64,000 nucleotides of DNA from Roseibacillus sp. (GTDB taxonomy: Bacteria > Verrucomicrobiota > Verrucomicrobiia > Verrucomicrobiales > Akkermansiaceae). The stretch spans positions 1 through 64,000 of the forward strand of contig CBDEUM010000018.1 in assembly GCA_965242925.1 (NCBI GenBank). The letters are read 5' to 3'. Below are positions 1 through 64,000 of the stretch, piece by piece. Under the pieces are notes generated by a model. It saw only the letters and a list, made by a program, of their open reading frames with translations, made no database searches and was not told the origin of the DNA. The first letter of the stretch is position 1, and each line of letters opens with the position of its first letter. The position numbers and the translations under genes are program-made.

Positions 1-66
1 GACGGCGAAGAAGTGACCGGTTCATACTGGTCTTCGGAACCGCGATCGATCACGGGAAGAAGATGA
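1..66 (+). CDS. 3' end of an upstream CDS (partial, product unknown)
   Basis: Frame 1 is open from base 1 (DGEEVTGSYWSSEPRSITGRR*). Its TGA at 64-66 overlaps the next ATG at 63 (ATGA coupling). Confidence 0.45.
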   Translation, partial: DGEEVTGSYWSSEPRSITGRR

Positions 67-1325
67 AGAAATACCATCTGCTGCTTGGCGGAGTTGTTCT
101 GGTTCTCGCGGCCATTCTGTTCTGGCCGCGCGCCAGGGAGTCCGGAGGGGAAGCCGGAGGAAAAGTAGAGGAACCTGCCCTCCCCTGGTTCAAGGGCAAT
201 ACGCATACCCACACACTCTGGAGCGATGGGAATGATTTCCCGGACATGGTGGTCGATTGGTACAAGGAGCAGGGATATGACTTCCTGGCACTTTCGGACC
301 ACAACATCCTGAGCGAGGGGGAAAAGTGGATGAAGACGTCAGCCATCGAGGGACGTAAGAAGGCGGAAGGGCCCTCTGCCCTGGAGAAGTACAGGAAGAG
401 GTTCGGTGACGAGTGGGTGGAAACCCGTGGGGAGGGGGGTAATGAGGAAATTCGCCTGAAGACGTTGGATGAACTTCGCCCCGAGTTTGAGGAGGAAGGT
501 CGGTTTCTCCTTGTAGAAGCCGAAGAGATCACGGACAGCTTCGAGAGGCACCAGGTGCATATCAACGCCCTGAACCTCGAGGAAGTGATTCCGCCCCAGA
601 AGGGCACCTCAGTGGTTGAAACGATGCGCAACAACCTGCGGATGGTCAGGGAACAGGCCGAACGCTTGGGGAAGCCGATCGTAGCCCACCTCAATCATCC
701 CAATTTTCACTTCTCCTTTACTGCGGAGCAACTCGCAGAGGTGATCGAGGAGCAGTTCTTCGAGGTCTATAATGGCCATCCGGGGATCAACCACCTGGGA
801 GATGAGACCCGTCCTGGCGACGAGGAGCTCTGGGACCTGGCCAATGCCATCCGGGTTGGCAAGCTGAAGGCGCCTCCACTCTTCGGGGTGGCGACCGACG
901 ACTCCCACCAGTATCATGGAGGGAACGTCTCTCCCGGCCGTGGGTGGATCATGGTCCGGGCTGAGCGACTGGAGGCCGACCTCCTGATGGAGGCGATGGA
1001 GCGGGGGGAATTCTACTCTTCTTCGGGAGTGATTCTCAAGGAGGCCTCCTTCCGTGACGAGGTCATCGAACTGGAGGTCGAAGGAGAATCCGGAGTGACC
1101 TACTCCACGCAGTTCCTGGGGGTTCTCAAGGGGGAAAAGACCCGCAAGGAGTTTGCGATCAGTGAGGAGTTGCGACCGGTTTACCGCCTGCGGGGAGATG
1201 AACTCTACGTCCGGGCGGTGGTGACTTCTTCCAAGGATCATCCCAATCCGTCCTTCTCCGCCCAGAAGGAACAGGCCTGGACCCAGCCGGTGGGCTGGAG
1301 GAAAGCGGTTGATACAGGGGAATAA
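63..1325 (+). CDS. PHP-domain metallohydrolase (CehA/McbA-like) with N-terminal membrane anchor or signal
   Basis: PHP metal motifs WFKGNTHTHT..SDG, LSDHN, NHPN, EVYNG, DDSH; hydrophobic N-terminus. Confidence 0.8.
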   Translation: MKKYHLLLGGVVLVLAAILFWPRARESGGEAGGKVEEPALPWFKGNTHTHTLWSDGNDFPDMVVDWYKEQGYDFLALSDHNILSEGEKWMKTSAIEGRKKAEGPSALEKYRKRFGDEWVETRGEGGNEEIRLKTLDELRPEFEEEGRFLLVEAEEITDSFERHQVHINALNLEEVIPPQKGTSVVETMRNNLRMVREQAERLGKPIVAHLNHPNFHFSFTAEQLAEVIEEQFFEVYNGHPGINHLGDETRPGDEELWDLANAIRVGKLKAPPLFGVATDDSHQYHGGNVSPGRGWIMVRAERLEADLLMEAMERGEFYSSSGVILKEASFRDEVIELEVEGESGVTYSTQFLGVLKGEKTRKEFAISEELRPVYRLRGDELYVRAVVTSSKDHPNPSFSAQKEQAWTQPVGWRKAVDTGE

Positions 1326-1329
1326 CAGT

Positions 1330-1782
1330 TTGAAGAGACGGAAGGCGGTGGTGCTGGTAGCGGAAACTGAGTTTGGTTCGGAGGGTTACCGGGAAACTTT
1401 GGCCCTGCGGAAGCGAATCCTGCGGGATCCCCTGGCGCTGGAGTGGACGGCGGAAGAGGTGGGCTGGGAGCCCAGGGAGCGGCACTTTGCGATGCAAGTC
1501 GATAACGAGACCGTGGCCTGCGTGGTAATCCGGCCGCTGGGGCAGGGAGTAGTCAAACTACGCCAGATGGCGGTGGAGCCGACCCGGCAGGGGAGGGGGA
1601 TCGGACGCGGGCTTCTGAAAGGAGTGGAGAAGATCCTGGTCGCCGATGAATTGGATCGCATTGAGCTTAATGCACGCGATTCCGCGGTGGGCTTTTACGA
1701 GAAGCTGGGCTTCAGCAAGGTGGGGGAAGAGTTTGTGGAGGTGACCATTCCCCACTGGAAGATGGTAAAGAACGTGCGCTGA
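1330..1782 (+). CDS. GNAT family N-acetyltransferase
   Basis: LRQMAV..RQGRGIG acetyl-CoA motif A, LNAR..AVGFYEKLGF, IPHWKM. TTG at 1330 chosen as start because it lies just after the upstream stop. Confidence 0.88.
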   Translation: MKRRKAVVLVAETEFGSEGYRETLALRKRILRDPLALEWTAEEVGWEPRERHFAMQVDNETVACVVIRPLGQGVVKLRQMAVEPTRQGRGIGRGLLKGVEKILVADELDRIELNARDSAVGFYEKLGFSKVGEEFVEVTIPHWKMVKNVR

Positions 1783-1827
1783 CTTTTTGGCTTTCGAGCC
1801 GGGGACCTTCCGCTTACCTCTCAAGGC

Positions 1828-2130
1828 ATGGAACACCACGTCTATTTCTGGATGAAGGAGGAGCGGAAGAACGACGATGACCGGGCGGAGTTCGAGGCCG
1901 GGATGAGCAGACTCAAGGAGTCGGCCACCCTGGAGAGCGGACGGTGGGGAAGGCCGGCGGAGACCGAGGAGCGCCCGGTGACTGATCATTCGTGGGATTA
2001 CGGACTCTCCTTCAAGTTCGCGACCCTCGACGATCATAACGACTACCAGGGTGACGACCCGCACCACAGGGAGTTCGTGGAGACCTTCAAGGACTGGTGG
2101 GACAAGGTGCGGGTAATGGACCTCGGCTAG
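1828..2130 (+). CDS. Dabb family stress-responsive alpha/beta-barrel protein
   Basis: HHVYFW..., WDYGLSFKF, HNDYQ..PHH..FV pattern; 100 aa. Confidence 0.85.
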   Translation: MEHHVYFWMKEERKNDDDRAEFEAGMSRLKESATLESGRWGRPAETEERPVTDHSWDYGLSFKFATLDDHNDYQGDDPHHREFVETFKDWWDKVRVMDLG

Positions 2131-2215
2131 CGGGAAACCGGTCCTGATCCATCAGGTTGGTGGCAGGTTCCGGGATGAGAGGGCCCCGGATCCGGGGTTT
2201 GCTGAGAAGGCGAGT

Positions 2216-3697
2216 TCAGGGTCTCCAGGGCTCGGGTCCTCCCGGCTTTTTCTGGAGAAACTTTGCATCAACTTTCTGGTACCAGGCGTGAAGGTCGTGT
2301 CGCATGGATTTGACGCGTTCCGGTTCCTTCCCGGCAAGATCGGTCTTCTCCCCGATATCCTCCTTCAGGTTGTAGAGGTGGACGCGGCCGTCCTCGAGGC
2401 GCTCGATGAGCTTGTAGTCACCCTGGCGGATAGCTCCACCGGGAAAGCCCCCCTGGTTTGAGTAGTGCGGATAGTGCCAGTGGAGTGACTTGCGGGGGAG
2501 AGTGGTATCCGGATCCTTCAGGAGGGACACGAGGGACTGGCCATCGAGATGCTGCTTGGGTCTGGCGGGGAGCCCGGCAAGTTCGAGGAGGGTGGGGTAG
2601 AAGTCGGTGGAGGTGACCGGATGGGGGCAGACGGAACCGGGCTTGGTGAGGCCGGGAGCGACAATCATGTACGGTTCACGGATGCCCCCTTCATAGAGCC
2701 AGCCCTTGCCGCCCCGCAGGGGCAGGTTGGAGGTGGGACTGCCCTCCGAGGTGGAGAGTCCGCCATTGTCGGACATGAAGATCACGATGGTGTTTTCCGT
2801 GAGGTCGTTCTGATCAAGGGCGTCAAGGACCTGCCCGACCGCAGAGTCCATGGACTCCATCATGGCGGCATACACGGCATGCCGCTGGCGGATGCGCACC
2901 TTGCGCGTCGAGGCCTTTGCGCGCCCGGATTGCCAGACTTGTTCCTCGGGGCCAAATTCGGGGTGTTCATCGGGAGCCGGAAGTGCGGCGGCCTTCTTCC
3001 GGTACTTGGCCACCAGGTCAGGTTTGCCCTGGAGGGGGGTGTGCACCGAATAAAAGGAGAGGTAGAGCAGGAAGGGGCGGTTCTTATTTGATGCGATGAA
3101 CTTGATGGAGTCCCTTGCAAGACGTTCCGGGAGGTGTTCGCCCCGAGGCCCGTCCGGGAGGCGGGGATTGTGATAGGGAGAAAAGAAACTGCGAGGCATC
3201 CCCCTGCTGTGACCGCCGATGTTGACCTCGAAGCCCTGCTTGGTGGGCCAGAATTCCGGCGTTGATCCAAGGTGCCACTTCCCGGCGAAGCAGGTGGCGT
3301 AGTCCGCTTCCCTGAAGGCCTCGGCAAGGGTGTGCTCTTCAAGATCCATCCGGTCGTGCAGGGGCGCGGGCTGGAAGCGTCCCCCCCGGCGACCGGAGAA
3401 GAAATTGGTGGCGTCCGGGCGGGAGGGATGGCGGCCGGTCATGATGGAATACCGGGTGGGAGAACAGACCGGGTTGGCGGCATAACCGCTGGTGAAGCGG
3501 CATCCTGCCGAGGCAATCCGGTCGCAGTTGGGTGTCTCGTAGAAGGAGTCCGGATTGTAGGCCCCAATATCCATATAACCCAAATCGTCTATGAGAAAGA
3601 ACACCACATTCGGGCTCTTCGGGGCGGCAAGGGCGGCGAGGAGTCCGGGGAGGAGCAGTGAGAAGCCTAATACGAGGGCGGGCAGGCGGCGAATCAT
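2216..3697 (-). CDS. Cys-type (formylglycine-dependent) sulfatase, exported
   Basis: PNVVFFLIDDLG, CSPTR..IMTG signature, GKWHLG, SDNGG, LYEGGIR; signal peptide. Confidence 0.95.
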   Translation of the reverse strand: MIRRLPALVLGFSLLLPGLLAALAAPKSPNVVFFLIDDLGYMDIGAYNPDSFYETPNCDRIASAGCRFTSGYAANPVCSPTRYSIMTGRHPSRPDATNFFSGRRGGRFQPAPLHDRMDLEEHTLAEAFREADYATCFAGKWHLGSTPEFWPTKQGFEVNIGGHSRGMPRSFFSPYHNPRLPDGPRGEHLPERLARDSIKFIASNKNRPFLLYLSFYSVHTPLQGKPDLVAKYRKKAAALPAPDEHPEFGPEEQVWQSGRAKASTRKVRIRQRHAVYAAMMESMDSAVGQVLDALDQNDLTENTIVIFMSDNGGLSTSEGSPTSNLPLRGGKGWLYEGGIREPYMIVAPGLTKPGSVCPHPVTSTDFYPTLLELAGLPARPKQHLDGQSLVSLLKDPDTTLPRKSLHWHYPHYSNQGGFPGGAIRQGDYKLIERLEDGRVHLYNLKEDIGEKTDLAGKEPERVKSMRHDLHAWYQKVDAKFLQKKPGGPEPWRP

Positions 3698-3702
3698 GGA
3701 AT

Positions 3703-3708
3703 AGATTA
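3703..3708 (-). promoter_or_regulatory. Candidate -10 box (TAATCT) of a leaderless-type promoter for the sulfatase
   Basis: TAATCT lies 5 nt upstream of ATG 3697; no Shine-Dalgarno. Confidence 0.4.
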
Positions 3709-3804
3709 CGCTCGGCGGAAGTCGCCTTTGGCAAGCCGAATGATGGCATCCGATTCGTATTCTCAGAAAGTTTCGCTTTTGTCTCAGGAAGGCGGTGGCA
3801 CTCT

Positions 3805-3810
3805 TATAAT
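3805..3810 (+). promoter_or_regulatory. Candidate -10 box (TATAAT) for the protease gene
   Basis: Perfect TATAAT 4 nt upstream of ATG 3815 in a GC-rich context. Confidence 0.4.
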
Positions 3811-3814
3811 CGCA

Positions 3815-6800
3815 ATGAAAAGACGATTTTTGGTTCGGTCAGGCAGCCTGATTATTCTTTTCGTTTCCACTGCGCTGCTCTTCCGGGTCTTGGAGCCGCC
3901 CTCTCCCATTTTCCTGCACCGGGAGGCGGGGGCCGGAGAGACCTCGATTGCCTTCGGGGGCAGGGATGCGAGTCCTGTTGCTCCCGTGGTCGCGCCGGGA
4001 GACCTGAACCGTTCTGCGCCGGTTGGGAGACTGGAGCTTCCTCCATTTTCGGCTGAAGAACTCCTTGTCGCCCACCCGCCACGAAAGGGGGCGCCTCTCC
4101 GGTTTGCGGAGGCGCTGCCGGTGAAGATCACGCCCTTGTCCCACGGTCGGTGGGAGTCGCGGGGGGGGCGGGCGCGATGGACGTTCCGGATCGAGGCCCC
4201 CGGGGCCCGTAATCTGAATCTGGGCTTTTCGCGCTTCCGCCTGCCGGGGAGTGCGCGGCTGGAACTGCGGGCTGGGGACGAGTTGCAGGTGCGCCCATTT
4301 ACTGCTGCCGACAATGACGTGCATGGCGAACTCTGGACCCCGGTGGTGGCGGGCGCGGAACTGGAGCTCCTGCTGGAGGTGGCGCAGGAGGAACGGTCCC
4401 AGGTGCAGCTGCAGTTGGCCTCCATCAACCGGGGTTTCCGTCCCTTGCGTTTTGCGGCCGGCTATTGGAAAATCGGCAATTCGGCTCCGGAGGGAAACTG
4501 CCATATTGACGTGGTGTGCTCAGCCACGGAATCCGGTGTGGGTCCGGCGCTCGACCAGTATCGTGACCAGATCAGGGCGGCGGGAGTCTACACCCTGAAC
4601 GGGGAGGACACCTGTTCAGGCAGTGCGGTCAACAATGCACGCAACGACGGGACCCCGTATTTCATAACGGCGGATCATTGCGGAGTGCGTTCATCCAATG
4701 CGGCCAGCATGGTGGTCTACTGGAACCATGAGAATCTCTCCTGCCGGACACCGGGCAGCGGCCAAAACGGAGGAGACGGCAATGGTCCCATCAACAACTT
4801 CAACAGTGGAGCCGCAGTGCGTGCGACTTACAGGGCATCGGACATGACGCTGGTGGAACTGGACGACCCGATTGATTCCGATCATGAGGTGTTCCTCGCC
4901 GGGTGGTCACGGACGGGGACTCCCGAGATGGCGGTGAGTGTGCATTTCCCGAATACCTCGGAGAAGCGGATCAGTTTTGATTTTGACCCCCTGCGATCGA
5001 CCAATGACTACAGCACGGGAAGCAATCCGGACGGAACCCACTGGATGGTGATTGACTGGGATCACGGCTCAACCGAGGGAGGGTCCTCCGGGTCGCCGAT
5101 CTACGACCAGAACGGGCGTATGGTGGGGCAGTTGTCCGGTGGTGATGCGGCCTGTGGGAATGATGAGGCAGACTGGTACGGTAAGTTTTCCAGGGGCTGG
5201 GAGGGTGGAGGAGCGCCGGGTTCCCGATTGCGGGACTGGCTGGATCCGGATGAGACGGGTTCGGTGACGCTGGATGGGATCTCGATGGGTCTCGCCCGGG
5301 TCATTGTCGCGGATGCTGAGATTCAGGAAGGAGACACCGGGAGGAAGAATCTGGAATTCACGGTCAGCCTGAGTGAAGCGGTGGACCGGCGGCTCAATTT
5401 CACCTACTCGACTGAGAACGATTCAGCTGTCGCGGGTTCTGACTATGTGGCGGTGTCCAACGTGGACTTTTTCCTCGCGGCAGGTCAGCTCACGAAGACC
5501 TTCTCCATTTCCATCGAGGGGGACACTACCCCGGAGGAGAACGAGAGGTTCCGGGTGGCGCTCTCCCTGCAGGGTGATGCCGCCGTGAATGTGAGTGATG
5601 CGCAGGCCTGGGGGACAATCACCAACGACGATTTCATTGGTCCCATCCTGGTCGGTCCGGCAGTGGTGAACGGAAGGGTGGGGGAAGATGTTGTCGTCAG
5701 CGTGGTGGTGGAGAATACTCCCACTGCGTTCTCACTGAGCGGTGCGCCTCCCGGCATGGAGATTGACGGACAGGGCGTGATCAGCTGGATCCCTCCGGTC
5801 TCCGGGGATTTCGAAGTGACCGTGACGATTGCCAATGAGGGCGGATCAGCAGAGGGCAGGATCAGTTTCACGATTTTGCCGAACTCCCTCGACCAGGCGC
5901 TCGATTCGCCGGGTGGGATCGAGTTGAGTTCGGGTGGTGCTGCCCCTTTCCGCCTCGATAGCAGCAGTGACTCGCGGGGGGGAAGCAATCGGGCACAGAG
6001 CGGAGCCATTGGGGATAACAGCGCGTCCTGGCTGGAAGTGGTGGTGGAAGGTCCCGATTACCTGGGCTTCTGGTGGAAGGTGTCCAGTGAGGCGGACTAT
6101 GATTTTCTCCGCCTCACGGTAGATGATGAAATGCGTCAGGAGATTTCAGGGATCAGGGACTGGGACTACCAGGTGGTCGCCATTCCGCCCGGGCGGCATG
6201 CCGTCCGCTGGACATACAGCAAGGATGGAGACACGCAGGAGGGAGCGGATCGCGGATGGGTGGATTTCCTGCAACTGGCTTCCCGGAGCACGCCCTTTTT
6301 GATGGGTCCTGTCCATGTCCGGCTGAATTCCGGTGGTCCGGTGGAGTATCAGTTCCCGACTTCCAGGCCTGGGGCATCCTTTACCCCGGTCCAACTGGGA
6401 TCCGGATTGTCATTGAACGCGGCAGGCGAAGTGGTTGGCACTCCCCTTGCCGATGGTGAGTTCAGTTTCACGCTGAATATCCAGCAGGATGATGAGCAAT
6501 TCAGCATTCCCGCCACGGTCGAGGTCCTGCCCGCTTCAGCGGCCGGAGAAGCGGCCTATCCGGCCGCCGGACCGAACTGGGATCTTGCCTGGGAGACGAG
6601 CGGATCCGGCACCTGGATCTCACAGTCGAACGAGACAAGTGATGGGCAGGCTGCGGCTGCGACCCAGGGCGTACCCCATGACGGGCGGGCCTCCCTCAGC
6701 ACGTGGGTATTCGGTCCGGGAGAGGTAGCGTTCTCCTGGCAGGTCTCCTCGGAGAGAGATTATGATTTCCTGTATTACGAAGTGAACGGGCAGGAGAGAG

Positions 6801-7300
6801 CGTCGCTGACTGGAAGAAGCGGGTGGCAGCAATACACCGAAGAACTGCCTTACGGATGGCATCAGCTCACCTGGGCCTATGAGAAGGATGGGAGTGAGTC
6901 CGGTCGCGATGACACCGGCTATCTTGATCAGATTTCCTTTACCGGGTACACGGGATGGGTGCTGCAGGCGGGAATCGGACAGAAGACGGGAGTAACCCTG
7001 GACCCGGATGGCGATGGGCAGAATCTGCTCTTCGAGTTTGCCACCGGAGGGAGTGCCACCGACTGGGATACGATGCCCATTCCCGTCCTGGAGGACGGGC
7101 AACTAATGCTGGAGAGTATCAAACGGGTCGATACGGGCCTGCATTACGACGCCGAAGTGAGTGAAAATCTCGTGGACTGGAACCGATCCGAGCGAAGCAT
7201 CCTGCGGGACGACGAGCAGGTATTTCGCGTGCGGGATCAGCTGGGAGTGGGAGTGGCGAATGAGCGTTACCTGCGAATGACCGTGCATCCGCAGAAGTAG
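3815..7300 (+). CDS. Modular secreted lysyl-endopeptidase-like S1 serine protease (propeptide, protease, Calx-beta, Ig-like, two beta-sandwich repeats, C-terminal DPDGDG domain)
   Basis: Catalytic triad TADHC / SDMTLVEL / TEGGSSGSP; DWYGK; Calx-beta EGD..FTVSLS..AGSDY..GD..E.NE.F; two W[KQ]VSSE..YDFL..W.Y.KD repeats. ATG 3815 gives a signal/TM N-terminus. Confidence 0.88.
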   Translation: MKRRFLVRSGSLIILFVSTALLFRVLEPPSPIFLHREAGAGETSIAFGGRDASPVAPVVAPGDLNRSAPVGRLELPPFSAEELLVAHPPRKGAPLRFAEALPVKITPLSHGRWESRGGRARWTFRIEAPGARNLNLGFSRFRLPGSARLELRAGDELQVRPFTAADNDVHGELWTPVVAGAELELLLEVAQEERSQVQLQLASINRGFRPLRFAAGYWKIGNSAPEGNCHIDVVCSATESGVGPALDQYRDQIRAAGVYTLNGEDTCSGSAVNNARNDGTPYFITADHCGVRSSNAASMVVYWNHENLSCRTPGSGQNGGDGNGPINNFNSGAAVRATYRASDMTLVELDDPIDSDHEVFLAGWSRTGTPEMAVSVHFPNTSEKRISFDFDPLRSTNDYSTGSNPDGTHWMVIDWDHGSTEGGSSGSPIYDQNGRMVGQLSGGDAACGNDEADWYGKFSRGWEGGGAPGSRLRDWLDPDETGSVTLDGISMGLARVIVADAEIQEGDTGRKNLEFTVSLSEAVDRRLNFTYSTENDSAVAGSDYVAVSNVDFFLAAGQLTKTFSISIEGDTTPEENERFRVALSLQGDAAVNVSDAQAWGTITNDDFIGPILVGPAVVNGRVGEDVVVSVVVENTPTAFSLSGAPPGMEIDGQGVISWIPPVSGDFEVTVTIANEGGSAEGRISFTILPNSLDQALDSPGGIELSSGGAAPFRLDSSSDSRGGSNRAQSGAIGDNSASWLEVVVEGPDYLGFWWKVSSEADYDFLRLTVDDEMRQEISGIRDWDYQVVAIPPGRHAVRWTYSKDGDTQEGADRGWVDFLQLASRSTPFLMGPVHVRLNSGGPVEYQFPTSRPGASFTPVQLGSGLSLNAAGEVVGTPLADGEFSFTLNIQQDDEQFSIPATVEVLPASAAGEAAYPAAGPNWDLAWETSGSGTWISQSNETSDGQAAAATQGVPHDGRASLSTWVFGPGEVAFSWQVSSERDYDFLYYEVNGQERASLTGRSGWQQYTEELPYGWHQLTWAYEKDGSESGRDDTGYLDQISFTGYTGWVLQAGIGQKTGVTLDPDGDGQNLLFEFATGGSATDWDTMPIPVLEDGQLMLESIKRVDTGLHYDAEVSENLVDWNRSERSILRDDEQVFRVRDQLGVGVANERYLRMTVHPQK

Positions 7301-7357
7301 AACGGGTCGACCGGTCAGGGGGGGTGGGTCGCAAACCGCGCCCATGAGGCAGGAGCT

Positions 7358-7398
7358 CTCCCCAATCCCGCCGGGGGAGGATTTGGTTTTGCGGGATT
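7358..7398. terminator. Possible terminator hairpin(s) between convergent genes
   Basis: CTCCCC (7358-63) pairs with GGGGAG (7374-79) and is followed by a T-rich tract; alternative pairing AATCCCGC (7364-71) with GCGGGATT (7391-98). Confidence 0.35.
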
Positions 7399-7402
7399 CC
7401 CT

Positions 7403-8320
7403 CTAGCGGAAGTGGAGAGTGCGCGATGGTTGCCTGCCGAAACCGCGGATCTCAAGGTGGGAACGATAGAGCCGGGCGCAGGAGAAGGCATTGTCCTGCG
7501 TTTCGACCATTCCGTTGAGAGTGAGGTAGTGCATCCCTTCCTTCAGCGCGTAACCGCCGCTGTGTCGGTGACCATTGAAGTAGGCCTTGCAGCAGGGGAA
7601 TCTGCTCAGGAGCTCGTGCAGTGCTAAGCGGTTCCAGCTGCAGTGCACCTCCTCGGGGAGAACCGGGTGATGGCCAAAGACGAGAACCGATTCCCCGGCG
7701 GTTGTTGCTGCCTCAAGTTGACCGGCCAGCCAGGTGAGCTGTGCATCGCCGGCCCGGCTGTTCCAGGACTGGGCGTAGGATTTTCCGGTCGCACTCAGTT
7801 TCTTGAGTTCCTCTTGGGCCTGTGCAGTCCTGGCATCCTTGGTGGGGTAGCGGTAGGTGCTCACCTCGGTGGTATCGAGGAGGAGGAAGCGGAACCCGGC
7901 TTGTCGAATTCCATAGTAGGTATCCGTGAGATCCAGTTCGGCAGGGACCTTTTCCCTGAGTTCCTCGTTCACCTCGAAGTCGTGGTTGCCGAGGATGTGG
8001 TAGAGACGGGATTTGAGTTTTGCGGTGATGGGCTTGAGGTCGGCGAAGCTCTTGAAGTCCCGGTCGATGAAATCCCCCAGGTGAAAGGTGAAGGCCAGTT
8101 CATGCTGGTTGAACTCGCGGACCGCTTCCTTGAGCTTGCGGGGACTCTCGCGATAGAAGCGCGTCCCGGCCCGTTCCGCGTCCGCGTACTGGCAGTCGGC
8201 CATCAGTCCGAAGGAGAGGAGAGGTTTCTCCTTCGGATTGCTTGTGCTCTCGGCGGAACTCATGGCGGTGGCGGCAACGGTCGAGCCGGTGCCAGCAAGA
8301 AAGCGGCGTCGCGTGGTCAT
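7403..8320 (-). CDS. Tat-exported calcineurin-like metallophosphoesterase (ADP-ribose/CDP-alcohol diphosphatase-like)
   Basis: TRRRFL Tat motif; D-x-Q (ADCQY), LGDFID, GNHD, GHHP, GHRH motifs. Confidence 0.85.
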   Translation of the reverse strand: MTTRRRFLAGTGSTVAATAMSSAESTSNPKEKPLLSFGLMADCQYADAERAGTRFYRESPRKLKEAVREFNQHELAFTFHLGDFIDRDFKSFADLKPITAKLKSRLYHILGNHDFEVNEELREKVPAELDLTDTYYGIRQAGFRFLLLDTTEVSTYRYPTKDARTAQAQEELKKLSATGKSYAQSWNSRAGDAQLTWLAGQLEAATTAGESVLVFGHHPVLPEEVHCSWNRLALHELLSRFPCCKAYFNGHRHSGGYALKEGMHYLTLNGMVETQDNAFSCARLYRSHLEIRGFGRQPSRTLHFR

Positions 8321-8470
8321 GAGGGGAGACGATTGGCTTTTTTTGCCCTGCCGTCCATCTGATACGGCTGGATTGAGGGGAAAACCCGGTGAATCCGGCG
8401 GGTTGGGGAAAGACGGGAGGGAATAGCTTGATCAGGGGGTGGGATTCCGGGGTATAGAGACTGCAGCATC

Positions 8471-9406
8471 ATGAAAAGGAATACTCTGGCCCTCACGCTG
8501 ACACTTTCGATCGGGTTGCTTGCTCCCCTGGCAGCTCAACTCGAAATCAAGGACACCAAGGGAAAGCACCTCGACATTCTCTCCGGTGAGAAGGTGCTTG
8601 TCCGCTACATGTACGAGCATGACATCTCGACTGACGAGAAGAAGCATGCGACCTACAAGCCTTATCTGCACGTCTTCGATGCGGCAGGGAAAGCTCCCAT
8701 CACCAAGGGTCCGGGAGGCCAGTACACCCACCACCGCGGCATCTTCATCGGGTGGAGCAAACTGGGGTTCAACGGCAAGAGTTACGACCGCTGGCACATG
8801 AAGGACGGGGCCATCGTTCACCAGAAATTTCACGAGCATAAGACCGGGGAAAACACATCGGGGATTACTTCGGTCACCCAGTGGCACGACAACGACAAAA
8901 AGCCGATCCTCGACGAGGAACGCACGATGACGGTCTGGATTCCGAAGGAGGGATGGTCCCGTGTGGTGATCTTCTTCAAGAGCAAGCTGACTGCGACCTA
9001 TGGCGATGTGGCCCTGAAGGGGGATCCGGAACATGCCGGCATCCAGTACCGGCCTGCCAACGAGGTGAACCGCAAGAAGACCAAGTATCTCTTCCCGAAG
9101 GAGGAGATCACGTCTGTCAACGTGAAGAAGCACAAGGATCTGGCCTGGATTGCGGAAACCTACTGGCTTGGTGACAAGGCACACAGTGTGGTGCAGTTCA
9201 ACCATCCCACTAATCCCAAGGAGACGGTGCATTCCGCCTATCGCGACTACGGACGCTTCGGCTCCTTCTTCGAAAGGAACATAAAGAAAGGCGAGACTCT
9301 CACCGTGAATTACGCATTCGCGATAGTGGATGGGGAGCTGCCCGCCCGGTCTGAAATCCAGCAGGCCTCTGATATGTATGCTAAGGTGACAGAGGGGAAG
9401 GAATAG
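8471..9406 (+). CDS. Exported DUF6807 ('PmoA-like') family protein
   Basis: Signal peptide; KPYLH, HHRGIFIGW, ILDEER, NHPTNP, RDYGRFG motifs. Confidence 0.7.
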   Translation: MKRNTLALTLTLSIGLLAPLAAQLEIKDTKGKHLDILSGEKVLVRYMYEHDISTDEKKHATYKPYLHVFDAAGKAPITKGPGGQYTHHRGIFIGWSKLGFNGKSYDRWHMKDGAIVHQKFHEHKTGENTSGITSVTQWHDNDKKPILDEERTMTVWIPKEGWSRVVIFFKSKLTATYGDVALKGDPEHAGIQYRPANEVNRKKTKYLFPKEEITSVNVKKHKDLAWIAETYWLGDKAHSVVQFNHPTNPKETVHSAYRDYGRFGSFFERNIKKGETLTVNYAFAIVDGELPARSEIQQASDMYAKVTEGKE

Positions 9407-9509
9407 AATGCTGTGGCGTGTTACGGTCCTCGGGTTGCGGTGCAAATCTGCTGCCGCGCAGCTTCTCTTCTGGTGCTGAAAAACTGTAGTCCAACCGGGC
9501 TGCGCCCGG

Positions 9510-11540
9510 CTAGAATCCGGTCTCACGCTTTTCCAGCCACCCGGTTACCACCTTGGCCCATACCCGGTAGCCGGCGGGGTTGAGGTGGAGACCATCCTTC
9601 TCGAAGAGTTCCCTGATCAGCTTCCCGTCCGGGCCGAGCATCGGGCTGGCAATGTCGAGGTAGTGAAGGTTGCCATGGGCCTGTGACAGGTCGTGGATCA
9701 TCTCGTTAGACCGTTTCATTTCCGGCCAGAGATGCCATCGTTTGATGCTGGGCTTGATGGCGATGAAGGCAAACTGTGCTGCAGGTATCTTGTTGCGAAC
9801 GAGCTGAGCGAAGGCCTGGTAGTCGGCGACAACCTGTTCCGCAGTCTTGTTGCGGCTGATATCATTGTCCCCGGCGTAGAGGAAAATAATCCGGGGGTGG
9901 TAGGGCAGAACGATACGATCGAAATACCTGATGGCGTCCGATAATTCGGATCCTCCGAATCCACGGTTGATTGTGAAATGGTCGGGAAAGGATCTGGAGA
10001 GATCCCACTTTCGAATACTGGAGCTGCCCAGGAAGAGGATAGAATTCTCTGGCGGAGGAGCTTCCCTGTCTGCCTCCTCGAAGGCCTTGATTGAAGGTTC
10101 CCAGTTCTTGGGCGTGGTGTGTTCTCGTGCGATTGTCTCCCGGAGTTGTTCCTGCGGGCCGTGGTGGCCTTCAGCAGCCATGAGATTACACAGGAGTCTG
10201 GCACTCGGCTTGGAGACGTGGGCATCACCGGGCCAGAGACCCCCGTCCCAGCGGAGCGACTGTCCGTGGTGGAAGCCAAGGGTGGCCACCAGCTTGTTCC
10301 CCTCGTAGAATTCGAGGCAGGGGTCGCCGTAACACATGCAGTGGAACCCGGAGCGTTCCTGGTTGATCGTGATGCGATTGATGAGGTTTTGAATCTTTAC
10401 CCCATCCTTGATCTCAAAGAGCGTTGCTCCGTCTTTGCTTTCCCGGTGAGAGGTTCCCCCGCTGCGCACGCGCAGGTGATTGACTCTGGCGAGTTTGGAG
10501 CGGAGGGAGTCCTCCCACGAGGTATGCACCGTGCAGCCAGGCACGGTTTTCCGCAGGGCATCAGTCTGGTCGTTCCGGGTTGCTACCGGGGTGGCGAGGA
10601 GACGGACGTCGCGGAGCTTGGGCAACTTCTTGCCGTCGGGGAGATATTCGACCAGGGAACCGGTGGCGGAGAGAAGGCGGAGTTGGGGGCAGTGTGCGAG
10701 CAAGCGCAGGTCGGCGACGGCCGTGGAGTCGATCTTGAAGACCCGTAGTTCGGGTAGGGAAGTGACAAAGGCAATCGAGTTGAGTTCCTCGGTCCTCCGG
10801 ATCTTGAGGAAGCGGAGCTTGCTGAGGTCAGCAAGTTTCCCGGTGTTCCGGACGGATCCGCCGGAGATGCTGAGGTTAAGAAGTCCGGCATTAGCGCCGA
10901 GGGAGGAGAGGTCAAGGACCTGGTCGAAGAGGCGCAGATCGAGGAAGCGCAGGTCCCTCGTCCCCTGCAGGCTGGTCAGCTTGTCCAAGCCGGTGACCCC
11001 CTCGCACTGGACGGAAAGATAGCGCAAGCCGGCAGGGAGGGCAGGGAGGGCGCGGTTCTCGCTGCCGTTATAACCGTAGTCAAGGCCCAGGGCAGTTGCG
11101 CTCCAGTCTACGCCCTTTGCCCTGAGGATGGGCTCCCATTTCAATGGTTCGCCATCGATCAGAATACCCCAGAGCCGGGAGCGCTCTTGCGGTGTCATGG
11201 TAGAGAGGGGATTGATCAGGGGTGGGTTGCCATCGAGTTCACCCTGCGGTTGCGTAATGCAAACACCCACGCAGTGGGATGCTCCCCCGTCAATCCGGCA
11301 GAAGAGCTTGGCCTTGCCCTTGCTGCCGAAGTGAAACTGGTAGTGTCCGGGAGCATGCAGAACAAAGGGGAAGTTTCCAACGCGTCCAATGTCACCAGGA
11401 GTATAGTCGCCCTTGCGGGTTCCCAGGACAGGAAGAATCTTCGGGTCAAAGTCCCTGCCTTCCAATGAGAACCGATAGGATGCAGCGGACAGAAGGGTGC
11501 TCCCGAGCACGAAGGCCAGCAGGGTGAGGCGCGGGATCAT
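9510..11540 (-). CDS. Exported LRR + HCMCxG domain + SGNH/GDSL esterase fusion protein
   Basis: Signal peptide; LxxLxxLxxLxL repeats; C-terminal FLGSSSI / NRGFGGS / YAGDND / DGLH SGNH blocks. Confidence 0.8.
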   Translation of the reverse strand: MIPRLTLLAFVLGSTLLSAASYRFSLEGRDFDPKILPVLGTRKGDYTPGDIGRVGNFPFVLHAPGHYQFHFGSKGKAKLFCRIDGGASHCVGVCITQPQGELDGNPPLINPLSTMTPQERSRLWGILIDGEPLKWEPILRAKGVDWSATALGLDYGYNGSENRALPALPAGLRYLSVQCEGVTGLDKLTSLQGTRDLRFLDLRLFDQVLDLSSLGANAGLLNLSISGGSVRNTGKLADLSKLRFLKIRRTEELNSIAFVTSLPELRVFKIDSTAVADLRLLAHCPQLRLLSATGSLVEYLPDGKKLPKLRDVRLLATPVATRNDQTDALRKTVPGCTVHTSWEDSLRSKLARVNHLRVRSGGTSHRESKDGATLFEIKDGVKIQNLINRITINQERSGFHCMCYGDPCLEFYEGNKLVATLGFHHGQSLRWDGGLWPGDAHVSKPSARLLCNLMAAEGHHGPQEQLRETIAREHTTPKNWEPSIKAFEEADREAPPPENSILFLGSSSIRKWDLSRSFPDHFTINRGFGGSELSDAIRYFDRIVLPYHPRIIFLYAGDNDISRNKTAEQVVADYQAFAQLVRNKIPAAQFAFIAIKPSIKRWHLWPEMKRSNEMIHDLSQAHGNLHYLDIASPMLGPDGKLIRELFEKDGLHLNPAGYRVWAKVVTGWLEKRETGF

Positions 11541-11548
11541 GGCAGGGC

Positions 11549-11577
11549 AGTTTCACGCCACAGGAATGCAGTGTCAA
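11549..11577 (-). promoter_or_regulatory. Sigma70-type promoter, probably leaderless
   Basis: TTGACA (11577-72), 17 nt, GAAACT (11554-49), 8 nt, ATG 11540. Confidence 0.55.
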
Positions 11578-11641
11578 GTTGGGTGCAGGGGTCGACCTGC
11601 ACGGGGATTCCGGAAGGGAATGAGGAGGGGAAAGAGTTGTC

Positions 11642-12820
11642 CTACAGGAGCCTCGCTCCCTGCACCGGACGGGTGGCAAAGAGCTGTGGTGTATGGCCGG
11701 ATTCCGCTTCATAGGCCACGGAGAGGCGGGTCGCGATCTCGCGGAGTTGTTCGCCCCGGCAGAGGGTGACGGTGGAGCCCCCGAAGCCGCCGCCGGTCAT
11801 GCGTGAACCGAGGACCCCGCCTTCAAAACCGATTTCGTTGGCGATTCCGACCATGAGGTCGAGTTCCCCGCAGGACACCTCGAAGTCGTCCCGGAGCGAC
11901 TGGTGAGAGGCAGCCATATGCGGCCCGAGGGCGGCATAGTTGTCCTTGCGCAGTTCCTCGGCAGCTTCTGCTGTCCGCTTGATTTCGGTCACGACGTGCC
12001 TTGCACGGCGGAAAAGAACGTCACCGAGTTCACCTTTTTGCGACACCAGGTCGTGAGAGGCTACTTCCCGCCAGCTTGACTTCCCCAGTAAGGCCAGTGC
12101 CCGTTCGGTATCTTCCCGGCGTGCCCGGTACTCCCCGTCAGCCAGTTTGTGTCGGACCATGGTGTTGGCCACCAGGACACTGAGATCACTGGAGTGAAAG
12201 GGAACCAGTGCGGGGTCCTGCGACTGGCAGTCGATGAGGACGAGATTGTCCTGTTGGCCGAAGGCGGAGACGAACTGGTCCATGATGCCACAGGGCACGC
12301 CCGCAAAGTCGTGTTCCGCTTTCTGGCAGAGGAGGGCTTTCTCACGGGTGTCGAGGACGGTGTCGACAAAGCCTTCCACGATGGTGGCAAAGGCCAGCTC
12401 AAGGGCAGCGGAGGAGGAGAGGCCCCCGCCGATGGGCAGGTTGCTGACGATGACGGCGTTGAATCCTGGTACGGGCCAGCTTCCGCGGAGGCGGAAGCCC
12501 TCCAGGACGCCCCGCAGGTAGTTGGTCCAGGGTGGCGTTGCCGGGACCTGAGGGCCTTCCAGGGAGATAACGGTTTCCTCTTCTCCCGTCGTGCGCACCC
12601 GGGCCACACCGGAGTTGTTGAGGGCGGCTGCAATAACGATGTGCCGGTCGATAGCGAGGGGCAGCACGAAGCCATCACAGTAGTCGATGTGTTCGCCGAT
12701 CAGGTTGACCCGTCCCGGGGCGGCGGCGAGCAGGGAGGGTTCCTGCTGGTAGTAGTGTCTGAGATGGGTCCGTGCGTCGGCGGAGAGGTCGGCGAGGGAT
12801 TCGTTTGCTTGGAGGGGCAT
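11642..12820 (-). CDS. galK: Galactokinase
   Basis: APGRVNLIGEHIDY, PIGGGLSSSAA, CGIMDQ, GSRMTGGGFGG motifs. Confidence 0.96.
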   Translation of the reverse strand: MPLQANESLADLSADARTHLRHYYQQEPSLLAAAPGRVNLIGEHIDYCDGFVLPLAIDRHIVIAAALNNSGVARVRTTGEEETVISLEGPQVPATPPWTNYLRGVLEGFRLRGSWPVPGFNAVIVSNLPIGGGLSSSAALELAFATIVEGFVDTVLDTREKALLCQKAEHDFAGVPCGIMDQFVSAFGQQDNLVLIDCQSQDPALVPFHSSDLSVLVANTMVRHKLADGEYRARREDTERALALLGKSSWREVASHDLVSQKGELGDVLFRRARHVVTEIKRTAEAAEELRKDNYAALGPHMAASHQSLRDDFEVSCGELDLMVGIANEIGFEGGVLGSRMTGGGFGGSTVTLCRGEQLREIATRLSVAYEAESGHTPQLFATRPVQGARLL

Positions 12821-12907
12821 CGAGATCCTGCTGGTAGGACAGGGGTTCTGGCGTCCGGATTTCTGGCCGGCAAGGAGAAGCAGCGGAGGGTTGCCCGCGG
12901 GCTTTTC

Positions 12908-14572
12908 CTAGAAGGCGAAGGCTGCGTAGAGGACGAAGACGAGGACGAGAAGTCCCGCTCCCACCTTCTTCGCATGTATCCAGGGAGTCAGGTCGACCGC
13001 CTGGGCGTCGCGTTGGACGTAGATCTCCGGGCGTTGCATGGTCCGGCCAAGGAGGAACTGCAGGATGAGGCAGCCGGCGAAGACCGCGCCCATGTAATGG
13101 AATCCGGACTGGAAGATGTCGGCCTTCCAGCCTCCGGAGACGATTTCACCTGCGGCATCGGTGACTGGCTTGCCGGGGAAGAATGTTCCGATGATCATGG
13201 CGCAGAGGCCTGTGAGAATGGTGATGAGGGCGCTCCTGCCGTCGGCTCGTCGGTTGAAGAGGCCGAAGAGCATGATGGCCAGGATGGGAATGAAATAGAT
13301 GCCGTTGAGTTCCTGGAAGACATTGAAGAGACCCTCCTGCCCGTAGAAGACGAGGGGAGCAGCGAAGACCGACAGGGCTGCCACCACCGCACTGCAGACC
13401 CGGCCGGAGAGGACGAGCTGGTGTTGGCTGGCAGCGGGTTTGAGGATTTTCTTGTAGACCCCGAGGGAGAAGAGGGTGGCGCTGGAGTTCAGGACGGAGT
13501 TGAAGGTGGAGAGAATGGAGCCCACGACGACGGCGGCAAAGAAGCCGGTGAGCCACCCGGGGAGGACTTCCCGGACCAACTTGCCGTAGACCGCACCGTC
13601 GTCGCCGAGCATGGCCTGGGCTTCGGCGTGGCCGAGCCTGTTGGTGAAGACCTGGTAGGCGAGGAGGCCGGGAACGACCAGGATGAGGGGGGCGAGGATC
13701 TTGAAGAAGGAGGCGAGCAGGACACCCTTCTGACCCTCCGCGAGGCTTTTGGCTGCGAAGGTGCGCTGGATGATCTGCTGGTTGGTGGTCCAGTAGAAGA
13801 AATTGAGAAGGAGGACGCCGGTGAAGAGGGTAGTCCAGTGAACGGGGTGCCCCTCGCTGGTGGCGATGCTCTTCAGATTCTCGGGTTTGTCAGCCTTGAG
13901 CTGGGCGAAAGCATCGGCGAAGGAGCCGTCGCCTTTGGCGGCGAGGAAGGCGAAAAAGGTGATCATGAGACCGCCGATGAGCAGGCCGACCCCGTTAAAG
14001 GTATCGGAGACGGCCACCGCACGCATGCCGCCGAAGATGGCGTAGGCTGATCCCACTACTCCGATGAAGATGACAATGGCCCAGATCGTCTGGATCTCGC
14101 TCCAGCCGAGCATTCCCTCAAGGTTGAGCATTCCGTTCAAACCCTTGGCCCCGAGGAAGAGCACAAAGGGCAGAAGGATCAGCATGTAGGCGATAATGAA
14201 GACAAAAGTGGTGATGGCGCGGACCCCACCTCCGTAGCGTTCTTCAAGGAACTGTGGGACGGTGGCGATCCCGGATTTGAGGTAGCGCGGAAGGAAGAAG
14301 AGGGCGAGGATCACCAGGGAGGCTCCCGCGATGACTTCCCAGCACATGACCGCCAGTCCATTGACGTAGGCGCCCCCATTGAGACCGACGAGTTGCTCGG
14401 TGGAGAGGTTGGTCAGGAGGAGGGATCCGGCGATGATCACTCCGGTGAGGCTGCGACCGGCGAGGAAGTAGCCCTCCTCGGTGTCCTCGAGGCGGCCACG
14501 GGTGAGGCGCCAGGTCAGGAAGGCCACCAGAGCGGTGAAGAAGAGGAAGGAGATGACAGTGGGAGCGTCCAT
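12908..14572 (-). CDS. Sodium:solute symporter (SSS, YidK/vSGLT-like), probably for galactose or another sugar
   Basis: GYFLAGRSL, LTNLSTEQLVG, GGMRAVAVSD, YWTTNQQIIQR; many TM helices; lies between galM and galK. Confidence 0.92.
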   Translation of the reverse strand: MDAPTVISFLFFTALVAFLTWRLTRGRLEDTEEGYFLAGRSLTGVIIAGSLLLTNLSTEQLVGLNGGAYVNGLAVMCWEVIAGASLVILALFFLPRYLKSGIATVPQFLEERYGGGVRAITTFVFIIAYMLILLPFVLFLGAKGLNGMLNLEGMLGWSEIQTIWAIVIFIGVVGSAYAIFGGMRAVAVSDTFNGVGLLIGGLMITFFAFLAAKGDGSFADAFAQLKADKPENLKSIATSEGHPVHWTTLFTGVLLLNFFYWTTNQQIIQRTFAAKSLAEGQKGVLLASFFKILAPLILVVPGLLAYQVFTNRLGHAEAQAMLGDDGAVYGKLVREVLPGWLTGFFAAVVVGSILSTFNSVLNSSATLFSLGVYKKILKPAASQHQLVLSGRVCSAVVAALSVFAAPLVFYGQEGLFNVFQELNGIYFIPILAIMLFGLFNRRADGRSALITILTGLCAMIIGTFFPGKPVTDAAGEIVSGGWKADIFQSGFHYMGAVFAGCLILQFLLGRTMQRPEIYVQRDAQAVDLTPWIHAKKVGAGLLVLVFVLYAAFAF

Positions 14573-14672
14573 CGCAGGGGCGGCTCAGGTTTTGACTGGG
14601 AGGAGAGAAGCGAGGGGCCGCAGTTGGCGGTCCCTCGTTTTGCTAGTGACGATCGACAGGGCGAACCAGTCG

Positions 14673-15830
14673 TTACCACGAAAACTTGCTCACCATGGTG
14701 TGGGTGTAGGTTTCCCCCGGGTTGAGGATGCAACTGGGGAAGGCGGGATTGTCCTGCTTGTTGGGAGAATCCGGGAAAACCTGAGTCTCAAGGCAGCAGG
14801 CGGTGCGATGCCCGTATTTCACCCCGCCCTTGCCGGAGGTTTCTCCGTCGAGGAAGTTGCCACCGTAGAACTGGACACCCGGTTGATCGGTCTGGAGTTT
14901 CATGGTGCGCCGGGTCTTGGGGTCCCTGAGCGTAGCCGCCAGGCGCATGCCTTTCCCATCGACGACCCAGCAGTGGTCGTAGCCCTTGCCGAACTGGAGA
15001 GGAATGCTGGCAGCCTCGATGCGTTCACCGATGACGGTAGCGGTGTTGAAGTCGAAGGGAGTGTCCACCACTTCGGCAAGATTGCCGTCGGGAATGAGGT
15101 CCTTGTCGGTGGTCAGGAAATACTTGGCCGGGATGGTGAGGATGTGATCGTTGATGGAAGTGGCCGGATCGCCGCTGAGGTTCCAGTAGGCGTGCTGCAC
15201 GATATTGACCGGGGTGGCCTTGTCGGTGGTGGCCTCGCAAACCCACTTGAGCTCGTTGCTGTCGTTCAGGGTGTAGGTCACGGTGACCTGCAGGGTGCCG
15301 GGATAGCCTTCCTCTCCGTCCTTAGATGTGTAAGTGAGCTTGACTCCACCGTCGATGGCTTCGCCCTTCCAGAGCACCTTGTCGAAACCCTTTTTCCCTC
15401 CGTGGAGGTGATTGGGACCGTTGTTGACGGCAAGTTGGTCATAGACCTGACCGTCGATTTCGAATTTTCCCCCGGCGATGCGGTTGCCGTAGCGGCCCAC
15501 GGTGGCGCCGAAGTAGGAGCTGTTGGTGAGCCAGCCGGCGAGGTTGTCGTAGCCGTGGGTGACATCCTTGACGGTGCCGTCCTTGTCGGGCACCTCCAAG
15601 CTGGTGAGGATGGCGCCATACTCGGTGACCCTGGCGATCATCCCGTTCTTGTTGCTGAAGGTGAAGATCTTCACTTCAGTGTCATCGTCGAGTTTGCCGT
15701 AGACTTCCACTTGGGTTTCGTTGCTTTTGTTGGAACCGGAGTTCTTTCCATTCCCGTCGTTGTTGTCCCTGCCTCCACATGCGGAGAGGAGAAGGCTGAC
15801 GAGGGAGAGAGATGCGATCGTATATTTCAT
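14673..15830 (-). CDS. galM: Aldose 1-epimerase (mutarotase) with lipoprotein signal
   Basis: YFGATVGRYGNRI, NHLHGG, GYPG, HAYWNL, GYDH, CLETQ..PDSPN; N-terminus MKYTIASLSLVSLLLSAC (lipobox LSAC). Confidence 0.92.
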   Translation of the reverse strand: MKYTIASLSLVSLLLSACGGRDNNDGNGKNSGSNKSNETQVEVYGKLDDDTEVKIFTFSNKNGMIARVTEYGAILTSLEVPDKDGTVKDVTHGYDNLAGWLTNSSYFGATVGRYGNRIAGGKFEIDGQVYDQLAVNNGPNHLHGGKKGFDKVLWKGEAIDGGVKLTYTSKDGEEGYPGTLQVTVTYTLNDSNELKWVCEATTDKATPVNIVQHAYWNLSGDPATSINDHILTIPAKYFLTTDKDLIPDGNLAEVVDTPFDFNTATVIGERIEAASIPLQFGKGYDHCWVVDGKGMRLAATLRDPKTRRTMKLQTDQPGVQFYGGNFLDGETSGKGGVKYGHRTACCLETQVFPDSPNKQDNPAFPSCILNPGETYTHTMVSKFSW

Positions 15831-16124
15831 TCTCATGACGAGTTTCGAAGAGCGGACAAAATGCATGGGCCGGGGTCAATGGGTTATTGGTTAAGCGATA
15901 TTAGGGAACAGGGGCGTTAAGGTGTGATCTCGCTGAAATTCATGCAGCAGGGAGCGAAATTGTTCACTCTGGGACGGTCAGGCGCCGGAGGGGAATCGGT
16001 TGGATGTATTGGGTTCAGGGCAATGGGCCGGCCAATCTTGCGGGGCTGCAGTGATGCGAAAGGGGGACCTTCCGGGGAGGAGGAGCTTGAATTGCGAGGC
16101 AGGGTGCGGTCCCTTGGCGGGGCC

Positions 16125-17582
16125 ATGAAGTTCGTGCTCGCGCTCGACCAGGGGACTACAAGTTCGCGAACGATCCTCTTCGATGAAACCGGGAAGGCTG
16201 TAGACTCGGCGCAGAGGGAATTCACCCAGCATTACCCGCAACCGGGATGGGTGGAGCACGATGCGGACGAGATCTGGGCCTCGCAGGAGATGACTCTGGC
16301 GGAAGTTCTGTCCCGATCCGACCGGCGGTCGATCGTCGGCCTGGGGATCTCCAACCAGCGCGAGACCACGGTGGTCTGGGACGCAGCAAGCGGAGAGGCG
16401 GTCTGCAATGCGATCGTGTGGCAGGATCGGAGAACCGCGGAACGTTGCGCACGCCTGAAGGAGGCGGGCCGGGAGGCAGAGGTGACAGCGAGGACCGGAC
16501 TGCGGCTCGATCCCTACTTCAGTGCGAGCAAGGTGGAGTGGATTCTTGATCACGTGGAGGGGGCGCGGGACAAGGCGGAAGCGGGACGGCTGCGCTTTGG
16601 AACGATTGACTCATGGCTTGTCTGGAAACTGACGGGGGGCGCTGTCCACGTGACGGATGTGTCTAATGCCTCGCGGACGAATCTCTTCAACATCCACAGC
16701 CTTGACTGGGACGACGCCCTGCTGGAGATCTTCAGGGTTCCCCGTTCGATGTTGCCCGGGGTGGTGGACTCCAGTGCAGTGGTGGGTGAATGGGGCGGCA
16801 TCCCCATCGCGGGGATGGCGGGTGATCAACAGGCGGCTCTCTTTGGGCAGGCCTGCTTCGATCCCGGGATGGCGAAAAACACCTACGGGACCGGCTGCTT
16901 CCTTCTGATGAACACCGGAAGCGAGGCGGTGAGTTCACGCAATGGCCTGCTCACCACGGTCGGCTGGCGGATTGGTGGAGAGGTGAGTTATGCGTTGGAA
17001 GGCTCCGTTTTCATCGGGGGAGCCCTCTGCCAGTGGTTCCGGGACGAAATCCAGATGGTATCGAGTGCACCGGAGCTGGACGAACTGGCAGCCACTGTTC
17101 CTGACAGTGGGGGTTGTGTAGTGGTGCCTGCCTTCACCGGGCTGGGTGCGCCGCACTGGGATCCCTATGCGCGGGGAGCGGTGTTCGGGCTCACCCGCGG
17201 CACCTCCAGGGCTCACCTCTGCCGGGCGTCTCTCGAAGCAGTGGCCCTGCAGTCGGTTGAGTTACTGGAGTGCATGGAGAAGGACTCGGGGGTGGAATTG
17301 GTGGAACTGCGGGTCGATGGCGGGGCTGCACGCAGTAACCTTCTCATGCAGATCCAGAGCGATTTCCTGCAACGGCGGGTGGTGCGGCCGAGTAATATTG
17401 AAACCACCGCCTTGGGGGCAGCGGCTTTGGCTGGTCTGGCGGTCGGAGTCTGGAAGGACCAGGGGGAGTTCAGGGAGCGATGGGGAGTGGACCGGCGTTT
17501 CGAACCGGTTGAGGGAGATTATGCCGGGATCAGGGCGCGCTGGGATCGGGCGGTGGAACGCGTCAAGGGCTGGGAGGGCTAG
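16125..17582 (+). CDS. glpK: Glycerol kinase
   Basis: [56 protein letters not shown]. Start moved to ATG 16125. Confidence 0.96.
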
Positions 17583-17597
17583 ACGGGCTCCCCATGA

Positions 17598-19119
17598 TCA
17601 CTCCTTCCGTTTCAACTGGGGAAAGAGGACGACATCCCGGATGGTGGGCGCACCGGTGAGCAGCATGATGAGGCGGTCGATGCCGATGCCGATGCCGCCC
17701 GCGGGTGGCATGCCGTGCTCAAGGGTCTCCACGAAGTCGTGGTCGATCTCCTGCGCCTCTCCACCGCTCTGTTCCTCGAAGCGGGCGCGCTGCACGTCGG
17801 GATCATTGAGTTCTGAGTAGCCCGGGGAGATCTCCTGTCCGTTGATGATGAGTTCGTAGACGTCAATGACCTCCGGATTGTCGGGATTGAGTTTGGCGAG
17901 AGGAATGAGCTTGGCATCGACGTGAGTGACGTAGCAGGGGTCGAAGGTGTGTTCTTCGACCAGCTTTTCGAAGACCTGTTGAGTAACTTCATAGTCCTCG
18001 AGACCGGTTCCGATTTCGAGGTTGAAGTCGTCCTGTGCGCGGGTGCGGCGCTCCTCGGGGGAGAGGTCGAACCAGTCCTCCCCGGCGGCCTCGATGATGA
18101 GCTCGCGGTAGGGGCGGCGTTTCCAGGGACGGGAGAGATCGATGGTTCGCACGACCTCACCTTCCTCGTTCCGATGTTCGATCTGGAGGGTGCCGAAGAA
18201 CTTTTCGGCCAGGGAGCAGACAAGTTCCTCCACCAACTCGGCCATTTTCTCAAAGTCGGCGCAGGCCCAATAGGCTTCCAGCATGGTGAACTCGGGATTG
18301 TGCCGGCGGGAGATGCCCTCGTTGCGGAAATTGCGGTTCAGCTCGAAAATCTTGGTGAATCCACCTACCAGCAGGCGCTTGAGATAGAGTTCGGGTGCAA
18401 TGCGCAGGGTGAGGGGCATGTTGAGCGCGTTGTGGTGTGTTTCGAAGGGACGGGCCGCGGCGCCGCCCGCCACGTCCTGCAACATGGGCGTCTCGACTTC
18501 CAGGAAGCCCCGTTCGTGGAAGAAGTTCCGGATCTCGGCCAGGATCCGGGAACGTAACACGAAGAGATCTGCGCTGGGCTGGTTGGCCATGAGATCGAGA
18601 TGCCGCTTGCGGTACTTGATCTCGCGATCTGCCACTCCGTGCCACTTGTCGGGCATGGGGCGCAGGGCTTTGGCAAGCACGCGCAAGGAGTCCACCTTCA
18701 CGGTGGGCTCGCCCTTGCCGGTAGTGAAGGTCGTCCCTTCGATCCCGATCCAGTCACCGCGGTCGAGCAGGTGCCAGACGTCCCAGTCGTGCTCGGAAAC
18801 GCCCTTTTTGTTCAGGTAGCCCTGGATCCGGCCTTCGACGTCCCCGACGACGAAAAAGATCGATTTTCCCATGTCCCGGATGGCGAGAAGGCGTCCCGCC
18901 AGCCTGACCGGGCGATCGTCCGAAAAGTTATTCTGGAGTTCGGCAGCCGTGGTATCTGTTTCAAAGCGGCCCCCGAAGGGATCGATGCCGAGTTTCGCGC
19001 AATCTGGCGCCAGCTCGCGCAATCTGGCCAGCTTCTCGCGGCGAATGGCGATGAGCTCTGCCTCGGTGGATCCTGGCTCCGTGCTATTGGGCGGGGGGGA
19101 GGAATCGTCAGCGAGTCAT
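17598..19119 (-). CDS. lysS: Lysine--tRNA ligase (class II); 5' end has a 1-nt frame disruption and a tandem duplication in this sequence
   Basis: OB-fold N-terminus, GFLEVETP, GGAAARPF, LRIAPELYLKRL, FRNEG..RHNPEFT, GMPPAGGIGIGIDR. The reading frame continues upstream of TTG 19022 to 19115 (..ELIAIRREKLARL); ATG 19119 is 1 nt out of frame. Confidence 0.95.
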
Positions 19120-19341
19120 GAACGAAAATGGATTCTGGTCCGGGAGAGGATGAGTCTTCTTGTAAACCCGGGGTCGTGGAAGGCTGGGAGGGCTCGGGGG
19201 GTAAGCTTCACTGCGCTCGTGGAGCCAGTAACCAAGGTTTTCTGCTCCGGGATGCGTTTTGGCGAGGGCGAAAAGGGTGCTTCCCTGAAAAAATGAGAAG
19301 AGGAATTCCGGGATTCGGGGATTCCGGAGGAGGAAGAATGC

Positions 19342-20802
19342 CTATGCGACGATGTCATTGACCACCTTGCCATGGACATCCGTGAGCCGGAAATGCCTGC
19401 CCTGGAACTTGAAGGTGAGTTGCTCGTGGTCGATTCCCAGCAGGTGAAGGACGGTGGCCTGAAAGTCGTGGATGTGGACTTTGTCGTGAAGGGCGTTGAA
19501 GCCGATGTCGTCGGAAGCTCCGTAGGTGATGCCGGGTTTGACGCCGCCTCCGGCCATCCAGATGGTGAAGGCGTAGGGGTGGTGGTCGCGGCCCCAGCCC
19601 TTGCGGTCGTTCATGTTGCCCTGCAGGAAAGGAGTGCGACCGAACTCACCACCCCAGATGACGAGGGTCTCGTCGAGCATGCCACGCTGTTCAAGGTCCC
19701 GAACCAATCCGGCGCTCGGCTGGTCGGTGTCCTTGCACTGGGTGTAAAGCTCGGTCGTGAGGGAGCGATGCTGGTCCCATCCTGCGTGCATGAGCTGAAT
19801 GAACTGTGTGCCGCGCTCGGCAAGGCGGCGGGCGAGGAGACAGTTGCGCGCAAAGGTTCCCGACTCGTTGACGCCCGGCCCATAAAGATCGAGGATTTCC
19901 TTCGGTTCATCCGAGATATCGGCGAGTTCGGGCACACTCGTCTGCATGCGGTAGGCCATTTCGTATTGCGCAATGCGGGTGGCTATTTCGGGATCGCCGT
20001 AATCTTGGTGCTTCATCTCGTTGAGGCGACCGATGTCGTCGAGGAGCTCGCGGCGCATGGGCTTACTCATCCCGTTGGGATTGGAGAGGTAGAGGACGGG
20101 GTCGCTGGCGGGGCGGAACTTGACACCCTGGTGACGGGTGGGGAGGAAGCCGGAGCCCCAGTAGAAGTCGTAGAAGATTTGGCCGCAGGTGGTCCCCTTG
20201 CTGACCGAAGTCATGACGACGAAGGAAGGGAGGTTGTCGTTCATGGTGCCGAGGCCGTAGCTGAGCCAGGAGCCCATGGTGGGACGTCCGGGGAGCTGGC
20301 CGCCACTCATGAAGAAGGAGATGGCGGGGGCGTGATTGACGGCTTCAGTGTGCATGCTCTTTACGAAGCAGAGCTTGTCGGTGACCTGGGCGGTGTGGGG
20401 CATGAAGTTGCTGACCCATGCGCCGCCTTGGCCGTATTGCTTGAAGGGTTCAACCGGAGCGAGGAGGAGCTTGCCGTTGGCATTGCCGGTCATGGTGCTG
20501 AAGCGCTTGCCGCCGACGTAGCTTTCCGGCACCGGGGTATTGTGGAGCTCCTTGAGTTTGGGTTTGTAGTCCCAGAGGTCGCAGTGGGTGGGGGCGCCGT
20601 TCTGGAAGAGGTAGATGACGCGCTTGGCCTTGGGGGCGATTTGGCGGATGTAGGCGGGGATCTTTTCGTTACCCTGGGGTGCAGCGGAGAGGCCTTCTTT
20701 ACCAAGGAGAGAGGCGAGGGCTGCGGTACCGATGCCGGTGGCACTCTTGCCGAAGAAGTGGCGGCGGTTGATGTTGAGTTGGTGCTGTGTGAGCGGATTC
20801 AT
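19342..20802 (-). CDS. DUF1501 family protein, Tat-exported
   Basis: NRRHFF Tat motif; AKRVIYLFQNGAP..DLWDYKP, GWDQH, WGGEFGRTP, GRDHH, MAGGGVK. Confidence 0.92.
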   Translation of the reverse strand: MNPLTQHQLNINRRHFFGKSATGIGTAALASLLGKEGLSAAPQGNEKIPAYIRQIAPKAKRVIYLFQNGAPTHCDLWDYKPKLKELHNTPVPESYVGGKRFSTMTGNANGKLLLAPVEPFKQYGQGGAWVSNFMPHTAQVTDKLCFVKSMHTEAVNHAPAISFFMSGGQLPGRPTMGSWLSYGLGTMNDNLPSFVVMTSVSKGTTCGQIFYDFYWGSGFLPTRHQGVKFRPASDPVLYLSNPNGMSKPMRRELLDDIGRLNEMKHQDYGDPEIATRIAQYEMAYRMQTSVPELADISDEPKEILDLYGPGVNESGTFARNCLLARRLAERGTQFIQLMHAGWDQHRSLTTELYTQCKDTDQPSAGLVRDLEQRGMLDETLVIWGGEFGRTPFLQGNMNDRKGWGRDHHPYAFTIWMAGGGVKPGITYGASDDIGFNALHDKVHIHDFQATVLHLLGIDHEQLTFKFQGRHFRLTDVHGKVVNDIVA

Positions 20803-20852
20803 CGTCGTTGGACCTGATAGGACTTGGAGGGTCGAATGAGCCGGATAGGGCC

Positions 20853-23800
20853 TTACTCCTTGGTGAGCGCTTCGTCCAGGTTGAGGATGCCGAGGCAGAC
20901 GGTGGTGAGGGCAGCGTGTTCGGGTTCGGGGAGTTCGGAGTTACGGGGGGAGTCTCCGTTCTTGAGGAAGCTGGCGGCGGCGCCGGGGTCGGAGGTGAAG
21001 CGGACTTGGGCGCGGTTGTAGATGTTTTCGAGGATTTCCTGTTCTTGTTCGCTTGGGCTGCGGGTGACCACGAGTTGGAAGGCTTGTTTGATCTGGGTGG
21101 CGGGCTTGCTGTCCTTTCCGGCCGAGGCGGCGGCGCGGCCGGCGAGAGCGCGGGCGGCTTCGACGTAGGTGGTGTCGTTGAGCGTGCTGAGGGCGTGGAG
21201 GGGAGTGTTGGTAAGGCTCATTTCAACGGAGCAGGTTTCACGTCCGGGGTTGTCGAAGAACATGGGTGGGGCGGCGATGCGGCGCCAGAAGGAGTAGATG
21301 CTGCGACGGTAGAGGTCGTCGCCTTTGCCGCGGTTGTAGCGCTTCTTGCCGAAGGTGGCTTCGGCCCAGATACCTTCGGGTTGGTAGCTGTTGACGGGGG
21401 CGCCTCCTTTCTTATCGACGAGGAGTCCGCTGGCGGAGAGGGCTTGATCGCGAATCATCCAGGCGGGCATGCGGTAGCGGGTGCCGCGGGCGAGGAGGCG
21501 GTTGGTGGGATCGGCTTCGAGGAGTTCGGGGGAGAGGCGGGAGGATTGCCGGTAGGCGTGGCTGTTAACGAGGATACGCATGAGCTGTTTGACGTCCCAA
21601 CCGTTTCCCTGGAACTCGACGGCGAGCCAATCGAGGAGGCGTGGGTGGATTGGCACTTCGCTTTGGACGCCGAAGTTTTCGGGTGATTTGATGAGGCCGA
21701 TGCCGAAGAGCTGTTGCCAGAAGCGATTGACGGTGACCCGGGCAGTGAGGGGGTTGTTCTTGTCTATGAGCCACTGGGCGAGGCCGAGGCGGTTTTGCGG
21801 GAGGTCTTTGGAAAAGGCGGGAAGGGCAGCTGGAGTGCCCGCTTCGACTTCTTTGCCGCGCTTGTCGTAGACGCCGACTTCCAGGATGTAGGTCTTCCGC
21901 TTCTTGTCGATGTCTTGCATGACCATGACCTGGGGAAGACCTTTACGGTTGGAGTTGAGCTCGTTCTCTTTGTCGGAAATGAGCTTTTTGATCTCGGCGT
22001 GGCGGGGGACTCCTTCGCGATGGGCGGTGGCGACGAGGCTGCTTTCAGCTTTGCTGCGTTTGGCGGGTTCGACGGCGAGGGCATCCTGGAATCGGCGTTC
22101 GCCGGTTGAGAGTTTCGCATCGGCGGTGGCGCTGACGGAGAGGCGGAAGCGGCCTAGATTGTGGTTGGCGTGTTGGGAGTCGTGACGCATCGTGACGATG
22201 ATGGATGCGTGTTCGGAGACTTCGATGGGCTTGTCCAGGTGGAAGACCGCTTCGTGGTCGCGGTTGATCTGGTTGTTTTCGTATACAGCCCAGCCGGTGT
22301 TGGCTTTGTCGTCGTAGGTTCTGGTGATCTTATGGTCACCTTGTTCGTAGGTGGCGATCGCGGATTTGAACTTGGGATGGATGGCATTTCCACCGAGCGG
22401 TTGGATGCGGATCTTGAAGTCGGTGAGGACGAAGTTGCCGCTATCGGAGCGGGAGAGGTAGCCCTTGGTCATGCTCTCGTGGCGAACGGCCTCCAGGCGG
22501 ATGCTTGCGATCGATTTGAGCGTGCTCTCGGTGGAGAGGTTATAGACGTCGTTCTTGGGGTTCTCGCCACTGGCCAGGATCGAACCGTCTTTGAGGACTT
22601 CGAGCTTTTGTTTCTCGGCTTTGGCGGAATTGATGGAGAGGACGGACCATGCGCGGTCCGAATTGTCGGTGCGGCGTGATTTCTCCCACTCTGGCTGTTT
22701 GGTGGTGAGTTCTATTTCGAAGTTTGCGAGGTCTTCGCGGAGGGAGGCGATTTCTTCCTCCAAGGCGGCTTCTCTGGCTTTACGTTCGCCGCTTGCGACG
22801 GCGAGGACGGGAGGAGTGCGCGGATTTCCACCGCCGCCGTTGACGGGGGTCTGGTTAAAGAAGGCGGAGAGCTTATAGTATTCTTCCTGGGTGAGGGCGT
22901 CGTACTTGTGGTCGTGGCAGCGGCAGCAATTGAAGGTGAGGGCGAGCCAGACGGTGCCGGTGGTCTCGGTCATGTCCATGACGTAGTCGACGCGGTTTTC
23001 TTCGGCGATGCGTCCACCTTCGCCATTGATGGGATGATTGCGGAGGAAGCCAGTGGCGAGGCGTTGTTCCATGGTGGCGTTGGAGAGGAGATCACCTGCG
23101 AGCTGCCAGATGGTGAGGTCGTCCCAGGGGACGTTGCGGTTGAAGGCGTCGACGACCCAGTCCCGCCAGGGCCACATGGTGCGTTCGCCGTCACCTTGGT
23201 AGCCGTTGGAGTCGGCGTAGCGGGCGGCGTTTAGCCAGGGCCAGGCCATGCGTTCGCCATAGGAGGAATCGGCGAGGAAGCGCTCGACCAGTTTCTCGTA
23301 AGCGTCTGGAGCGTTGTCGTTGAGGAACCCCGTCACTTCTTCCGGAGTGGGAGGGAGGCCGCGGAGGTCGAGGGAGAGGCGGCGGATGAGAGTGCGTTTA
23401 TCGGCGGCGGGGGATTGTCTGAGTCCGTCGCGGAGGAGGCGGTGGGCGATGAAGGCGTCAATCGGATTATGAACAGTGGCGTTGACGGGTTTGGGGACCT
23501 CGGGGCGTTGGGGAGGGATGAGGGCCCAGTGCTCTTTGTATTCTGCGCCTTCTGCGATCCACTGGCGGATGAGCTGCTTCTCATTGTCGTTGAGTTTGAG
23601 GTGGGACTTGCGTGGTGGCATGACCTCGTCGGGATCGGTCGAGGTGATGCGTTGCCAGACGAGTGACTCTTCGGGCTTGCCGGGAACGATGGCTTGGCCG
23701 CCGTCACGTTTGGCGAAGGCTCCTTCAGAGACATCCAGGCGCAGGTCGGCTTTGCGGGTGTTCTTATCGAAGCCGTGGCATTTGAAGCAGCGGTCAGAGA

Positions 23801-23903
23801 GGAGGGGGCGGACATCGAGATTGAAATCGAGGGGTGCCGCGGAGACCGAGACGGCAACGGGCAGGGTAAGCAGCAGAAAGGGCAATGGGAGACAGGACGA
23901 CAT
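20853..23903 (-). CDS. Planctomycete cytochrome c (PSCyt1) + DUF1549 (PSCyt2) + DUF1553 (PSD1) protein
   Basis: DFNLDVRPLLSDRCFKCHG, HWAL.PP, NPIDAFI, YGERMA..W...ARYADS, CRCHDHKYD, NPLTARVTVNRFWQ, HPRLLDWLA. Confidence 0.93.
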   Translation of the reverse strand: MSSCLPLPFLLLTLPVAVSVSAAPLDFNLDVRPLLSDRCFKCHGFDKNTRKADLRLDVSEGAFAKRDGGQAIVPGKPEESLVWQRITSTDPDEVMPPRKSHLKLNDNEKQLIRQWIAEGAEYKEHWALIPPQRPEVPKPVNATVHNPIDAFIAHRLLRDGLRQSPAADKRTLIRRLSLDLRGLPPTPEEVTGFLNDNAPDAYEKLVERFLADSSYGERMAWPWLNAARYADSNGYQGDGERTMWPWRDWVVDAFNRNVPWDDLTIWQLAGDLLSNATMEQRLATGFLRNHPINGEGGRIAEENRVDYVMDMTETTGTVWLALTFNCCRCHDHKYDALTQEEYYKLSAFFNQTPVNGGGGNPRTPPVLAVASGERKAREAALEEEIASLREDLANFEIELTTKQPEWEKSRRTDNSDRAWSVLSINSAKAEKQKLEVLKDGSILASGENPKNDVYNLSTESTLKSIASIRLEAVRHESMTKGYLSRSDSGNFVLTDFKIRIQPLGGNAIHPKFKSAIATYEQGDHKITRTYDDKANTGWAVYENNQINRDHEAVFHLDKPIEVSEHASIIVTMRHDSQHANHNLGRFRLSVSATADAKLSTGERRFQDALAVEPAKRSKAESSLVATAHREGVPRHAEIKKLISDKENELNSNRKGLPQVMVMQDIDKKRKTYILEVGVYDKRGKEVEAGTPAALPAFSKDLPQNRLGLAQWLIDKNNPLTARVTVNRFWQQLFGIGLIKSPENFGVQSEVPIHPRLLDWLAVEFQGNGWDVKQLMRILVNSHAYRQSSRLSPELLEADPTNRLLARGTRYRMPAWMIRDQALSASGLLVDKKGGAPVNSYQPEGIWAEATFGKKRYNRGKGDDLYRRSIYSFWRRIAAPPMFFDNPGRETCSVEMSLTNTPLHALSTLNDTTYVEAARALAGRAAASAGKDSKPATQIKQAFQLVVTRSPSEQEQEILENIYNRAQVRFTSDPGAAASFLKNGDSPRNSELPEPEHAALTTVCLGILNLDEALTKE

Positions 23904-24032
23904 CCGAGGGGTGGGTTCTAGCCTATTTGCCCGGGAGCCTCAATAGCACGGGTGGACCACTATTCTCTGAAGATGGAGGCCTCAGGCCAGATTATTGTTG
24001 CTCCGGGGGCCTCGCGCGATAGGGGGGTGGAT

Positions 24033-25271
24033 ATGTCCGCGATTCGCCTTATCTGCCTTTTTCTGCTCATCTTTCTGGCGCGGCCCCAGGCTGTCAGGGG
24101 TCAATGGCAGCGCCACACTATCGATAATTCCTCCAGGGGTGCTGATGGGGTGCGGGCCGCGGATGTGAATGGGGACGGGCATCTCGACTTTACCACCGGC
24201 TGGGAAGAGGGAGGGGTCATCCGGGTGACCGTCAACCCCGGACCGGGCAAGGTGAAGAAGAAGTGGCCAGCCGTGACGGTGGGAAAAGTGTCCTCTCCGG
24301 AAGATGCCGTCTTCGTGGATCTCGATGGTGACGGAGCGTACGACGTGGTGAGCAGCTGTGAAGGAGGCAACCGTACCGTCTTCATTCACTGGGCTCCGAA
24401 AGAAAAGCAGAAGTATCTTGAGGCGGCAGCCTGGAGCACAGAGGCCTTTCCGGTCACCCGGAAGAAGCAGAGCTGGATGTATGCCGTTCCGATGGATGTT
24501 GACGGGATGAATGGAATTGATCTCGTGGTGGGCTCAAAGGGGAAGAACGGTTCGGTCGGTTGGCTGCGATCCCCGAAGAATCCGCGGGCCCTCAAGGATT
24601 GGACGTTTCACCGCCTCTACGATGCAGGATGGATCATGACTATCGATATGCACGACATGGATGGCGACGGGGACGCTGATCTGGTGCTGTCGGACCGGAA
24701 GAGCAAGGCGGCCGGGGTGAAGTGGCTGGAACATCCCGGGATGGTGATCGCGGCACAGGGGGGGCGCTGGAAGGAACACCTGATCGGGTCACAGGGGAAG
24801 GAGGTGATGTTTCTGAAGTTGGCTGACTTGAATGGGGACGGTCTCAAGGATGTGATCTGCACCAACCGGAATGGCCATATGGAATGGTTCCGGAGACTCA
24901 GGGGTGAGGGGGTGAGGTGGGAGGCTCATGCCTTCAAGCTGCCCTTTGGACTGCCACTGGGGAAATCAGTGGCGGTGGGAGACATCAATCTTGATGGTAA
25001 GGTGGATGTGGTGAGCACCAACCGGGGGCCTGAGCCGGCCAGATGCGTGGCCTGGCAGAAGTGGTCGACGTCACCTGCTGACCGGAATTGGTCCAATCAT
25101 GATATCGGAGGCACGGAGGGGGCGAAGTTCGATCTGATCGAACTGATCGATCTCGATGCGGATGGAGATCTCGACGTGATCACCTGCGAGGAGGTGGCCA
25201 ACCTTGGCCTTTTCTGGTATGAGAATCCGCTGTATTCGCCAGCAAAGAACGATGCCAATCGTTCGCAATGA
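24033..25271 (+). CDS. Exported FG-GAP/VCBS repeat beta-propeller protein
   Basis: Seven D-x-[DN]-G-D-G-x-x-D-type repeats; signal peptide from ATG 24033, preceded by a G-rich SD-like tract. Confidence 0.88.
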   Translation: MSAIRLICLFLLIFLARPQAVRGQWQRHTIDNSSRGADGVRAADVNGDGHLDFTTGWEEGGVIRVTVNPGPGKVKKKWPAVTVGKVSSPEDAVFVDLDGDGAYDVVSSCEGGNRTVFIHWAPKEKQKYLEAAAWSTEAFPVTRKKQSWMYAVPMDVDGMNGIDLVVGSKGKNGSVGWLRSPKNPRALKDWTFHRLYDAGWIMTIDMHDMDGDGDADLVLSDRKSKAAGVKWLEHPGMVIAAQGGRWKEHLIGSQGKEVMFLKLADLNGDGLKDVICTNRNGHMEWFRRLRGEGVRWEAHAFKLPFGLPLGKSVAVGDINLDGKVDVVSTNRGPEPARCVAWQKWSTSPADRNWSNHDIGGTEGAKFDLIELIDLDADGDLDVITCEEVANLGLFWYENPLYSPAKNDANRSQ

Positions 25272-25360
25272 ACCATCCTGAAACCCAGGATCAGGGGGTG
25301 GAGCGTCGAATCATCCTCCAAGGTTCCTGAGATCGACGCCGACTTGGAGAGGTGGGGGAC

Positions 25361-25906
25361 CTACAATTCTTCTTCCCAGCCAGCCTCGAAGGAGCCGGCT
25401 TCATTGTCCTCCGGAACGGGCGGGAGGAGGTCCTCGCGTTCAAGCAGGAGGGGAAGGGAGAGGTCGGAGAGCAGGTCGGCGGGAGTTTTCAGAAGGGTGC
25501 CGAGGAGCGGCACGATGCGGTCCAGTTCGGCAATGGAGCAGTGAACCATCGAGGAGACGATGTCGGCGTCGAATTGCTCGCGATCAAAAAGATTCGTAAT
25601 GCGGAAAACGAGGTGCTGGCGGTCGAAATCCAACTCGAAGCCGCCCAGGGTGAGCTGCTTGTTGGCGCGCATGAGGAGTTCGACAGCCGGCGCAAGATGG
25701 GTGGCCTCCGGGCTGAGGGGACACTCGGCCACGATGGAGAGGGCGTTGAGTTGGGGAAAGGCCTGAGCGTGCAGGCGAATATGAGTGTGATGGGCCTCGA
25801 AATGAGCCTCCAGCACTTCGCGTCCCTCCACTGGTTCGCAGTGCCAGCCCTGTTTCCCGAAGGCCGTGGCAACGGATTGCAGTTGGAGGGAAGCGGGGGG
25901 GGTCAT
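25361..25906 (-). CDS. YbjN-like (type III chaperone-fold) domain protein
   Basis: ELLMRANKQLTLGGFELD pattern and size. Start uncertain (ATG 25906 or 25948). Confidence 0.6.
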   Translation of the reverse strand: MTPPASLQLQSVATAFGKQGWHCEPVEGREVLEAHFEAHHTHIRLHAQAFPQLNALSIVAECPLSPEATHLAPAVELLMRANKQLTLGGFELDFDRQHLVFRITNLFDREQFDADIVSSMVHCSIAELDRIVPLLGTLLKTPADLLSDLSLPLLLEREDLLPPVPEDNEAGSFEAGWEEEL

Positions 25907-25968
25907 GAAGGAAGGCGGATGGGGGGTGCCGAGCCCCACAAGTTCCATCCGGGGCGCGACTGCAAGCC

Positions 25969-26499
25969 TCAATTCGCGCTCTGTGGGTCATCAGCCTCCA
26001 GCGGAGGGTCTGGAGAATCCTCATCGATCCACTCGTGATCTATGCGGCCGGCGATGGCGCGGCCCAGCAATTCCCTGCGAACTGGAAGAAGAGGAGCGAG
26101 GGAGGCCACCACTCCGGAGGTCTGTTCCTCGTTGAAGTGAATGACGAGTTGATTGTGCTCGTTTATTTCGGCGTCCGAGATTTGAGACCAGTAGAGGACC
26201 TGGAGGTTTTCGTGAGGTTTGAAGAAGGGGAAGATCTCAATGCCGAGGGGAGTCAGGATGAGATAGGCATGCCGGATACAGCGTAAGGACAGACGGAGGA
26301 AAATGAGGGCGGCGGGAAGGGGCGCGAGAACCCACCACCAGGAGACGAGGGGACCCTCAAGGAGGAGATTGAGGATGACGATAGTGATCGAGGCTCCTCC
26401 GCAGATGGCTGCGAGCATCGCGAAGAGGGATGCCTGGGCGCCGCGTGTGAAGCGCAGCTCCTTGTGTGGGTCGCTGATGTCCTTGGGACCGGGAAGCAT
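25969..26499 (-). CDS. Hypothetical two-TM membrane protein with a PH-like C-terminal region
   Basis: Two hydrophobic helices, then YLILTPLGIEI...LYWSQISDAEI; host-like codon usage. Confidence 0.65.
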   Translation of the reverse strand: MLPGPKDISDPHKELRFTRGAQASLFAMLAAICGGASITIVILNLLLEGPLVSWWWVLAPLPAALIFLRLSLRCIRHAYLILTPLGIEIFPFFKPHENLQVLYWSQISDAEINEHNQLVIHFNEEQTSGVVASLAPLLPVRRELLGRAIAGRIDHEWIDEDSPDPPLEADDPQSAN

Positions 26500-26850
26500 T
26501 TTCTTCAGGTGGAGTTCGGGATGGGAAGGTTCAGGAGTTAGACCGCTGAGGAGCAGAATTGTTCGTATCGATTTCTGACTTTCTGGATCTGCTTTTCCCG
26601 TGCTTTCAGGTCTGCTGCTTTCCCGTTGTTGGCCGCCGGACTGTGGTGGCCACTTTCCGCATATGAGGTTCCCTGCTCAAAGTCGAGGCACTGGTGATTT
26701 TCTGACTCTGTCCTCGATGGTTGCTGCTGGCGGAGACCGGCAATGGGAGCCGACCTTGCCAGGCGGCCTCTGCCTTTACGGTAATACTCACGGGGATTCA
26801 ATTCGTGACTTCCCTTGACGGTGCTCACTCTACCCTGCAACCCTTGCGAG

Positions 26851-28224
26851 ATGAATTGCCCCAGAAACACCGTCGCCGGCCTGCTCGCTGCGCTGTTCGT
26901 GCCGTTCGCCCTGCAGGCAGCGGATCTCTGGCAGGCCGGAGCGGGGCGGGTCAGGATCACCCCTGTCCAGGAGATGTGGATGGCAGGCTATGGTTCGCGT
27001 GCAAGGCCGGCCGAGGGGAAGGTCACCGACCTGTGGGCCAAGGCGCTTGTCCTCGACGATGGCAAGGGGAACCGGGGGGTGATCGTCACCCTGGACCTGG
27101 TGGGAATCGACCGCGAAATCGCCGGCAAGGTGTGCGCCCGGCTCAAGAAGGAGATCGGATTGGACCGGCATCAGATTTCCCTTTGTACCAGCCATACGCA
27201 TTCCGGTCCGGTGGTCGGGCGGAACCTGGCTCCCTTGCACTACGCGATCCTCGATGCGGAACAGCAGGAACTGATCGACGATTATGCGGAGCGTCTGCCG
27301 AAGCGTGTAAGCATGGCGGTGAAGGGAGCAATTGATGTTCTCGCGCCTGCCAAGGTGCAGTGGGGGAGTGGGAAGGCAGTCTTTGCCGTCAACCGGCGGG
27401 AGAACAAACCCTACGGGGCGGTGCCCGATCTGCGGGCCAGGGGAGCCTTGAAAGGCCCCGTTGATCACGATGTGCCGGTCCTCAGTGTGCGGGGTGAGGG
27501 CGGTGAGCTCCGGGCGGTCCTCTTCGGGTATGCCTGTCACGCCACCACCTTGAGCTTTCAACAATGGAACGGTGACTATCCGGGCTATGCCCAGGTCGCA
27601 CTGGAGAAAGCCTATCCCGGCGCTACCGCGCTCTTCTGGGCCGGTTGTGGAGCTGACCAGAATCCACTCCCCCGTAGCAGTGTCGAACTTGCAGAACGTT
27701 ATGGCAGAGATCTGGCCCGGGCGGTGCAGGATGTACTATCTGCCCCCATGCCCGTGCTCAGCCCTTCGCTTTCTCTCCGCTACCAGGAAATCGATCTCAA
27801 ACTTCAACAGCTTCCCGATGCCGACGAATTGAAGACGGATGCACAATCTGCCAACCGTTACGTTGCGGCTCGGGCTCGTATGCTCCAGAAGCGTCTCGAA
27901 TCCCAGGGTGCTCTCCGGGGAGCGTATCCTTACCCCGTCCTGTTCTGGAAGTTGGGCGGCTCGATCGACTTCATCTCCCTGGGTGGTGAAGTGGTGGTTG
28001 ATTATGCGCTGCGTCTGAAGCGCGAGTTGCATGGCAGGCAAACCTGGGTGGCGGGCAATGCCAACGACGTCATGGCCTACATCCCCTCCCTTCGAGTTCA
28101 CAGGGAAGGAGGCTATGAGGGCGGCGGATCGAATATCTACTACGGGTTGCCGGGCCTGTGGGACGAAGGGGCGGAAGAGGCCATTTTCCGAGCCGTTCAT
28201 GACCTGTCCGGAAGGGAGAACTGA
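26851..28224 (+). CDS. Neutral/alkaline ceramidase N-terminal-domain family hydrolase, exported
   Basis: ITP..WMAGY, LWAKALVL, SHTHSGP, GYACHAT, GCGADQNP, GGEVVVDY, AYIPS..EGGYEG. ATG 26851 gives a signal peptide. Confidence 0.85.
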   Translation: MNCPRNTVAGLLAALFVPFALQAADLWQAGAGRVRITPVQEMWMAGYGSRARPAEGKVTDLWAKALVLDDGKGNRGVIVTLDLVGIDREIAGKVCARLKKEIGLDRHQISLCTSHTHSGPVVGRNLAPLHYAILDAEQQELIDDYAERLPKRVSMAVKGAIDVLAPAKVQWGSGKAVFAVNRRENKPYGAVPDLRARGALKGPVDHDVPVLSVRGEGGELRAVLFGYACHATTLSFQQWNGDYPGYAQVALEKAYPGATALFWAGCGADQNPLPRSSVELAERYGRDLARAVQDVLSAPMPVLSPSLSLRYQEIDLKLQQLPDADELKTDAQSANRYVAARARMLQKRLESQGALRGAYPYPVLFWKLGGSIDFISLGGEVVVDYALRLKRELHGRQTWVAGNANDVMAYIPSLRVHREGGYEGGGSNIYYGLPGLWDEGAEEAIFRAVHDLSGREN

Positions 28225-28362
28225 TCAGGGAGCGATCATGAGCTGTCCAGGGAGCGCCATCGTTCTGATTTGAGGAGGTGCCGTCCTGTTTCCTGCCCCT
28301 CCATTGGCAAATCGTGTCCGTTGCTGATCACGGCCATCTGGATCCGCTCATCGAAGGTCGCG

Positions 28363-29583
28363 TTATCCAGCCCCGTCCAGGGCAACACGGTAGAGCCGGC
28401 CTTCCAGAGAGCCGTTGAGCAACGGCACCGAGGCCTTTGGGTCTCCCCCGAAATGCGGTGCGGCTTCATGGTTGGCGGTGTAGATTCCGGCGCAGCGCCC
28501 GGCGAGGTGCTGACGGAGGAAGGCTCCGAGCGCCTGGTAGAGCGGGGTGATTTCGAACGTCTCCCCGCTCCGCAGCCCGTAAGGTGGGTTGCAGACCGCA
28601 GCGCCGAATTCGCCGCCGGGATCGAGGTTCCGGAAGTCACCGTGTTCGAGCTGAATGGGCGCGTCCGGAAAATACCGCGCGCGGATCTTCTGCAGGGTGC
28701 GGAAGGTAGCCCCATCGATTTCGATTCCGAGCAATCGCATTCCCTCCGGTTGAGCCTGGCGGGCCTCCAGCCTGCGCCGTTCAGCGGCGTGGACCTGCGG
28801 GTCGTAGTCGAGGAGGGCTTCAAAGCCGAAACTCCGATGGAGATTCGGAGCGATGCCGGCCGCCATCATCCAGGCCTCGAAGAGGAGGGTGCCGGACCCG
28901 CACATCGGATCGAGCAGCGGCGACCGGCGGTCCCAGCCGGAGAGCGCGAGGAGTCCAGCGGCGAGATCTTCCTTCATGGGGGCCTCGCCGTGTTCGATCC
29001 GATATCCCCGCTTGAATAACGGTGTGCCGGACATGTCGAGAGCGAGGGTGGCACGGTGTTTTTCAAGGTAGACCACTACATGAACATCCGGGTTGCGCTT
29101 TTCGATAGAGGGCCGCACGCCGTCGCAGAGTTTGCGGAAGGTGTCCGTGATTCCGTCCTTCACGCGGTGGATGGCATAGCGGGTGTGCGTGATCTTGGGG
29201 GAGTGGCCCTTGATGTCGATGCGGAGCCGTGCGTCCACCGGAAAGAGCTTGTGCCAGTTGGTCTTACGGGACTGGTAGTAAAGCAGGTCGTAGTTCCGGG
29301 CGTTGAAACTGCGAATGGGACGAAGGACGTTGAGTGCCGACCGTAGTCCCATGTTGGCCCGGTAGAATCCGGCCAGGTTGGTCACGATTTCGATTGCCCG
29401 CTTGCGCTTGTCCACCACCTCGATCTCCAGTTCCCGGAGTTCCCTTGCCACGACGTCTTCCAGTCCACCGCGACAGAGGACAAAGCCTGTCAGGCGATCA
29501 GGATCGGGAGCAGGGGTGGGGGCGGGCATTTTCCTGAGTGATGGCCTCTCGGTAACTCGATCTCGGTCCGCGCTTGTAGCCAT
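28363..29583 (-). CDS. THUMP-domain class I SAM RNA methyltransferase (RlmL/YpsC-like)
   Basis: GLE..VAREL, KDGITD, LFKRGYR..APMKEDLAA, DPMCGSGT, NPPYG. Start may be ATG 29529. Confidence 0.9.
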   Translation of the reverse strand: MATSADRDRVTERPSLRKMPAPTPAPDPDRLTGFVLCRGGLEDVVARELRELEIEVVDKRKRAIEIVTNLAGFYRANMGLRSALNVLRPIRSFNARNYDLLYYQSRKTNWHKLFPVDARLRIDIKGHSPKITHTRYAIHRVKDGITDTFRKLCDGVRPSIEKRNPDVHVVVYLEKHRATLALDMSGTPLFKRGYRIEHGEAPMKEDLAAGLLALSGWDRRSPLLDPMCGSGTLLFEAWMMAAGIAPNLHRSFGFEALLDYDPQVHAAERRRLEARQAQPEGMRLLGIEIDGATFRTLQKIRARYFPDAPIQLEHGDFRNLDPGGEFGAAVCNPPYGLRSGETFEITPLYQALGAFLRQHLAGRCAGIYTANHEAAPHFGGDPKASVPLLNGSLEGRLYRVALDGAG

Positions 29584-29687
29584 TGCCCGGCGAGTTGCAA
29601 TCCCGCTTCCGCTCCCGGTTCACGGGTAGGATCACCAGAAAATGATCGCTGCTCGACGGAGGAGGCACAGTTCGTCAGATTGTCTCC

Positions 29688-30902
29688 ATGTTCCGGAGGA
29701 TTGGACCTCTTCTCTGTGCTCTGCCGTTGCTCCCTTATTCCGGACTCCGAGGAGCCGAAGAGGTGTCCCGGCTTCCCATTCCAGATAAACTGGTGGTGCT
29801 CACCTTTGATGACGGGAACAAGTCGGATTTGATTACCGTGGCTCCCCTTCTCAAGAAGTATGGATTCGGGGCCTCCTTCTTCATAACCTCCGGATGGCTG
29901 GGAAGTGAGCAGCGACTGACCTGGGCGGGGGCACGTCAACTGCAGGAGCAAGGTTTCGAGATCGGCTGCCATACCGTAAGCCATCCCAATCTGCTGCCTC
30001 TCACCGCCGAGGAAATCCGCCGGCAAATCAAGGGGTTTGATCGTGCCTGTGCTGAAAACCAGATCGCAAAACCGGTTTCCTTCTCCTACCCGGGCGGGCA
30101 CTTCGACCGGCGTGTTCTCGCCATTCTGCAGGATCTCGGCTACGCGATTGCCCGGAGGGGGAGGGATCCCGAACGCCCCCTGGACGACAAGGGGGGAAAC
30201 GGTCGGTCCTATGTCCCGGGAGACGATCACCCCTTCCTCATTCCGAGCACCATGACCCGCGGGATCGGAGCGCAGGAAGACGATCGCATCGTGCAGGCAC
30301 TGGCGGAGGCCCGTTCCGGGCGGGTCACCGTGCTCACCTATCACGGTGTCCCTGACGTCAATCGCCATTGCTCCACTCCTGTCGAGCGCTTCCGCAGGGA
30401 CATGGAATACCTCAAGAAATCGGGAGCCACCGTGATCGCTCTTCGAGATCTTTCCCGCTACGTCGATCTCGGCAGGCGGCCCGGGGATCCCTTTGCTCCG
30501 ATTGTCAGGCGATTGGGTCTGCGGGTCCAGGAGCCCGGGTGTGACAACTCGGGAGCTGTTCCGCAATTCAGCTGGCAGGCTCTCTCCAGTGGGTGGACAC
30601 AGGAACAGGTGGCCTATCGTCTTCTGGTGGCCAGCAGCAAGACCCTCCTTGATCGTGGCGAGGGCGACCTGTGGGACAGCGGAAAGGTCACGAGCACGGA
30701 ACGGAAGGTGATCTACGATGGCCCGACGCTCGCCGCAGGCCGGACCTGCTGGTGGAAAGTGCAACTCTGGAATCGGCGCGATTCGGCTGAGATTGCCAGG
30801 ATCACGCCCTATCAGTCGGAGGAAATGATCACCGAGTTGCACAAGTCGCGGTCCGGTCCGTTCAGCGAGGCCTCCTCCTTTACGGTTCGGCCCCGGCGCT
30901 GA
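29688..30902 (+). CDS. Exported polysaccharide deacetylase (CE4/NodB) fused to a rhamnosidase-type FN3/Ig domain
   Basis: LTFDDG, GCHTVSH, SYPGG, LTYH; C-terminal PQFSW..Q.AYRLLVASS..GDLWDSGKV..Y.G..L..WWKV..W. Confidence 0.85.
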   Translation: MFRRIGPLLCALPLLPYSGLRGAEEVSRLPIPDKLVVLTFDDGNKSDLITVAPLLKKYGFGASFFITSGWLGSEQRLTWAGARQLQEQGFEIGCHTVSHPNLLPLTAEEIRRQIKGFDRACAENQIAKPVSFSYPGGHFDRRVLAILQDLGYAIARRGRDPERPLDDKGGNGRSYVPGDDHPFLIPSTMTRGIGAQEDDRIVQALAEARSGRVTVLTYHGVPDVNRHCSTPVERFRRDMEYLKKSGATVIALRDLSRYVDLGRRPGDPFAPIVRRLGLRVQEPGCDNSGAVPQFSWQALSSGWTQEQVAYRLLVASSKTLLDRGEGDLWDSGKVTSTERKVIYDGPTLAAGRTCWWKVQLWNRRDSAEIARITPYQSEEMITELHKSRSGPFSEASSFTVRPRR

Positions 30903-31074
30903 ATCGGTGGCAGATGCCCCTGGGGCGGTATTTTAAGGTCCTTCTGTCCGGGCGGGAAGATCTCCCCGCCCGATTTGCGAGAGGGGGAGACGCCGGGATC
31001 TGCCAACCGGCAACGCTCTCCCGATATTTGGCTCTTCGAATTCCGGGGCAATATGAGAGAAACTCCCGGTAAGG

Positions 31075-32421
31075 ATGATCGGTAAATTGCTGAAACCCGT
31101 TCTGCTGGCAGCTGGAGTCCCGCTGGTTCTGGCCGAGCCGGAGGCGGTGGCCTTCGGTCGCCTCACTTACCATGGTTCGCCCAAGGCGCTCCCGGCGGGA
31201 GCTTCAACTGAGGACTGGCCGCGTTTCCTGGGACCCCGTCACGATCTGCATTCGAAGGAAACTGGATTGCTTCGACCGCTTCCGAAGGAGGGACTCAAGG
31301 CAGTGTGGGAAGTGAAGCGCGGTACGGGCCACGCCCCTCCGGTGGTGGCTGGTGAATACCTCGTGATGATCCATGCCCTGGACGGCAGGGAAGTGATTGA
31401 GTGTCTCCACCCCGAGACTGGAAGGCGTTACTGGAAGTTCGATTACCCGGTCAGGCTGGTTTCAAGCTTCGGGGTGGAAGATGCACCCCGTTCGGGACCG
31501 GTGATCGACGGTGATCTCGTGTTCGCGGTGGGCGTGCGTGGTGACCTGCACTGCCTCGATCTCAAGAGCGGGAATCTCGTCTGGAAAAAGAATCTGGAGG
31601 AGGATTACGGCCCCGCTCCCCTCTTTTTCGGGCGGGGAGGTTGTCCGCTGGTCCACGGAGACCAGCTCATCGTCAATGTGGGTGGCAGGATCTGTGTGGG
31701 CGGATTCAACAAACGGACCGGCAAGCTGCTCTGGAGCACCAAGTATAACTGGCATGCCAGCTATGCCTCCCCGGTTCCGGCCACCCTGCATGGCAAGGAG
31801 CGGGTTCTGGTGTTTGCCGGGGGGATGGTTGATCCTCCCACCGGGGGATTGCTCAGTATCGACCCCAAGAACGGCAAGGTGGACGATGCCTTCCCGTGGC
31901 GGGCACGCATGTTCGCTTCCGTGAATGCGGCTTCCCCTGTCCCGGTGGGCAACGCCGTGTTCGTGACCGAGAGCTACACCGAGGGGGGGGCCCTCGTTGA
32001 CTTCGAGGCGGATGGGAAGGCCAGATTGCGCTGGAAGGCTGAACGGTTCGGCAGCCAGTTCACGACTCCGGTGGCCCATGAGGGATACCTTTATGGAGTG
32101 AGTGGAACGGCGGGCACGGAAATCGTCTGTTACGAAATCAAGAGCGGTCGCGAAAGATGGCGGGACGGCATTGACATTCGGGGTGCTCGACTCGGACGGG
32201 CCGGGCTGCTTCATGTGGATGGTGCATTCCTATGCCTGGGGGCACAGGGAACCCTCCTCTGGCTCAACCTCTCTCCGAAGGGAGCAGTGATTCTCTCTCA
32301 GACACAGCTTTTCCGTGCTCCTGAGACCTGGGGAGTGCCCATCGTGAGTCGCGGACTGCTCTACGTGAACAGGAACTCCTTTGGTCCGCGGCTGGTCTGT
32401 TACGATCTCCGGGGGGAATAG
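31075..32421 (+). CDS. PQQ-like (BamB-type) beta-propeller protein
   Basis: DWPRFLGP, repeated G..[LV]W tryptophan-docking motifs, YASPV, C-terminal LVCYDL. Confidence 0.88.
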   Translation: MIGKLLKPVLLAAGVPLVLAEPEAVAFGRLTYHGSPKALPAGASTEDWPRFLGPRHDLHSKETGLLRPLPKEGLKAVWEVKRGTGHAPPVVAGEYLVMIHALDGREVIECLHPETGRRYWKFDYPVRLVSSFGVEDAPRSGPVIDGDLVFAVGVRGDLHCLDLKSGNLVWKKNLEEDYGPAPLFFGRGGCPLVHGDQLIVNVGGRICVGGFNKRTGKLLWSTKYNWHASYASPVPATLHGKERVLVFAGGMVDPPTGGLLSIDPKNGKVDDAFPWRARMFASVNAASPVPVGNAVFVTESYTEGGALVDFEADGKARLRWKAERFGSQFTTPVAHEGYLYGVSGTAGTEIVCYEIKSGRERWRDGIDIRGARLGRAGLLHVDGAFLCLGAQGTLLWLNLSPKGAVILSQTQLFRAPETWGVPIVSRGLLYVNRNSFGPRLVCYDLRGE

Positions 32422-32457
32422 AGGGCATTTCTCCCCGGTGCTTTCATGGACGTGGGA

Positions 32458-32485
32458 TTGAAAATCAGGGATTTTCGTGTAGGGT
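32458..32485 (+). promoter_or_regulatory. Sigma70-type promoter, probably leaderless
   Basis: TTGAAA (32458-63), 16 nt, TAGGGT (32480-85), 5 nt, ATG 32491. Confidence 0.5.
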
Positions 32486-32490
32486 CAGCC

Positions 32491-33159
32491 ATGCGCGTGC
32501 GATGTAACCGGTATCTGTCGATCGCGGTGACTCTGGTTGCTGCGGCGCTCATACTTAGCGCGACCGAAGGGTGCGCGCAGGCGGCCAGGATCAAGAAAGT
32601 TGAGTTCGACGAGGCAAGTCTGGAAGACCTGATTGATTTCCTGCGTGAAGGGGCTGCCGGGAAAACCCGGAACATCCTGGTTGATCCCAGGATGAAGAAG
32701 GAGATCAGGGTCACTCTTACGCTGCATGATGTGACGAAGGGAGTGGCCTTTGCCTACGCCGCCGAGCTCGGGGGATTCGACTACCGCGAGGAACGACACG
32801 CCATCCGGATCGTGCCCCGAAGCCCGAAGGCAACGGTTAAGGCCTTCCTCAAACGTGGAAACCCCATGACCCTGCGCCGAGCGTCGGAGATTGTGATGCC
32901 CAAGGTTGAATTTGATGAGGCTGAACTGCGCCAGGTCATCGACGACATTGCCACTGCGAGCCGACAATTGGATTCCAGGAAGAAAGGGATCAATGTTCTT
33001 CTCGGGCCGGGGGTGGATCCCTCCACGCCGGTAACATTCCAGCTCCAGAACGTTCCTGTCGCCGAGGTCCTGAAGTATGTGGCCGACTTCGCCCGGCTCG
33101 ACATCCGGACGGATGGCAATGCAGTAGTCCTTCTCAAGCGCAGGAAGGTGGCGCGGTAG
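32491..33159 (+). CDS. Exported protein made of two tandem secretin/TonB N-terminal (STN/N0)-like domains
   Basis: Signal peptide; internal duplication KVEFDEA.L...ID ... VT..L..V.....Y.A; no beta-barrel. Confidence 0.7.
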   Translation: MRVRCNRYLSIAVTLVAAALILSATEGCAQAARIKKVEFDEASLEDLIDFLREGAAGKTRNILVDPRMKKEIRVTLTLHDVTKGVAFAYAAELGGFDYREERHAIRIVPRSPKATVKAFLKRGNPMTLRRASEIVMPKVEFDEAELRQVIDDIATASRQLDSRKKGINVLLGPGVDPSTPVTFQLQNVPVAEVLKYVADFARLDIRTDGNAVVLLKRRKVAR

Positions 33160-33210
33160 CGTGCTCCAAACGTTTTCGTCCGGATCATGGGAGGAGGAGC
33201 GGACGCTCGG

Positions 33211-34173
33211 TCAGGGCCCGTTCCTGATCCCGGGATAACTCCGGCGAAAGGCCTTCAGCATGTGTTCACCGTAGAGGATGGGTTCGGTGGGGAGATCGCG
33301 GTAGGTATTCCGTTCGAAGGGCGGGAGGCGGGGGGCAGGCAGGGGCGTTACAACGGTGTCCAGGCTGGGCTCGAGGAAAAACGGAATGGAATATCTCGTG
33401 GAGCTGCCGCGAGGACTGCTCACCCGATGAGGCGTGGCCATGAAATAGTGTCCGGTCCAGATTTCCAGCATGTCGCCCAGATTGACTACCAGGCAATCGG
33501 GTTTCGGACCGGCTGCGATCCAGGTCCCGTCGGCGCAGCGCACTTCGAGTCCGCCCACTCCGTCCTGGGCCAGAATAGTGAGGCACCCAAAGTCAGTGTG
33601 TTCGCCAATTCCCTGCCGTTCGGGGGATCCCTGCGTCACCGGGGGGTAGGCGATGAGACGCAGCATGCAGTAGGAGGGATCAAAGTGCCGGGCAAAGGTG
33701 TCTTCTTCCAATTGCAGGGACAGGGCCAGCGTTCGCATGAGTTGTTCTCCGACGGTGCGAAGTTCTTCGAGGTAGGTTTCGCTCGCCTGCCGGAATTCCG
33801 GCCAGTCGGCGGGCCATTGGTTCGGGCCCTGCAGGACATGATAGTCCACTTCCGAATCGAGAAGGGGCGCTTCCAGACCGAGATCGAGGGTCTCCTTGTG
33901 ATCGGGGAATCCCTGAGTCTCTTCTTCGTCCAGGACTGAGTAGCCCCGATAGTGCGGGGAACGGTTGAGATGAATGGCATTCTTCTCCACCATCGGAAGA
34001 GTAAAATACTCCCGCGCGTAGTGGAACATGCTGGCGAGGGGGCCCGAGGCCAGCTGTGGATGACGCAGGTAGAAAAACCCGGTGAGGTGGCAGGTGGCGC
34101 GCAGGTGCTCCAGCAGCGAAGGGTCAGGCGAGGCGACATCCTGGTAGTTGAAGGTAGGAAGCCCTCCGTTCAT
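33211..34173 (-). CDS. 2-oxoglutarate/Fe(II) dioxygenase (IPNS-like, DIOX_N + 2OG-FeII_Oxy)
   Basis: GFFYL..., GPNQWP, HTD (HxD), VNLGDML, HRV, RYS. Confidence 0.92.
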   Translation of the reverse strand: MNGGLPTFNYQDVASPDPSLLEHLRATCHLTGFFYLRHPQLASGPLASMFHYAREYFTLPMVEKNAIHLNRSPHYRGYSVLDEEETQGFPDHKETLDLGLEAPLLDSEVDYHVLQGPNQWPADWPEFRQASETYLEELRTVGEQLMRTLALSLQLEEDTFARHFDPSYCMLRLIAYPPVTQGSPERQGIGEHTDFGCLTILAQDGVGGLEVRCADGTWIAAGPKPDCLVVNLGDMLEIWTGHYFMATPHRVSSPRGSSTRYSIPFFLEPSLDTVVTPLPAPRLPPFERNTYRDLPTEPILYGEHMLKAFRRSYPGIRNGP

Positions 34174-34242
34174 GCGCAGGAATTATCGAAAGTCTCTCAT
34201 GACAGTCACGCGGAATTACAAGGCGTTCTCATGCAATCGCGC

Positions 34243-34277
34243 AAAAAAAATCGCCCGGTTTCTAACGAACCGGTCGA
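34243..34277 (-). terminator. Intrinsic (rho-independent) terminator after the DUF1549-DUF1501 operon
   Basis: Minus strand TCG-A-CCGGTT / loop / AACCGG-G-CGA followed by 8 T, about 35 nt after stop 34311. Confidence 0.75.
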
Positions 34278-34310
34278 GTATGAATTGAGGCCGGGCATTT
34301 CCTGGATGCT

Positions 34311-35594
34311 CTAGGCGGAACCGAAGGCCTCCTTGATGATCTTGCCACGGTTGCCCACGAAGAAGGGGCGTCCGCCCATGGCGTGGATCCGCTTCTCGAC
34401 CGGGAGGCCGAGGGCGTAGGCGATGGTGGTGTGGAGATCTTTCGGTTCGTAGGCTTCAGTCTGGATATTGCTGGCCACCTCGTCGGTCTTGCCGATGACC
34501 TGACCTCCTTTTACGCCGCCGCCAGCCATCATGATGGAAAAGGCCTTGGGGAAATGATCGCGTCCGCCACGACCGTTGATCCTTGGAGTCCGGCCGAACT
34601 CGGTGGTCAGAACCACCATGGTCTCGTCCAGCATGCCCTGGGAGGAGAGGTCCTGCAGGAGGGCAGCTATGGGGCCGTCCATGGCATTGGTTCGGTTGGC
34701 TGCCGTCCCGGCATTGCCATGCTGGCCGTCCCAACCGCCGAGTTGAACTTCGACGTAACGCACGTTGTTTTGGATGAGGCGACGGGCCAGGAGGAGACCA
34801 CGGGCGAACCGCGAGTTCCCATAGAGATTCTTCACGCTGTCAGACTCCTTGTTGATGTCGAAGAGCTCGGTGGTCTTGCTGTCAAAGAGCTTGACGGTCT
34901 CTTCGTAGAAGTCGGCGTAGGATTTCACGTCGTCATGCGGGAAACCCTTGGCGAAGGACTCGCGGAAGGTCTCGGCATACTTGAGACGGCGCTCGAACTG
35001 GGTCTTGTTGATCTTGGGAAGGAGATCCTTGATTCCGCGGTTGGGATCTCCGATGGGAAGGGGGCTGTGGTCAGGCCGGAAGAAGCCAGGTCCGGGGTTG
35101 CCCCCGCCCACCACAATGCTGTCGGGGACGAGCTTGCTGCGCCTTCCCAGGAAGTGCTGGGCCCAGGAACCCATCTGCGGGTGGGAGGTCCCCGGCCGGC
35201 GGGCGTAGCCGGTGTGCATGAGGTAGTTGCCCCCGCCATGGTCGCCGGTCTTGGTGGTCATGCTGCGTACTACCGCAAACTTGTCAGCCTGTTTGCCGAG
35301 CTGTGGAAGCATGTTGGAGAGTTGCACGCCGTCCACGTTGGTGCCGGCAGGCCGTGAGGGACCTGCGATCCCGCCGGTGGTCTTGGGGTCGAAGGTATCG
35401 ACATGGGTCATGCCTCCCGCCATGTAGAGGAAGATGACGTTCTTGGCGGTGGCGTGCGCGGCCGGCTTGATGACCTGGGACTCTGCCGCTGCGGCGAGCC
35501 CCGGGAGGATGGTTACACCGAGAGTAGAGGCTGCGGCTCCGGTCAGGAAACTGCGGCGGTCCAGTTCATCGAGTTGGTGGATAATATCTTTCAT
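34311..35594 (-). CDS. DUF1501 family protein, Tat-exported
   Basis: DRRSFL Tat motif; AKNVIFLYMAGGMTHVDTFDPK, GGWD, TEFGRTP, GRDHF. Start moved to ATG 35594. Confidence 0.92.
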   Translation of the reverse strand: MKDIIHQLDELDRRSFLTGAAASTLGVTILPGLAAAAESQVIKPAAHATAKNVIFLYMAGGMTHVDTFDPKTTGGIAGPSRPAGTNVDGVQLSNMLPQLGKQADKFAVVRSMTTKTGDHGGGNYLMHTGYARRPGTSHPQMGSWAQHFLGRRSKLVPDSIVVGGGNPGPGFFRPDHSPLPIGDPNRGIKDLLPKINKTQFERRLKYAETFRESFAKGFPHDDVKSYADFYEETVKLFDSKTTELFDINKESDSVKNLYGNSRFARGLLLARRLIQNNVRYVEVQLGGWDGQHGNAGTAANRTNAMDGPIAALLQDLSSQGMLDETMVVLTTEFGRTPRINGRGGRDHFPKAFSIMMAGGGVKGGQVIGKTDEVASNIQTEAYEPKDLHTTIAYALGLPVEKRIHAMGGRPFFVGNRGKIIKEAFGSA

Positions 35595-35625
35595 GGCAAC
35601 ATGATGGAAGTATGCTGGGGTTGGC

Positions 35626-37770
35626 TTATTTGATGAATAAAAACTCAGGAGTGTTGAGGAGAGCCCAGATGAGATCAGAGAAAACCTCTGGTCCACCCGC
35701 ACGTAATTCGCGATCAAGCAGGTGCTGTTCGCTACCGATGGCGCGGCGGCTCAGGATGCTCATAAAGGTCACATCGGCCTTCTCGAAGTTCGAGCGGAGG
35801 TTCTTCATCTCCAGGAAGATCCTGGATCCCGGTTGGGTGAGGATCTCGGTGGCGTAGCCGTTCATGAGTTCCATGACCTGGGGGACGGACCCATCCAGCG
35901 AGCTGGCATTGATGACAAAGGTGCGGTCAGATTGGCCGAATTTACTGAGGAAGTGAGCCGGATCGGAAGGCTGGGGGAGTTCCGAGGCGCGGGCGAGGAG
36001 GAGTTTCCGCTTCTTGGCTGCTTCCATGAAGGCCATCATCATCTCCTCGTCGGTAGGGCCGGTGGGCTTCCGGCTGAGGGCGTTCTGCCCGAAGGGCTTC
36101 TCTCCCTTGGGGGGCTTGGCATTTACGATGGAGACGCCTTTGGCATTAACGAGGCTCTGCACCGGTTTGAACTTGTTGTATTCGTCGACCCGGGTCACGA
36201 ACTCCTTGGGAGATCCCGGCGCTTGCGAGGTGTTGATAAGCCGGTTGTAACGATCTCCCGAATCAAGGCGGAACTGGTTCGGGTCTTCCACCATGAGAGT
36301 GATCAGGGAGTCCCATACCTGCTCGGAACTCATCCGGCGGAGAAGCGGTCCCGGGAAGTAGTAGGGTTTGGTGACATTGACCTTCTTGCGCGTGGCCAGA
36401 CGGTTGTAGGCCTTGGTGTTCACGATCGCCCAGGCGAAGGCCTTGAGATCGAAGTCAAGAGCTGCCATCTCCTCGGTGAGGACTTTGAGAAGATCGGCGT
36501 TAAGGGAGTCCTTCGGATTGATGTCATGGAGAGGTTCGACCGCTCCGCGCCCCATGTAGCGGGCCCACATCCGGTTGGCGATGTTCATGGCAAAACGCTC
36601 GTTCTTCGCCGAGGTGAGCCAGACCGCCAGGCGCTGGCGCGGGTTGAGGGCCGCGGCAGCTGTCCCGTTCTCTTTTCCAAAGAGAATCCAAGGTTTGACC
36701 TTGTCGCGTGGGAAGCCGTCCTCGTACTGGTAATTGTTGGGGAGCCTCATGGAGCGATCGGCCACAGTGTGGACAGCCAACTCGCTGGCGCGGCTCATGT
36801 CCTGGAGCGAGCGTTGGTAACGACCGACGGTATTGTTGATCGTACGCTTCTGTTCCTCGTTCTTGGGATCGAGCTTCTGAGTAGCGGCGATGTAGGCCTC
36901 CAGTTCCTTCTTTTTCGGCATCTGGGCCTTCTGGGACTTGCCTTTCGTTTCAAGGTCCGCGAGGTAGGCGGAAAACTCGTAGTACTGGTACTGGGTCCAG
37001 TCACTGAAGGGGTCGTCGTGGCACTGCGCACAGGTGATGTTGGTGCCGAGGAAAACCTTGCCCATGAAAGCCACGTGGTCGAGTTTCATCCCGTTGTCGC
37101 GGAGGTGATAGCCCACCGCAGGGTTGTCCCAGATGCGCCCTTCGGCGGTCACCATCTCACGCACCAGTTCGTCCCAGGGCGTGTTGGTATGGATCTGCTC
37201 CTTTAGCCAGTAGATGAAGGAGTCATTGCGGAGCACCGTGCCGGGGAAGGTGGTCTTGATGCGCAAAAGCTCGGCGAGGTGATTGTAGTTGTGGCTGGCA
37301 TAGTCCCATGACCTGAGGAGTTTGATCACCAGTTCCTGTCGTTTGTTCGTGTCGCGCGAGTTGAGGAACTCCTTGGCCTCATCGTAGTTCGGGATACGTC
37401 CGGCCAGATCAAGGTAGACCCGGCGCAGGTACATGTGGTCATTGAGGTTTTCGTTGTAATTCAGTTTCTGCTTCTCCAGACCGGCATCCACCGCGGCATC
37501 AATACGCTTCACCGCGAGAGCGACGAGGTCGGCCTTTCCGGTCATGGTACGCTTCCGGACGAACTCCTGATCCGCCTTGGAGAGAACCTTGAGCGGGACA
37601 CTCACCGCTTTCCTGTCCTTATCCAAGAGGATCCTGACCGAACCGTTCCTCAATTCCAGGAAGCGACCCTTGATGGGCTGGCCGGTGGAATTGATCCAGG
37701 TCCGCGCGGAGGCGGCCTGAAAGGAAAGCAGGGCCACGAGGCTCAGAACGGGGAGAATTCGCAAATACAT
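35626..37770 (-). CDS. SHD1 + DUF1549 + DUF1553 domain protein
   Basis: Signal peptide; RTW....G..I.G...VPL..LS.ADQ.FV (SHD1-like); LRRVYLDLAGRIP; CAQCH; NIANRMW..MGRG; RRMSSEQVWDS. Confidence 0.88.
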   Translation of the reverse strand: MYLRILPVLSLVALLSFQAASARTWINSTGQPIKGRFLELRNGSVRILLDKDRKAVSVPLKVLSKADQEFVRKRTMTGKADLVALAVKRIDAAVDAGLEKQKLNYNENLNDHMYLRRVYLDLAGRIPNYDEAKEFLNSRDTNKRQELVIKLLRSWDYASHNYNHLAELLRIKTTFPGTVLRNDSFIYWLKEQIHTNTPWDELVREMVTAEGRIWDNPAVGYHLRDNGMKLDHVAFMGKVFLGTNITCAQCHDDPFSDWTQYQYYEFSAYLADLETKGKSQKAQMPKKKELEAYIAATQKLDPKNEEQKRTINNTVGRYQRSLQDMSRASELAVHTVADRSMRLPNNYQYEDGFPRDKVKPWILFGKENGTAAAALNPRQRLAVWLTSAKNERFAMNIANRMWARYMGRGAVEPLHDINPKDSLNADLLKVLTEEMAALDFDLKAFAWAIVNTKAYNRLATRKKVNVTKPYYFPGPLLRRMSSEQVWDSLITLMVEDPNQFRLDSGDRYNRLINTSQAPGSPKEFVTRVDEYNKFKPVQSLVNAKGVSIVNAKPPKGEKPFGQNALSRKPTGPTDEEMMMAFMEAAKKRKLLLARASELPQPSDPAHFLSKFGQSDRTFVINASSLDGSVPQVMELMNGYATEILTQPGSRIFLEMKNLRSNFEKADVTFMSILSRRAIGSEQHLLDRELRAGGPEVFSDLIWALLNTPEFLFIK

Positions 37771-37988
37771 GGGAACAATTGACACCCGGCGGTTGAAACG
37801 GAACTCATGGTAAATACGCGTTTTGGGGTCCTCTGTCTATCCGATTGCTGGTAGATTCATGCGCCTCTGGATGCCCATTCCCCCCAAACAGGAGGATTCA
37901 AGGTCTGAGGTTACCTCAAAATGGGCAGGGAACGGGGCGGAGATCTCATTATCCGCGGGCCATTGTGGGGCCCCGGGGAGTTTGGCTC

Positions 37989-39401
37989 CTAACCTGTTAC
38001 TACGCCAGGAATCACGGGGGAGCCAGCCAGTTCCAGGACCTCCTTGGGCGCACTGGGAGAGAGTCGGAGTTTCCCGATATCGATCATGGTGTTGAGGAGG
38101 GTCGAGATCAGGTTATCGGGGCCGTAGGGCGTGCTGTTGGGTTCGCCTCCGTCGCGGGTCGAACGTCCGATCACCCGCCCACCTTCCATTCCTCCTCCGT
38201 AGAGGAGAAGGGGAGCGAGACGGGCCCAGTGATCGCGTCCACCCCGTTTGTTGAGCTTGGGGGTGCGGCCCATTTCCCCGGTGCAAACCAGGAGAATCTT
38301 GTCGCCCAGCCCGCGAGCCTCACAGTCGAGGATGAATTCGGCTACCGCATGGTCAAAGGAACGCCCCACCGCCTGCATACCATCCTGCATGTTGAGATTA
38401 TTGCCGTCCGCGTGCATGTCCCACACGCCGGCATAGCCCGCGTGGATGGTGACAAAGCCACATCCAGCCTCACACAGACGTCTGGCAGTGAGGAGGAGCT
38501 TGCCGATCGATTGGGCTTGCGCAGTGTAGTAGCCCTTCCTCCCACGGTTTACCTTGTTCCACTGGCCCCGTTTTGCGAAGCGGGAGGTATCATAACGGGA
38601 CAGGACCCGGGGGTCCTCCCTGCTCAGATCAAAGGCGTTGGAAACGTGTCCATTGAGAAGCACTTGGAAGGCCTGTTGCTGTAATTCGTCGAGCGCTTCC
38701 ATCCTGCCTCCCACGTCGATAGACCGGTTGAGACCATCGAGCTTGCCCAGAAGTTCTCGCCGGTCGGCGAAGAAGCGTTCCCGATTGACCTGTAACGTCA
38801 GGTCCTGCTGCAACTCGTCTCCAGCGCCCGAGAGGAAGGGAGCGAAGGAGGAGTTGTAGGGGCCGGTAGCTGCCAGGTTTCCGCGGGCCTCCGGCCTGGG
38901 TGCTCCGGGAAGCACGGTCCGGGGAAAGATGACGGCATTGGTGGGCATTCCCGAGAGGCGGCGGGTGGCGCCAGCCACCCGCGCATAATGCGTGCCGATA
39001 TTGGCTTCATGCGAGGACGGTCCTACGATCGGCTGGATGTTGTGCCCGGCATTCCGGGTCGTGAAGGAACGGACGACCGTTAACTTGTGAGCGAGTTTGG
39101 CCAGGCGCTGCATGGTGGCACCAAAATGCACCCCGGCCAGCGAGGTGCGGGTCGTGCCACCCACGGTGCGCACTTCGGAGGGCACATCCATCTTGGGGTC
39201 GAATGTCTCCAGCTGGCTCGGTCCGCCTTGCTGAAACAGGAAGATCACACACTTGTCCTTGAGTGGATTGTCCTGCGCTCTCGTGGCAGCAGCACGGCTG
39301 GCAAGAAGGGAAGGAAGGGAGAGGCCGGCCAGGCCGAGGCTGCCGAGGCGCAGAAGCTCGCGTCGTGATGTCCCGGGCCGCTGATCTGCGATCGTTAACA
39401 T
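37989..39401 (-). CDS. DUF1501 family protein, Tat-exported
   Basis: SRRELL; VIFLFQQGGPSQLETFDPK, WDMH, GEMGRTP, GRDHW. Confidence 0.92.
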   Translation of the reverse strand: MLTIADQRPGTSRRELLRLGSLGLAGLSLPSLLASRAAATRAQDNPLKDKCVIFLFQQGGPSQLETFDPKMDVPSEVRTVGGTTRTSLAGVHFGATMQRLAKLAHKLTVVRSFTTRNAGHNIQPIVGPSSHEANIGTHYARVAGATRRLSGMPTNAVIFPRTVLPGAPRPEARGNLAATGPYNSSFAPFLSGAGDELQQDLTLQVNRERFFADRRELLGKLDGLNRSIDVGGRMEALDELQQQAFQVLLNGHVSNAFDLSREDPRVLSRYDTSRFAKRGQWNKVNRGRKGYYTAQAQSIGKLLLTARRLCEAGCGFVTIHAGYAGVWDMHADGNNLNMQDGMQAVGRSFDHAVAEFILDCEARGLGDKILLVCTGEMGRTPKLNKRGGRDHWARLAPLLLYGGGMEGGRVIGRSTRDGGEPNSTPYGPDNLISTLLNTMIDIGKLRLSPSAPKEVLELAGSPVIPGVVTG

Positions 39402-39498
39402 GGAAGACCGTTTCTCCGGATCCCCCCTTTCACGGGAGAATCCATGGGTGGATCTATCTTATGGAATCGTGTGTCCACTGGAAAGGCAATAGCGCCCC

Positions 39499-40932
39499 CT
39501 ACTCCTCCATCTTCAGGGTCACCCGTTGGTCAACGGCTACATCCTTGACTGTGCGGGTCGATCCGTCAGGCCAGAGAATATCCACCTGGATGGGCTTGTC
39601 GTGTCCGCCGAGGCCGAAGTGGAGGACGAGGTCGTTCTGGTTCCCCTGTCCGGTTCCCGCGGCCACCTGGCGGGTGAGGATTCTGCCGTCCGGCAGGGCC
39701 ACGCGCGCCTGGGCGCCGATGGCGAACAGGTTCACCTTCTTCCGGTTGCCGAGGAGGCGTACCTTGAGCCAGTGGTGGTCTTTCTCGCCGCCATTCACGA
39801 AGAACCTGCCTGCCGCCATGAGATCGAGATCCCCGTCATTATCGAAGTCGGCCCATGCCGCCTGATAAGTGGGGGGCAAGCCGTCCAGCTTACTCCCGGC
39901 GGTTGCATTGACGAACTTGAAGTTGCCATCGTTGCGGAAGAGGACCGAGTTATTCTTGCGCCCGAAGGAAGCCACCCCGTAGACGGTCGTGAAGAAGAGA
40001 TCGAGATCGCCATCGTTGTCGTAATCGGCGGCGGAGGGGCTGGCGTAGGATTCCTGGTAGAAGACTCCGCCCTGGCCCTTGCTCTCGAATTTGAATTCGC
40101 CCTCCCGGCCGTTGTTGCGCAGCCAGAGCGACTCGGGCTGGTTGCCGCGACCGTCCTTGTGCGCAAAGTTGCCGGCGAAGAGATCAAAGTTGCCATCGTT
40201 GTCAAAGTCCCCCCAGGCCGCGCCGATGGAGTGGCCCCCGCCGAAGCCGGGACCATTTGCGATCACGCCAAAGGCGCCCGTTACATCCGAAAAGGTTCCC
40301 TTCCCATTGTTCTGCCAAAGGATGTTCGGCTGAAGTCGGTAGTTGGAGACGTAGATGTCGAGGTCACCGTCACGATCGAAGTCACAGGCGGTCACACCGC
40401 GGGCACGGTAGCGGACCTCGCTCCAGGTCAGCTTGAAGGATTTCCCCCCCTGGTTGGTCAGCAGGAAGTCGGCATAGGTGTCATTAGGCCAGGCCTCGTA
40501 GCCACCGGCATAGAGATCGACAAACCCGTCCCTGTTGAAGTCGCCCCAACAGGCCCCCAGCGAGCTGCCCTTGGGTAATTCGGGCAATTCAATGGCAACA
40601 AACTCCTTGCCGCCCTTGTTGCGGTAAATCTTGCGCCCGCCCCAGGAGTAGAGATCGAGAAAACCGTCATTATCGAAGTCGGCTGCCACGCAGGCTCCGG
40701 TGTTGGCCACTTCCACGAATTTTCTGCCCTTCTCGTTGCGGTAAACCTTCCCTCCGACGCAGATATCGGTCCAGCCGTCGTTGTTGAAGTCGAACCAGCA
40801 GGCCTCGTTCCCGCCTGCCAGGCCGAATTGCTCGCTCTTGTCCTCGAAGACAGCGGCGTGAACGGGGAGGGCGAGGAGGGCGAGGATTGAGAAACCCGGG
40901 CGGAGTAGAGCGGATGTGTAGGTTGAACGCAT
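39499..40932 (-). CDS. CRTAC1-like FG-GAP repeat + ASPIC/UnbV domain protein
   Basis: Repeated D[FY][DN]NDG..D; C-terminal WLKVRL.G..AIGA..LHFGLG..WPDG; signal peptide. Confidence 0.9.
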   Translation of the reverse strand: MRSTYTSALLRPGFSILALLALPVHAAVFEDKSEQFGLAGGNEACWFDFNNDGWTDICVGGKVYRNEKGRKFVEVANTGACVAADFDNDGFLDLYSWGGRKIYRNKGGKEFVAIELPELPKGSSLGACWGDFNRDGFVDLYAGGYEAWPNDTYADFLLTNQGGKSFKLTWSEVRYRARGVTACDFDRDGDLDIYVSNYRLQPNILWQNNGKGTFSDVTGAFGVIANGPGFGGGHSIGAAWGDFDNDGNFDLFAGNFAHKDGRGNQPESLWLRNNGREGEFKFESKGQGGVFYQESYASPSAADYDNDGDLDLFFTTVYGVASFGRKNNSVLFRNDGNFKFVNATAGSKLDGLPPTYQAAWADFDNDGDLDLMAAGRFFVNGGEKDHHWLKVRLLGNRKKVNLFAIGAQARVALPDGRILTRQVAAGTGQGNQNDLVLHFGLGGHDKPIQVDILWPDGSTRTVKDVAVDQRVTLKMEE

Positions 40933-41172
40933 TCCTCTGGTGTACACCTGTCGGGTTCAGGGTGACAGGGGAAATAAAGCAGACAATGGAAGGGCCTTGT
41001 GGTGCCTGAACAGGGAACCCGGGGTGATCTCACGCGATAGTCATCTTCTCTGGTTCACCAGTGGACAGCGATGGATCGCGAGGTGGATGCTCTGCGGTAT
41101 CGGCAGCTTGTGCTGTCCCAGGTGCGTTTTTTGATGCATCAGAGACCCGGAGGTTGTTAGATCTCCGGCACC

Positions 41173-41586
41173 ATGATTTGCGATCGTAGTCTAGTTCTGG
41201 CGGGGGCCGTGGTTGCCCTTGCCACCGGTTGCACCCAGCATTCCGGTGGTGGATCCGGGGGGGGGGCAGCTGGTCCGGAGCTTCCGGCCCTGTCGACTGT
41301 CCCGGAGGCCGCCGGACCAGTCCGGGCCAAGCCCGGCTTCAAGAACGCGCAGCAGCTCTCCGATTCGGTGAAGGTGGGTGTACCCCAGCGGGTAGTGGAG
41401 GCCATGTTCGGCCCCCCGGACAAGGCAGGCTACAAGATTTACGGCCGGGCGGCCGGGACCCCCTGGCGAGCGCTGGTGTGGGAGTGGGTCTTTCAGGATG
41501 TCAATCCGCCACGGGCGCTTTCCATCGTGTTCCAGGAAGACGGATCGGGTACGTGGCGGGTCAATCACGGGGACTGGCCGGAGTAG
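41173..41586 (+). CDS. Lipoprotein with a SmpA/OmlA (BamE)-like domain
   Basis: ATG-C lipobox-like site; VKVG.....VEAMFGPPD..W.W..L.I.F..G.V pattern. Confidence 0.65.
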   Translation: MICDRSLVLAGAVVALATGCTQHSGGGSGGGAAGPELPALSTVPEAAGPVRAKPGFKNAQQLSDSVKVGVPQRVVEAMFGPPDKAGYKIYGRAAGTPWRALVWEWVFQDVNPPRALSIVFQEDGSGTWRVNHGDWPE

Positions 41587-41590
41587 GGGT

Positions 41591-44500
41591 CTATCGCTGG
41601 GGAACGGGGGCTTCCAGCACGGTGGCCCCATTCCTGTCGCTCATGACAAGGACGCTGAACTTGAGCACGTCACCGATGTCACTTGTGCTCACGCTGGCAT
41701 AGTCGAACTTTCCCCGGAGATCAGTGTAGCCGTCCTTGTAGAACTGCGGACCGGAACTGGTCAGGGCATAGACCTTGACGTATGTGGCGGGGAGGGGGCG
41801 GTTGTCACCGGCGTGGCGCACGGTGAGGATGCCGTAGCGTTCGCTGACCGCGGTGTTCAGTTCGTTGGAGTAAACGGCCAGGGACCGTTTTTTCCCTCCT
41901 CCAATCACCTCGACGAGGACATTCTTGGACTGATACTCGCGGGGAAGTTCAAAATTATGCGAGCGGTTGTTGTCAGCCAGTTGGAGACGCTCGGACTTGT
42001 TGGGTCGCACTACTGAGAAGCTGCCACTGCTGCTGGATACGAACGGGTTGGTGCTGAAGAGGAACTCCAGGTCCATTTCGTAGTAGTTGACCTGCACATT
42101 GGTCACCCTCTGGTAGTCAATGGTGACCAGGGATCCGTCCACTCTGAGGTCGAGGGAGGGTTCCGCGGCGGCCAGTTTGGCCTGCTGCTGGTTCCGGTCC
42201 TCTTCAGTGGCAATCTGCGGCCCCTTGCCCTGAATCTCGTCGGCCTGTGCGATCACATTGACGAAGCGTTCGCGCCAGCGGTCCACCGGGTGCTGGGTGT
42301 ATTTCACGGCAATGGCGCGGGCCTCATCCGGTTGGGCCCGGTAGAAGGCGCTGTAGGCGCGGAAGTAGTCGTATTGGATGCTGGTGGGGAGAGCTTCCGC
42401 ATTCACCGTGTCCAGCCTGTCCATGGCCTCCGCAGCCCGGTCCTGCAGGAAGAGGTAGTAGGTAGTGCTCAGCTGGTCGGCGTGATCAAGCGTGGGTTTC
42501 TGGCTTAGAATACGCAGGAAGCTCTGGTACTGGTTGCGGATGCGGCCATTCAGGATCTTACGCGTCCCCCCTACGACGTGAGCGCGATTGTTAACGAGAG
42601 GCTTGTACTCGAGATGTTCGTAGGCGCGACGGGCCACGGGATCGATGGTGACGAGCTCACTGGCGAGATAGTCACCGCAGTTGTTGAGGTAGCGTCCGTC
42701 CACGAGGAGAAACTGGCGGGCGATGGGCATGTGATTGTGGAAGAGCCCATAGCTGTAGAGTTCGCGATGGTACTTGCCCCGGCGGTGCAGGATCTCGAGG
42801 GCCTTCCTGAAGAAGTCCCCGCTCTCGCGGCAGCGCCAGGCAACCTGGAGGAGATTGATGTTGTGCAGGTTCATTTTTGAGAGGTAGGTGAGGACCTGTT
42901 CCCCGGTGCCCCACTGACTGATGTGAGCCCAGGAACTTTCATCCACCCTGGAGGGTTCGCTCACCACCTTGAAGGTGAACTTCTCGGCGTGGGCAATGAC
43001 GGCGCCACTCTTGGAGACATGGGCCGGATAGCATGGATAGTCGCCGGCGGCTGGGAAGTAGAAGAAGTGCTCGAGACGCTGGGTGGTGTAGGGGTCGAGG
43101 GAGATCTTGCGCGTGCCCGTGGCGCGGTGACCGAGCACCGGCATGGCCCCCTGCGGAATCTGGAGCAGCACGTCGAGTTTCTGCCTGGTGCTGGTGGGGT
43201 TGGTGACCACGACCTGGGCCCCGTAGGCCACGCTGGTCACGAACTCATCGCTGACGAACTTGTCGACCTGCTCGCCATTCTCGATCCGGTGGCGGTCGCC
43301 GTGGCGGAAGTAGGCCTGGCTTACCAGGAGGGGAGGACGGTTGTCGGCCAGTCCGGCTTCCTTTATCTCACGGTGGAAGGCGATGGCGCTGTCCGCGGCG
43401 GTGAAGACAAGTTTGGGTCCATCAATATCCATGCTGCTCTCCGGTGAATCGAAGGGCAGGTCAAGAACGGCAAGGGCGAGGAGGGTTTCGTGAATATTCC
43501 GGGCGGCTTCTCCCAGGTGCCTTGAGCCGAATGCTTTCCCCTTCTCATGCCGGACGTAGTCGAGCCAGAACCTGCTCTCGGCAATGAGGTCATGAGTGTG
43601 GGAACCAATGGGCAGCCGGTAGTAATTCGTCTCGGCCCACTCCCTGGTGGTTTCCACCGCGCGGTAGAGCGCCTCCACGGTGGAAGCGTCGAGGTCGGAG
43701 TCGCTGGCATAGGCGTCGAAGGCATCTTCTTTTCCGACAAAGTCCTTCTGCTGTAGTTCTGCCTTTTCCCGTCCCTCCTTTGCCTTGGCCTGGCGTTTGT
43801 CCTGTACCGCACCCAGTTTCTTCATTTCCTCAACGGCCGACTCGGTTACGGCCCCTTCTGCCTCATCCAGGGACAGGGCATTGCTCTCCAGGCTGCGTCT
43901 CAGGGACCGGCCCCGGCTTTTTCCATCCGTGAAACCGCCCCCGGCCCCGGGGGCGGAGGCCACCGGGGGGCTTGCTGGTGCGGAGATCGCATCAGTAACC
44001 CGGCCAAACCAGCCGTTGGCCTTGTCCCGGGCCGCATTGAGGTCGCTGAAGGTCAGTCCGCCGGTCGCGAGTGCTCCATTGAAGAGCATGTTGGAGCGGG
44101 TAAGGTCGGGGGGGTGGAGCGCGAGGCGGTCGCGAAAATCCCACTGCGTGCTTTCGAGGCGGTCCTCGGAGCGATGGGCAAGGAGAATGCGCTCCAGGGA
44201 GTTGAGACGTTCGTATTCGAACGGTTCGAGGTAGGGGTTGAGCTTGGATCCCAGCAGGAACTTGTCGACGAAGGTCTGGTCGCGTTTGTTGGCAAGGTAG
44301 GGTGCGATCACCTCCGCGAAGAACCGGGGATCCTTTTTCCAGAGGAAGAAGTTCAGCTCATGGCAGGCGAACTGGGAATACCTGGTGCGTTTTTCCTCTT
44401 CCTTGAGATCCGGCCAGTTGAGGATGAACTCGAATTGACGCAGGGTTGCATCCTCCCGGACGGCAAGCAGGTAACGGTAAGCGCTGGAGAGATTCTCAAA

Positions 44501-47500
44501 AACCTCAAGGCGCGCGGTGCGCAGGTCCTTGATCTCCAGGCGCTCGCCCTTCTTCAGGAGGGTGACCGAGTCCTGTTCGGTGAAGTGGCGATCCGGGTCG
44601 AGGGCCTGGCGGAGGCGCAGGTCCGCGATTTCGGTTGCGCGTTCCGGCAGGGAGAGTTCGCCGTAGCTTGCCCCCTGATGGTCGAGGACGAGGACGTGCA
44701 CGTGCTGGCGGTCGCCGAAGGCATCGAGGTCGATGGAGAGGTGGCCCTTCTCGTCCGGTTGCAGGTTGAGAAGACTGACCGGGCCGTTGACGAGGAAATC
44801 GACCGCGCTGCCGGTAGGAACTTCCTCCCCAGCCTGTTTGCGCGCTGAAGGCGAGGATGCTCTTGCGGCCTTGGCGGCCTGGCCGGTCAGGGCGCGATCG
44901 TAATCTTCCCCCTTCGTGAGGGTTTCCTCTTCCGCCTCGGTGTCGCGGACGGCCCAGGGATTGAGGATAATCTCAGGGCGTTCGAGCATGTTGCCCGGCA
45001 GTTTCCGGGCATAGCGCCGCTCAAGGACGTAGCGGAATTCGTCCCCGATCTTGCGACCGCTGACGTAGAGGTTGGGCAGGTGGCCGGGGGTGCCGCTGAA
45101 GAGTCCGCCCCGGGGGGCGTGGCCGAGGAAGCCAAAGAGGTCGAAGTCCGGCAGGAAGCGGGTGGCAATAATGTGTACGCGGGTGGCCTTGTCGGTATTC
45201 GCCACGTTGATCTCCAGAGACTTGCCGTCGACGGAGAGCTTTGTCAGGTGCGAGGGGTCCCGGTCGACCAACTCGAGGGTCCGGGCGCTGTTGAAGACGT
45301 GCCCGTTGGCCACCGTTCCCCGGGCAACCCGGAGGGTGATGGACTGGCTGCTCTTCTTGAGGAGGAGGCGGTAGTCGCCGGGTTCAAGGTTGTCGGCCAC
45401 GAGGAAGCCGTCCTTGAGAGACAGGGCCTTGAAAGCGTCTGAAGTGATTCCGGCCGGGGAGATGGCATGGAGGGCCAGTTCTTCCCGGGTCAGGGTCCCG
45501 GCGTAGGGAATGTGGATACTTTCTCCGGCCACGGCATGGATTAACCCGGGATTTGTGCGGCGGGCCCGGGGAAGCTGCCAGACGCGCTGGTGGTTGTCCG
45601 CGGTCCGGGCAGTGATGCTCGCGACACCATCGAGAGCTCCGAGCTCAACGCCCCCTGACTTGTCGGTTTTCAGGGTGAAGCTCCGGGTATTCTTGAAATT
45701 GGGCCGTCGGATCGTGACGTAGAGATGTTGCCCCAGGCCAGGCTCTCCGCTTCGTCCGAGGAGCTGAACGGTGTACTTTCCGTTCACCCTGCTCAGGAAG
45801 AGGTCCCTGATCCGGTCACTGCGAAGCTGTCCGTTGATCGTGAAGGCCTGGTCGGCGGAGAGCTCGATCTCCTTCTGCCCCTGGCTGGCCACCTTGACAG
45901 CGGCGACCAATCGGATGTTGAGGCTGGAGAGACGGTTGGGAACCCGGATCTCGTGAGTGGCTTCCCGGTCGGAGGCGATCTTGAAGTCGCTTACCGTGCT
46001 GGTGGTGGAGATGCCGTCGAGGTCGGTCGAAACAAGGACCAGGCGGACCTTCTCGAGACGTGTCAGCGAGATGGGTTGTCCGGCCACGGTGAGGGTGGGG
46101 CGGACCATGATGGTGGCCTTGGCACCCGGACGGAGGGCCTCACGGTCGAGGCGAATGCCGGCGTGGAGCTGGTAGGATTCCGACGAGTGCTGGAAGTGGG
46201 CGAGGCTGGCGAAGCCATCGGGGGCTTCAATGACGGGGGTGCGCGTGCCGGGCTCGTTGGAGAAGGGGATGAGGGTGCGGCCCTTTTCGTCACATTCATA
46301 GCGGCGGCCTCCGAACCAGACGGCGACCCCGGGGGCTGGTTTGCGGGTTTCATCCAGGATGGTGATTACTTCTCCCCCGCTGCTGGTGGCGGAGAGGACG
46401 TCGAGGCGGCCCTTGCGGATGACGGCCCGGCTGCTCTTGCTGCCTCCAATGAATTCGACGATCCATACTCCGCGCCGGTCTTCGATCTCGGGAAACTCGA
46501 AATCGCGGGGAACCCGGCGCTGCGGGGCCTCCTTGTAATCGAAGGTGCGTTCGTGGTTGGTGACCAGTCCGTCGAGGGCGAGGTCGGTACTGACCTCGGT
46601 GCCGTGCTTGAGGTAGTAATTGAGGGTGTTCACCTCAAAGACCTTCACGATCAGGGTCTGCACGTTCTTGAGGTGAACGCGGAGGCTGACGTTGTCGCTG
46701 ACTCCGAAGTGTTCCGGATTGCTGGGATCAAATTCGATGTCGACCCGGTCCTTCAGGGCCTGGAACTGGCTGGGGCTCAGCAGGGAGGCCCAACGCTCGG
46801 GGTCACCGATCCCGTTGACGATCTTGGTTTCGGCAAAGACCGCCTTGAGCCAGCTCTCTCTGAAGTAGGGAGCGTAGGCCTTGTAGTCTCCGGATTCCCT
46901 GAGGAAATGAAGGAGATAATTCCGGACGACCGGCTCGTCAGTGCCGATGGGGGCCAGTCCGGTCACGTTACGGAAGTTCTGGCCAAGATTTGCGGGGTGA
47001 CGCCAGAGCTCGCTCTCCTTCCGGGCCCAGTCCGGATGCACGTAGGGGACACGGCGGGGGAGCTTGACGTATGTCATGAAGCGGTTGGCATCATGCGCGC
47101 CCTGGGAGTGATCAAAGACCAGACGCTGGTAGAGAAGGTGTGCCTTCAGGGAATTGAAGGAGGGCCCGAGCCGGGAGACGAATTTCCAGGCGCGTTCCAG
47201 GTAAGCCTTGCGGACTTCCGGACTGGCAGCTGGATTGGCATCGGCGCCGGGGCGCAGCTTGGCGAGGTAGGTGTGAACGTAATTTGCGTTGAGGAGGAGG
47301 TCCTTCCGCCCGCCACGCAGTTCATCGAGCTGGGCGATGGTGAGCGCGCGATGAATGTTGAACTCGCCGAACCCCCGGCTCTCCTTGCTTTTAAGATCCT
47401 CCAGGATGAGAGCGATCAGGCCGGGGAGATCGGGGTTGTCGGCGCGACTGAGGAGATCACGCCTCTGGGCTCCGGTGAGGGCATGTCCGCTGGTGAGCAG

Positions 47501-48010
47501 GGCGAAGAATTCGTTCCGGGTGATATTTTGCAGGGTCTGGATGCCTCGGAGGGCATCAGCAAGGAATTTGTTCCATGAGAGTTCCTCCTGCTTGAGGACC
47601 GAGGGAAACTCCCGGGCCCTGGCCTTGCCTTCCTGCTGGTGGCTAAACTGCAGCTTCAGCTCGCGCCGGATATGTTCCAGCGAGTTCTTTGGATCGCGAG
47701 GATAATTGATGAGGGCTTCGCGGTTGAGAATGAGGTTGCGCAGGCTGGATTTCGGAAAGCGCTTGTGCCACTGGGCAAGGATGTCAGCGAGTTCCTTGTC
47801 CTGCCTGGTATTCTGATAGTGAAGGGCATGGAAGTAGTAGTAGTCCTCGGTTCCCGGGATGAGTTGCTTGAGCGCTTCCCCGCGGTCGTCGGCAAGGGCA
47901 AATTTCTCGATGAAGCCGATCTCCTGCTGAGCGCAGATCCAGGGAATGAGGGTCGCCAGAATGGCAGAGGCAAGCATGACAGGGTGGGTGAATCGGGATG
48001 CTTTGTTCAT
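41591..48010 (-). CDS. Giant (2139 aa) secreted hypothetical protein with macroglobulin-domain-like segments
   Basis: 6.4-kb uninterrupted ORF with host-like codon usage and a signal peptide; see findings for motifs. Confidence 0.85.
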   Translation of the reverse strand: MNKASRFTHPVMLASAILATLIPWICAQQEIGFIEKFALADDRGEALKQLIPGTEDYYYFHALHYQNTRQDKELADILAQWHKRFPKSSLRNLILNREALINYPRDPKNSLEHIRRELKLQFSHQQEGKARAREFPSVLKQEELSWNKFLADALRGIQTLQNITRNEFFALLTSGHALTGAQRRDLLSRADNPDLPGLIALILEDLKSKESRGFGEFNIHRALTIAQLDELRGGRKDLLLNANYVHTYLAKLRPGADANPAASPEVRKAYLERAWKFVSRLGPSFNSLKAHLLYQRLVFDHSQGAHDANRFMTYVKLPRRVPYVHPDWARKESELWRHPANLGQNFRNVTGLAPIGTDEPVVRNYLLHFLRESGDYKAYAPYFRESWLKAVFAETKIVNGIGDPERWASLLSPSQFQALKDRVDIEFDPSNPEHFGVSDNVSLRVHLKNVQTLIVKVFEVNTLNYYLKHGTEVSTDLALDGLVTNHERTFDYKEAPQRRVPRDFEFPEIEDRRGVWIVEFIGGSKSSRAVIRKGRLDVLSATSSGGEVITILDETRKPAPGVAVWFGGRRYECDEKGRTLIPFSNEPGTRTPVIEAPDGFASLAHFQHSSESYQLHAGIRLDREALRPGAKATIMVRPTLTVAGQPISLTRLEKVRLVLVSTDLDGISTTSTVSDFKIASDREATHEIRVPNRLSSLNIRLVAAVKVASQGQKEIELSADQAFTINGQLRSDRIRDLFLSRVNGKYTVQLLGRSGEPGLGQHLYVTIRRPNFKNTRSFTLKTDKSGGVELGALDGVASITARTADNHQRVWQLPRARRTNPGLIHAVAGESIHIPYAGTLTREELALHAISPAGITSDAFKALSLKDGFLVADNLEPGDYRLLLKKSSQSITLRVARGTVANGHVFNSARTLELVDRDPSHLTKLSVDGKSLEINVANTDKATRVHIIATRFLPDFDLFGFLGHAPRGGLFSGTPGHLPNLYVSGRKIGDEFRYVLERRYARKLPGNMLERPEIILNPWAVRDTEAEEETLTKGEDYDRALTGQAAKAARASSPSARKQAGEEVPTGSAVDFLVNGPVSLLNLQPDEKGHLSIDLDAFGDRQHVHVLVLDHQGASYGELSLPERATEIADLRLRQALDPDRHFTEQDSVTLLKKGERLEIKDLRTARLEVFENLSSAYRYLLAVREDATLRQFEFILNWPDLKEEEKRTRYSQFACHELNFFLWKKDPRFFAEVIAPYLANKRDQTFVDKFLLGSKLNPYLEPFEYERLNSLERILLAHRSEDRLESTQWDFRDRLALHPPDLTRSNMLFNGALATGGLTFSDLNAARDKANGWFGRVTDAISAPASPPVASAPGAGGGFTDGKSRGRSLRRSLESNALSLDEAEGAVTESAVEEMKKLGAVQDKRQAKAKEGREKAELQQKDFVGKEDAFDAYASDSDLDASTVEALYRAVETTREWAETNYYRLPIGSHTHDLIAESRFWLDYVRHEKGKAFGSRHLGEAARNIHETLLALAVLDLPFDSPESSMDIDGPKLVFTAADSAIAFHREIKEAGLADNRPPLLVSQAYFRHGDRHRIENGEQVDKFVSDEFVTSVAYGAQVVVTNPTSTRQKLDVLLQIPQGAMPVLGHRATGTRKISLDPYTTQRLEHFFYFPAAGDYPCYPAHVSKSGAVIAHAEKFTFKVVSEPSRVDESSWAHISQWGTGEQVLTYLSKMNLHNINLLQVAWRCRESGDFFRKALEILHRRGKYHRELYSYGLFHNHMPIARQFLLVDGRYLNNCGDYLASELVTIDPVARRAYEHLEYKPLVNNRAHVVGGTRKILNGRIRNQYQSFLRILSQKPTLDHADQLSTTYYLFLQDRAAEAMDRLDTVNAEALPTSIQYDYFRAYSAFYRAQPDEARAIAVKYTQHPVDRWRERFVNVIAQADEIQGKGPQIATEEDRNQQQAKLAAAEPSLDLRVDGSLVTIDYQRVTNVQVNYYEMDLEFLFSTNPFVSSSSGSFSVVRPNKSERLQLADNNRSHNFELPREYQSKNVLVEVIGGGKKRSLAVYSNELNTAVSERYGILTVRHAGDNRPLPATYVKVYALTSSGPQFYKDGYTDLRGKFDYASVSTSDIGDVLKFSVLVMSDRNGATVLEAPVPQR

Positions 48011-48199
48011 GAGCTGAATTCGGTTGTCTGGACGAAGTGCATGGTGTGCATGCCCTGGTTAAGGAGGATGACCACTAAGAAGCGGACACGATTCCAGTAT
48101 TTTTCTTAGGATTTTTTGGATCAGAAGAGCACATGCCATGCCCCAATCGGGGAAAGGTCAACCCGGACAGGAGCGCAGCGGGAGTCAAATATCCAGCGA

Positions 48200-48541
48200 T
48201 TATGCTTCCGGGTAGTGAAACTGGTCGAAAATCCCGGTTCTCCTGAAGAGCGGGTGCCAGCAACAGCTCAGCACCATGGAAGCGGCGGTAGGCAGGGCAA
48301 TACAGAGGATGATGAGGAAGGGATCGCTCATCCAGTCGGCCTGCGCGTTTCCTGCGGATACGGCAAGCAGGAGGAGGCCCGGGATGGTGGTGAGGAGTAA
48401 CCCGGGAAGGTTGAGCAATACCCAGGGAACAGCCGCGGCCCACCACAGCGGGGAGCCATTGGTTTCCAGGATAATGACGGCTCCCGCGGTGACGGTTCGC
48501 CAGAAATTGAGATTCAGGAGAAAGGGGGGGATCGGGGGCAT
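48200..48541 (-). CDS. Small hypothetical membrane protein
   Basis: Fills the gap after ptrB on the same strand; 2-3 hydrophobic stretches; no recognised motif. Confidence 0.4.
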   Translation of the reverse strand: MPPIPPFLLNLNFWRTVTAGAVIILETNGSPLWWAAAVPWVLLNLPGLLLTTIPGLLLLAVSAGNAQADWMSDPFLIILCIALPTAASMVLSCCWHPLFRRTGIFDQFHYPEA

Positions 48542-48575
48542 GCAAGGGATGAGACCCCCGTCCTTCCCGGGGTAT

Positions 48576-50678
48576 TCATTCCAATCCCGCGAGGTTGAGG
48601 AGGAAGGCGTGCTCGAGGGCGGTATCGCGGTAGCGACCGAAGCGACCGGAAGCTCCCCCGTGTCCTGAGGTCATATCCGTTTTGAGGAGGATTGGATTGC
48701 TGCCGGTTGAGCGGTGGCGGAGACGGGCAGTCCACTTGGCCGGTTCCCAGTACTGGACCTGGGAGTCGTGCAGGCCGGCCAGGATAAGAAGGGCGGGATA
48801 GTCCACCGAGGTGACGTTGTCGTAGGGGGAGTAGGAGAGCATGTAGTGGTAGGCCTCCTCGTCGGCTGGGTTGCCCCATTCGTCATATTCAAAGGTCGTG
48901 AGCGGGATGGAATCGTCGAGCATGGTGGTCACTACGTCGACGAAGGGGACATCGGCAATGAGTCCGCGAAAGAGATCCGGTCGCATATTGGCCACCGCTC
49001 CGATCAGGAGTCCTCCCGCGCTACCTCCCCCCGCGAAGATCCGTTCGGGATCGGCGTATCTTTTTTTAACGAGGTATTCAGCGCAGTCGATGAAGTCGGT
49101 GAAGGTGTTTTTTTTCTTCATGAGCTTGCCGTCTTCGTACCAGTGCCGTCCATGCTCCTGGCCGCCACGGACGTGGGCGATGGCGTAGACGAATCCCCGG
49201 TCGACCAGGCTCAGCATCGTGCTGCGAAAGCCGGCCGACATGCTGGATCCGTAGGAACCGTAACCGTAGAGGTAGAGCGGAGCGGATCCGTCTCGCTTCA
49301 CACCCTTGTGATAAACAAGGGAGATGGGGACTTTCGTTCCGTCTCCTGCGATGGCGTCAAGGCGCTCGGTGCGATAGTCGTTCCGGTCAAATCCACCCAG
49401 GACCTTCTCTTCCTTGAGGAGAGTCTTTCTCCTCGTGCTCATGTTGTAATCGAAGACGCTGTCGGGAGTCCTCATCGATTCGAAGTTGAAGCGGAGGGTT
49501 CCGGTGTTCATTTCGGCGTTTACGCCGAGCGATGCCGAATAGGCCGGTTCGTCGAAGTCAATCTCGTGCCATTCCCCCTTTGCGTTGCGGATGCGGATAC
49601 GGTTGAGGGCATCGCGTCGTTCCACCACCACGAGATAGTCCCGAAATGCCTCCACGCTGCTCAGATAGGCATCTTCACGGGCGGGAATCATCTCCCTCCA
49701 GTTCTTCTCGGCAGTTTTTCCGACCGGGGTGACCATGAGGCGGAAGTTGGGGGCCTCCTTGTTGGTGCGCACGAGGAACTGATCACCCCAGTGCTCGATG
49801 CTGTACTCAAGGTTGCGGCGGCGGGGACTGAATACCCGCGGTTCCAGATCGGGTTGGTCGGCGTCGATGAGGAGAAATTCGTCGGAGAGTGTCTGGCTGC
49901 ACCCGATGACGATGAAGCGTTCGGACTTGGTCTTGTAGACGTAGCAGCGATAGGTTTCGTCCTTTTCCTCGAATACCAGTTCATCGTCCTGCACCGGCGA
50001 GCCCAGGACGTGCCGGTAGACCTGGTAGGAGCGCAGGGTCCTGGGATCCTGGCGGGTGTAGAAAACCGTCTTGTTGTCATTGGCCCAGGCGTGGTTGCCG
50101 GTGACCTCCTCCAGTTTGTCAGGAAGGATCTCACCGGTTTCGAGATCCTTGAACTGGAGCGTGTAGATCCGGCGGCCCTGGATGTCGGTTGAGAAGGCCA
50201 CGATCTTTTCATTGGAGCTTCTTTCCCCGGTGCGGAGACTGAAGAATTCATGGCCCCTGGCGAGGGTCGGGATATCGAACATGATCTCTTCCTTCTCCGT
50301 GCCGACTTTCCGCCGACAACTGAGCGGGTAGGAGTCCCCCTTGCGGTAGCGTCGGTAGTACTCGTAGTTCTTTTCGCGGTAAGGAACGGTGGAGTCGTCC
50401 TGCACGATGCGTCCCACGATTTCTTCGAAGAGGGTCTTCTGCAAGACCTCGGTCTCCTTCAGGACGGTTCTTGTATAGGCGTTTTCGGCCTCAAGATAGG
50501 AGACAACCGCTGGATCGTCCCTCTCCTTCAACCAGTAATAGGGATCGTCGCGGGTGTGCCCGTGCGGTGCGCCGATCTTGTGGGAAATGCGCTTGGCACG
50601 GGGTGGTTTGAGATCAGCCATGAGAAGGCAGGGCGCGAGCGAGACGAGAACAAGGAGCAATCGACCGGCAGAGTTCAT
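48576..50678 (-). CDS. ptrB: Oligopeptidase B (S9A prolyl oligopeptidase family)
   Basis: DPYYWLK, YGYGSYG, HVRGG, KKNTFTDF, GGSAGG nucleophile, EYDEWGNP, DSQVQYWEPAKW, GHGG. Confidence 0.93.
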   Translation of the reverse strand: MNSAGRLLLVLVSLAPCLLMADLKPPRAKRISHKIGAPHGHTRDDPYYWLKERDDPAVVSYLEAENAYTRTVLKETEVLQKTLFEEIVGRIVQDDSTVPYREKNYEYYRRYRKGDSYPLSCRRKVGTEKEEIMFDIPTLARGHEFFSLRTGERSSNEKIVAFSTDIQGRRIYTLQFKDLETGEILPDKLEEVTGNHAWANDNKTVFYTRQDPRTLRSYQVYRHVLGSPVQDDELVFEEKDETYRCYVYKTKSERFIVIGCSQTLSDEFLLIDADQPDLEPRVFSPRRRNLEYSIEHWGDQFLVRTNKEAPNFRLMVTPVGKTAEKNWREMIPAREDAYLSSVEAFRDYLVVVERRDALNRIRIRNAKGEWHEIDFDEPAYSASLGVNAEMNTGTLRFNFESMRTPDSVFDYNMSTRRKTLLKEEKVLGGFDRNDYRTERLDAIAGDGTKVPISLVYHKGVKRDGSAPLYLYGYGSYGSSMSAGFRSTMLSLVDRGFVYAIAHVRGGQEHGRHWYEDGKLMKKKNTFTDFIDCAEYLVKKRYADPERIFAGGGSAGGLLIGAVANMRPDLFRGLIADVPFVDVVTTMLDDSIPLTTFEYDEWGNPADEEAYHYMLSYSPYDNVTSVDYPALLILAGLHDSQVQYWEPAKWTARLRHRSTGSNPILLKTDMTSGHGGASGRFGRYRDTALEHAFLLNLAGLE

Positions 50679-50774
50679 GGTTAAACCCTACTGCCATGGT
50701 CAAGGGGGGATCGGAGGCTTGTTCCCGGGCGGGGGGCGCGCTAAGGGGAGGGCCGACAATTACGCTCTGAACCG

Positions 50775-51641
50775 ATGCCGAATCCCTGGACTGGAAAAGG
50801 AAATCCCTATACGCGGGAAGAAGTGATCGAACGGTTGCAGGACAGCCTGGGCCGTGGAGAACCGATCATCGCGGCAGGAGCCGGCACGGGAATCAGTGCC
50901 AAGTTCATTGAGAAGGGTGGGGCTGACCTCATCATCATCTATAATTCCGGGCGCTTCCGCATGGCGGGGCACGGTTCCACCGCGGGCCTCATGGCCTACG
51001 GCGACGCCAATGCCGTGGCGATGGAAATCGGGGAGTTTGAAGTTCTTCCCGTGGTGGAGGAGATCCCGGTCATCTGCGGAGTGCACGGGAGCGATCCGCG
51101 GCGGCGCATGTGGCATTTTCTCGGGCAGGTCAGGGACATGGGTTTCAGTGGAGTGAACAATTTTCCCACCCACTCTATTGTGGATGGAAAGTTCCGGCAG
51201 ATTCTGGAGGAGACCGGCATGAGTGTGCAGAAGGAGGTTGATATGGTCGGGCTGGCACGCCGCATGGACCTCTTCTCCATCGTTTACGTCGGATCGCCGG
51301 AGGAGGCCCGGGAGATGGCGGAGGTGGGCGCTGATGCCATCATCGCCCACGTGGGAACCACCATCGGGGGGTCGGTCGGGGTGGTGGATGCCACCATGAC
51401 GATTGAGGAGGCAGCGGTCCGCACGCAGGAGATCATCGAGGCCGGGAAGTCGGTCCGCGACGATGTGATCTACCTCAGCCATGGGGGGCCCATTTCTACG
51501 CCGGAGGATGCGGCCTACATCAATGAGCACACTGATGCGGTGGGTTTTGTGGGAGCTTCCAGTCTGGAACGCATGGCGGTGGAGGAGTCTCTCACCAACC
51601 TCACACGCGAATTCAAGTCCATCCCGGTCAGGCGGAAGTAA
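50775..51641 (+). CDS. TIM-barrel signal transduction / PEP-hydrolase-like protein (Tm-1 C-terminal-domain homolog)
   Basis: IIAAGAGTGISAKF.E.GGADLIIIYNSGRFRMAG.GS.AGL.AYGDAN, GVNNFPT, HGGPI, GASSLER. Confidence 0.9.
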   Translation: MPNPWTGKGNPYTREEVIERLQDSLGRGEPIIAAGAGTGISAKFIEKGGADLIIIYNSGRFRMAGHGSTAGLMAYGDANAVAMEIGEFEVLPVVEEIPVICGVHGSDPRRRMWHFLGQVRDMGFSGVNNFPTHSIVDGKFRQILEETGMSVQKEVDMVGLARRMDLFSIVYVGSPEEAREMAEVGADAIIAHVGTTIGGSVGVVDATMTIEEAAVRTQEIIEAGKSVRDDVIYLSHGGPISTPEDAAYINEHTDAVGFVGASSLERMAVEESLTNLTREFKSIPVRRK

Positions 51642-51643
51642 CG

Positions 51644-52864
51644 ATGTCCACCATCGCGGTTCTCGGAACCCTCGACTCCAAGGGGGCGGAGCATGCCTTT
51701 GTGGCGGAGCAGATCCGTGCCCGCGGACACGATGTGGTCCTCATTGACGTAGGCACCGGCGGTGAACCTGAAGTAAGCCCGGCGATCACCCGTTTCGAGG
51801 TGGCTGCTGCCGGGGGCATCGATCTTCAGCCGATTCTCGACCGGCGCGACCGAGGCGAATGCGTGGGAGCGATGGCACAGGCGGTGCCCGTGCTCATGGC
51901 TCAACTGGTGGAGCAGGGCAGGATTGAGGGAGTGATCTCGCTGGGGGGCGGAGGAGGCACGGCCATCGCAACCGCGGCCATGCGGGTTCTCCCGGTGGGA
52001 TTCCCCAAGCTCATGGTCTCCACCCTGGCGAGCGGCAACACGGCTCACTATGTGGGCATCCGGGATATCGTCATGATGCCCAGTATCGTGGACGTCTCGG
52101 GGCTGAACCCGGTTTCACGCACCATCTTCACGCGGGCGGCAGGGGCCATCTGCGGAATGGTGGACAGCGAGGTGGACGTCAGTGACTCAAGGCCGATCGT
52201 AGCGGCCAGCATGTTCGGCAATACCACCGATCTCGTTTCGATGGCACGTGTGCAGCTGGAGGCAGCGGGCTACGAAGTGCTGGTCTTCCACGCCACCGGG
52301 ACGGGTGGCAAAACGATGGAAGCTCTCATCGAGAGTGGGATGGTGGCCGGGGTGCTGGACGTGACCACCACCGAGTGGGCTGACGAGCTGGTCGGCGGGG
52401 TGCTGACGGCCGGTCCGGATCGCCTTGATGCCATGAGCAGGGCGGCGGTGCCCGCAGTCATCGCACCCGGGTGTCTCGACATGGTGAATTTTGGAGAGCG
52501 CGATACGGTGCCGCAGGAATTCGAGGGTCGTGCCATTTATGAGCACAACCCGCAGGTGACCCTGGTGCGTACCAGCGCGGAAGAGTGTGTCGAGCTCGGC
52601 AGGATCCTGGCGCGGAAAGCCAACGCCAACGGGGCTCCGACCGGCATCCTCATCCCTACCAGGGCGATCAGCATGATAAGTGCTGCCGGGCAGGCTTTTC
52701 ATGATCCCGTGGCGGACGCGGCACTTTTCAGCGCGATCCGGGAAGAAGCCGAGGTGGGGGTGCAGGAGCTGGCGGTTGAGATCAACAGTGAGGAATTCGC
52801 CAAGGCCTGTGCAGAGAAACTGCTTGAGCTGATGGGCGGGGACGGATCGCCCTCTTCAGCTTGA
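51644..52864 (+). CDS. UPF0261 / Tm-1-like ATP-binding domain protein
   Basis: GTLDSKG.E, LGGGGGT, LPVGFPKLMVST, SMFGNTT, VFHATGTGG..ME, DVTTTE, DMVNFG, HNP.VTL.RT. Confidence 0.92.
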   Translation: MSTIAVLGTLDSKGAEHAFVAEQIRARGHDVVLIDVGTGGEPEVSPAITRFEVAAAGGIDLQPILDRRDRGECVGAMAQAVPVLMAQLVEQGRIEGVISLGGGGGTAIATAAMRVLPVGFPKLMVSTLASGNTAHYVGIRDIVMMPSIVDVSGLNPVSRTIFTRAAGAICGMVDSEVDVSDSRPIVAASMFGNTTDLVSMARVQLEAAGYEVLVFHATGTGGKTMEALIESGMVAGVLDVTTTEWADELVGGVLTAGPDRLDAMSRAAVPAVIAPGCLDMVNFGERDTVPQEFEGRAIYEHNPQVTLVRTSAEECVELGRILARKANANGAPTGILIPTRAISMISAAGQAFHDPVADAALFSAIREEAEVGVQELAVEINSEEFAKACAEKLLELMGGDGSPSSA

Positions 52865-52930
52865 GAGGCCGCACCAGCGCACCGGAGAGTAATTTGCTGC
52901 AATTGAGATCCCCGGATCACTCCTCCGCGG

Positions 52931-54673
52931 TTATTCATCTTCCGCTCCGCCCAGGGTCACGTTGATATTGTATTTGTTCTGAAGGTGGGCGTGGGCCCGG
53001 GCTGCCTGCTTGCTTTTCGGGTAGCGTCTGCAGGTGAGCTGGAAAGTGCGGATGGCGTTCTTGGCCTCCTTGGCTTCCTCGTAGGTGTAGGCGATTTCAA
53101 GGGTGGCCCTCGGAGCTGAGGCATCGTTGACCAGGCATTGCCTGTAGAGAGCGACAGCCTCCTTGTGCTCTCCGATCCTGCGATGGCAGATCGCCATGGC
53201 GAAGTGGGTTTTGGGGAAATCGTCGATCTGGCGGTACATCCCGATAGCCTTCTTCCACTCCGACATGCTTTCGTAGCAGCCGCCGATGGACCACTGGTAG
53301 CCCGGGGCGTTCTTGCCGTTGAGATCGATGAGCTTGACGAACACGGCGATGGCCTCGTTGAACTTGCTCATTCCCTGGTAAATCTGCGCGATCGTCTCCA
53401 GGTAACCGACCTCGTTGTCGCTGTTGAGAGCGATCAGCCGATGAAGCACCTTGATGGCCTCGGCTGGCTGCTTCACGGATTGGAGCATGGTGGCCAGTGC
53501 CTCGAGTCCCGCCACCCTGTTGTCGTACTCTTCGTAAAGCCGCCGGGCATTCTTGATGTTCTCCCGGCTCATGTGCCACTGGGCCATGCGCCCGCGGAGG
53601 TCGTCATTCCGTCCAAATTTCTCCTCTACCTCCTCGTAGATGGTCCAGATTTTGTTTGGACGGCCCAGCGTTCCGTGCAGGCCGGCGATACGGTAGAGAT
53701 GACTCCTGGCATTCTGGGAATCTTCAATGGAGTCCCGACGCACCTGAGCGATGAGCTGGTCGCCGAGTTTGAGGGCGGACCGCCTCGTCTTATCCTCCTT
53801 GAGGAGGTGGTTCATGGTCTTGACCGTCATGTCGAAGACCACCTGGATGAGTTTCTCGTCCTTGTAGCTGGTGGCCAGGGCCTTCCTGCCGGCAGCGAAG
53901 TCCTGGGCGAAGAAATACATGGTGGCGAGTTCCTGGCAGGACTGGACACAGGCGCTGGTGCTCCACTCCGTGCGTTTCATCACGTAGGTCAGGCCCTTCA
54001 GGATCTCGAGAATCCCGTCGCCGTTCTGGTGCAAGCGGGCGTAATGAAGGAGGTCGAGCGAGGAGCGCAGGGAGAGCGGAGTATCCGGGTATTCCTTGAG
54101 GACGAATTGGAAGGCGTTCTTTGCTTTTTTGACTTCTCCCATCTTCCGGTAGGCGTCGCCAATGCAGTAAGCCGCCACATTGGCAGAATGTGATTCGGGC
54201 CAGTAGTCGATGACCGACTGGAACCCTTCCCGCAGGGCGGTCTTGACCTTCTTGAGATGGATCTGGGTGTGGCTCCACATGAGTTGGGCGTAGGGAGCGC
54301 CGGGGCTCTTCTCGTAGAGGGTGAGGAACTTTTCATACTCCGCCAGGGCGACCTTGTAGTTCTTGCTGGTGTAGTACTTTTCGGCGATCTTGAGCTGGTA
54401 GCGTTCAACCTCCCGCATTTTTTCGAAGACGGGGAGGGGGATCTGCTCGAGGTCCGAGAGTGCATTGGCGGAGAGGGGGAAGAAGGCGAGCAGCAGCCCT
54501 GCCAGCGGTGCAAGCGTGGGGCCGCGATCCCGGGCCGGAGGGCGGGAGACCGTGGCAGGAAGCCAGCTCCGAAGGTGATCCGACCTGCGCTTCTTTGTGG
54601 GACGGGGGTTGTTCCCGTCCCTGCTTTCCGGCTCCCTTCCGGAGCTCAGTCTTCCTTGGTTGCCTCGAGCCAT
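52931..54673 (-). CDS. Exported TPR protein (BamD/CpoB-like repeats)
   Basis: A..[EY]..F...Y..S..A..A repeats along its length; signal-like LAGLLLAFFPLSANA. Start uncertain (ATG 54673 or TTG 54513). Confidence 0.85.
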   Translation of the reverse strand: MARGNQGRLSSGREPESRDGNNPRPTKKRRSDHLRSWLPATVSRPPARDRGPTLAPLAGLLLAFFPLSANALSDLEQIPLPVFEKMREVERYQLKIAEKYYTSKNYKVALAEYEKFLTLYEKSPGAPYAQLMWSHTQIHLKKVKTALREGFQSVIDYWPESHSANVAAYCIGDAYRKMGEVKKAKNAFQFVLKEYPDTPLSLRSSLDLLHYARLHQNGDGILEILKGLTYVMKRTEWSTSACVQSCQELATMYFFAQDFAAGRKALATSYKDEKLIQVVFDMTVKTMNHLLKEDKTRRSALKLGDQLIAQVRRDSIEDSQNARSHLYRIAGLHGTLGRPNKIWTIYEEVEEKFGRNDDLRGRMAQWHMSRENIKNARRLYEEYDNRVAGLEALATMLQSVKQPAEAIKVLHRLIALNSDNEVGYLETIAQIYQGMSKFNEAIAVFVKLIDLNGKNAPGYQWSIGGCYESMSEWKKAIGMYRQIDDFPKTHFAMAICHRRIGEHKEAVALYRQCLVNDASAPRATLEIAYTYEEAKEAKNAIRTFQLTCRRYPKSKQAARAHAHLQNKYNINVTLGGAEDE

Positions 54674-56067
54674 TTGTTGTATTCCGCGTGAGCGTAGAAG
54701 ATGATGTTCACTCCGAGCTGGAAGCAGGATTCCCAGATCTCGCGGGCTACCCCGGAGTGTCCGTCGGCCCAGGCATCGCCAATGTCGCCGGGATGGTAGT
54801 AGGTCACCAGACGACCATCAACCACCCAGCCAAGGGCATCGGTGCGACCATGCTTGGCGACATAGGGGAGCTTGGGCAGGGGGTAGGGGATCTGGTGGAT
54901 CTGGTGGTCAAGGTAGACCGTTATGGGTTCCACCCTGGGCAGAATCTTCTTCATCATGCCGACGAACTGACCTTCCCAGCCGCTGCTTCCCCCGTTGTCA
55001 CCGAAGAGCATGCCGTGCTTGTCGAGGAGATAGGAGCGCAGGATTTTGATCCCTTCCTCTCCCATCTGAATCTTCTGCTGGCCGGTCATGTAGACCATGG
55101 GAGGACTCTTGCGGGCCGGGAAGGCACGGAGGCGCTTGATATCCATGGGTTCGGGCCGGTCGCTGACGCGGTGCCCGGTGCGCACGCCATACTCGGTGAG
55201 CAGGTTAAGATCCGCTCCGCGGTCCATATCCTGTTGCCAGTCCCCCCCGTTGTACTTGAGACGGATGAAGCGCACCTTGCCGCGGGAAGTGCCTCCCGAG
55301 AATCCTGCACCCCGGCCTTCTCCCTGGCCCACCTTGTAGCGGTGAGCGGTTTCTTCGAGGAGCTGCAACCTGACATCGTCGATGGGGGGAGGATTGAAGA
55401 GGACGCTGCTGTAGGGGTTGATGATGTACTTCTTCTTGACCACCTTCTGAATCCTGACGACCTGTTTCAGACGTTCTTCCTCTCCGCCGCCGTAGGGCGA
55501 TTCGTAAATGGCGCAACCGGTCATGCTGTTGAAAATGAGGAAGGTGACGAGAAAGAGGGCGCTGTAGGCGCCCAGAGTGGCGGTGGACTGCCAGAGCTTG
55601 GGATTGCGGCGGCCAAAGTACCAGGCCCATCGGCGGAGCGGGTTCCAGGTGCGCTGTGGGTGGGGCGAGGGAGCCAGTTGCTTGGTTTTGCGGTCGACCG
55701 CCCAGACCACCCAGCACAGTCCGATGAAAAAGGAGATGGCTGCTCCGGCGCGGGAGAAGGCGTCCGAGAGCCGGTAGGCTGAGAAGACGAGAGGAACGAC
55801 CAAGGTAAACTGCCAGAGCGGGAGGAAGCCCACACTGAGAATGCCGCGGTAGAGGAGCGGCGAACGGCGACGCCAGTAACGGGCCCAGGAGAGGGGCACG
55901 GCGAGAGCCAGTCCGAATCCAATGGCGTGATTGAGGGGTGCAAGGTGGAAAAACAGGTGGGCGTCGGCCCAGAGGACGAGCCAGAGAACGGAGGCGTAGA
56001 CGGTAAGCGCGACCGGCTTTCGGCAATGGCGCAGAAACCAAGGCCCCACCTGTTTCCAGCAATTCAT
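54646..56067 (-). CDS. Polytopic membrane protein with C-terminal DUF4159 domain
   Basis: About 5-6 N-terminal TM segments; RLKYNGGDW, PMVYMTG, LRSYL..GMLFGDNG, GDIGDAW, FQLGVNIIFYA. Confidence 0.85.
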   Translation of the reverse strand: MNCWKQVGPWFLRHCRKPVALTVYASVLWLVLWADAHLFFHLAPLNHAIGFGLALAVPLSWARYWRRRSPLLYRGILSVGFLPLWQFTLVVPLVFSAYRLSDAFSRAGAAISFFIGLCWVVWAVDRKTKQLAPSPHPQRTWNPLRRWAWYFGRRNPKLWQSTATLGAYSALFLVTFLIFNSMTGCAIYESPYGGGEEERLKQVVRIQKVVKKKYIINPYSSVLFNPPPIDDVRLQLLEETAHRYKVGQGEGRGAGFSGGTSRGKVRFIRLKYNGGDWQQDMDRGADLNLLTEYGVRTGHRVSDRPEPMDIKRLRAFPARKSPPMVYMTGQQKIQMGEEGIKILRSYLLDKHGMLFGDNGGSSGWEGQFVGMMKKILPRVEPITVYLDHQIHQIPYPLPKLPYVAKHGRTDALGWVVDGRLVTYYHPGDIGDAWADGHSGVAREIWESCFQLGVNIIFYAHAEYNKWLEATKED

Positions 56068-56564
56068 TCGAGTCCGTCGAGGAAATTGTCCCTCTTGTTC
56101 TCCAGCGGATTCTTGTTGGGAGAGGCCTGCTTTTCCTCTGTTACGCCGAGGTTGGACAGGTTCGGTGCGGTCGGAGCGAGGGGATTGGCTTCCTGATCGG
56201 GGGGAGAAGGAGCGGTTGGGTCGGACGCTGGCCTGGGAATGGCCGGTTCCGCGGCGGAGGGTTGGCCGGATTTTCCGGAGGGTGCTTTCTCCCGGGGTTT
56301 GCCGGCGCCTATCGCAAAGGGGATGGCTGTAAGGAGCAATCCACCCGCGAGGACGATCATGGTGGAGATGCAGATGGCGCGGAAGAGCTGACTGGCTGCA
56401 ACGATGCCGAGCATCTCCTGCGGAGATCTGTCCTGGAGTTGTTTGAGAAAGCTCTTTAGCTCTGCTACGGTAGCGTTGCTGCTACTCCGAAGGTTGCGTA
56501 ACTCGCTCTTCGGGTTCGCCATGGGTTGAGGCGGATCTTCGCTGCTCTCGGGCTGGATTTTCAT
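56064..56564 (-). CDS. Hypothetical single-TM protein with Pro-rich linker
   Basis: ATGA overlaps with both neighbours; helix, TM, Pro/Ala/Ser-rich tract, short C-terminal motif. Confidence 0.8.
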   Translation of the reverse strand: MKIQPESSEDPPQPMANPKSELRNLRSSSNATVAELKSFLKQLQDRSPQEMLGIVAASQLFRAICISTMIVLAGGLLLTAIPFAIGAGKPREKAPSGKSGQPSAAEPAIPRPASDPTAPSPPDQEANPLAPTAPNLSNLGVTEEKQASPNKNPLENKRDNFLDGLE

Positions 56565-56974
56565 GACTCGGGTTCCGGTTCTGGTTCAAGAATGTGGACG
56601 AGGTCGCCACCGGCTTCCCCGATGGCTTGAATGACGGGTTCAAAGTGTCGGGCCTGCGCTTCCCGGTGGACTTTCAGGAAGACGTTGCGCTGTCCGGCGG
56701 GAGTCTTCCCGAGGATGGCGTTGAGGCGGGGACCGAGCAGCTCGTTCTTGATCTCTTCGCCATTGAGGTAGGTCTTGTAGGCGCTGTCGATGGCCACATT
56801 GGCGAGGGTGGCGCCGGCCCCTTCCAGATCGGAGAGAATGGCGGGGTCCCATTGCACGTGGCTGTCGTCCTGCACGCGGGCCAGGATGACGAAGAATATC
56901 AGAAGCAGAAAGCCGATGTCGCCCATCGCGAAGGAGGGAACAGTGGCGGCCATCTTTCGGCGTGCGATCTTCAT
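56561..56974 (-). CDS. exbD: Biopolymer transport ExbD/TolR family protein
   Basis: PSFAMGDIGFLLLIFFVI TM with the conserved Asp; periplasmic VAID...YLNG...VFLKVH. Confidence 0.88.
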   Translation of the reverse strand: MKIARRKMAATVPSFAMGDIGFLLLIFFVILARVQDDSHVQWDPAILSDLEGAGATLANVAIDSAYKTYLNGEEIKNELLGPRLNAILGKTPAGQRNVFLKVHREAQARHFEPVIQAIGEAGGDLVHILEPEPEPES

Positions 56975-57072
56975 CTACTCAACAGGTGAGATCCATCCGC
57001 GCCTGTTGGTGGCACTGCCGTGATTGCGGAAGGCGGCGGAGTCGCGGGGATGGGTTGTGGCTGGATTCTCAT
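56971..57072 (-). CDS. Candidate 33-aa Pro-rich small ORF bridging the two exbD genes
   Basis: ATG 1 nt after the stop of the upstream exbD; its TGA overlaps the next ATG (ATGA). MRIQPQPIPATPPPSAITAVPPTGADGSHLLSR. Confidence 0.35.
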   Translation of the reverse strand: MRIQPQPIPATPPPSAITAVPPTGADGSHLLSR

Positions 57073-57073
57073 T

Positions 57074-57496
57074 TCAATCCACGGTAATGGTTCGTTCGCT
57101 CTCCAGTTCGAGGGTGATCACTCCGCCCGCATCATCGATGACCTGCGAGACCCGGATCCAGTGGTCGTAGGGCGTTTTCGGAGCGCTCTTTACGACCACT
57201 ACCTTGTCTTCAGGGCGCTTCTTGGCCTGCAGGGCGGCGGCGAGACGGCGGCGGAACTCGTCCAGATTGAGAGGACTGCCGTTGAGCACGATGCTGGTGG
57301 GGGTGATGGAGACCTCAAGGTTCCTGCTCTGCTGCTTGCTGTCCTGCTTTTCCTCGGTGCGTGGCAGGGTCTGGGCCATTCCGGTTTCAGGTTGCACGGA
57401 GGCACAGACCAGGAAGAAGATGATGAGAATGAAGGCGATGTCCGAACTGGACGCAGCCGGAGGATCAACCAGGAGCTGACGACGGGGGAGCTTCAC
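57074..57496 (-). CDS. exbD: Biopolymer transport ExbD/TolR family protein
   Basis: PAASSSDIAFILIIFFLV TM with the conserved Asp; LP motif; VVVKS...TPY..W..V...I..AGG. GTG start overlaps the exbB stop (GTGA). Confidence 0.88.
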   Translation of the reverse strand: MKLPRRQLLVDPPAASSSDIAFILIIFFLVCASVQPETGMAQTLPRTEEKQDSKQQSRNLEVSITPTSIVLNGSPLNLDEFRRRLAAALQAKKRPEDKVVVVKSAPKTPYDHWIRVSQVIDDAGGVITLELESERTITVD

Positions 57497-58257
57497 TGTT
57501 CCTTGTTCAGGGTCAGATGGAGGCTGACCACTTCGATGAGTTCCGCTGCGGAAGACTCCACCTGCAGGACGAAGTCGTTGATGATTCCGGTGAAGTAGTT
57601 GAAGGCCATGTAGGCGGGGATTCCCACACACAGTCCGAAGGCGGTGGTGAGGAGAGCTACCCGGATTCCCGCCGCAGCAGCCTGCACGATGTTCTGCTGA
57701 CCCACGTTGGCCTCGATGTCGCCGAAGGCCACGATCATTCCCTGCACGGTGCCGAGGAAGCCCAGCATGGGCGCCACACTGGCAATGGTGGCCAGCAGGG
57801 GAAGGTGTCGCTCAAGGGCGGCCACGATATGCACCCCGGAGTTCTCCATGCTTTTTATGACCTGTTCCTCAAGCTGGGCCTGGTCATATTTCAGGCGGCG
57901 CAGGACGAGATACTTGCGCAGGCCACTGGAGAGGACGGCGGGAACCGGACCCTGTGATCTGTCACAGAGGCTGAGTGATTCCTCAACCCTGTCCTCGGAG
58001 AGCAGGGTGGTCACTTCCTCGCGCAAGCTGCTGGAATCGACTTCCAGCAGCTTGAGACTGCGATAGCGCTCGATCACGACTGCAAGGACCAGGATGAGAA
58101 GGATGAGGATGGGCCACATGAAGATTCCCCCTTCCAGGAAGATGCCGATCGCACCGCTGCTGAAGAAGTCCCGGAAAAACTCCATGGCCTTGTTCAGTGC
58201 CCCGGTGGTTTCCTCGGAGGCGGCAGATTGGGCAAGCAGGGGGGGGAGGTATGGCAT
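57493..58257 (-). CDS. exbB: MotA/TolQ/ExbB proton channel family protein
   Basis: GG.FMWPI..L..VIER, IASVAPMLGFLGTV.GMI.AF, GI.VALLTTAFGL.VGIPA..FNYF. Confidence 0.92.
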   Translation of the reverse strand: MPYLPPLLAQSAASEETTGALNKAMEFFRDFFSSGAIGIFLEGGIFMWPILILLILVLAVVIERYRSLKLLEVDSSSLREEVTTLLSEDRVEESLSLCDRSQGPVPAVLSSGLRKYLVLRRLKYDQAQLEEQVIKSMENSGVHIVAALERHLPLLATIASVAPMLGFLGTVQGMIVAFGDIEANVGQQNIVQAAAAGIRVALLTTAFGLCVGIPAYMAFNYFTGIINDFVLQVESSAAELIEVVSLHLTLNKEQ

Positions 58258-58268
58258 GGGGGTATGGG

Positions 58269-61200
58269 TTATTCGTCGTCCAGGTTCGCTTCGCGTTCAA
58301 ACTGGGCCAGCATCTCGGGCAGGGCAAGACGTCCGCGGGCATACTTGGCAGCGTCGGACTCGGGAAAGTCCCAGCGACAGAGGTTGTAACGCCGGAAGGC
58401 GTTGGGAACGTCGTTGTCCATGCGGTAGCTTTCCCCTGCCCAGAAGAGTGCCTGGGCGGTGAGTTCCTCTTCCGGGAAGCGCTTGACGAACTCGTCGAAG
58501 GCGGTTCCCGCCTTCTCATAGGACTCGTCCTTGTAGTGGCACTGGCCGATCCGGAACCCCATCTTGGGCGTCCATTCGTGGTTGGGGAACTTCTCCAGGA
58601 ATTTCACTCCCACGCTGGCAGCCACCGGGTAGTCCTCCTTGTTGTAGAAGTGCTCGTTGATGCGGAGCATGACATTGGCGATGAGGGGGCTCTTTGGATA
58701 AGTGGCAGCCAGAGTGACGTAGGACTCAAGCGCCTCGTCCAGTTGAGCAGCCTGTTCGTAGCACTGGCCGAGCTTGTACTGGGCGTCCGGAGCCAGCTTG
58801 TGTTCGGGATATCCCCGGACGATGGACTTATAGGCCGCGATGGCTTCATCCCATTCCTTCAACTCCTGTGCAAACTGTCCCAGAAGGTAGGCAATACGTG
58901 GCGCATATCTTGGATGAGGGTAGTCTTCCTTCACCTCGCGCAGGACCCGTCGTCCCAGGCTCAGATTGGCCAGGGCCTCTTCTTCCTGCTCCAGTTTGAG
59001 GTGGCTCTTGAAGAGTTCAAAGTAGCTCTCCGCAATGTGGAACTGGGTCTGGATGGCGAGATCCTCATTCTTGTAGACCTTGCTGAAGGCGGACATGATG
59101 CCGTCCGTTCCTACTGCGACGGGAAGGCCCACCGTAATGATGGGCTCACCCTCGGCCGTGTGGATCACGTTGTCGAGATAGCCCACCGTGAGGGCGTCAC
59201 CGAAAAAGCACTCCACCTCACCCTGTGAGTTGCCGGGGGCAGGCTGGGTCGAGGACTTGAGAGGGAAAGAGCCGCTGAAGATCCCGCTATGACTGAGAGT
59301 CTCTTCCACTTCAAGGGTTTCGTCCTCCCCCGACCCGGTCTTGACCCGGATCAGGGCCTTGTCCCGTTCGCCCGAGATGTCGAGGTCGGGGTCCTTGAGC
59401 CAGAGGTAGATCTTCTTGCCCAAATAGGCAATCTCGGCGTCTTCCTGGTATTCCTCGTCGGTAAGGCGGAGAGTGGCGGCGGTGGCGAGTTCGGCGTGGG
59501 CGGCTCGTTCTACGGCCTCGCCGGAGGGTCGGCGCTCGTCCTGATAGCGGGTTACGAACCTGTCCTGGCCGTTCACATTGAGGACGAGGAGACCAGGTTC
59601 CCGCTCTGGACCTCCATCCAGGAGATCCCCCTCCGCTGCGGGTGGCGGCAGGACGCGCCCCAGTCCGGGGCGTGCGATCGTGCCGTCCGCAGGGACGGAG
59701 GCCGCGCTGTTGAGATCGCCCAGGAGCAGGGGGACCTGCCCCACGAACCGTCCTTCCCAGAGGGCAGCATTTCCGACCTGGTCAACTTCCTCGGTGGCCG
59801 GGGCAAACCCGCGGGAGAGGACGCATTCCACCTTCACGCGGGAACCCTGCGTGGTTTCCACTTCCACGGTCACCGTACTCTGGGAGTCCTTGGCCTGGTC
59901 CGGGTCGATGACTTCCACGGTGAGAGGCAGATAATAGTCGATCTTACTTACATGGTCGGTGGGACGGGTTGCCGCCACCGGGACAAAGGTGCGTTCACCC
60001 TCCACAGCCTTCACGCTGTCAACGATCTGCAGGATCGCCTCCGTCGGCTCGTTGAGAAGGACCACCGCCTCGCGGTAGGAAGCGTGACCGGGGAAGGTGT
60101 TCTGCTCGTCCTTGTAGCGAAGGTAGATCTTGTCACCCTGTTTCACCACCAGCTTTTCGCCGTCGGGCTGGGCAGCAGTATCGATTTCGGCCACGAAGAT
60201 CCCGGTGGAAGTCCCGGTTTCAGTAGCGGTCAGGGAGCGGCGTGTATTGGCATTGACCTGGACCTGCACTTCGACGGAGTCCTTTCCGCTGGTGGTGTCC
60301 AGGTCGTAGTCGACCACTTCAGCCACGATGCGCTCGCCAGGCTCGATCCGCAGGAGTTCCTTGCGCGCCCCCCTCACCGATCCGTCTCCACCGCGAATGA
60401 AGTTGTAACTGATAGGCGTGATTCCGCCGTTGTGGTAGGTGGCGGTCAGGCGGGCGGTGAGCAGCTTGTTGCGCTGGGCGCCCCCCGCGGTGATCTCGTC
60501 GAGGTAGGAAACCTCCACCGTGTCACCGGGGGCCAGCTCAAGAATGTCATTCCCGGCCAACTGGAGGACATCCTGCTCCGGTGGCACGTGCAGGGTTGCT
60601 CCACCCCTTACCTCGATGTGATTGACGGCGACGGCTTCCCCCCGGTACTCGAGAATTTGATATTCAAGAAAGCGCATCTCGTGGGAGGGAAGGGACAGTC
60701 TCCAGACATTCTCCTGCTGGGTGATGAGGCCTTCGAGCGGTCCCTCGATCCGGGGGAAGTCCGCGGCCCGGCTCAGGTCGAAGTCCTGTTCATTAAAATT
60801 ACGGAGGGTTACGCTGGCAGTCTGGGCATTGTCCCGGGCCCGGGTGGCGCTTCCCGCTTCCCCTCCGGCCGAGACGATGGAGACCACGGTAATGGTGTGT
60901 ACTCCCGCCCTGGCGTAGATATCCGCTTCCCGGCCACCCTCCCCCATGGGCAATTCAAGGCGGCCATCGATCATGAGACCGGTGTGTTGACCGGTCACCG
61001 AGAAACGCATCCCACCTTCCCTCTCCTGAAAGAACCTGCCGGACCAGACGAGGAAGAACGCGTCCTCACCCTCTCCCGGTGGTGACCAGGAGAGCCGCGT
61101 GACGTTTTCCTCAAGGTCAGGGTTGATCTTCTCGACGAGGCTTACGATATCTTTCCAGGCGTAGCTTTGGAGCAACTTGCTCTTCTGGGTCTTGTAGAGG

Positions 61201-63998
61201 CGCATGGTCATTTCCCCCTCTCCGAAGGTGATGGGAGTATTCCGCTCCGGGGTTGGAAAGCGGGCCAGGGTGTACCAGAAGCGTCCGTCGTGGCTTCCGC
61301 GAAGGTGCAGGCGCACGGGAGCCTCCCTTTCGGCATCCGGGGACATGAGGGAGATAGTGTCGACCTCCCGAAGTTCCTTCAGATCGATGGACAGTGTCTT
61401 GGGGGCTGCGCCGTCGGGTTCACTACGCCATGCAGTGTCCTTGCTGTGGTCGATGGCCATCAGCGCGCTGTGGTCGAGGGCGGAGTCACTGGCCCGTGCC
61501 CCGGCGGGAAGTTCCCCGGTGGGCACGGTGCCGCTGAAGATGCCACCGTGCTGGCTTTCTTCCGGGATTTTCGTCTCTACCTGGTCGCCGCTGGAGGCTT
61601 TTAGAACGATGGGCACTCCATCCGGTTCCCTGGTCAGGTCGCGGTCGCCATCCTTCACCTGTGTATAAATGAGATTGCCGGGTTTGATCTGGTCGCGGGG
61701 ACGCTGATGGGCCTTGCCCTGGTCCTCAGCGACCTCCTGGTCCTTTCGTTGCAGGGCTTCCGTGAAGGATTCGTTCTCCTCGTCGAGGATCGCACTGCTG
61801 GCTACGGCGAGGCTGCCGTCGGAGGCCACCTTGAGGCGGGTGGCACTCAGGAATTCGAACTGGAACTCCTTCTTGAACTCGGCCGGATAGTCGACCGTAA
61901 TGGTGTCTCCGCCGGTAACCTCAAGGGTTCCGCTCTCAACCTGGGCCACTCCCAGAGCGGTGGGGAGATCGGACAGGAAGATGCCCTTTCCAGCGCCGCC
62001 GCTGACGAGGAAGGACTTCTCGACATCGCCGCCGGGGTCGGTGCGCACGACCACCGGGATGCGCGTTTCCCCCCGGCTGATCCCGAGATCAGTATCCTGG
62101 ACCACCACCGAAAGGGCCTTCCCCGGAGTGTGCCAGAGCTTCGATTCGCGTCCGAGCCGGCCCACCGTGCGGAGGGTTTCGAGCTGGGTGAGGTAGCGTT
62201 GTTCGATGCCGTAGACCTCAGCCAGGTTGAAGAGAGTTTCGTTGGCGAGTTCAGCGTCCGGAGCGCGTTCGAGGACGGAGAGAAAGATCCTGCGGGCCGC
62301 CACATTGTTTTCCTGCCTGATCTCAAGAACACCAAGCAGGAACTCAGCGCGAATATTGACCTGCGGGTTGGGGTTCTCGGAGAGCTCAAGGAAGATCTCC
62401 CCGGCCTGGTCGTAAACCTTCTGCGCCATGAATGTCTCCCCGATACCGAACCGGGCCTCTACGGCTTCGGGCTGATCCTTGTAGTGATTGAGGACGGAGG
62501 TGAACTCCGCGCGGGCGACATCGTACTGTTGCGAGCGCTGGTAGTTGCGGGCCAGAAGAAGTTGCACGCGGGCCTTGTCCCTGACTTCCACGCTTCCAGA
62601 CTCACCGTTCTTGATAAGCCATCCCCGCAGGATGTCTTCAGCACGCAGGTGATCTGCTTCCGTTCCCTGGCTGATATGGGCCTCCGCCCCGAAGAGGATG
62701 AGTTCGACCGGCAGGTCGGCCTGGTTCTTGTCGAAAAGCTGCCGGTTCCGGTAGTAGGCCTGCTCGGCCAGCTCTTCTTCACCCAGTCGGAGGTGGAGGA
62801 TAATCTGGAGGAGGGGAGCGATGGGGCTGTCTTCCGGAATATCGGCACTGAGGCTGCCCATCTTTCCGTAGGCCTTGCGCAGGAGTGCGCGTGCGTCATT
62901 CAATTCCTTTTCCCCTACCCCGCGAATGATGTGGATCAGGCCGTTGAGAACAGTGGCCCCCATCTGATGATCTCCGCGTGCGATGGCTCCCTGGGCGTAG
63001 GGGTAGATGCGGCGCCAGCTTTCGTGGTGCTGGTTGGAAAAGAGAATGACGCGGTAGGCTTCGCGGAGGCGGGTCATGCCCCTGGGTGCGCTGGCGAGGA
63101 GTTCCAGGGCTGCCTCGGTGCTCACACGTGGCAGGTTGAGGGCGCCGACGATTCGGTAGACCTGGGCCTTCTGGTCGGCATTCCACTCCTTGGAGGCTCG
63201 CGCAGTTTCCAGCCAGCCACGGGCTGGGAGTTCCCCGATGCGACCGGAGCGGAAGGGATGCTTCACCCGCTGCCCGATGGCATTCTTCATGATGAGATCC
63301 ATCCGGGGCAGATCACCGGCCCGGAATGCGAGGTCGGCGAGGGCGTTGGAGTGGGTACCCGGATGGTAGCTGGCGGATGCCTGGCGCAGTTTCAGGAAGG
63401 CGGAGGCCTGGGCGGGTTCCAGCCTGGCTGCTACCCGTTCGGCACAGTTGACGCATTCCTGGTGATCAGGAGCAATGTTCATCCGACCGCGCCACCATGC
63501 GATGGCCTCCTCCTTCATCTCGATTTCCCACATGATGTCACCGATGCGGGTGGTGTGATAGAGCGGATTGGAGCTGAGGGGAGAGGCCTTTGCAATCCAG
63601 GGGAGGGCTTTACGGATAATCATGGGATCGCGCGTGTCGATCAGCCGCTGCCAGGTATTCGGGGTGGTGGCCTGCGGGGGAAAGGTGAGGACATGGCGGG
63701 CGGCGGCGGCCTGCATTTCCTTGGCCTGGTCACTGTAAGTGGCAGCTTCCAGCCACTTCTGGGCTCCTGCGTAGTCCTTGGGGAATTCGGAGCAGAGTTG
63801 ACGGTAATGCTCGGCGGCCTTCTTCTGTGAGGTGCCTCCGAAGTGATGGAGATAGTTGTAGGCGAGTGTGGTGAGGAGGAGGCGGCGCAGCTCCGGAGGC
63901 TGTTTCTGCTGGAGAAGTTGTTTGCAGGCTTGTCCCGACTTTCCGCCGGGTTCCCCGACCTGGACCCACAGGCGAGTGTTGGTTTCATTGCTGAAAGT
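58269..63998 (-). CDS. Giant TPR / Ig-like repeat / discoidin / PA14 protein (5'-truncated by the window edge, at least 1909 aa)
   Basis: Frame stays open for 94 more codons upstream of ATG 63716, up to the window edge; TPR blocks flank five DxDxD...GxF...GD...Y.D repeats. Confidence 0.88.
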   Translation of the reverse strand, partial: TFSNETNTRLWVQVGEPGGKSGQACKQLLQQKQPPELRRLLLTTLAYNYLHHFGGTSQKKAAEHYRQLCSEFPKDYAGAQKWLEAATYSDQAKEMQAAAARHVLTFPPQATTPNTWQRLIDTRDPMIIRKALPWIAKASPLSSNPLYHTTRIGDIMWEIEMKEEAIAWWRGRMNIAPDHQECVNCAERVAARLEPAQASAFLKLRQASASYHPGTHSNALADLAFRAGDLPRMDLIMKNAIGQRVKHPFRSGRIGELPARGWLETARASKEWNADQKAQVYRIVGALNLPRVSTEAALELLASAPRGMTRLREAYRVILFSNQHHESWRRIYPYAQGAIARGDHQMGATVLNGLIHIIRGVGEKELNDARALLRKAYGKMGSLSADIPEDSPIAPLLQIILHLRLGEEELAEQAYYRNRQLFDKNQADLPVELILFGAEAHISQGTEADHLRAEDILRGWLIKNGESGSVEVRDKARVQLLLARNYQRSQQYDVARAEFTSVLNHYKDQPEAVEARFGIGETFMAQKVYDQAGEIFLELSENPNPQVNIRAEFLLGVLEIRQENNVAARRIFLSVLERAPDAELANETLFNLAEVYGIEQRYLTQLETLRTVGRLGRESKLWHTPGKALSVVVQDTDLGISRGETRIPVVVRTDPGGDVEKSFLVSGGAGKGIFLSDLPTALGVAQVESGTLEVTGGDTITVDYPAEFKKEFQFEFLSATRLKVASDGSLAVASSAILDEENESFTEALQRKDQEVAEDQGKAHQRPRDQIKPGNLIYTQVKDGDRDLTREPDGVPIVLKASSGDQVETKIPEESQHGGIFSGTVPTGELPAGARASDSALDHSALMAIDHSKDTAWRSEPDGAAPKTLSIDLKELREVDTISLMSPDAEREAPVRLHLRGSHDGRFWYTLARFPTPERNTPITFGEGEMTMRLYKTQKSKLLQSYAWKDIVSLVEKINPDLEENVTRLSWSPPGEGEDAFFLVWSGRFFQEREGGMRFSVTGQHTGLMIDGRLELPMGEGGREADIYARAGVHTITVVSIVSAGGEAGSATRARDNAQTASVTLRNFNEQDFDLSRAADFPRIEGPLEGLITQQENVWRLSLPSHEMRFLEYQILEYRGEAVAVNHIEVRGGATLHVPPEQDVLQLAGNDILELAPGDTVEVSYLDEITAGGAQRNKLLTARLTATYHNGGITPISYNFIRGGDGSVRGARKELLRIEPGERIVAEVVDYDLDTTSGKDSVEVQVQVNANTRRSLTATETGTSTGIFVAEIDTAAQPDGEKLVVKQGDKIYLRYKDEQNTFPGHASYREAVVLLNEPTEAILQIVDSVKAVEGERTFVPVAATRPTDHVSKIDYYLPLTVEVIDPDQAKDSQSTVTVEVETTQGSRVKVECVLSRGFAPATEEVDQVGNAALWEGRFVGQVPLLLGDLNSAASVPADGTIARPGLGRVLPPPAAEGDLLDGGPEREPGLLVLNVNGQDRFVTRYQDERRPSGEAVERAAHAELATAATLRLTDEEYQEDAEIAYLGKKIYLWLKDPDLDISGERDKALIRVKTGSGEDETLEVEETLSHSGIFSGSFPLKSSTQPAPGNSQGEVECFFGDALTVGYLDNVIHTAEGEPIITVGLPVAVGTDGIMSAFSKVYKNEDLAIQTQFHIAESYFELFKSHLKLEQEEEALANLSLGRRVLREVKEDYPHPRYAPRIAYLLGQFAQELKEWDEAIAAYKSIVRGYPEHKLAPDAQYKLGQCYEQAAQLDEALESYVTLAATYPKSPLIANVMLRINEHFYNKEDYPVAASVGVKFLEKFPNHEWTPKMGFRIGQCHYKDESYEKAGTAFDEFVKRFPEEELTAQALFWAGESYRMDNDVPNAFRRYNLCRWDFPESDAAKYARGRLALPEMLAQFEREANLDDE

Positions 63999-64000
63999 CT

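Follow-up and report, generated by a model that had tools for sequence, protein, structure and literature searches.

On the prevailing view, motors of the Ton and Tol type depend on an arm, TonB or TolA, docked through a His-Ser contact, and act at the outer membrane. In cryo-EM structures, the contact between TonB or TolA and the motor has been described as His-Ser, and both residues have been reported as essential in the E. coli Ton and Tol systems (PMC12215075). The vWA force-transducer loci of PVC bacteria, the function of which is only predicted (Williams-Jones et al. 2025, PMC12204202), combine, in that article's account of them, a gene for a TPR protein, one like tolQ and two different tolR-like genes, followed by a protein that is shaped like TonB or TolA and carries a head of neither kind. 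The ten-gene operon described here (A to J) has the same arrangement, is likewise distributed among PVC bacteria, and encodes a protein (I) made of a transmembrane helix, a disordered linker and a globular head, as well as a headless one (H). It differs in that the head is DUF4159, with a class-I glutamine amidotransferase-like fold, rather than vWA, in having two candidate arms, of which one lacks a head and the other has five membrane helices, and in encoding a DUF1549/1553-DUF1501 pair and three TPR scaffolds, the largest of which (2383 aa) contains CBM32 and S-layer-like folds. Moreover, this subtype has neither the SHLS-type His nor the motor Ser which are basic to the model presented for the vWA loci (PMC12204202).

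Since the general layout has been predicted in print, we regard the cassette as a variant of the proposed class. The initial annotation had suggested an undescribed machine; this stands in so far as no characterised orthologous operon was found in the literature searched (mostly open-access, including the main text of PMC12204202 and PMC3542564), but not for the general layout, which had already been predicted, with vWA as the head, in PVC bacteria. The same literature contained nothing joining DUF4159 and ExbD, and mentioned DUF4159 alone in one Pfam clan remark.

Organization of the operon

The window, i.e., the 64,000-nucleotide stretch analysed, is the beginning of contig CBDEUM010000018.1 (C18), and the operon, which runs on the minus strand, continues on that contig beyond position 64,000. 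Seven minus-strand ORFs reported previously in the window were all recovered at their positions, as were the tight junctions between them, namely an 11-nt gap between the giant gene and exbB, GTGA at 57496, and ATGA at 56974, 56564 and 56067. Extension of the contig revealed three further genes (A, B and C) upstream of the giant, and showed that the giant has 2383 rather than 1909 residues, since its start, at C18:65420 and with a signal peptide, lies upstream of the window edge. From A to J, the products are a PSCyt/DUF1549-DUF1553 cytochrome c, a Tat-type DUF1501 protein, a 747-aa TPR protein, the giant, ExbB, two ExbD, the 166-aa protein H, the five-helix DUF4159 protein I, and the TPR protein J.

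A 33-codon ORF previously listed in the gap that separates the exbD pair is unlikely to be a gene, because the exbD genes overlap by 4 nt in most orthologous loci and, among the nine long gaps listed (one masked), an ATG-started frame was confined to the closest two relatives, L014 and L015. A promoter scan of C18 64500-75000 returned no sites, while the six terminator-like sites in this interval were below the chance level and on the opposite strand. The operon, together with its flanks, had even, low-depth coverage from contigs of three RNA libraries and of a further run whose kind is unrecorded; as DNA carry-over explains such coverage, it was discounted as evidence for transcription or habitat.

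Distribution and independence from TonB

The ten-gene cassette is real, and is gained or lost as a single unit across scattered Verrucomicrobia and Planctomycetes. The order ExbB-ExbD-ExbD-H-I is kept in 51 of 69 related loci from across the PVC phyla, which bears out the synteny which the initial annotation had named as support, with D directly upstream of E-I in 49 of these 51. J follows I in 64 of the 69 loci; it was not found there in L042, L048 and L078 despite available DNA, and in L026 and L058 the sequence ends within 1.5 kb of I. All ten genes occur in rearranged order in a Gemmataceae genome, and in two genomes the cassette is divided between A-B-C(-D) and E-J. L020 (recorded as Rubritalea profundi) and L078 contain no more than remnants or split genes, and L089 is a lone type-2 C. 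This last designation refers to a sister operon, type 2, whose ExbB forms one clade with that of the present subtype, type 1 (support 100/99). Type 1 is rare, with 2 carriers among 301 genomes sampled from the planctomycete phylum and none, besides this genome, among 300 from its own phylum. In eight non-carriers of the same genus the flanking genes are adjacent, with no remnant between them. Close relatives that differ in the presence of the cassette at one site offer a ready comparison.

Patchy, all-or-none occurrence would also be compatible with an anti-phage system in which the motor acts as a Zorya-like sensor, and motors of the same fold are described as used in defence (ZorAB, PMC12204202). 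Nevertheless, PADLOC matched none of the ten proteins, no nuclease or cytoplasmic effector is encoded, the GC3 of the cassette (0.75–0.81) is near that of host genes (0.75–0.78), and the flanking genes are metabolic; this reading is scarcely credible.

As previously noted for the part then visible, no tonB, receptor, tolB or pal gene is present, and this extends to all ten genes; nor does tonB, a receptor gene or tolAB-pal lie immediately upstream. Genome-wide, however, the absence does not hold for TonB and receptors, since the genome (89.9% complete) contains, on other contigs, one TonB_C domain (contig C13), three TBDR barrels and four OmpA-domain matches, while TolB_N had no match in it. 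TonB_C was found in 40 of 41 relatives, carriers or not, and on a different contig from the cassette in 11/11 related and 5/5 distant carriers. One may ask whether this is an ordinary ExbBD motor, with accessory genes, that serves the orphan TonB and the three receptors in trans. TonB is encoded elsewhere in all carriers tested, and receptors too in the six checked; the genome's single TonB also lacks the transmembrane His and has no exbBD beside its gene. Against such service, TonB persists in seven of the eight empty-site genomes, six other ExbB paralogues are present in this genome, and conservation of the motor across phyla extends to seven genes that are not part of it. We therefore consider in-trans service highly unlikely, and the cassette very probably a dedicated non-TonB unit.

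The proton motor

Judged by family and conserved catalytic residues, E, F and G constitute an intact motor of the ExbB/TolQ-ExbD/TolR type. The product of E (58257-57493; 254 aa) belongs to the ExbB/TolQ family of pentamer subunits (PF01618; 97.6 bits, E value 6e-28), while F (57496-57074; 140 aa, GTG start) and G (56974-56561; 137 aa) encode ExbD/TolR subunits 1 and 2 (PF02472; 65.5 bits, E value 6e-18, and 38.6 bits, E value 1e-9, respectively), all scores being above the Pfam cut-offs. The channel Thr motifs LGTV and LLTT are kept in 48/48 ExbB orthologues, and the motif with the transmembrane Asp in 51/52 for each ExbD; Asp19 was invariant in the alignments of both F (28/28) and G (28/28). 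The conserved catalytic Asp and Thr thus support the intact motor claimed earlier. In the NCBIfam comparison, tolQ models gave ExbB a higher score than exbB models did, with the best one below its cut-off. Motor families and catalytic Asp and Thr are shared with the Ton system, whereas the operon has no TonB_C or receptor gene, two different ExbD and no SHLS motif.

The motor differs between subtypes in the Ser of the first transmembrane helix which contacts TonB or TolA, and which, by its spacing, presumably corresponds to TolQ Ser28. It is present in 16/17 type-2 ExbB and in none of the 47 type-1 sequences scored. A motor conserved across phyla without the His-Ser contact or an outer-membrane target makes the cassette a natural test of motor coupling and of other powered tasks. 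Complex prediction with ExbD1 (33–140), ExbD2 (33–137) and the linker of I (183–250) gave a median of 0.02 (runs of 0.39, 0.01 and 0.02), relative to a mark of 0.32, and weighs neither for nor against binding of ExbD by a motor box.

Candidate arms H and I

The architecture of H and I, together with the co-variation of His and Ser, suggests that both dock on the motor. They are probably arms of the TonB/TolA type, which would occupy the TonB slot, a point that the initial annotation had missed. H (56564-56064; 166 aa), a candidate single-pass TolA/TonB-like arm with no globular head, falls in no Pfam or NCBIfam family. Alignments and hydropathy indicate conserved cytoplasmic helices, a transmembrane segment at 63–81, a variable Pro/Ala linker and a conserved 25-aa tail. 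The profile match with its type-2 counterpart over the transmembrane region has 80.5% probability (E value 1.3e-5), across just 42 columns. An automatic 'SecG family' label for H in the ESM Atlas was dismissed, having no Pfam support; the Atlas otherwise gave clusters from PVC bacteria alone, all within these families.

The product of I (56067-54646) has five predicted membrane helices and a DUF4159 domain (residues 266–459; E value 5e-29). Its model (pLDDT 78.4) comprises a helix at 156–182, a disordered or low-confidence linker at 184–261, and a head at 264–471 with a class-I glutamine amidotransferase-like fold (4I66, Z 23.6; GATases, Z ~9.7). H425, D431 and W433 are conserved in 61/61 sequences each. 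The head has no conserved Cys; by eye, the positions of the invariant H425 and of D357, which is nearly invariant, at the ends of strands recall the catalytic sites of GATases, whose triad is Cys-His-Glu. In this comparison, hhalign of the head with five GATases of the genome was not significant. Neither a Pfam vWA match nor a vWA chain among the 50 fold matches listed was found for the head.

The transmembrane His is present in 14/15 aligned type-2 H and 0/55 type-1 H, and in 12/17 type-2 I, type-1 I having none at that position. L085 has the sole type-2 ExbB that lacks the Ser, and is also the one locus with His in neither H nor I. The Trp partner of the contact is absent from both subtypes, except in L125. 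Since the subtypes form two clades, the joint loss of His and Ser amounts to approximately two events, at the type-1 stem and in L085, rather than many. As an argument against the proposed arms, such a loss could mean that their coupling is no longer TonB-like.

Immediately after the last helix of I, a Gly-Cys pair (C185) is conserved in 59/61 sequences; from sequence, it could be a lipoprotein cleavage site, detaching the head from the motor. A tether resembling Tol-Pal would then result, with cleaved I as an outer-membrane lipoprotein, H as the sole arm, and CpoB-like TPR proteins coordinating membrane invagination. Consistent with this, the type-1 sequences have a lipobox-like L-T/S/A-G-C, the ExbB scores favour TolQ, the TPRs of D pass the NCBIfam YbgF/CpoB cut-off, and the genome lacks a TolB_N match. 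A TolA-like helical linker, in type-2 H, is also shared with Tol-Pal. Unlike Tol-Pal, the operon includes no TolA domain III, TolB or Pal, and the cassette is dispensable, being cleanly absent from the eight congeners, and rare overall, as a core envelope system would not be. Position -2 of the Cys is Arg or Lys in several members of type 2, and the type-2 helix carries a motor-binding His for which a cleaved signal would have no need. We judge a tether quite improbable, and retain I as a probable motor-docked arm.

Scaffold proteins

D (C18:65420-58269, of which 58269–64000 is in the window) is a giant exported scaffold, recognized by Pfam, its signal peptide and an AlphaFold model. It consists of an N-terminal helical/TPR region, an all-beta middle of ~1020 aa (residues 1091–2110; pLDDT 82.9) and C-terminal CpoB-like TPRs. 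Structure alignment of the model points to a CBM32/F5-8-type carbohydrate-binding fold with an all-beta insertion at 60603–61511 (residues ~1304–1606; VIA-align with 2v72, Z 17.8, rmsd 2.1, 125 aligned), for which sugar binding is putative; PF22633 matched this region with E value 3e-5, below its cut-off. The insert may be PA14-like. At 59112–60047 (residues ~1792–2103) S-layer-like Ig domains were recognized by Foldseek, in which Nitrosopumilus maritimus S-layer occupied ranks 1–4 (best E value 7e-22, TM only 0.17), by VIA (8c8k; Z 13.2, rmsd 7.7, 221 aligned), and by an NCBIfam anammox S-layer model (E value 4e-8, far below cut-off). More copies of these repeats occur elsewhere in the middle region, for which a PDB sequence search gave nothing significant.

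The exported TPR-beta-TPR protein C (C18 ~67682-65439; ~747 aa; Pfam, with leaders in orthologues) matches D over its residues 264–730 (22% identity; E value 8e-18) and is a paralogue of the C-terminal portion of that protein. J (54673-52931; 580 codons from the first ATG) encodes an exported TPR protein, based on TPR Pfams and on signal peptides in orthologues, with a signal-peptide core at residues 54–72. Pfam detected no outer-membrane barrel or peptidoglycan-binding domain in the ten proteins.

These folds raise the question of a surface or periplasmic lattice, in which D and C would polymerise via Ig domains of the S-layer type, the motor serving to build or move this layer for adhesion or motility. 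One ExbB pentamer subunit, two different ExbD dimer subunits, two TonB-like single-pass-type arms and TPR scaffolds recall the AglRQS-GltG/GltJ-GltD/E layout of Myxococcus Agl-Glt as described (PMC11761067). GltJ weakly matches 3/15 type-2 H (E value at least 1e-3), and a Zn-ribbon protein occupies the H slot of one type-2 locus (L084). The ten genes, by contrast, include no GltA/B/H-type outer-membrane barrel complex, adhesin lipoprotein, TonB C-terminal-domain head or cytoplasmic platform of the FHA/GYF kind, and the top-ranking S-layer match has the low TM value given above, Ig folds being generic. As D has no visible sorting signal at its end and the operon no outer-membrane barrel, the 'adhesin-like' giant and the surface motility entertained in the initial annotation are unsupported, and a lattice seems unlikely.

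Cytochrome-enzyme pair

A (C18 71454-69007; 815 aa) encodes a PSCyt1-DUF1549-DUF1553 cytochrome c, and B (C18 68907-67654; 417 aa) a DUF1501 protein with a twin-arginine-like leader, both assigned by Pfam. The pair, which the initial annotation could not see, is a fixed part of this subtype. It stands immediately before C in 12/12 type-1 loci fetched and in three more, and a B orthologue (at least 69% identity) is present in exactly the 12 of 41 genomes that have a type-1 C. Type 2 runs without A and B in the eight loci with DNA upstream of J fetched, which rules the pair out as a client common to the entire class. PDB sequence searches with A and B gave nothing significant. DUF1501 may have a sulfatase-like fold, but the sole trace of it here had an E value of 0.49, and the fold is not claimed. 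Adjacency of a DUF1501 protein with an RR leader to a PSCyt1/PSCyt2/PSD1 cytochrome, as at this locus, is also a feature of the two- and four-gene modules listed for PVC bacteria by Kamneva et al. (2012), where ExbD goes unmentioned (PMC3542564). The present case differs in the link between a proton motor and one pair of orthologues. In this genome, tblastn gave 82 matches to each of A and B. Nothing pairing DUF1501 with DUF1549 was found in the literature searched (mostly open-access). The tie of one specific copy to an energy source gives a testable context to a large PVC family unexplained since 2012.

A role in glycan handling, with motor and arms pulling D, whose folds would hold polymers in an enlarged periplasm and feed the A-B redox/enzyme pair, is conceivable, though doubtful. 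It agrees with the CBM32 fold of D, with the reported linkage of PSCyt genes to carbohydrate-binding modules and sulfatases (PMC5615132, PMC3542564), and with a sulfatase/esterase and a GH123 gene near two type-2 loci. The empty-site genomes are also among the smallest of the genus (3.6–4.0 Mb versus 4.2–5.5 Mb for carriers >85% complete), although this link may reflect one loss event. However, genes for an outer-membrane transporter, a glycoside hydrolase or a sugar regulator are absent from the operon, the type-2 neighbours scanned are mostly housekeeping, and the CBM32 fold is found in non-lectins too (IFT25, DOC domains).

Proposed mechanism

Given a dedicated unit with H and I as arms, periplasmic remodelling or client loading is a somewhat favoured output. 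For the cassette as a whole, a self-contained, dispensable, proton-driven machine for mechanical remodelling in the periplasm is the predicted function, which we put forward as a possibility of about one chance in three. Five ExbB and an ExbD1/ExbD2 pair would form a motor of 5:2 stoichiometry, by analogy. H, plus the last helix and linker of I, would dock on the motor side instead of TonB, the contact in this subtype being non-canonical and free of His. Exported J, C and D, all TPR proteins, might then be gripped by the DUF4159 head of I together with H's conserved tail, such that motor cycles pull on or twist a client on the scaffold, much as MoxR AAA+ proteins do through vWA adaptors in the cytoplasm, here presumably where no ATP is available. 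In this subtype the likeliest client or partner would be the co-inherited DUF1549/1553 cytochrome c-DUF1501 pair on a scaffold with a carbohydrate-binding fold.

The parallel with MoxR AAA+/vWA systems such as NorQD, in which a motor forces a client via an adaptor (PMC13036017), is one of analogy and not of membership, the cassette having no ATPase or vWA and consisting of a membrane motor and exported parts. vWA is the other alternative head published (PMC12204202) and is described as the usual MoxR adaptor (PMC13036017). We tentatively speculate on a third output of Ton/Tol motors, a proton-powered periplasmic remodelling chaperone that would be the envelope counterpart of MoxR AAA+, its DUF4159-headed and headless arms, coupled to the motor by other than the canonical His-Ser contact, assembling or activating the haem/metal DUF1549/1553-DUF1501 pair upon a giant scaffold of a lectin/S-layer-like kind. 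Proton-powered remodelling is suggested by the frequent location of free DUF4159 genes beside MoxR ATPases. Of 13 loci with free DUF4159 homologues, seven showed neither MoxR nor DUF58 in the neighbourhood scanned, one has the homologue before a DUF58/vWA gene, and five have it directly before a MoxR AAA+ gene.

Operon structure and conservation

Contig C18 runs on past position 64000 (the window covers its first 64 kb), which made the 5' end of the operon readable. The places, junctions and motor residues that the initial annotation had given for seven minus-strand genes were all recovered, and the small ORF that it had included, between the two exbD genes, is not conserved among related loci. 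The cassette is a ten-gene unit (A to J) around a motor of the ExbB-ExbD family with the residues of that family. Gene A (C18 71454-69007, minus strand) encodes a cytochrome c of the PSCyt1-DUF1549-DUF1553 type, B (C18 68907-67654, minus strand) a protein of the DUF1501 family whose leader is twin-arginine-like, C (C18 about 67682-65439, minus strand) a TPR protein of 747 aa upstream of D, and D (C18 65420-58269, minus strand) the giant protein, with 2383 aa and a signal peptide. They are followed by E (ExbB), F and G (both ExbD), H (166 aa), I (DUF4159) and J (TPR). Among the orthologues listed, leaders are of Sec type in A, C, D and J and of Tat type in B. The earlier statement that tonB, a receptor, tolB and pal are missing from the visible part holds for all ten operon genes with the 5' end included. 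Neither an outer-membrane barrel nor a peptidoglycan-binding domain was found in any of the ten proteins. A role in envelope tethering seems improbable. PADLOC likewise matches none of the ten, which makes a defence system an extremely unlikely reading.

A gene for a LamG/TSP3-repeat protein (C18 71657-74428, minus strand) separates gene A from the flank gene; it is not a constant cassette member. At the other side, a gene pair encoding a PEP-hydrolase-like TIM barrel and a UPF0261 protein (window 50775-52864, plus strand) is convergent with the cassette. Of 20 genomes of the genus, 18 carry the UPF0261 gene, which served as a flank marker.

The nearest named relatives are Akkermansiaceae/Roseibacillus genomes, with 80-96% identity in I. 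When I was used as query against species-representative genomes, 69 loci were obtained from Verrucomicrobiales, Opitutales, Kiritimatiellia and Planctomycetes, along with isolated records whose label is Omnitrophota, Vicinamibacteria or just "Bacterium". The gene-neighbourhood survey proposed in the initial annotation bore out the synteny: the order E-F-G-H-I is kept in 51 of these loci, the other 18 being cut at a contig edge (fifteen), remnants (two, L020 and L078) or rearranged (one, L080). D is immediately upstream of this run in 49 of the 51, J comes after I in 64 of the 69, and A-B precedes C in all 12 loci fetched for that question and in three more. The rearranged Gemmataceae locus has all ten genes, with J-I-H pointing away from C-D-E-F-G-A-B, and in two genomes A-B-C(-D) is separate from E-J. 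Among 41 related genomes, the B orthologue (at least 69% identity) is confined to exactly the 12 with C of this subtype (type 1), the remaining DUF1501 matches listed having at most 44% identity. The type-1 cassette is rare: of 301 genomes sampled in the planctomycete phylum 2 carry it, and of 301 in its own phylum its own genome alone does. ExbB shares 58-65% identity between this genome and Planctomycetes. The ExbB of L061 and L079, whose records bear the labels Omnitrophota and Kiritimatiellia, pair closely as sisters in the tree, through mis-binning or transfer.

The two flank genes adjoin without any remnant between them in eight genomes of the genus that lack the cassette; the same site is filled by 19-22 kb in four carriers, this genome included. 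The LamG/TSP3-repeat gene is likewise absent at the empty site. The GC3 of the cassette matches that of host genes, which favours long residence followed by loss in small-genome relatives. The empty-site genomes are kin, and the absence may be one event. The bin G012, with 6% contamination and probably two strains, has the site on two contigs, C71 and C247, once filled and once empty.

Independence from TonB in distribution

The genome (89.9% complete) contains 7 ExbB and 8 ExbD matches in total. Contigs other than C18 carry a single TonB_C match, three receptor barrels and four OmpA domains, and TolB_N has no match in this assembly. TonB_C is present in 40 of 41 relatives and in seven of the eight empty-site genomes, and lies on contigs apart from the cassette in all 16 other carriers checked; the distribution of the cassette is thus independent of tonB. 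That the cassette motor is in the service of TonB we regard as very unlikely.

The sole TonB_C protein of the genome (C13 30434-31285, minus strand) is an orphan whose TM segment lacks His. Three further exbBD loci without tonB (C14 246319-256828, C29 375538-381883 and C42 91788-97781, the last with two exbD) each adjoin long proteins that are TPR-rich or repeat-rich by eye, so that the genome has several TonB-less motors.

A sister subtype and the probable origin of H and I

Relatives of about 30% identity form a sister subtype (type 2), found through C in 15 of 300 genomes of the same phylum and through ExbB in 3 of 301 planctomycete-phylum genomes. Their loci contain C, D, E, F, G, a gene in the H slot, I and J in varying order. 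A-B was not found in the eight loci for which DNA upstream of J was fetched, a search that in the D-J-C arrangement leaves the DNA upstream of D outside. In an ExbB tree of 41 rows, which carried long-branch warnings for the outgroups, both subtypes form one clade (support 100/99), with type 1 on a long stem.

Of 15 aligned type-2 H proteins, 14 carry a His in the TM segment; a Lys/Glu/Ala-rich linker like that of TolA comes after it, with no head. Type-1 H matches type-2 H over the TM region (80.5%, E value 1.3e-5). A His is present in the last helix of type-2 I in 12 of 17 sequences. In type-2 ExbB, 16 of 17 sequences have a TM1 Ser ten residues ahead of a conserved Arg, which, by its spacing, may be equivalent to the contact Ser of the E. 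coli motor. The Ser-less exception, L085, is the only locus in which both H and I lack the His. In E. coli, TonB and TolA stay attached to their motors through a His-Ser/Trp contact in which the His is essential (PMC12215075). The Trp partner is mostly absent in these ExbB. In type 1, Ser occurs in none of 47 ExbB scored (48 examined, one unmatched), the TM His in none of 55 H, and the last-helix position of I has no His, with Tyr in 60 of 61. In this subtype a conserved Thr164/Tyr168 face would be a candidate for docking at ExbB TM1. Taken together, these patterns make it probable that H and I derive from arms of the TonB type. As judged from sequence, the canonical contact has probably been rewired or lost in type 1, with channel residues and very high conservation kept.

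Some type-2 loci have variant parts. In L084 the H slot is taken by a Zn-ribbon-like protein of 404 aa (10260-11471), and I of L095 (4815-7019) has an N-terminal extension that may be FHA-like; both resemble GltJ/GltG. Next to the type-2 operons of L084 and L087, a second ExbB-ExbD module (L084:1075-4303 and L087:1-2915) precedes a gene for a squalene-hopene-cyclase-like (alpha/alpha barrel) protein, which is probably a head of a third type.

Domain architecture and proposed function

In the predicted model of I, five membrane helices lead through a disordered linker (184-261) to a head. The head matches 4I66, an unstudied DUF4159 structure (Z 23.6), and also folds of class-I amidotransferases (Z about 9.7). 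His425, Asp431 and Trp433 of the head are invariant, and it has no conserved Cys. Just past the last helix, 59 of 61 sequences have Cys185, which may be lipidated. The middle of D (residues 1091-2110, model pLDDT 82.9) is all-beta and includes a CBM32 fold (Z 17.8); glycan handling by the cassette is conceivable, if doubtful. The Ig domains of D are closest to a Nitrosopumilus S-layer (E value 7e-22, Z 13.2) but with TM 0.17, and lattice building or gliding appears unlikely.

The neighbours of free DUF4159 homologues were scanned through 37 of 90 selected ORFs. In five of 13 loci the homologue immediately precedes a MoxR AAA+ gene, and in most of these DUF58 and BatA/vWA genes lie further on; one more is ahead of DUF58, and seven had neither MoxR nor DUF58 among the neighbours scanned. 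A conserved run of TPR/peptidase-MA, exported DUF4159 and MoxR recurs in L129, L131, L133, L134 and L138, in most with DUF58/vWA and BatA genes downstream. MoxR ATPases act on clients via vWA adaptors, remodelling them (PMC13036017), and the non-TonB head already published is vWA (PMC12204202). On the strength of these neighbourhoods and precedents, we tentatively favour a proton-driven periplasmic remodelling station, whose type-1 client or partner might be the A-B pair. H and I would dock on the motor and hand force to the TPR proteins, perhaps by way of the DUF4159 head of I and the 25-aa tail of H.

The initial annotation regarded the machine as a candidate undescribed one. Loci of unknown function in PVC bacteria, with TPR, tolQ-like and two tolR-like genes and a vWA-headed, SHLS-bearing arm, had been predicted by Williams-Jones et al. 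(2025; PMC12204202). The cassette works like that class, but lacks two defining features, the vWA head and the His, and has besides another arm, giant scaffolds of lectin/S-layer-like character and a DUF1549/1553-DUF1501 pair of its own. The cassette is real and a variant of a kind already predicted. A 2012 description presents the DUF1549/1553-DUF1501 module without any motor (PMC3542564). Literature searches pairing DUF4159 with ExbD, or DUF1501 with DUF1549, returned no paper, and one on DUF4159 alone returned a Pfam remark.

A further DUF1549/1553 paralogue, 26% identical to A, is matched by tblastn over window 35632-37446 (the match running from 37446 down to 35632). The gene at window 41591-48010 (minus strand) encodes an exported protein of 2139 aa with no Pfam or NCBIfam match, which we presume to be alpha-2-macroglobulin-like from its appearance.
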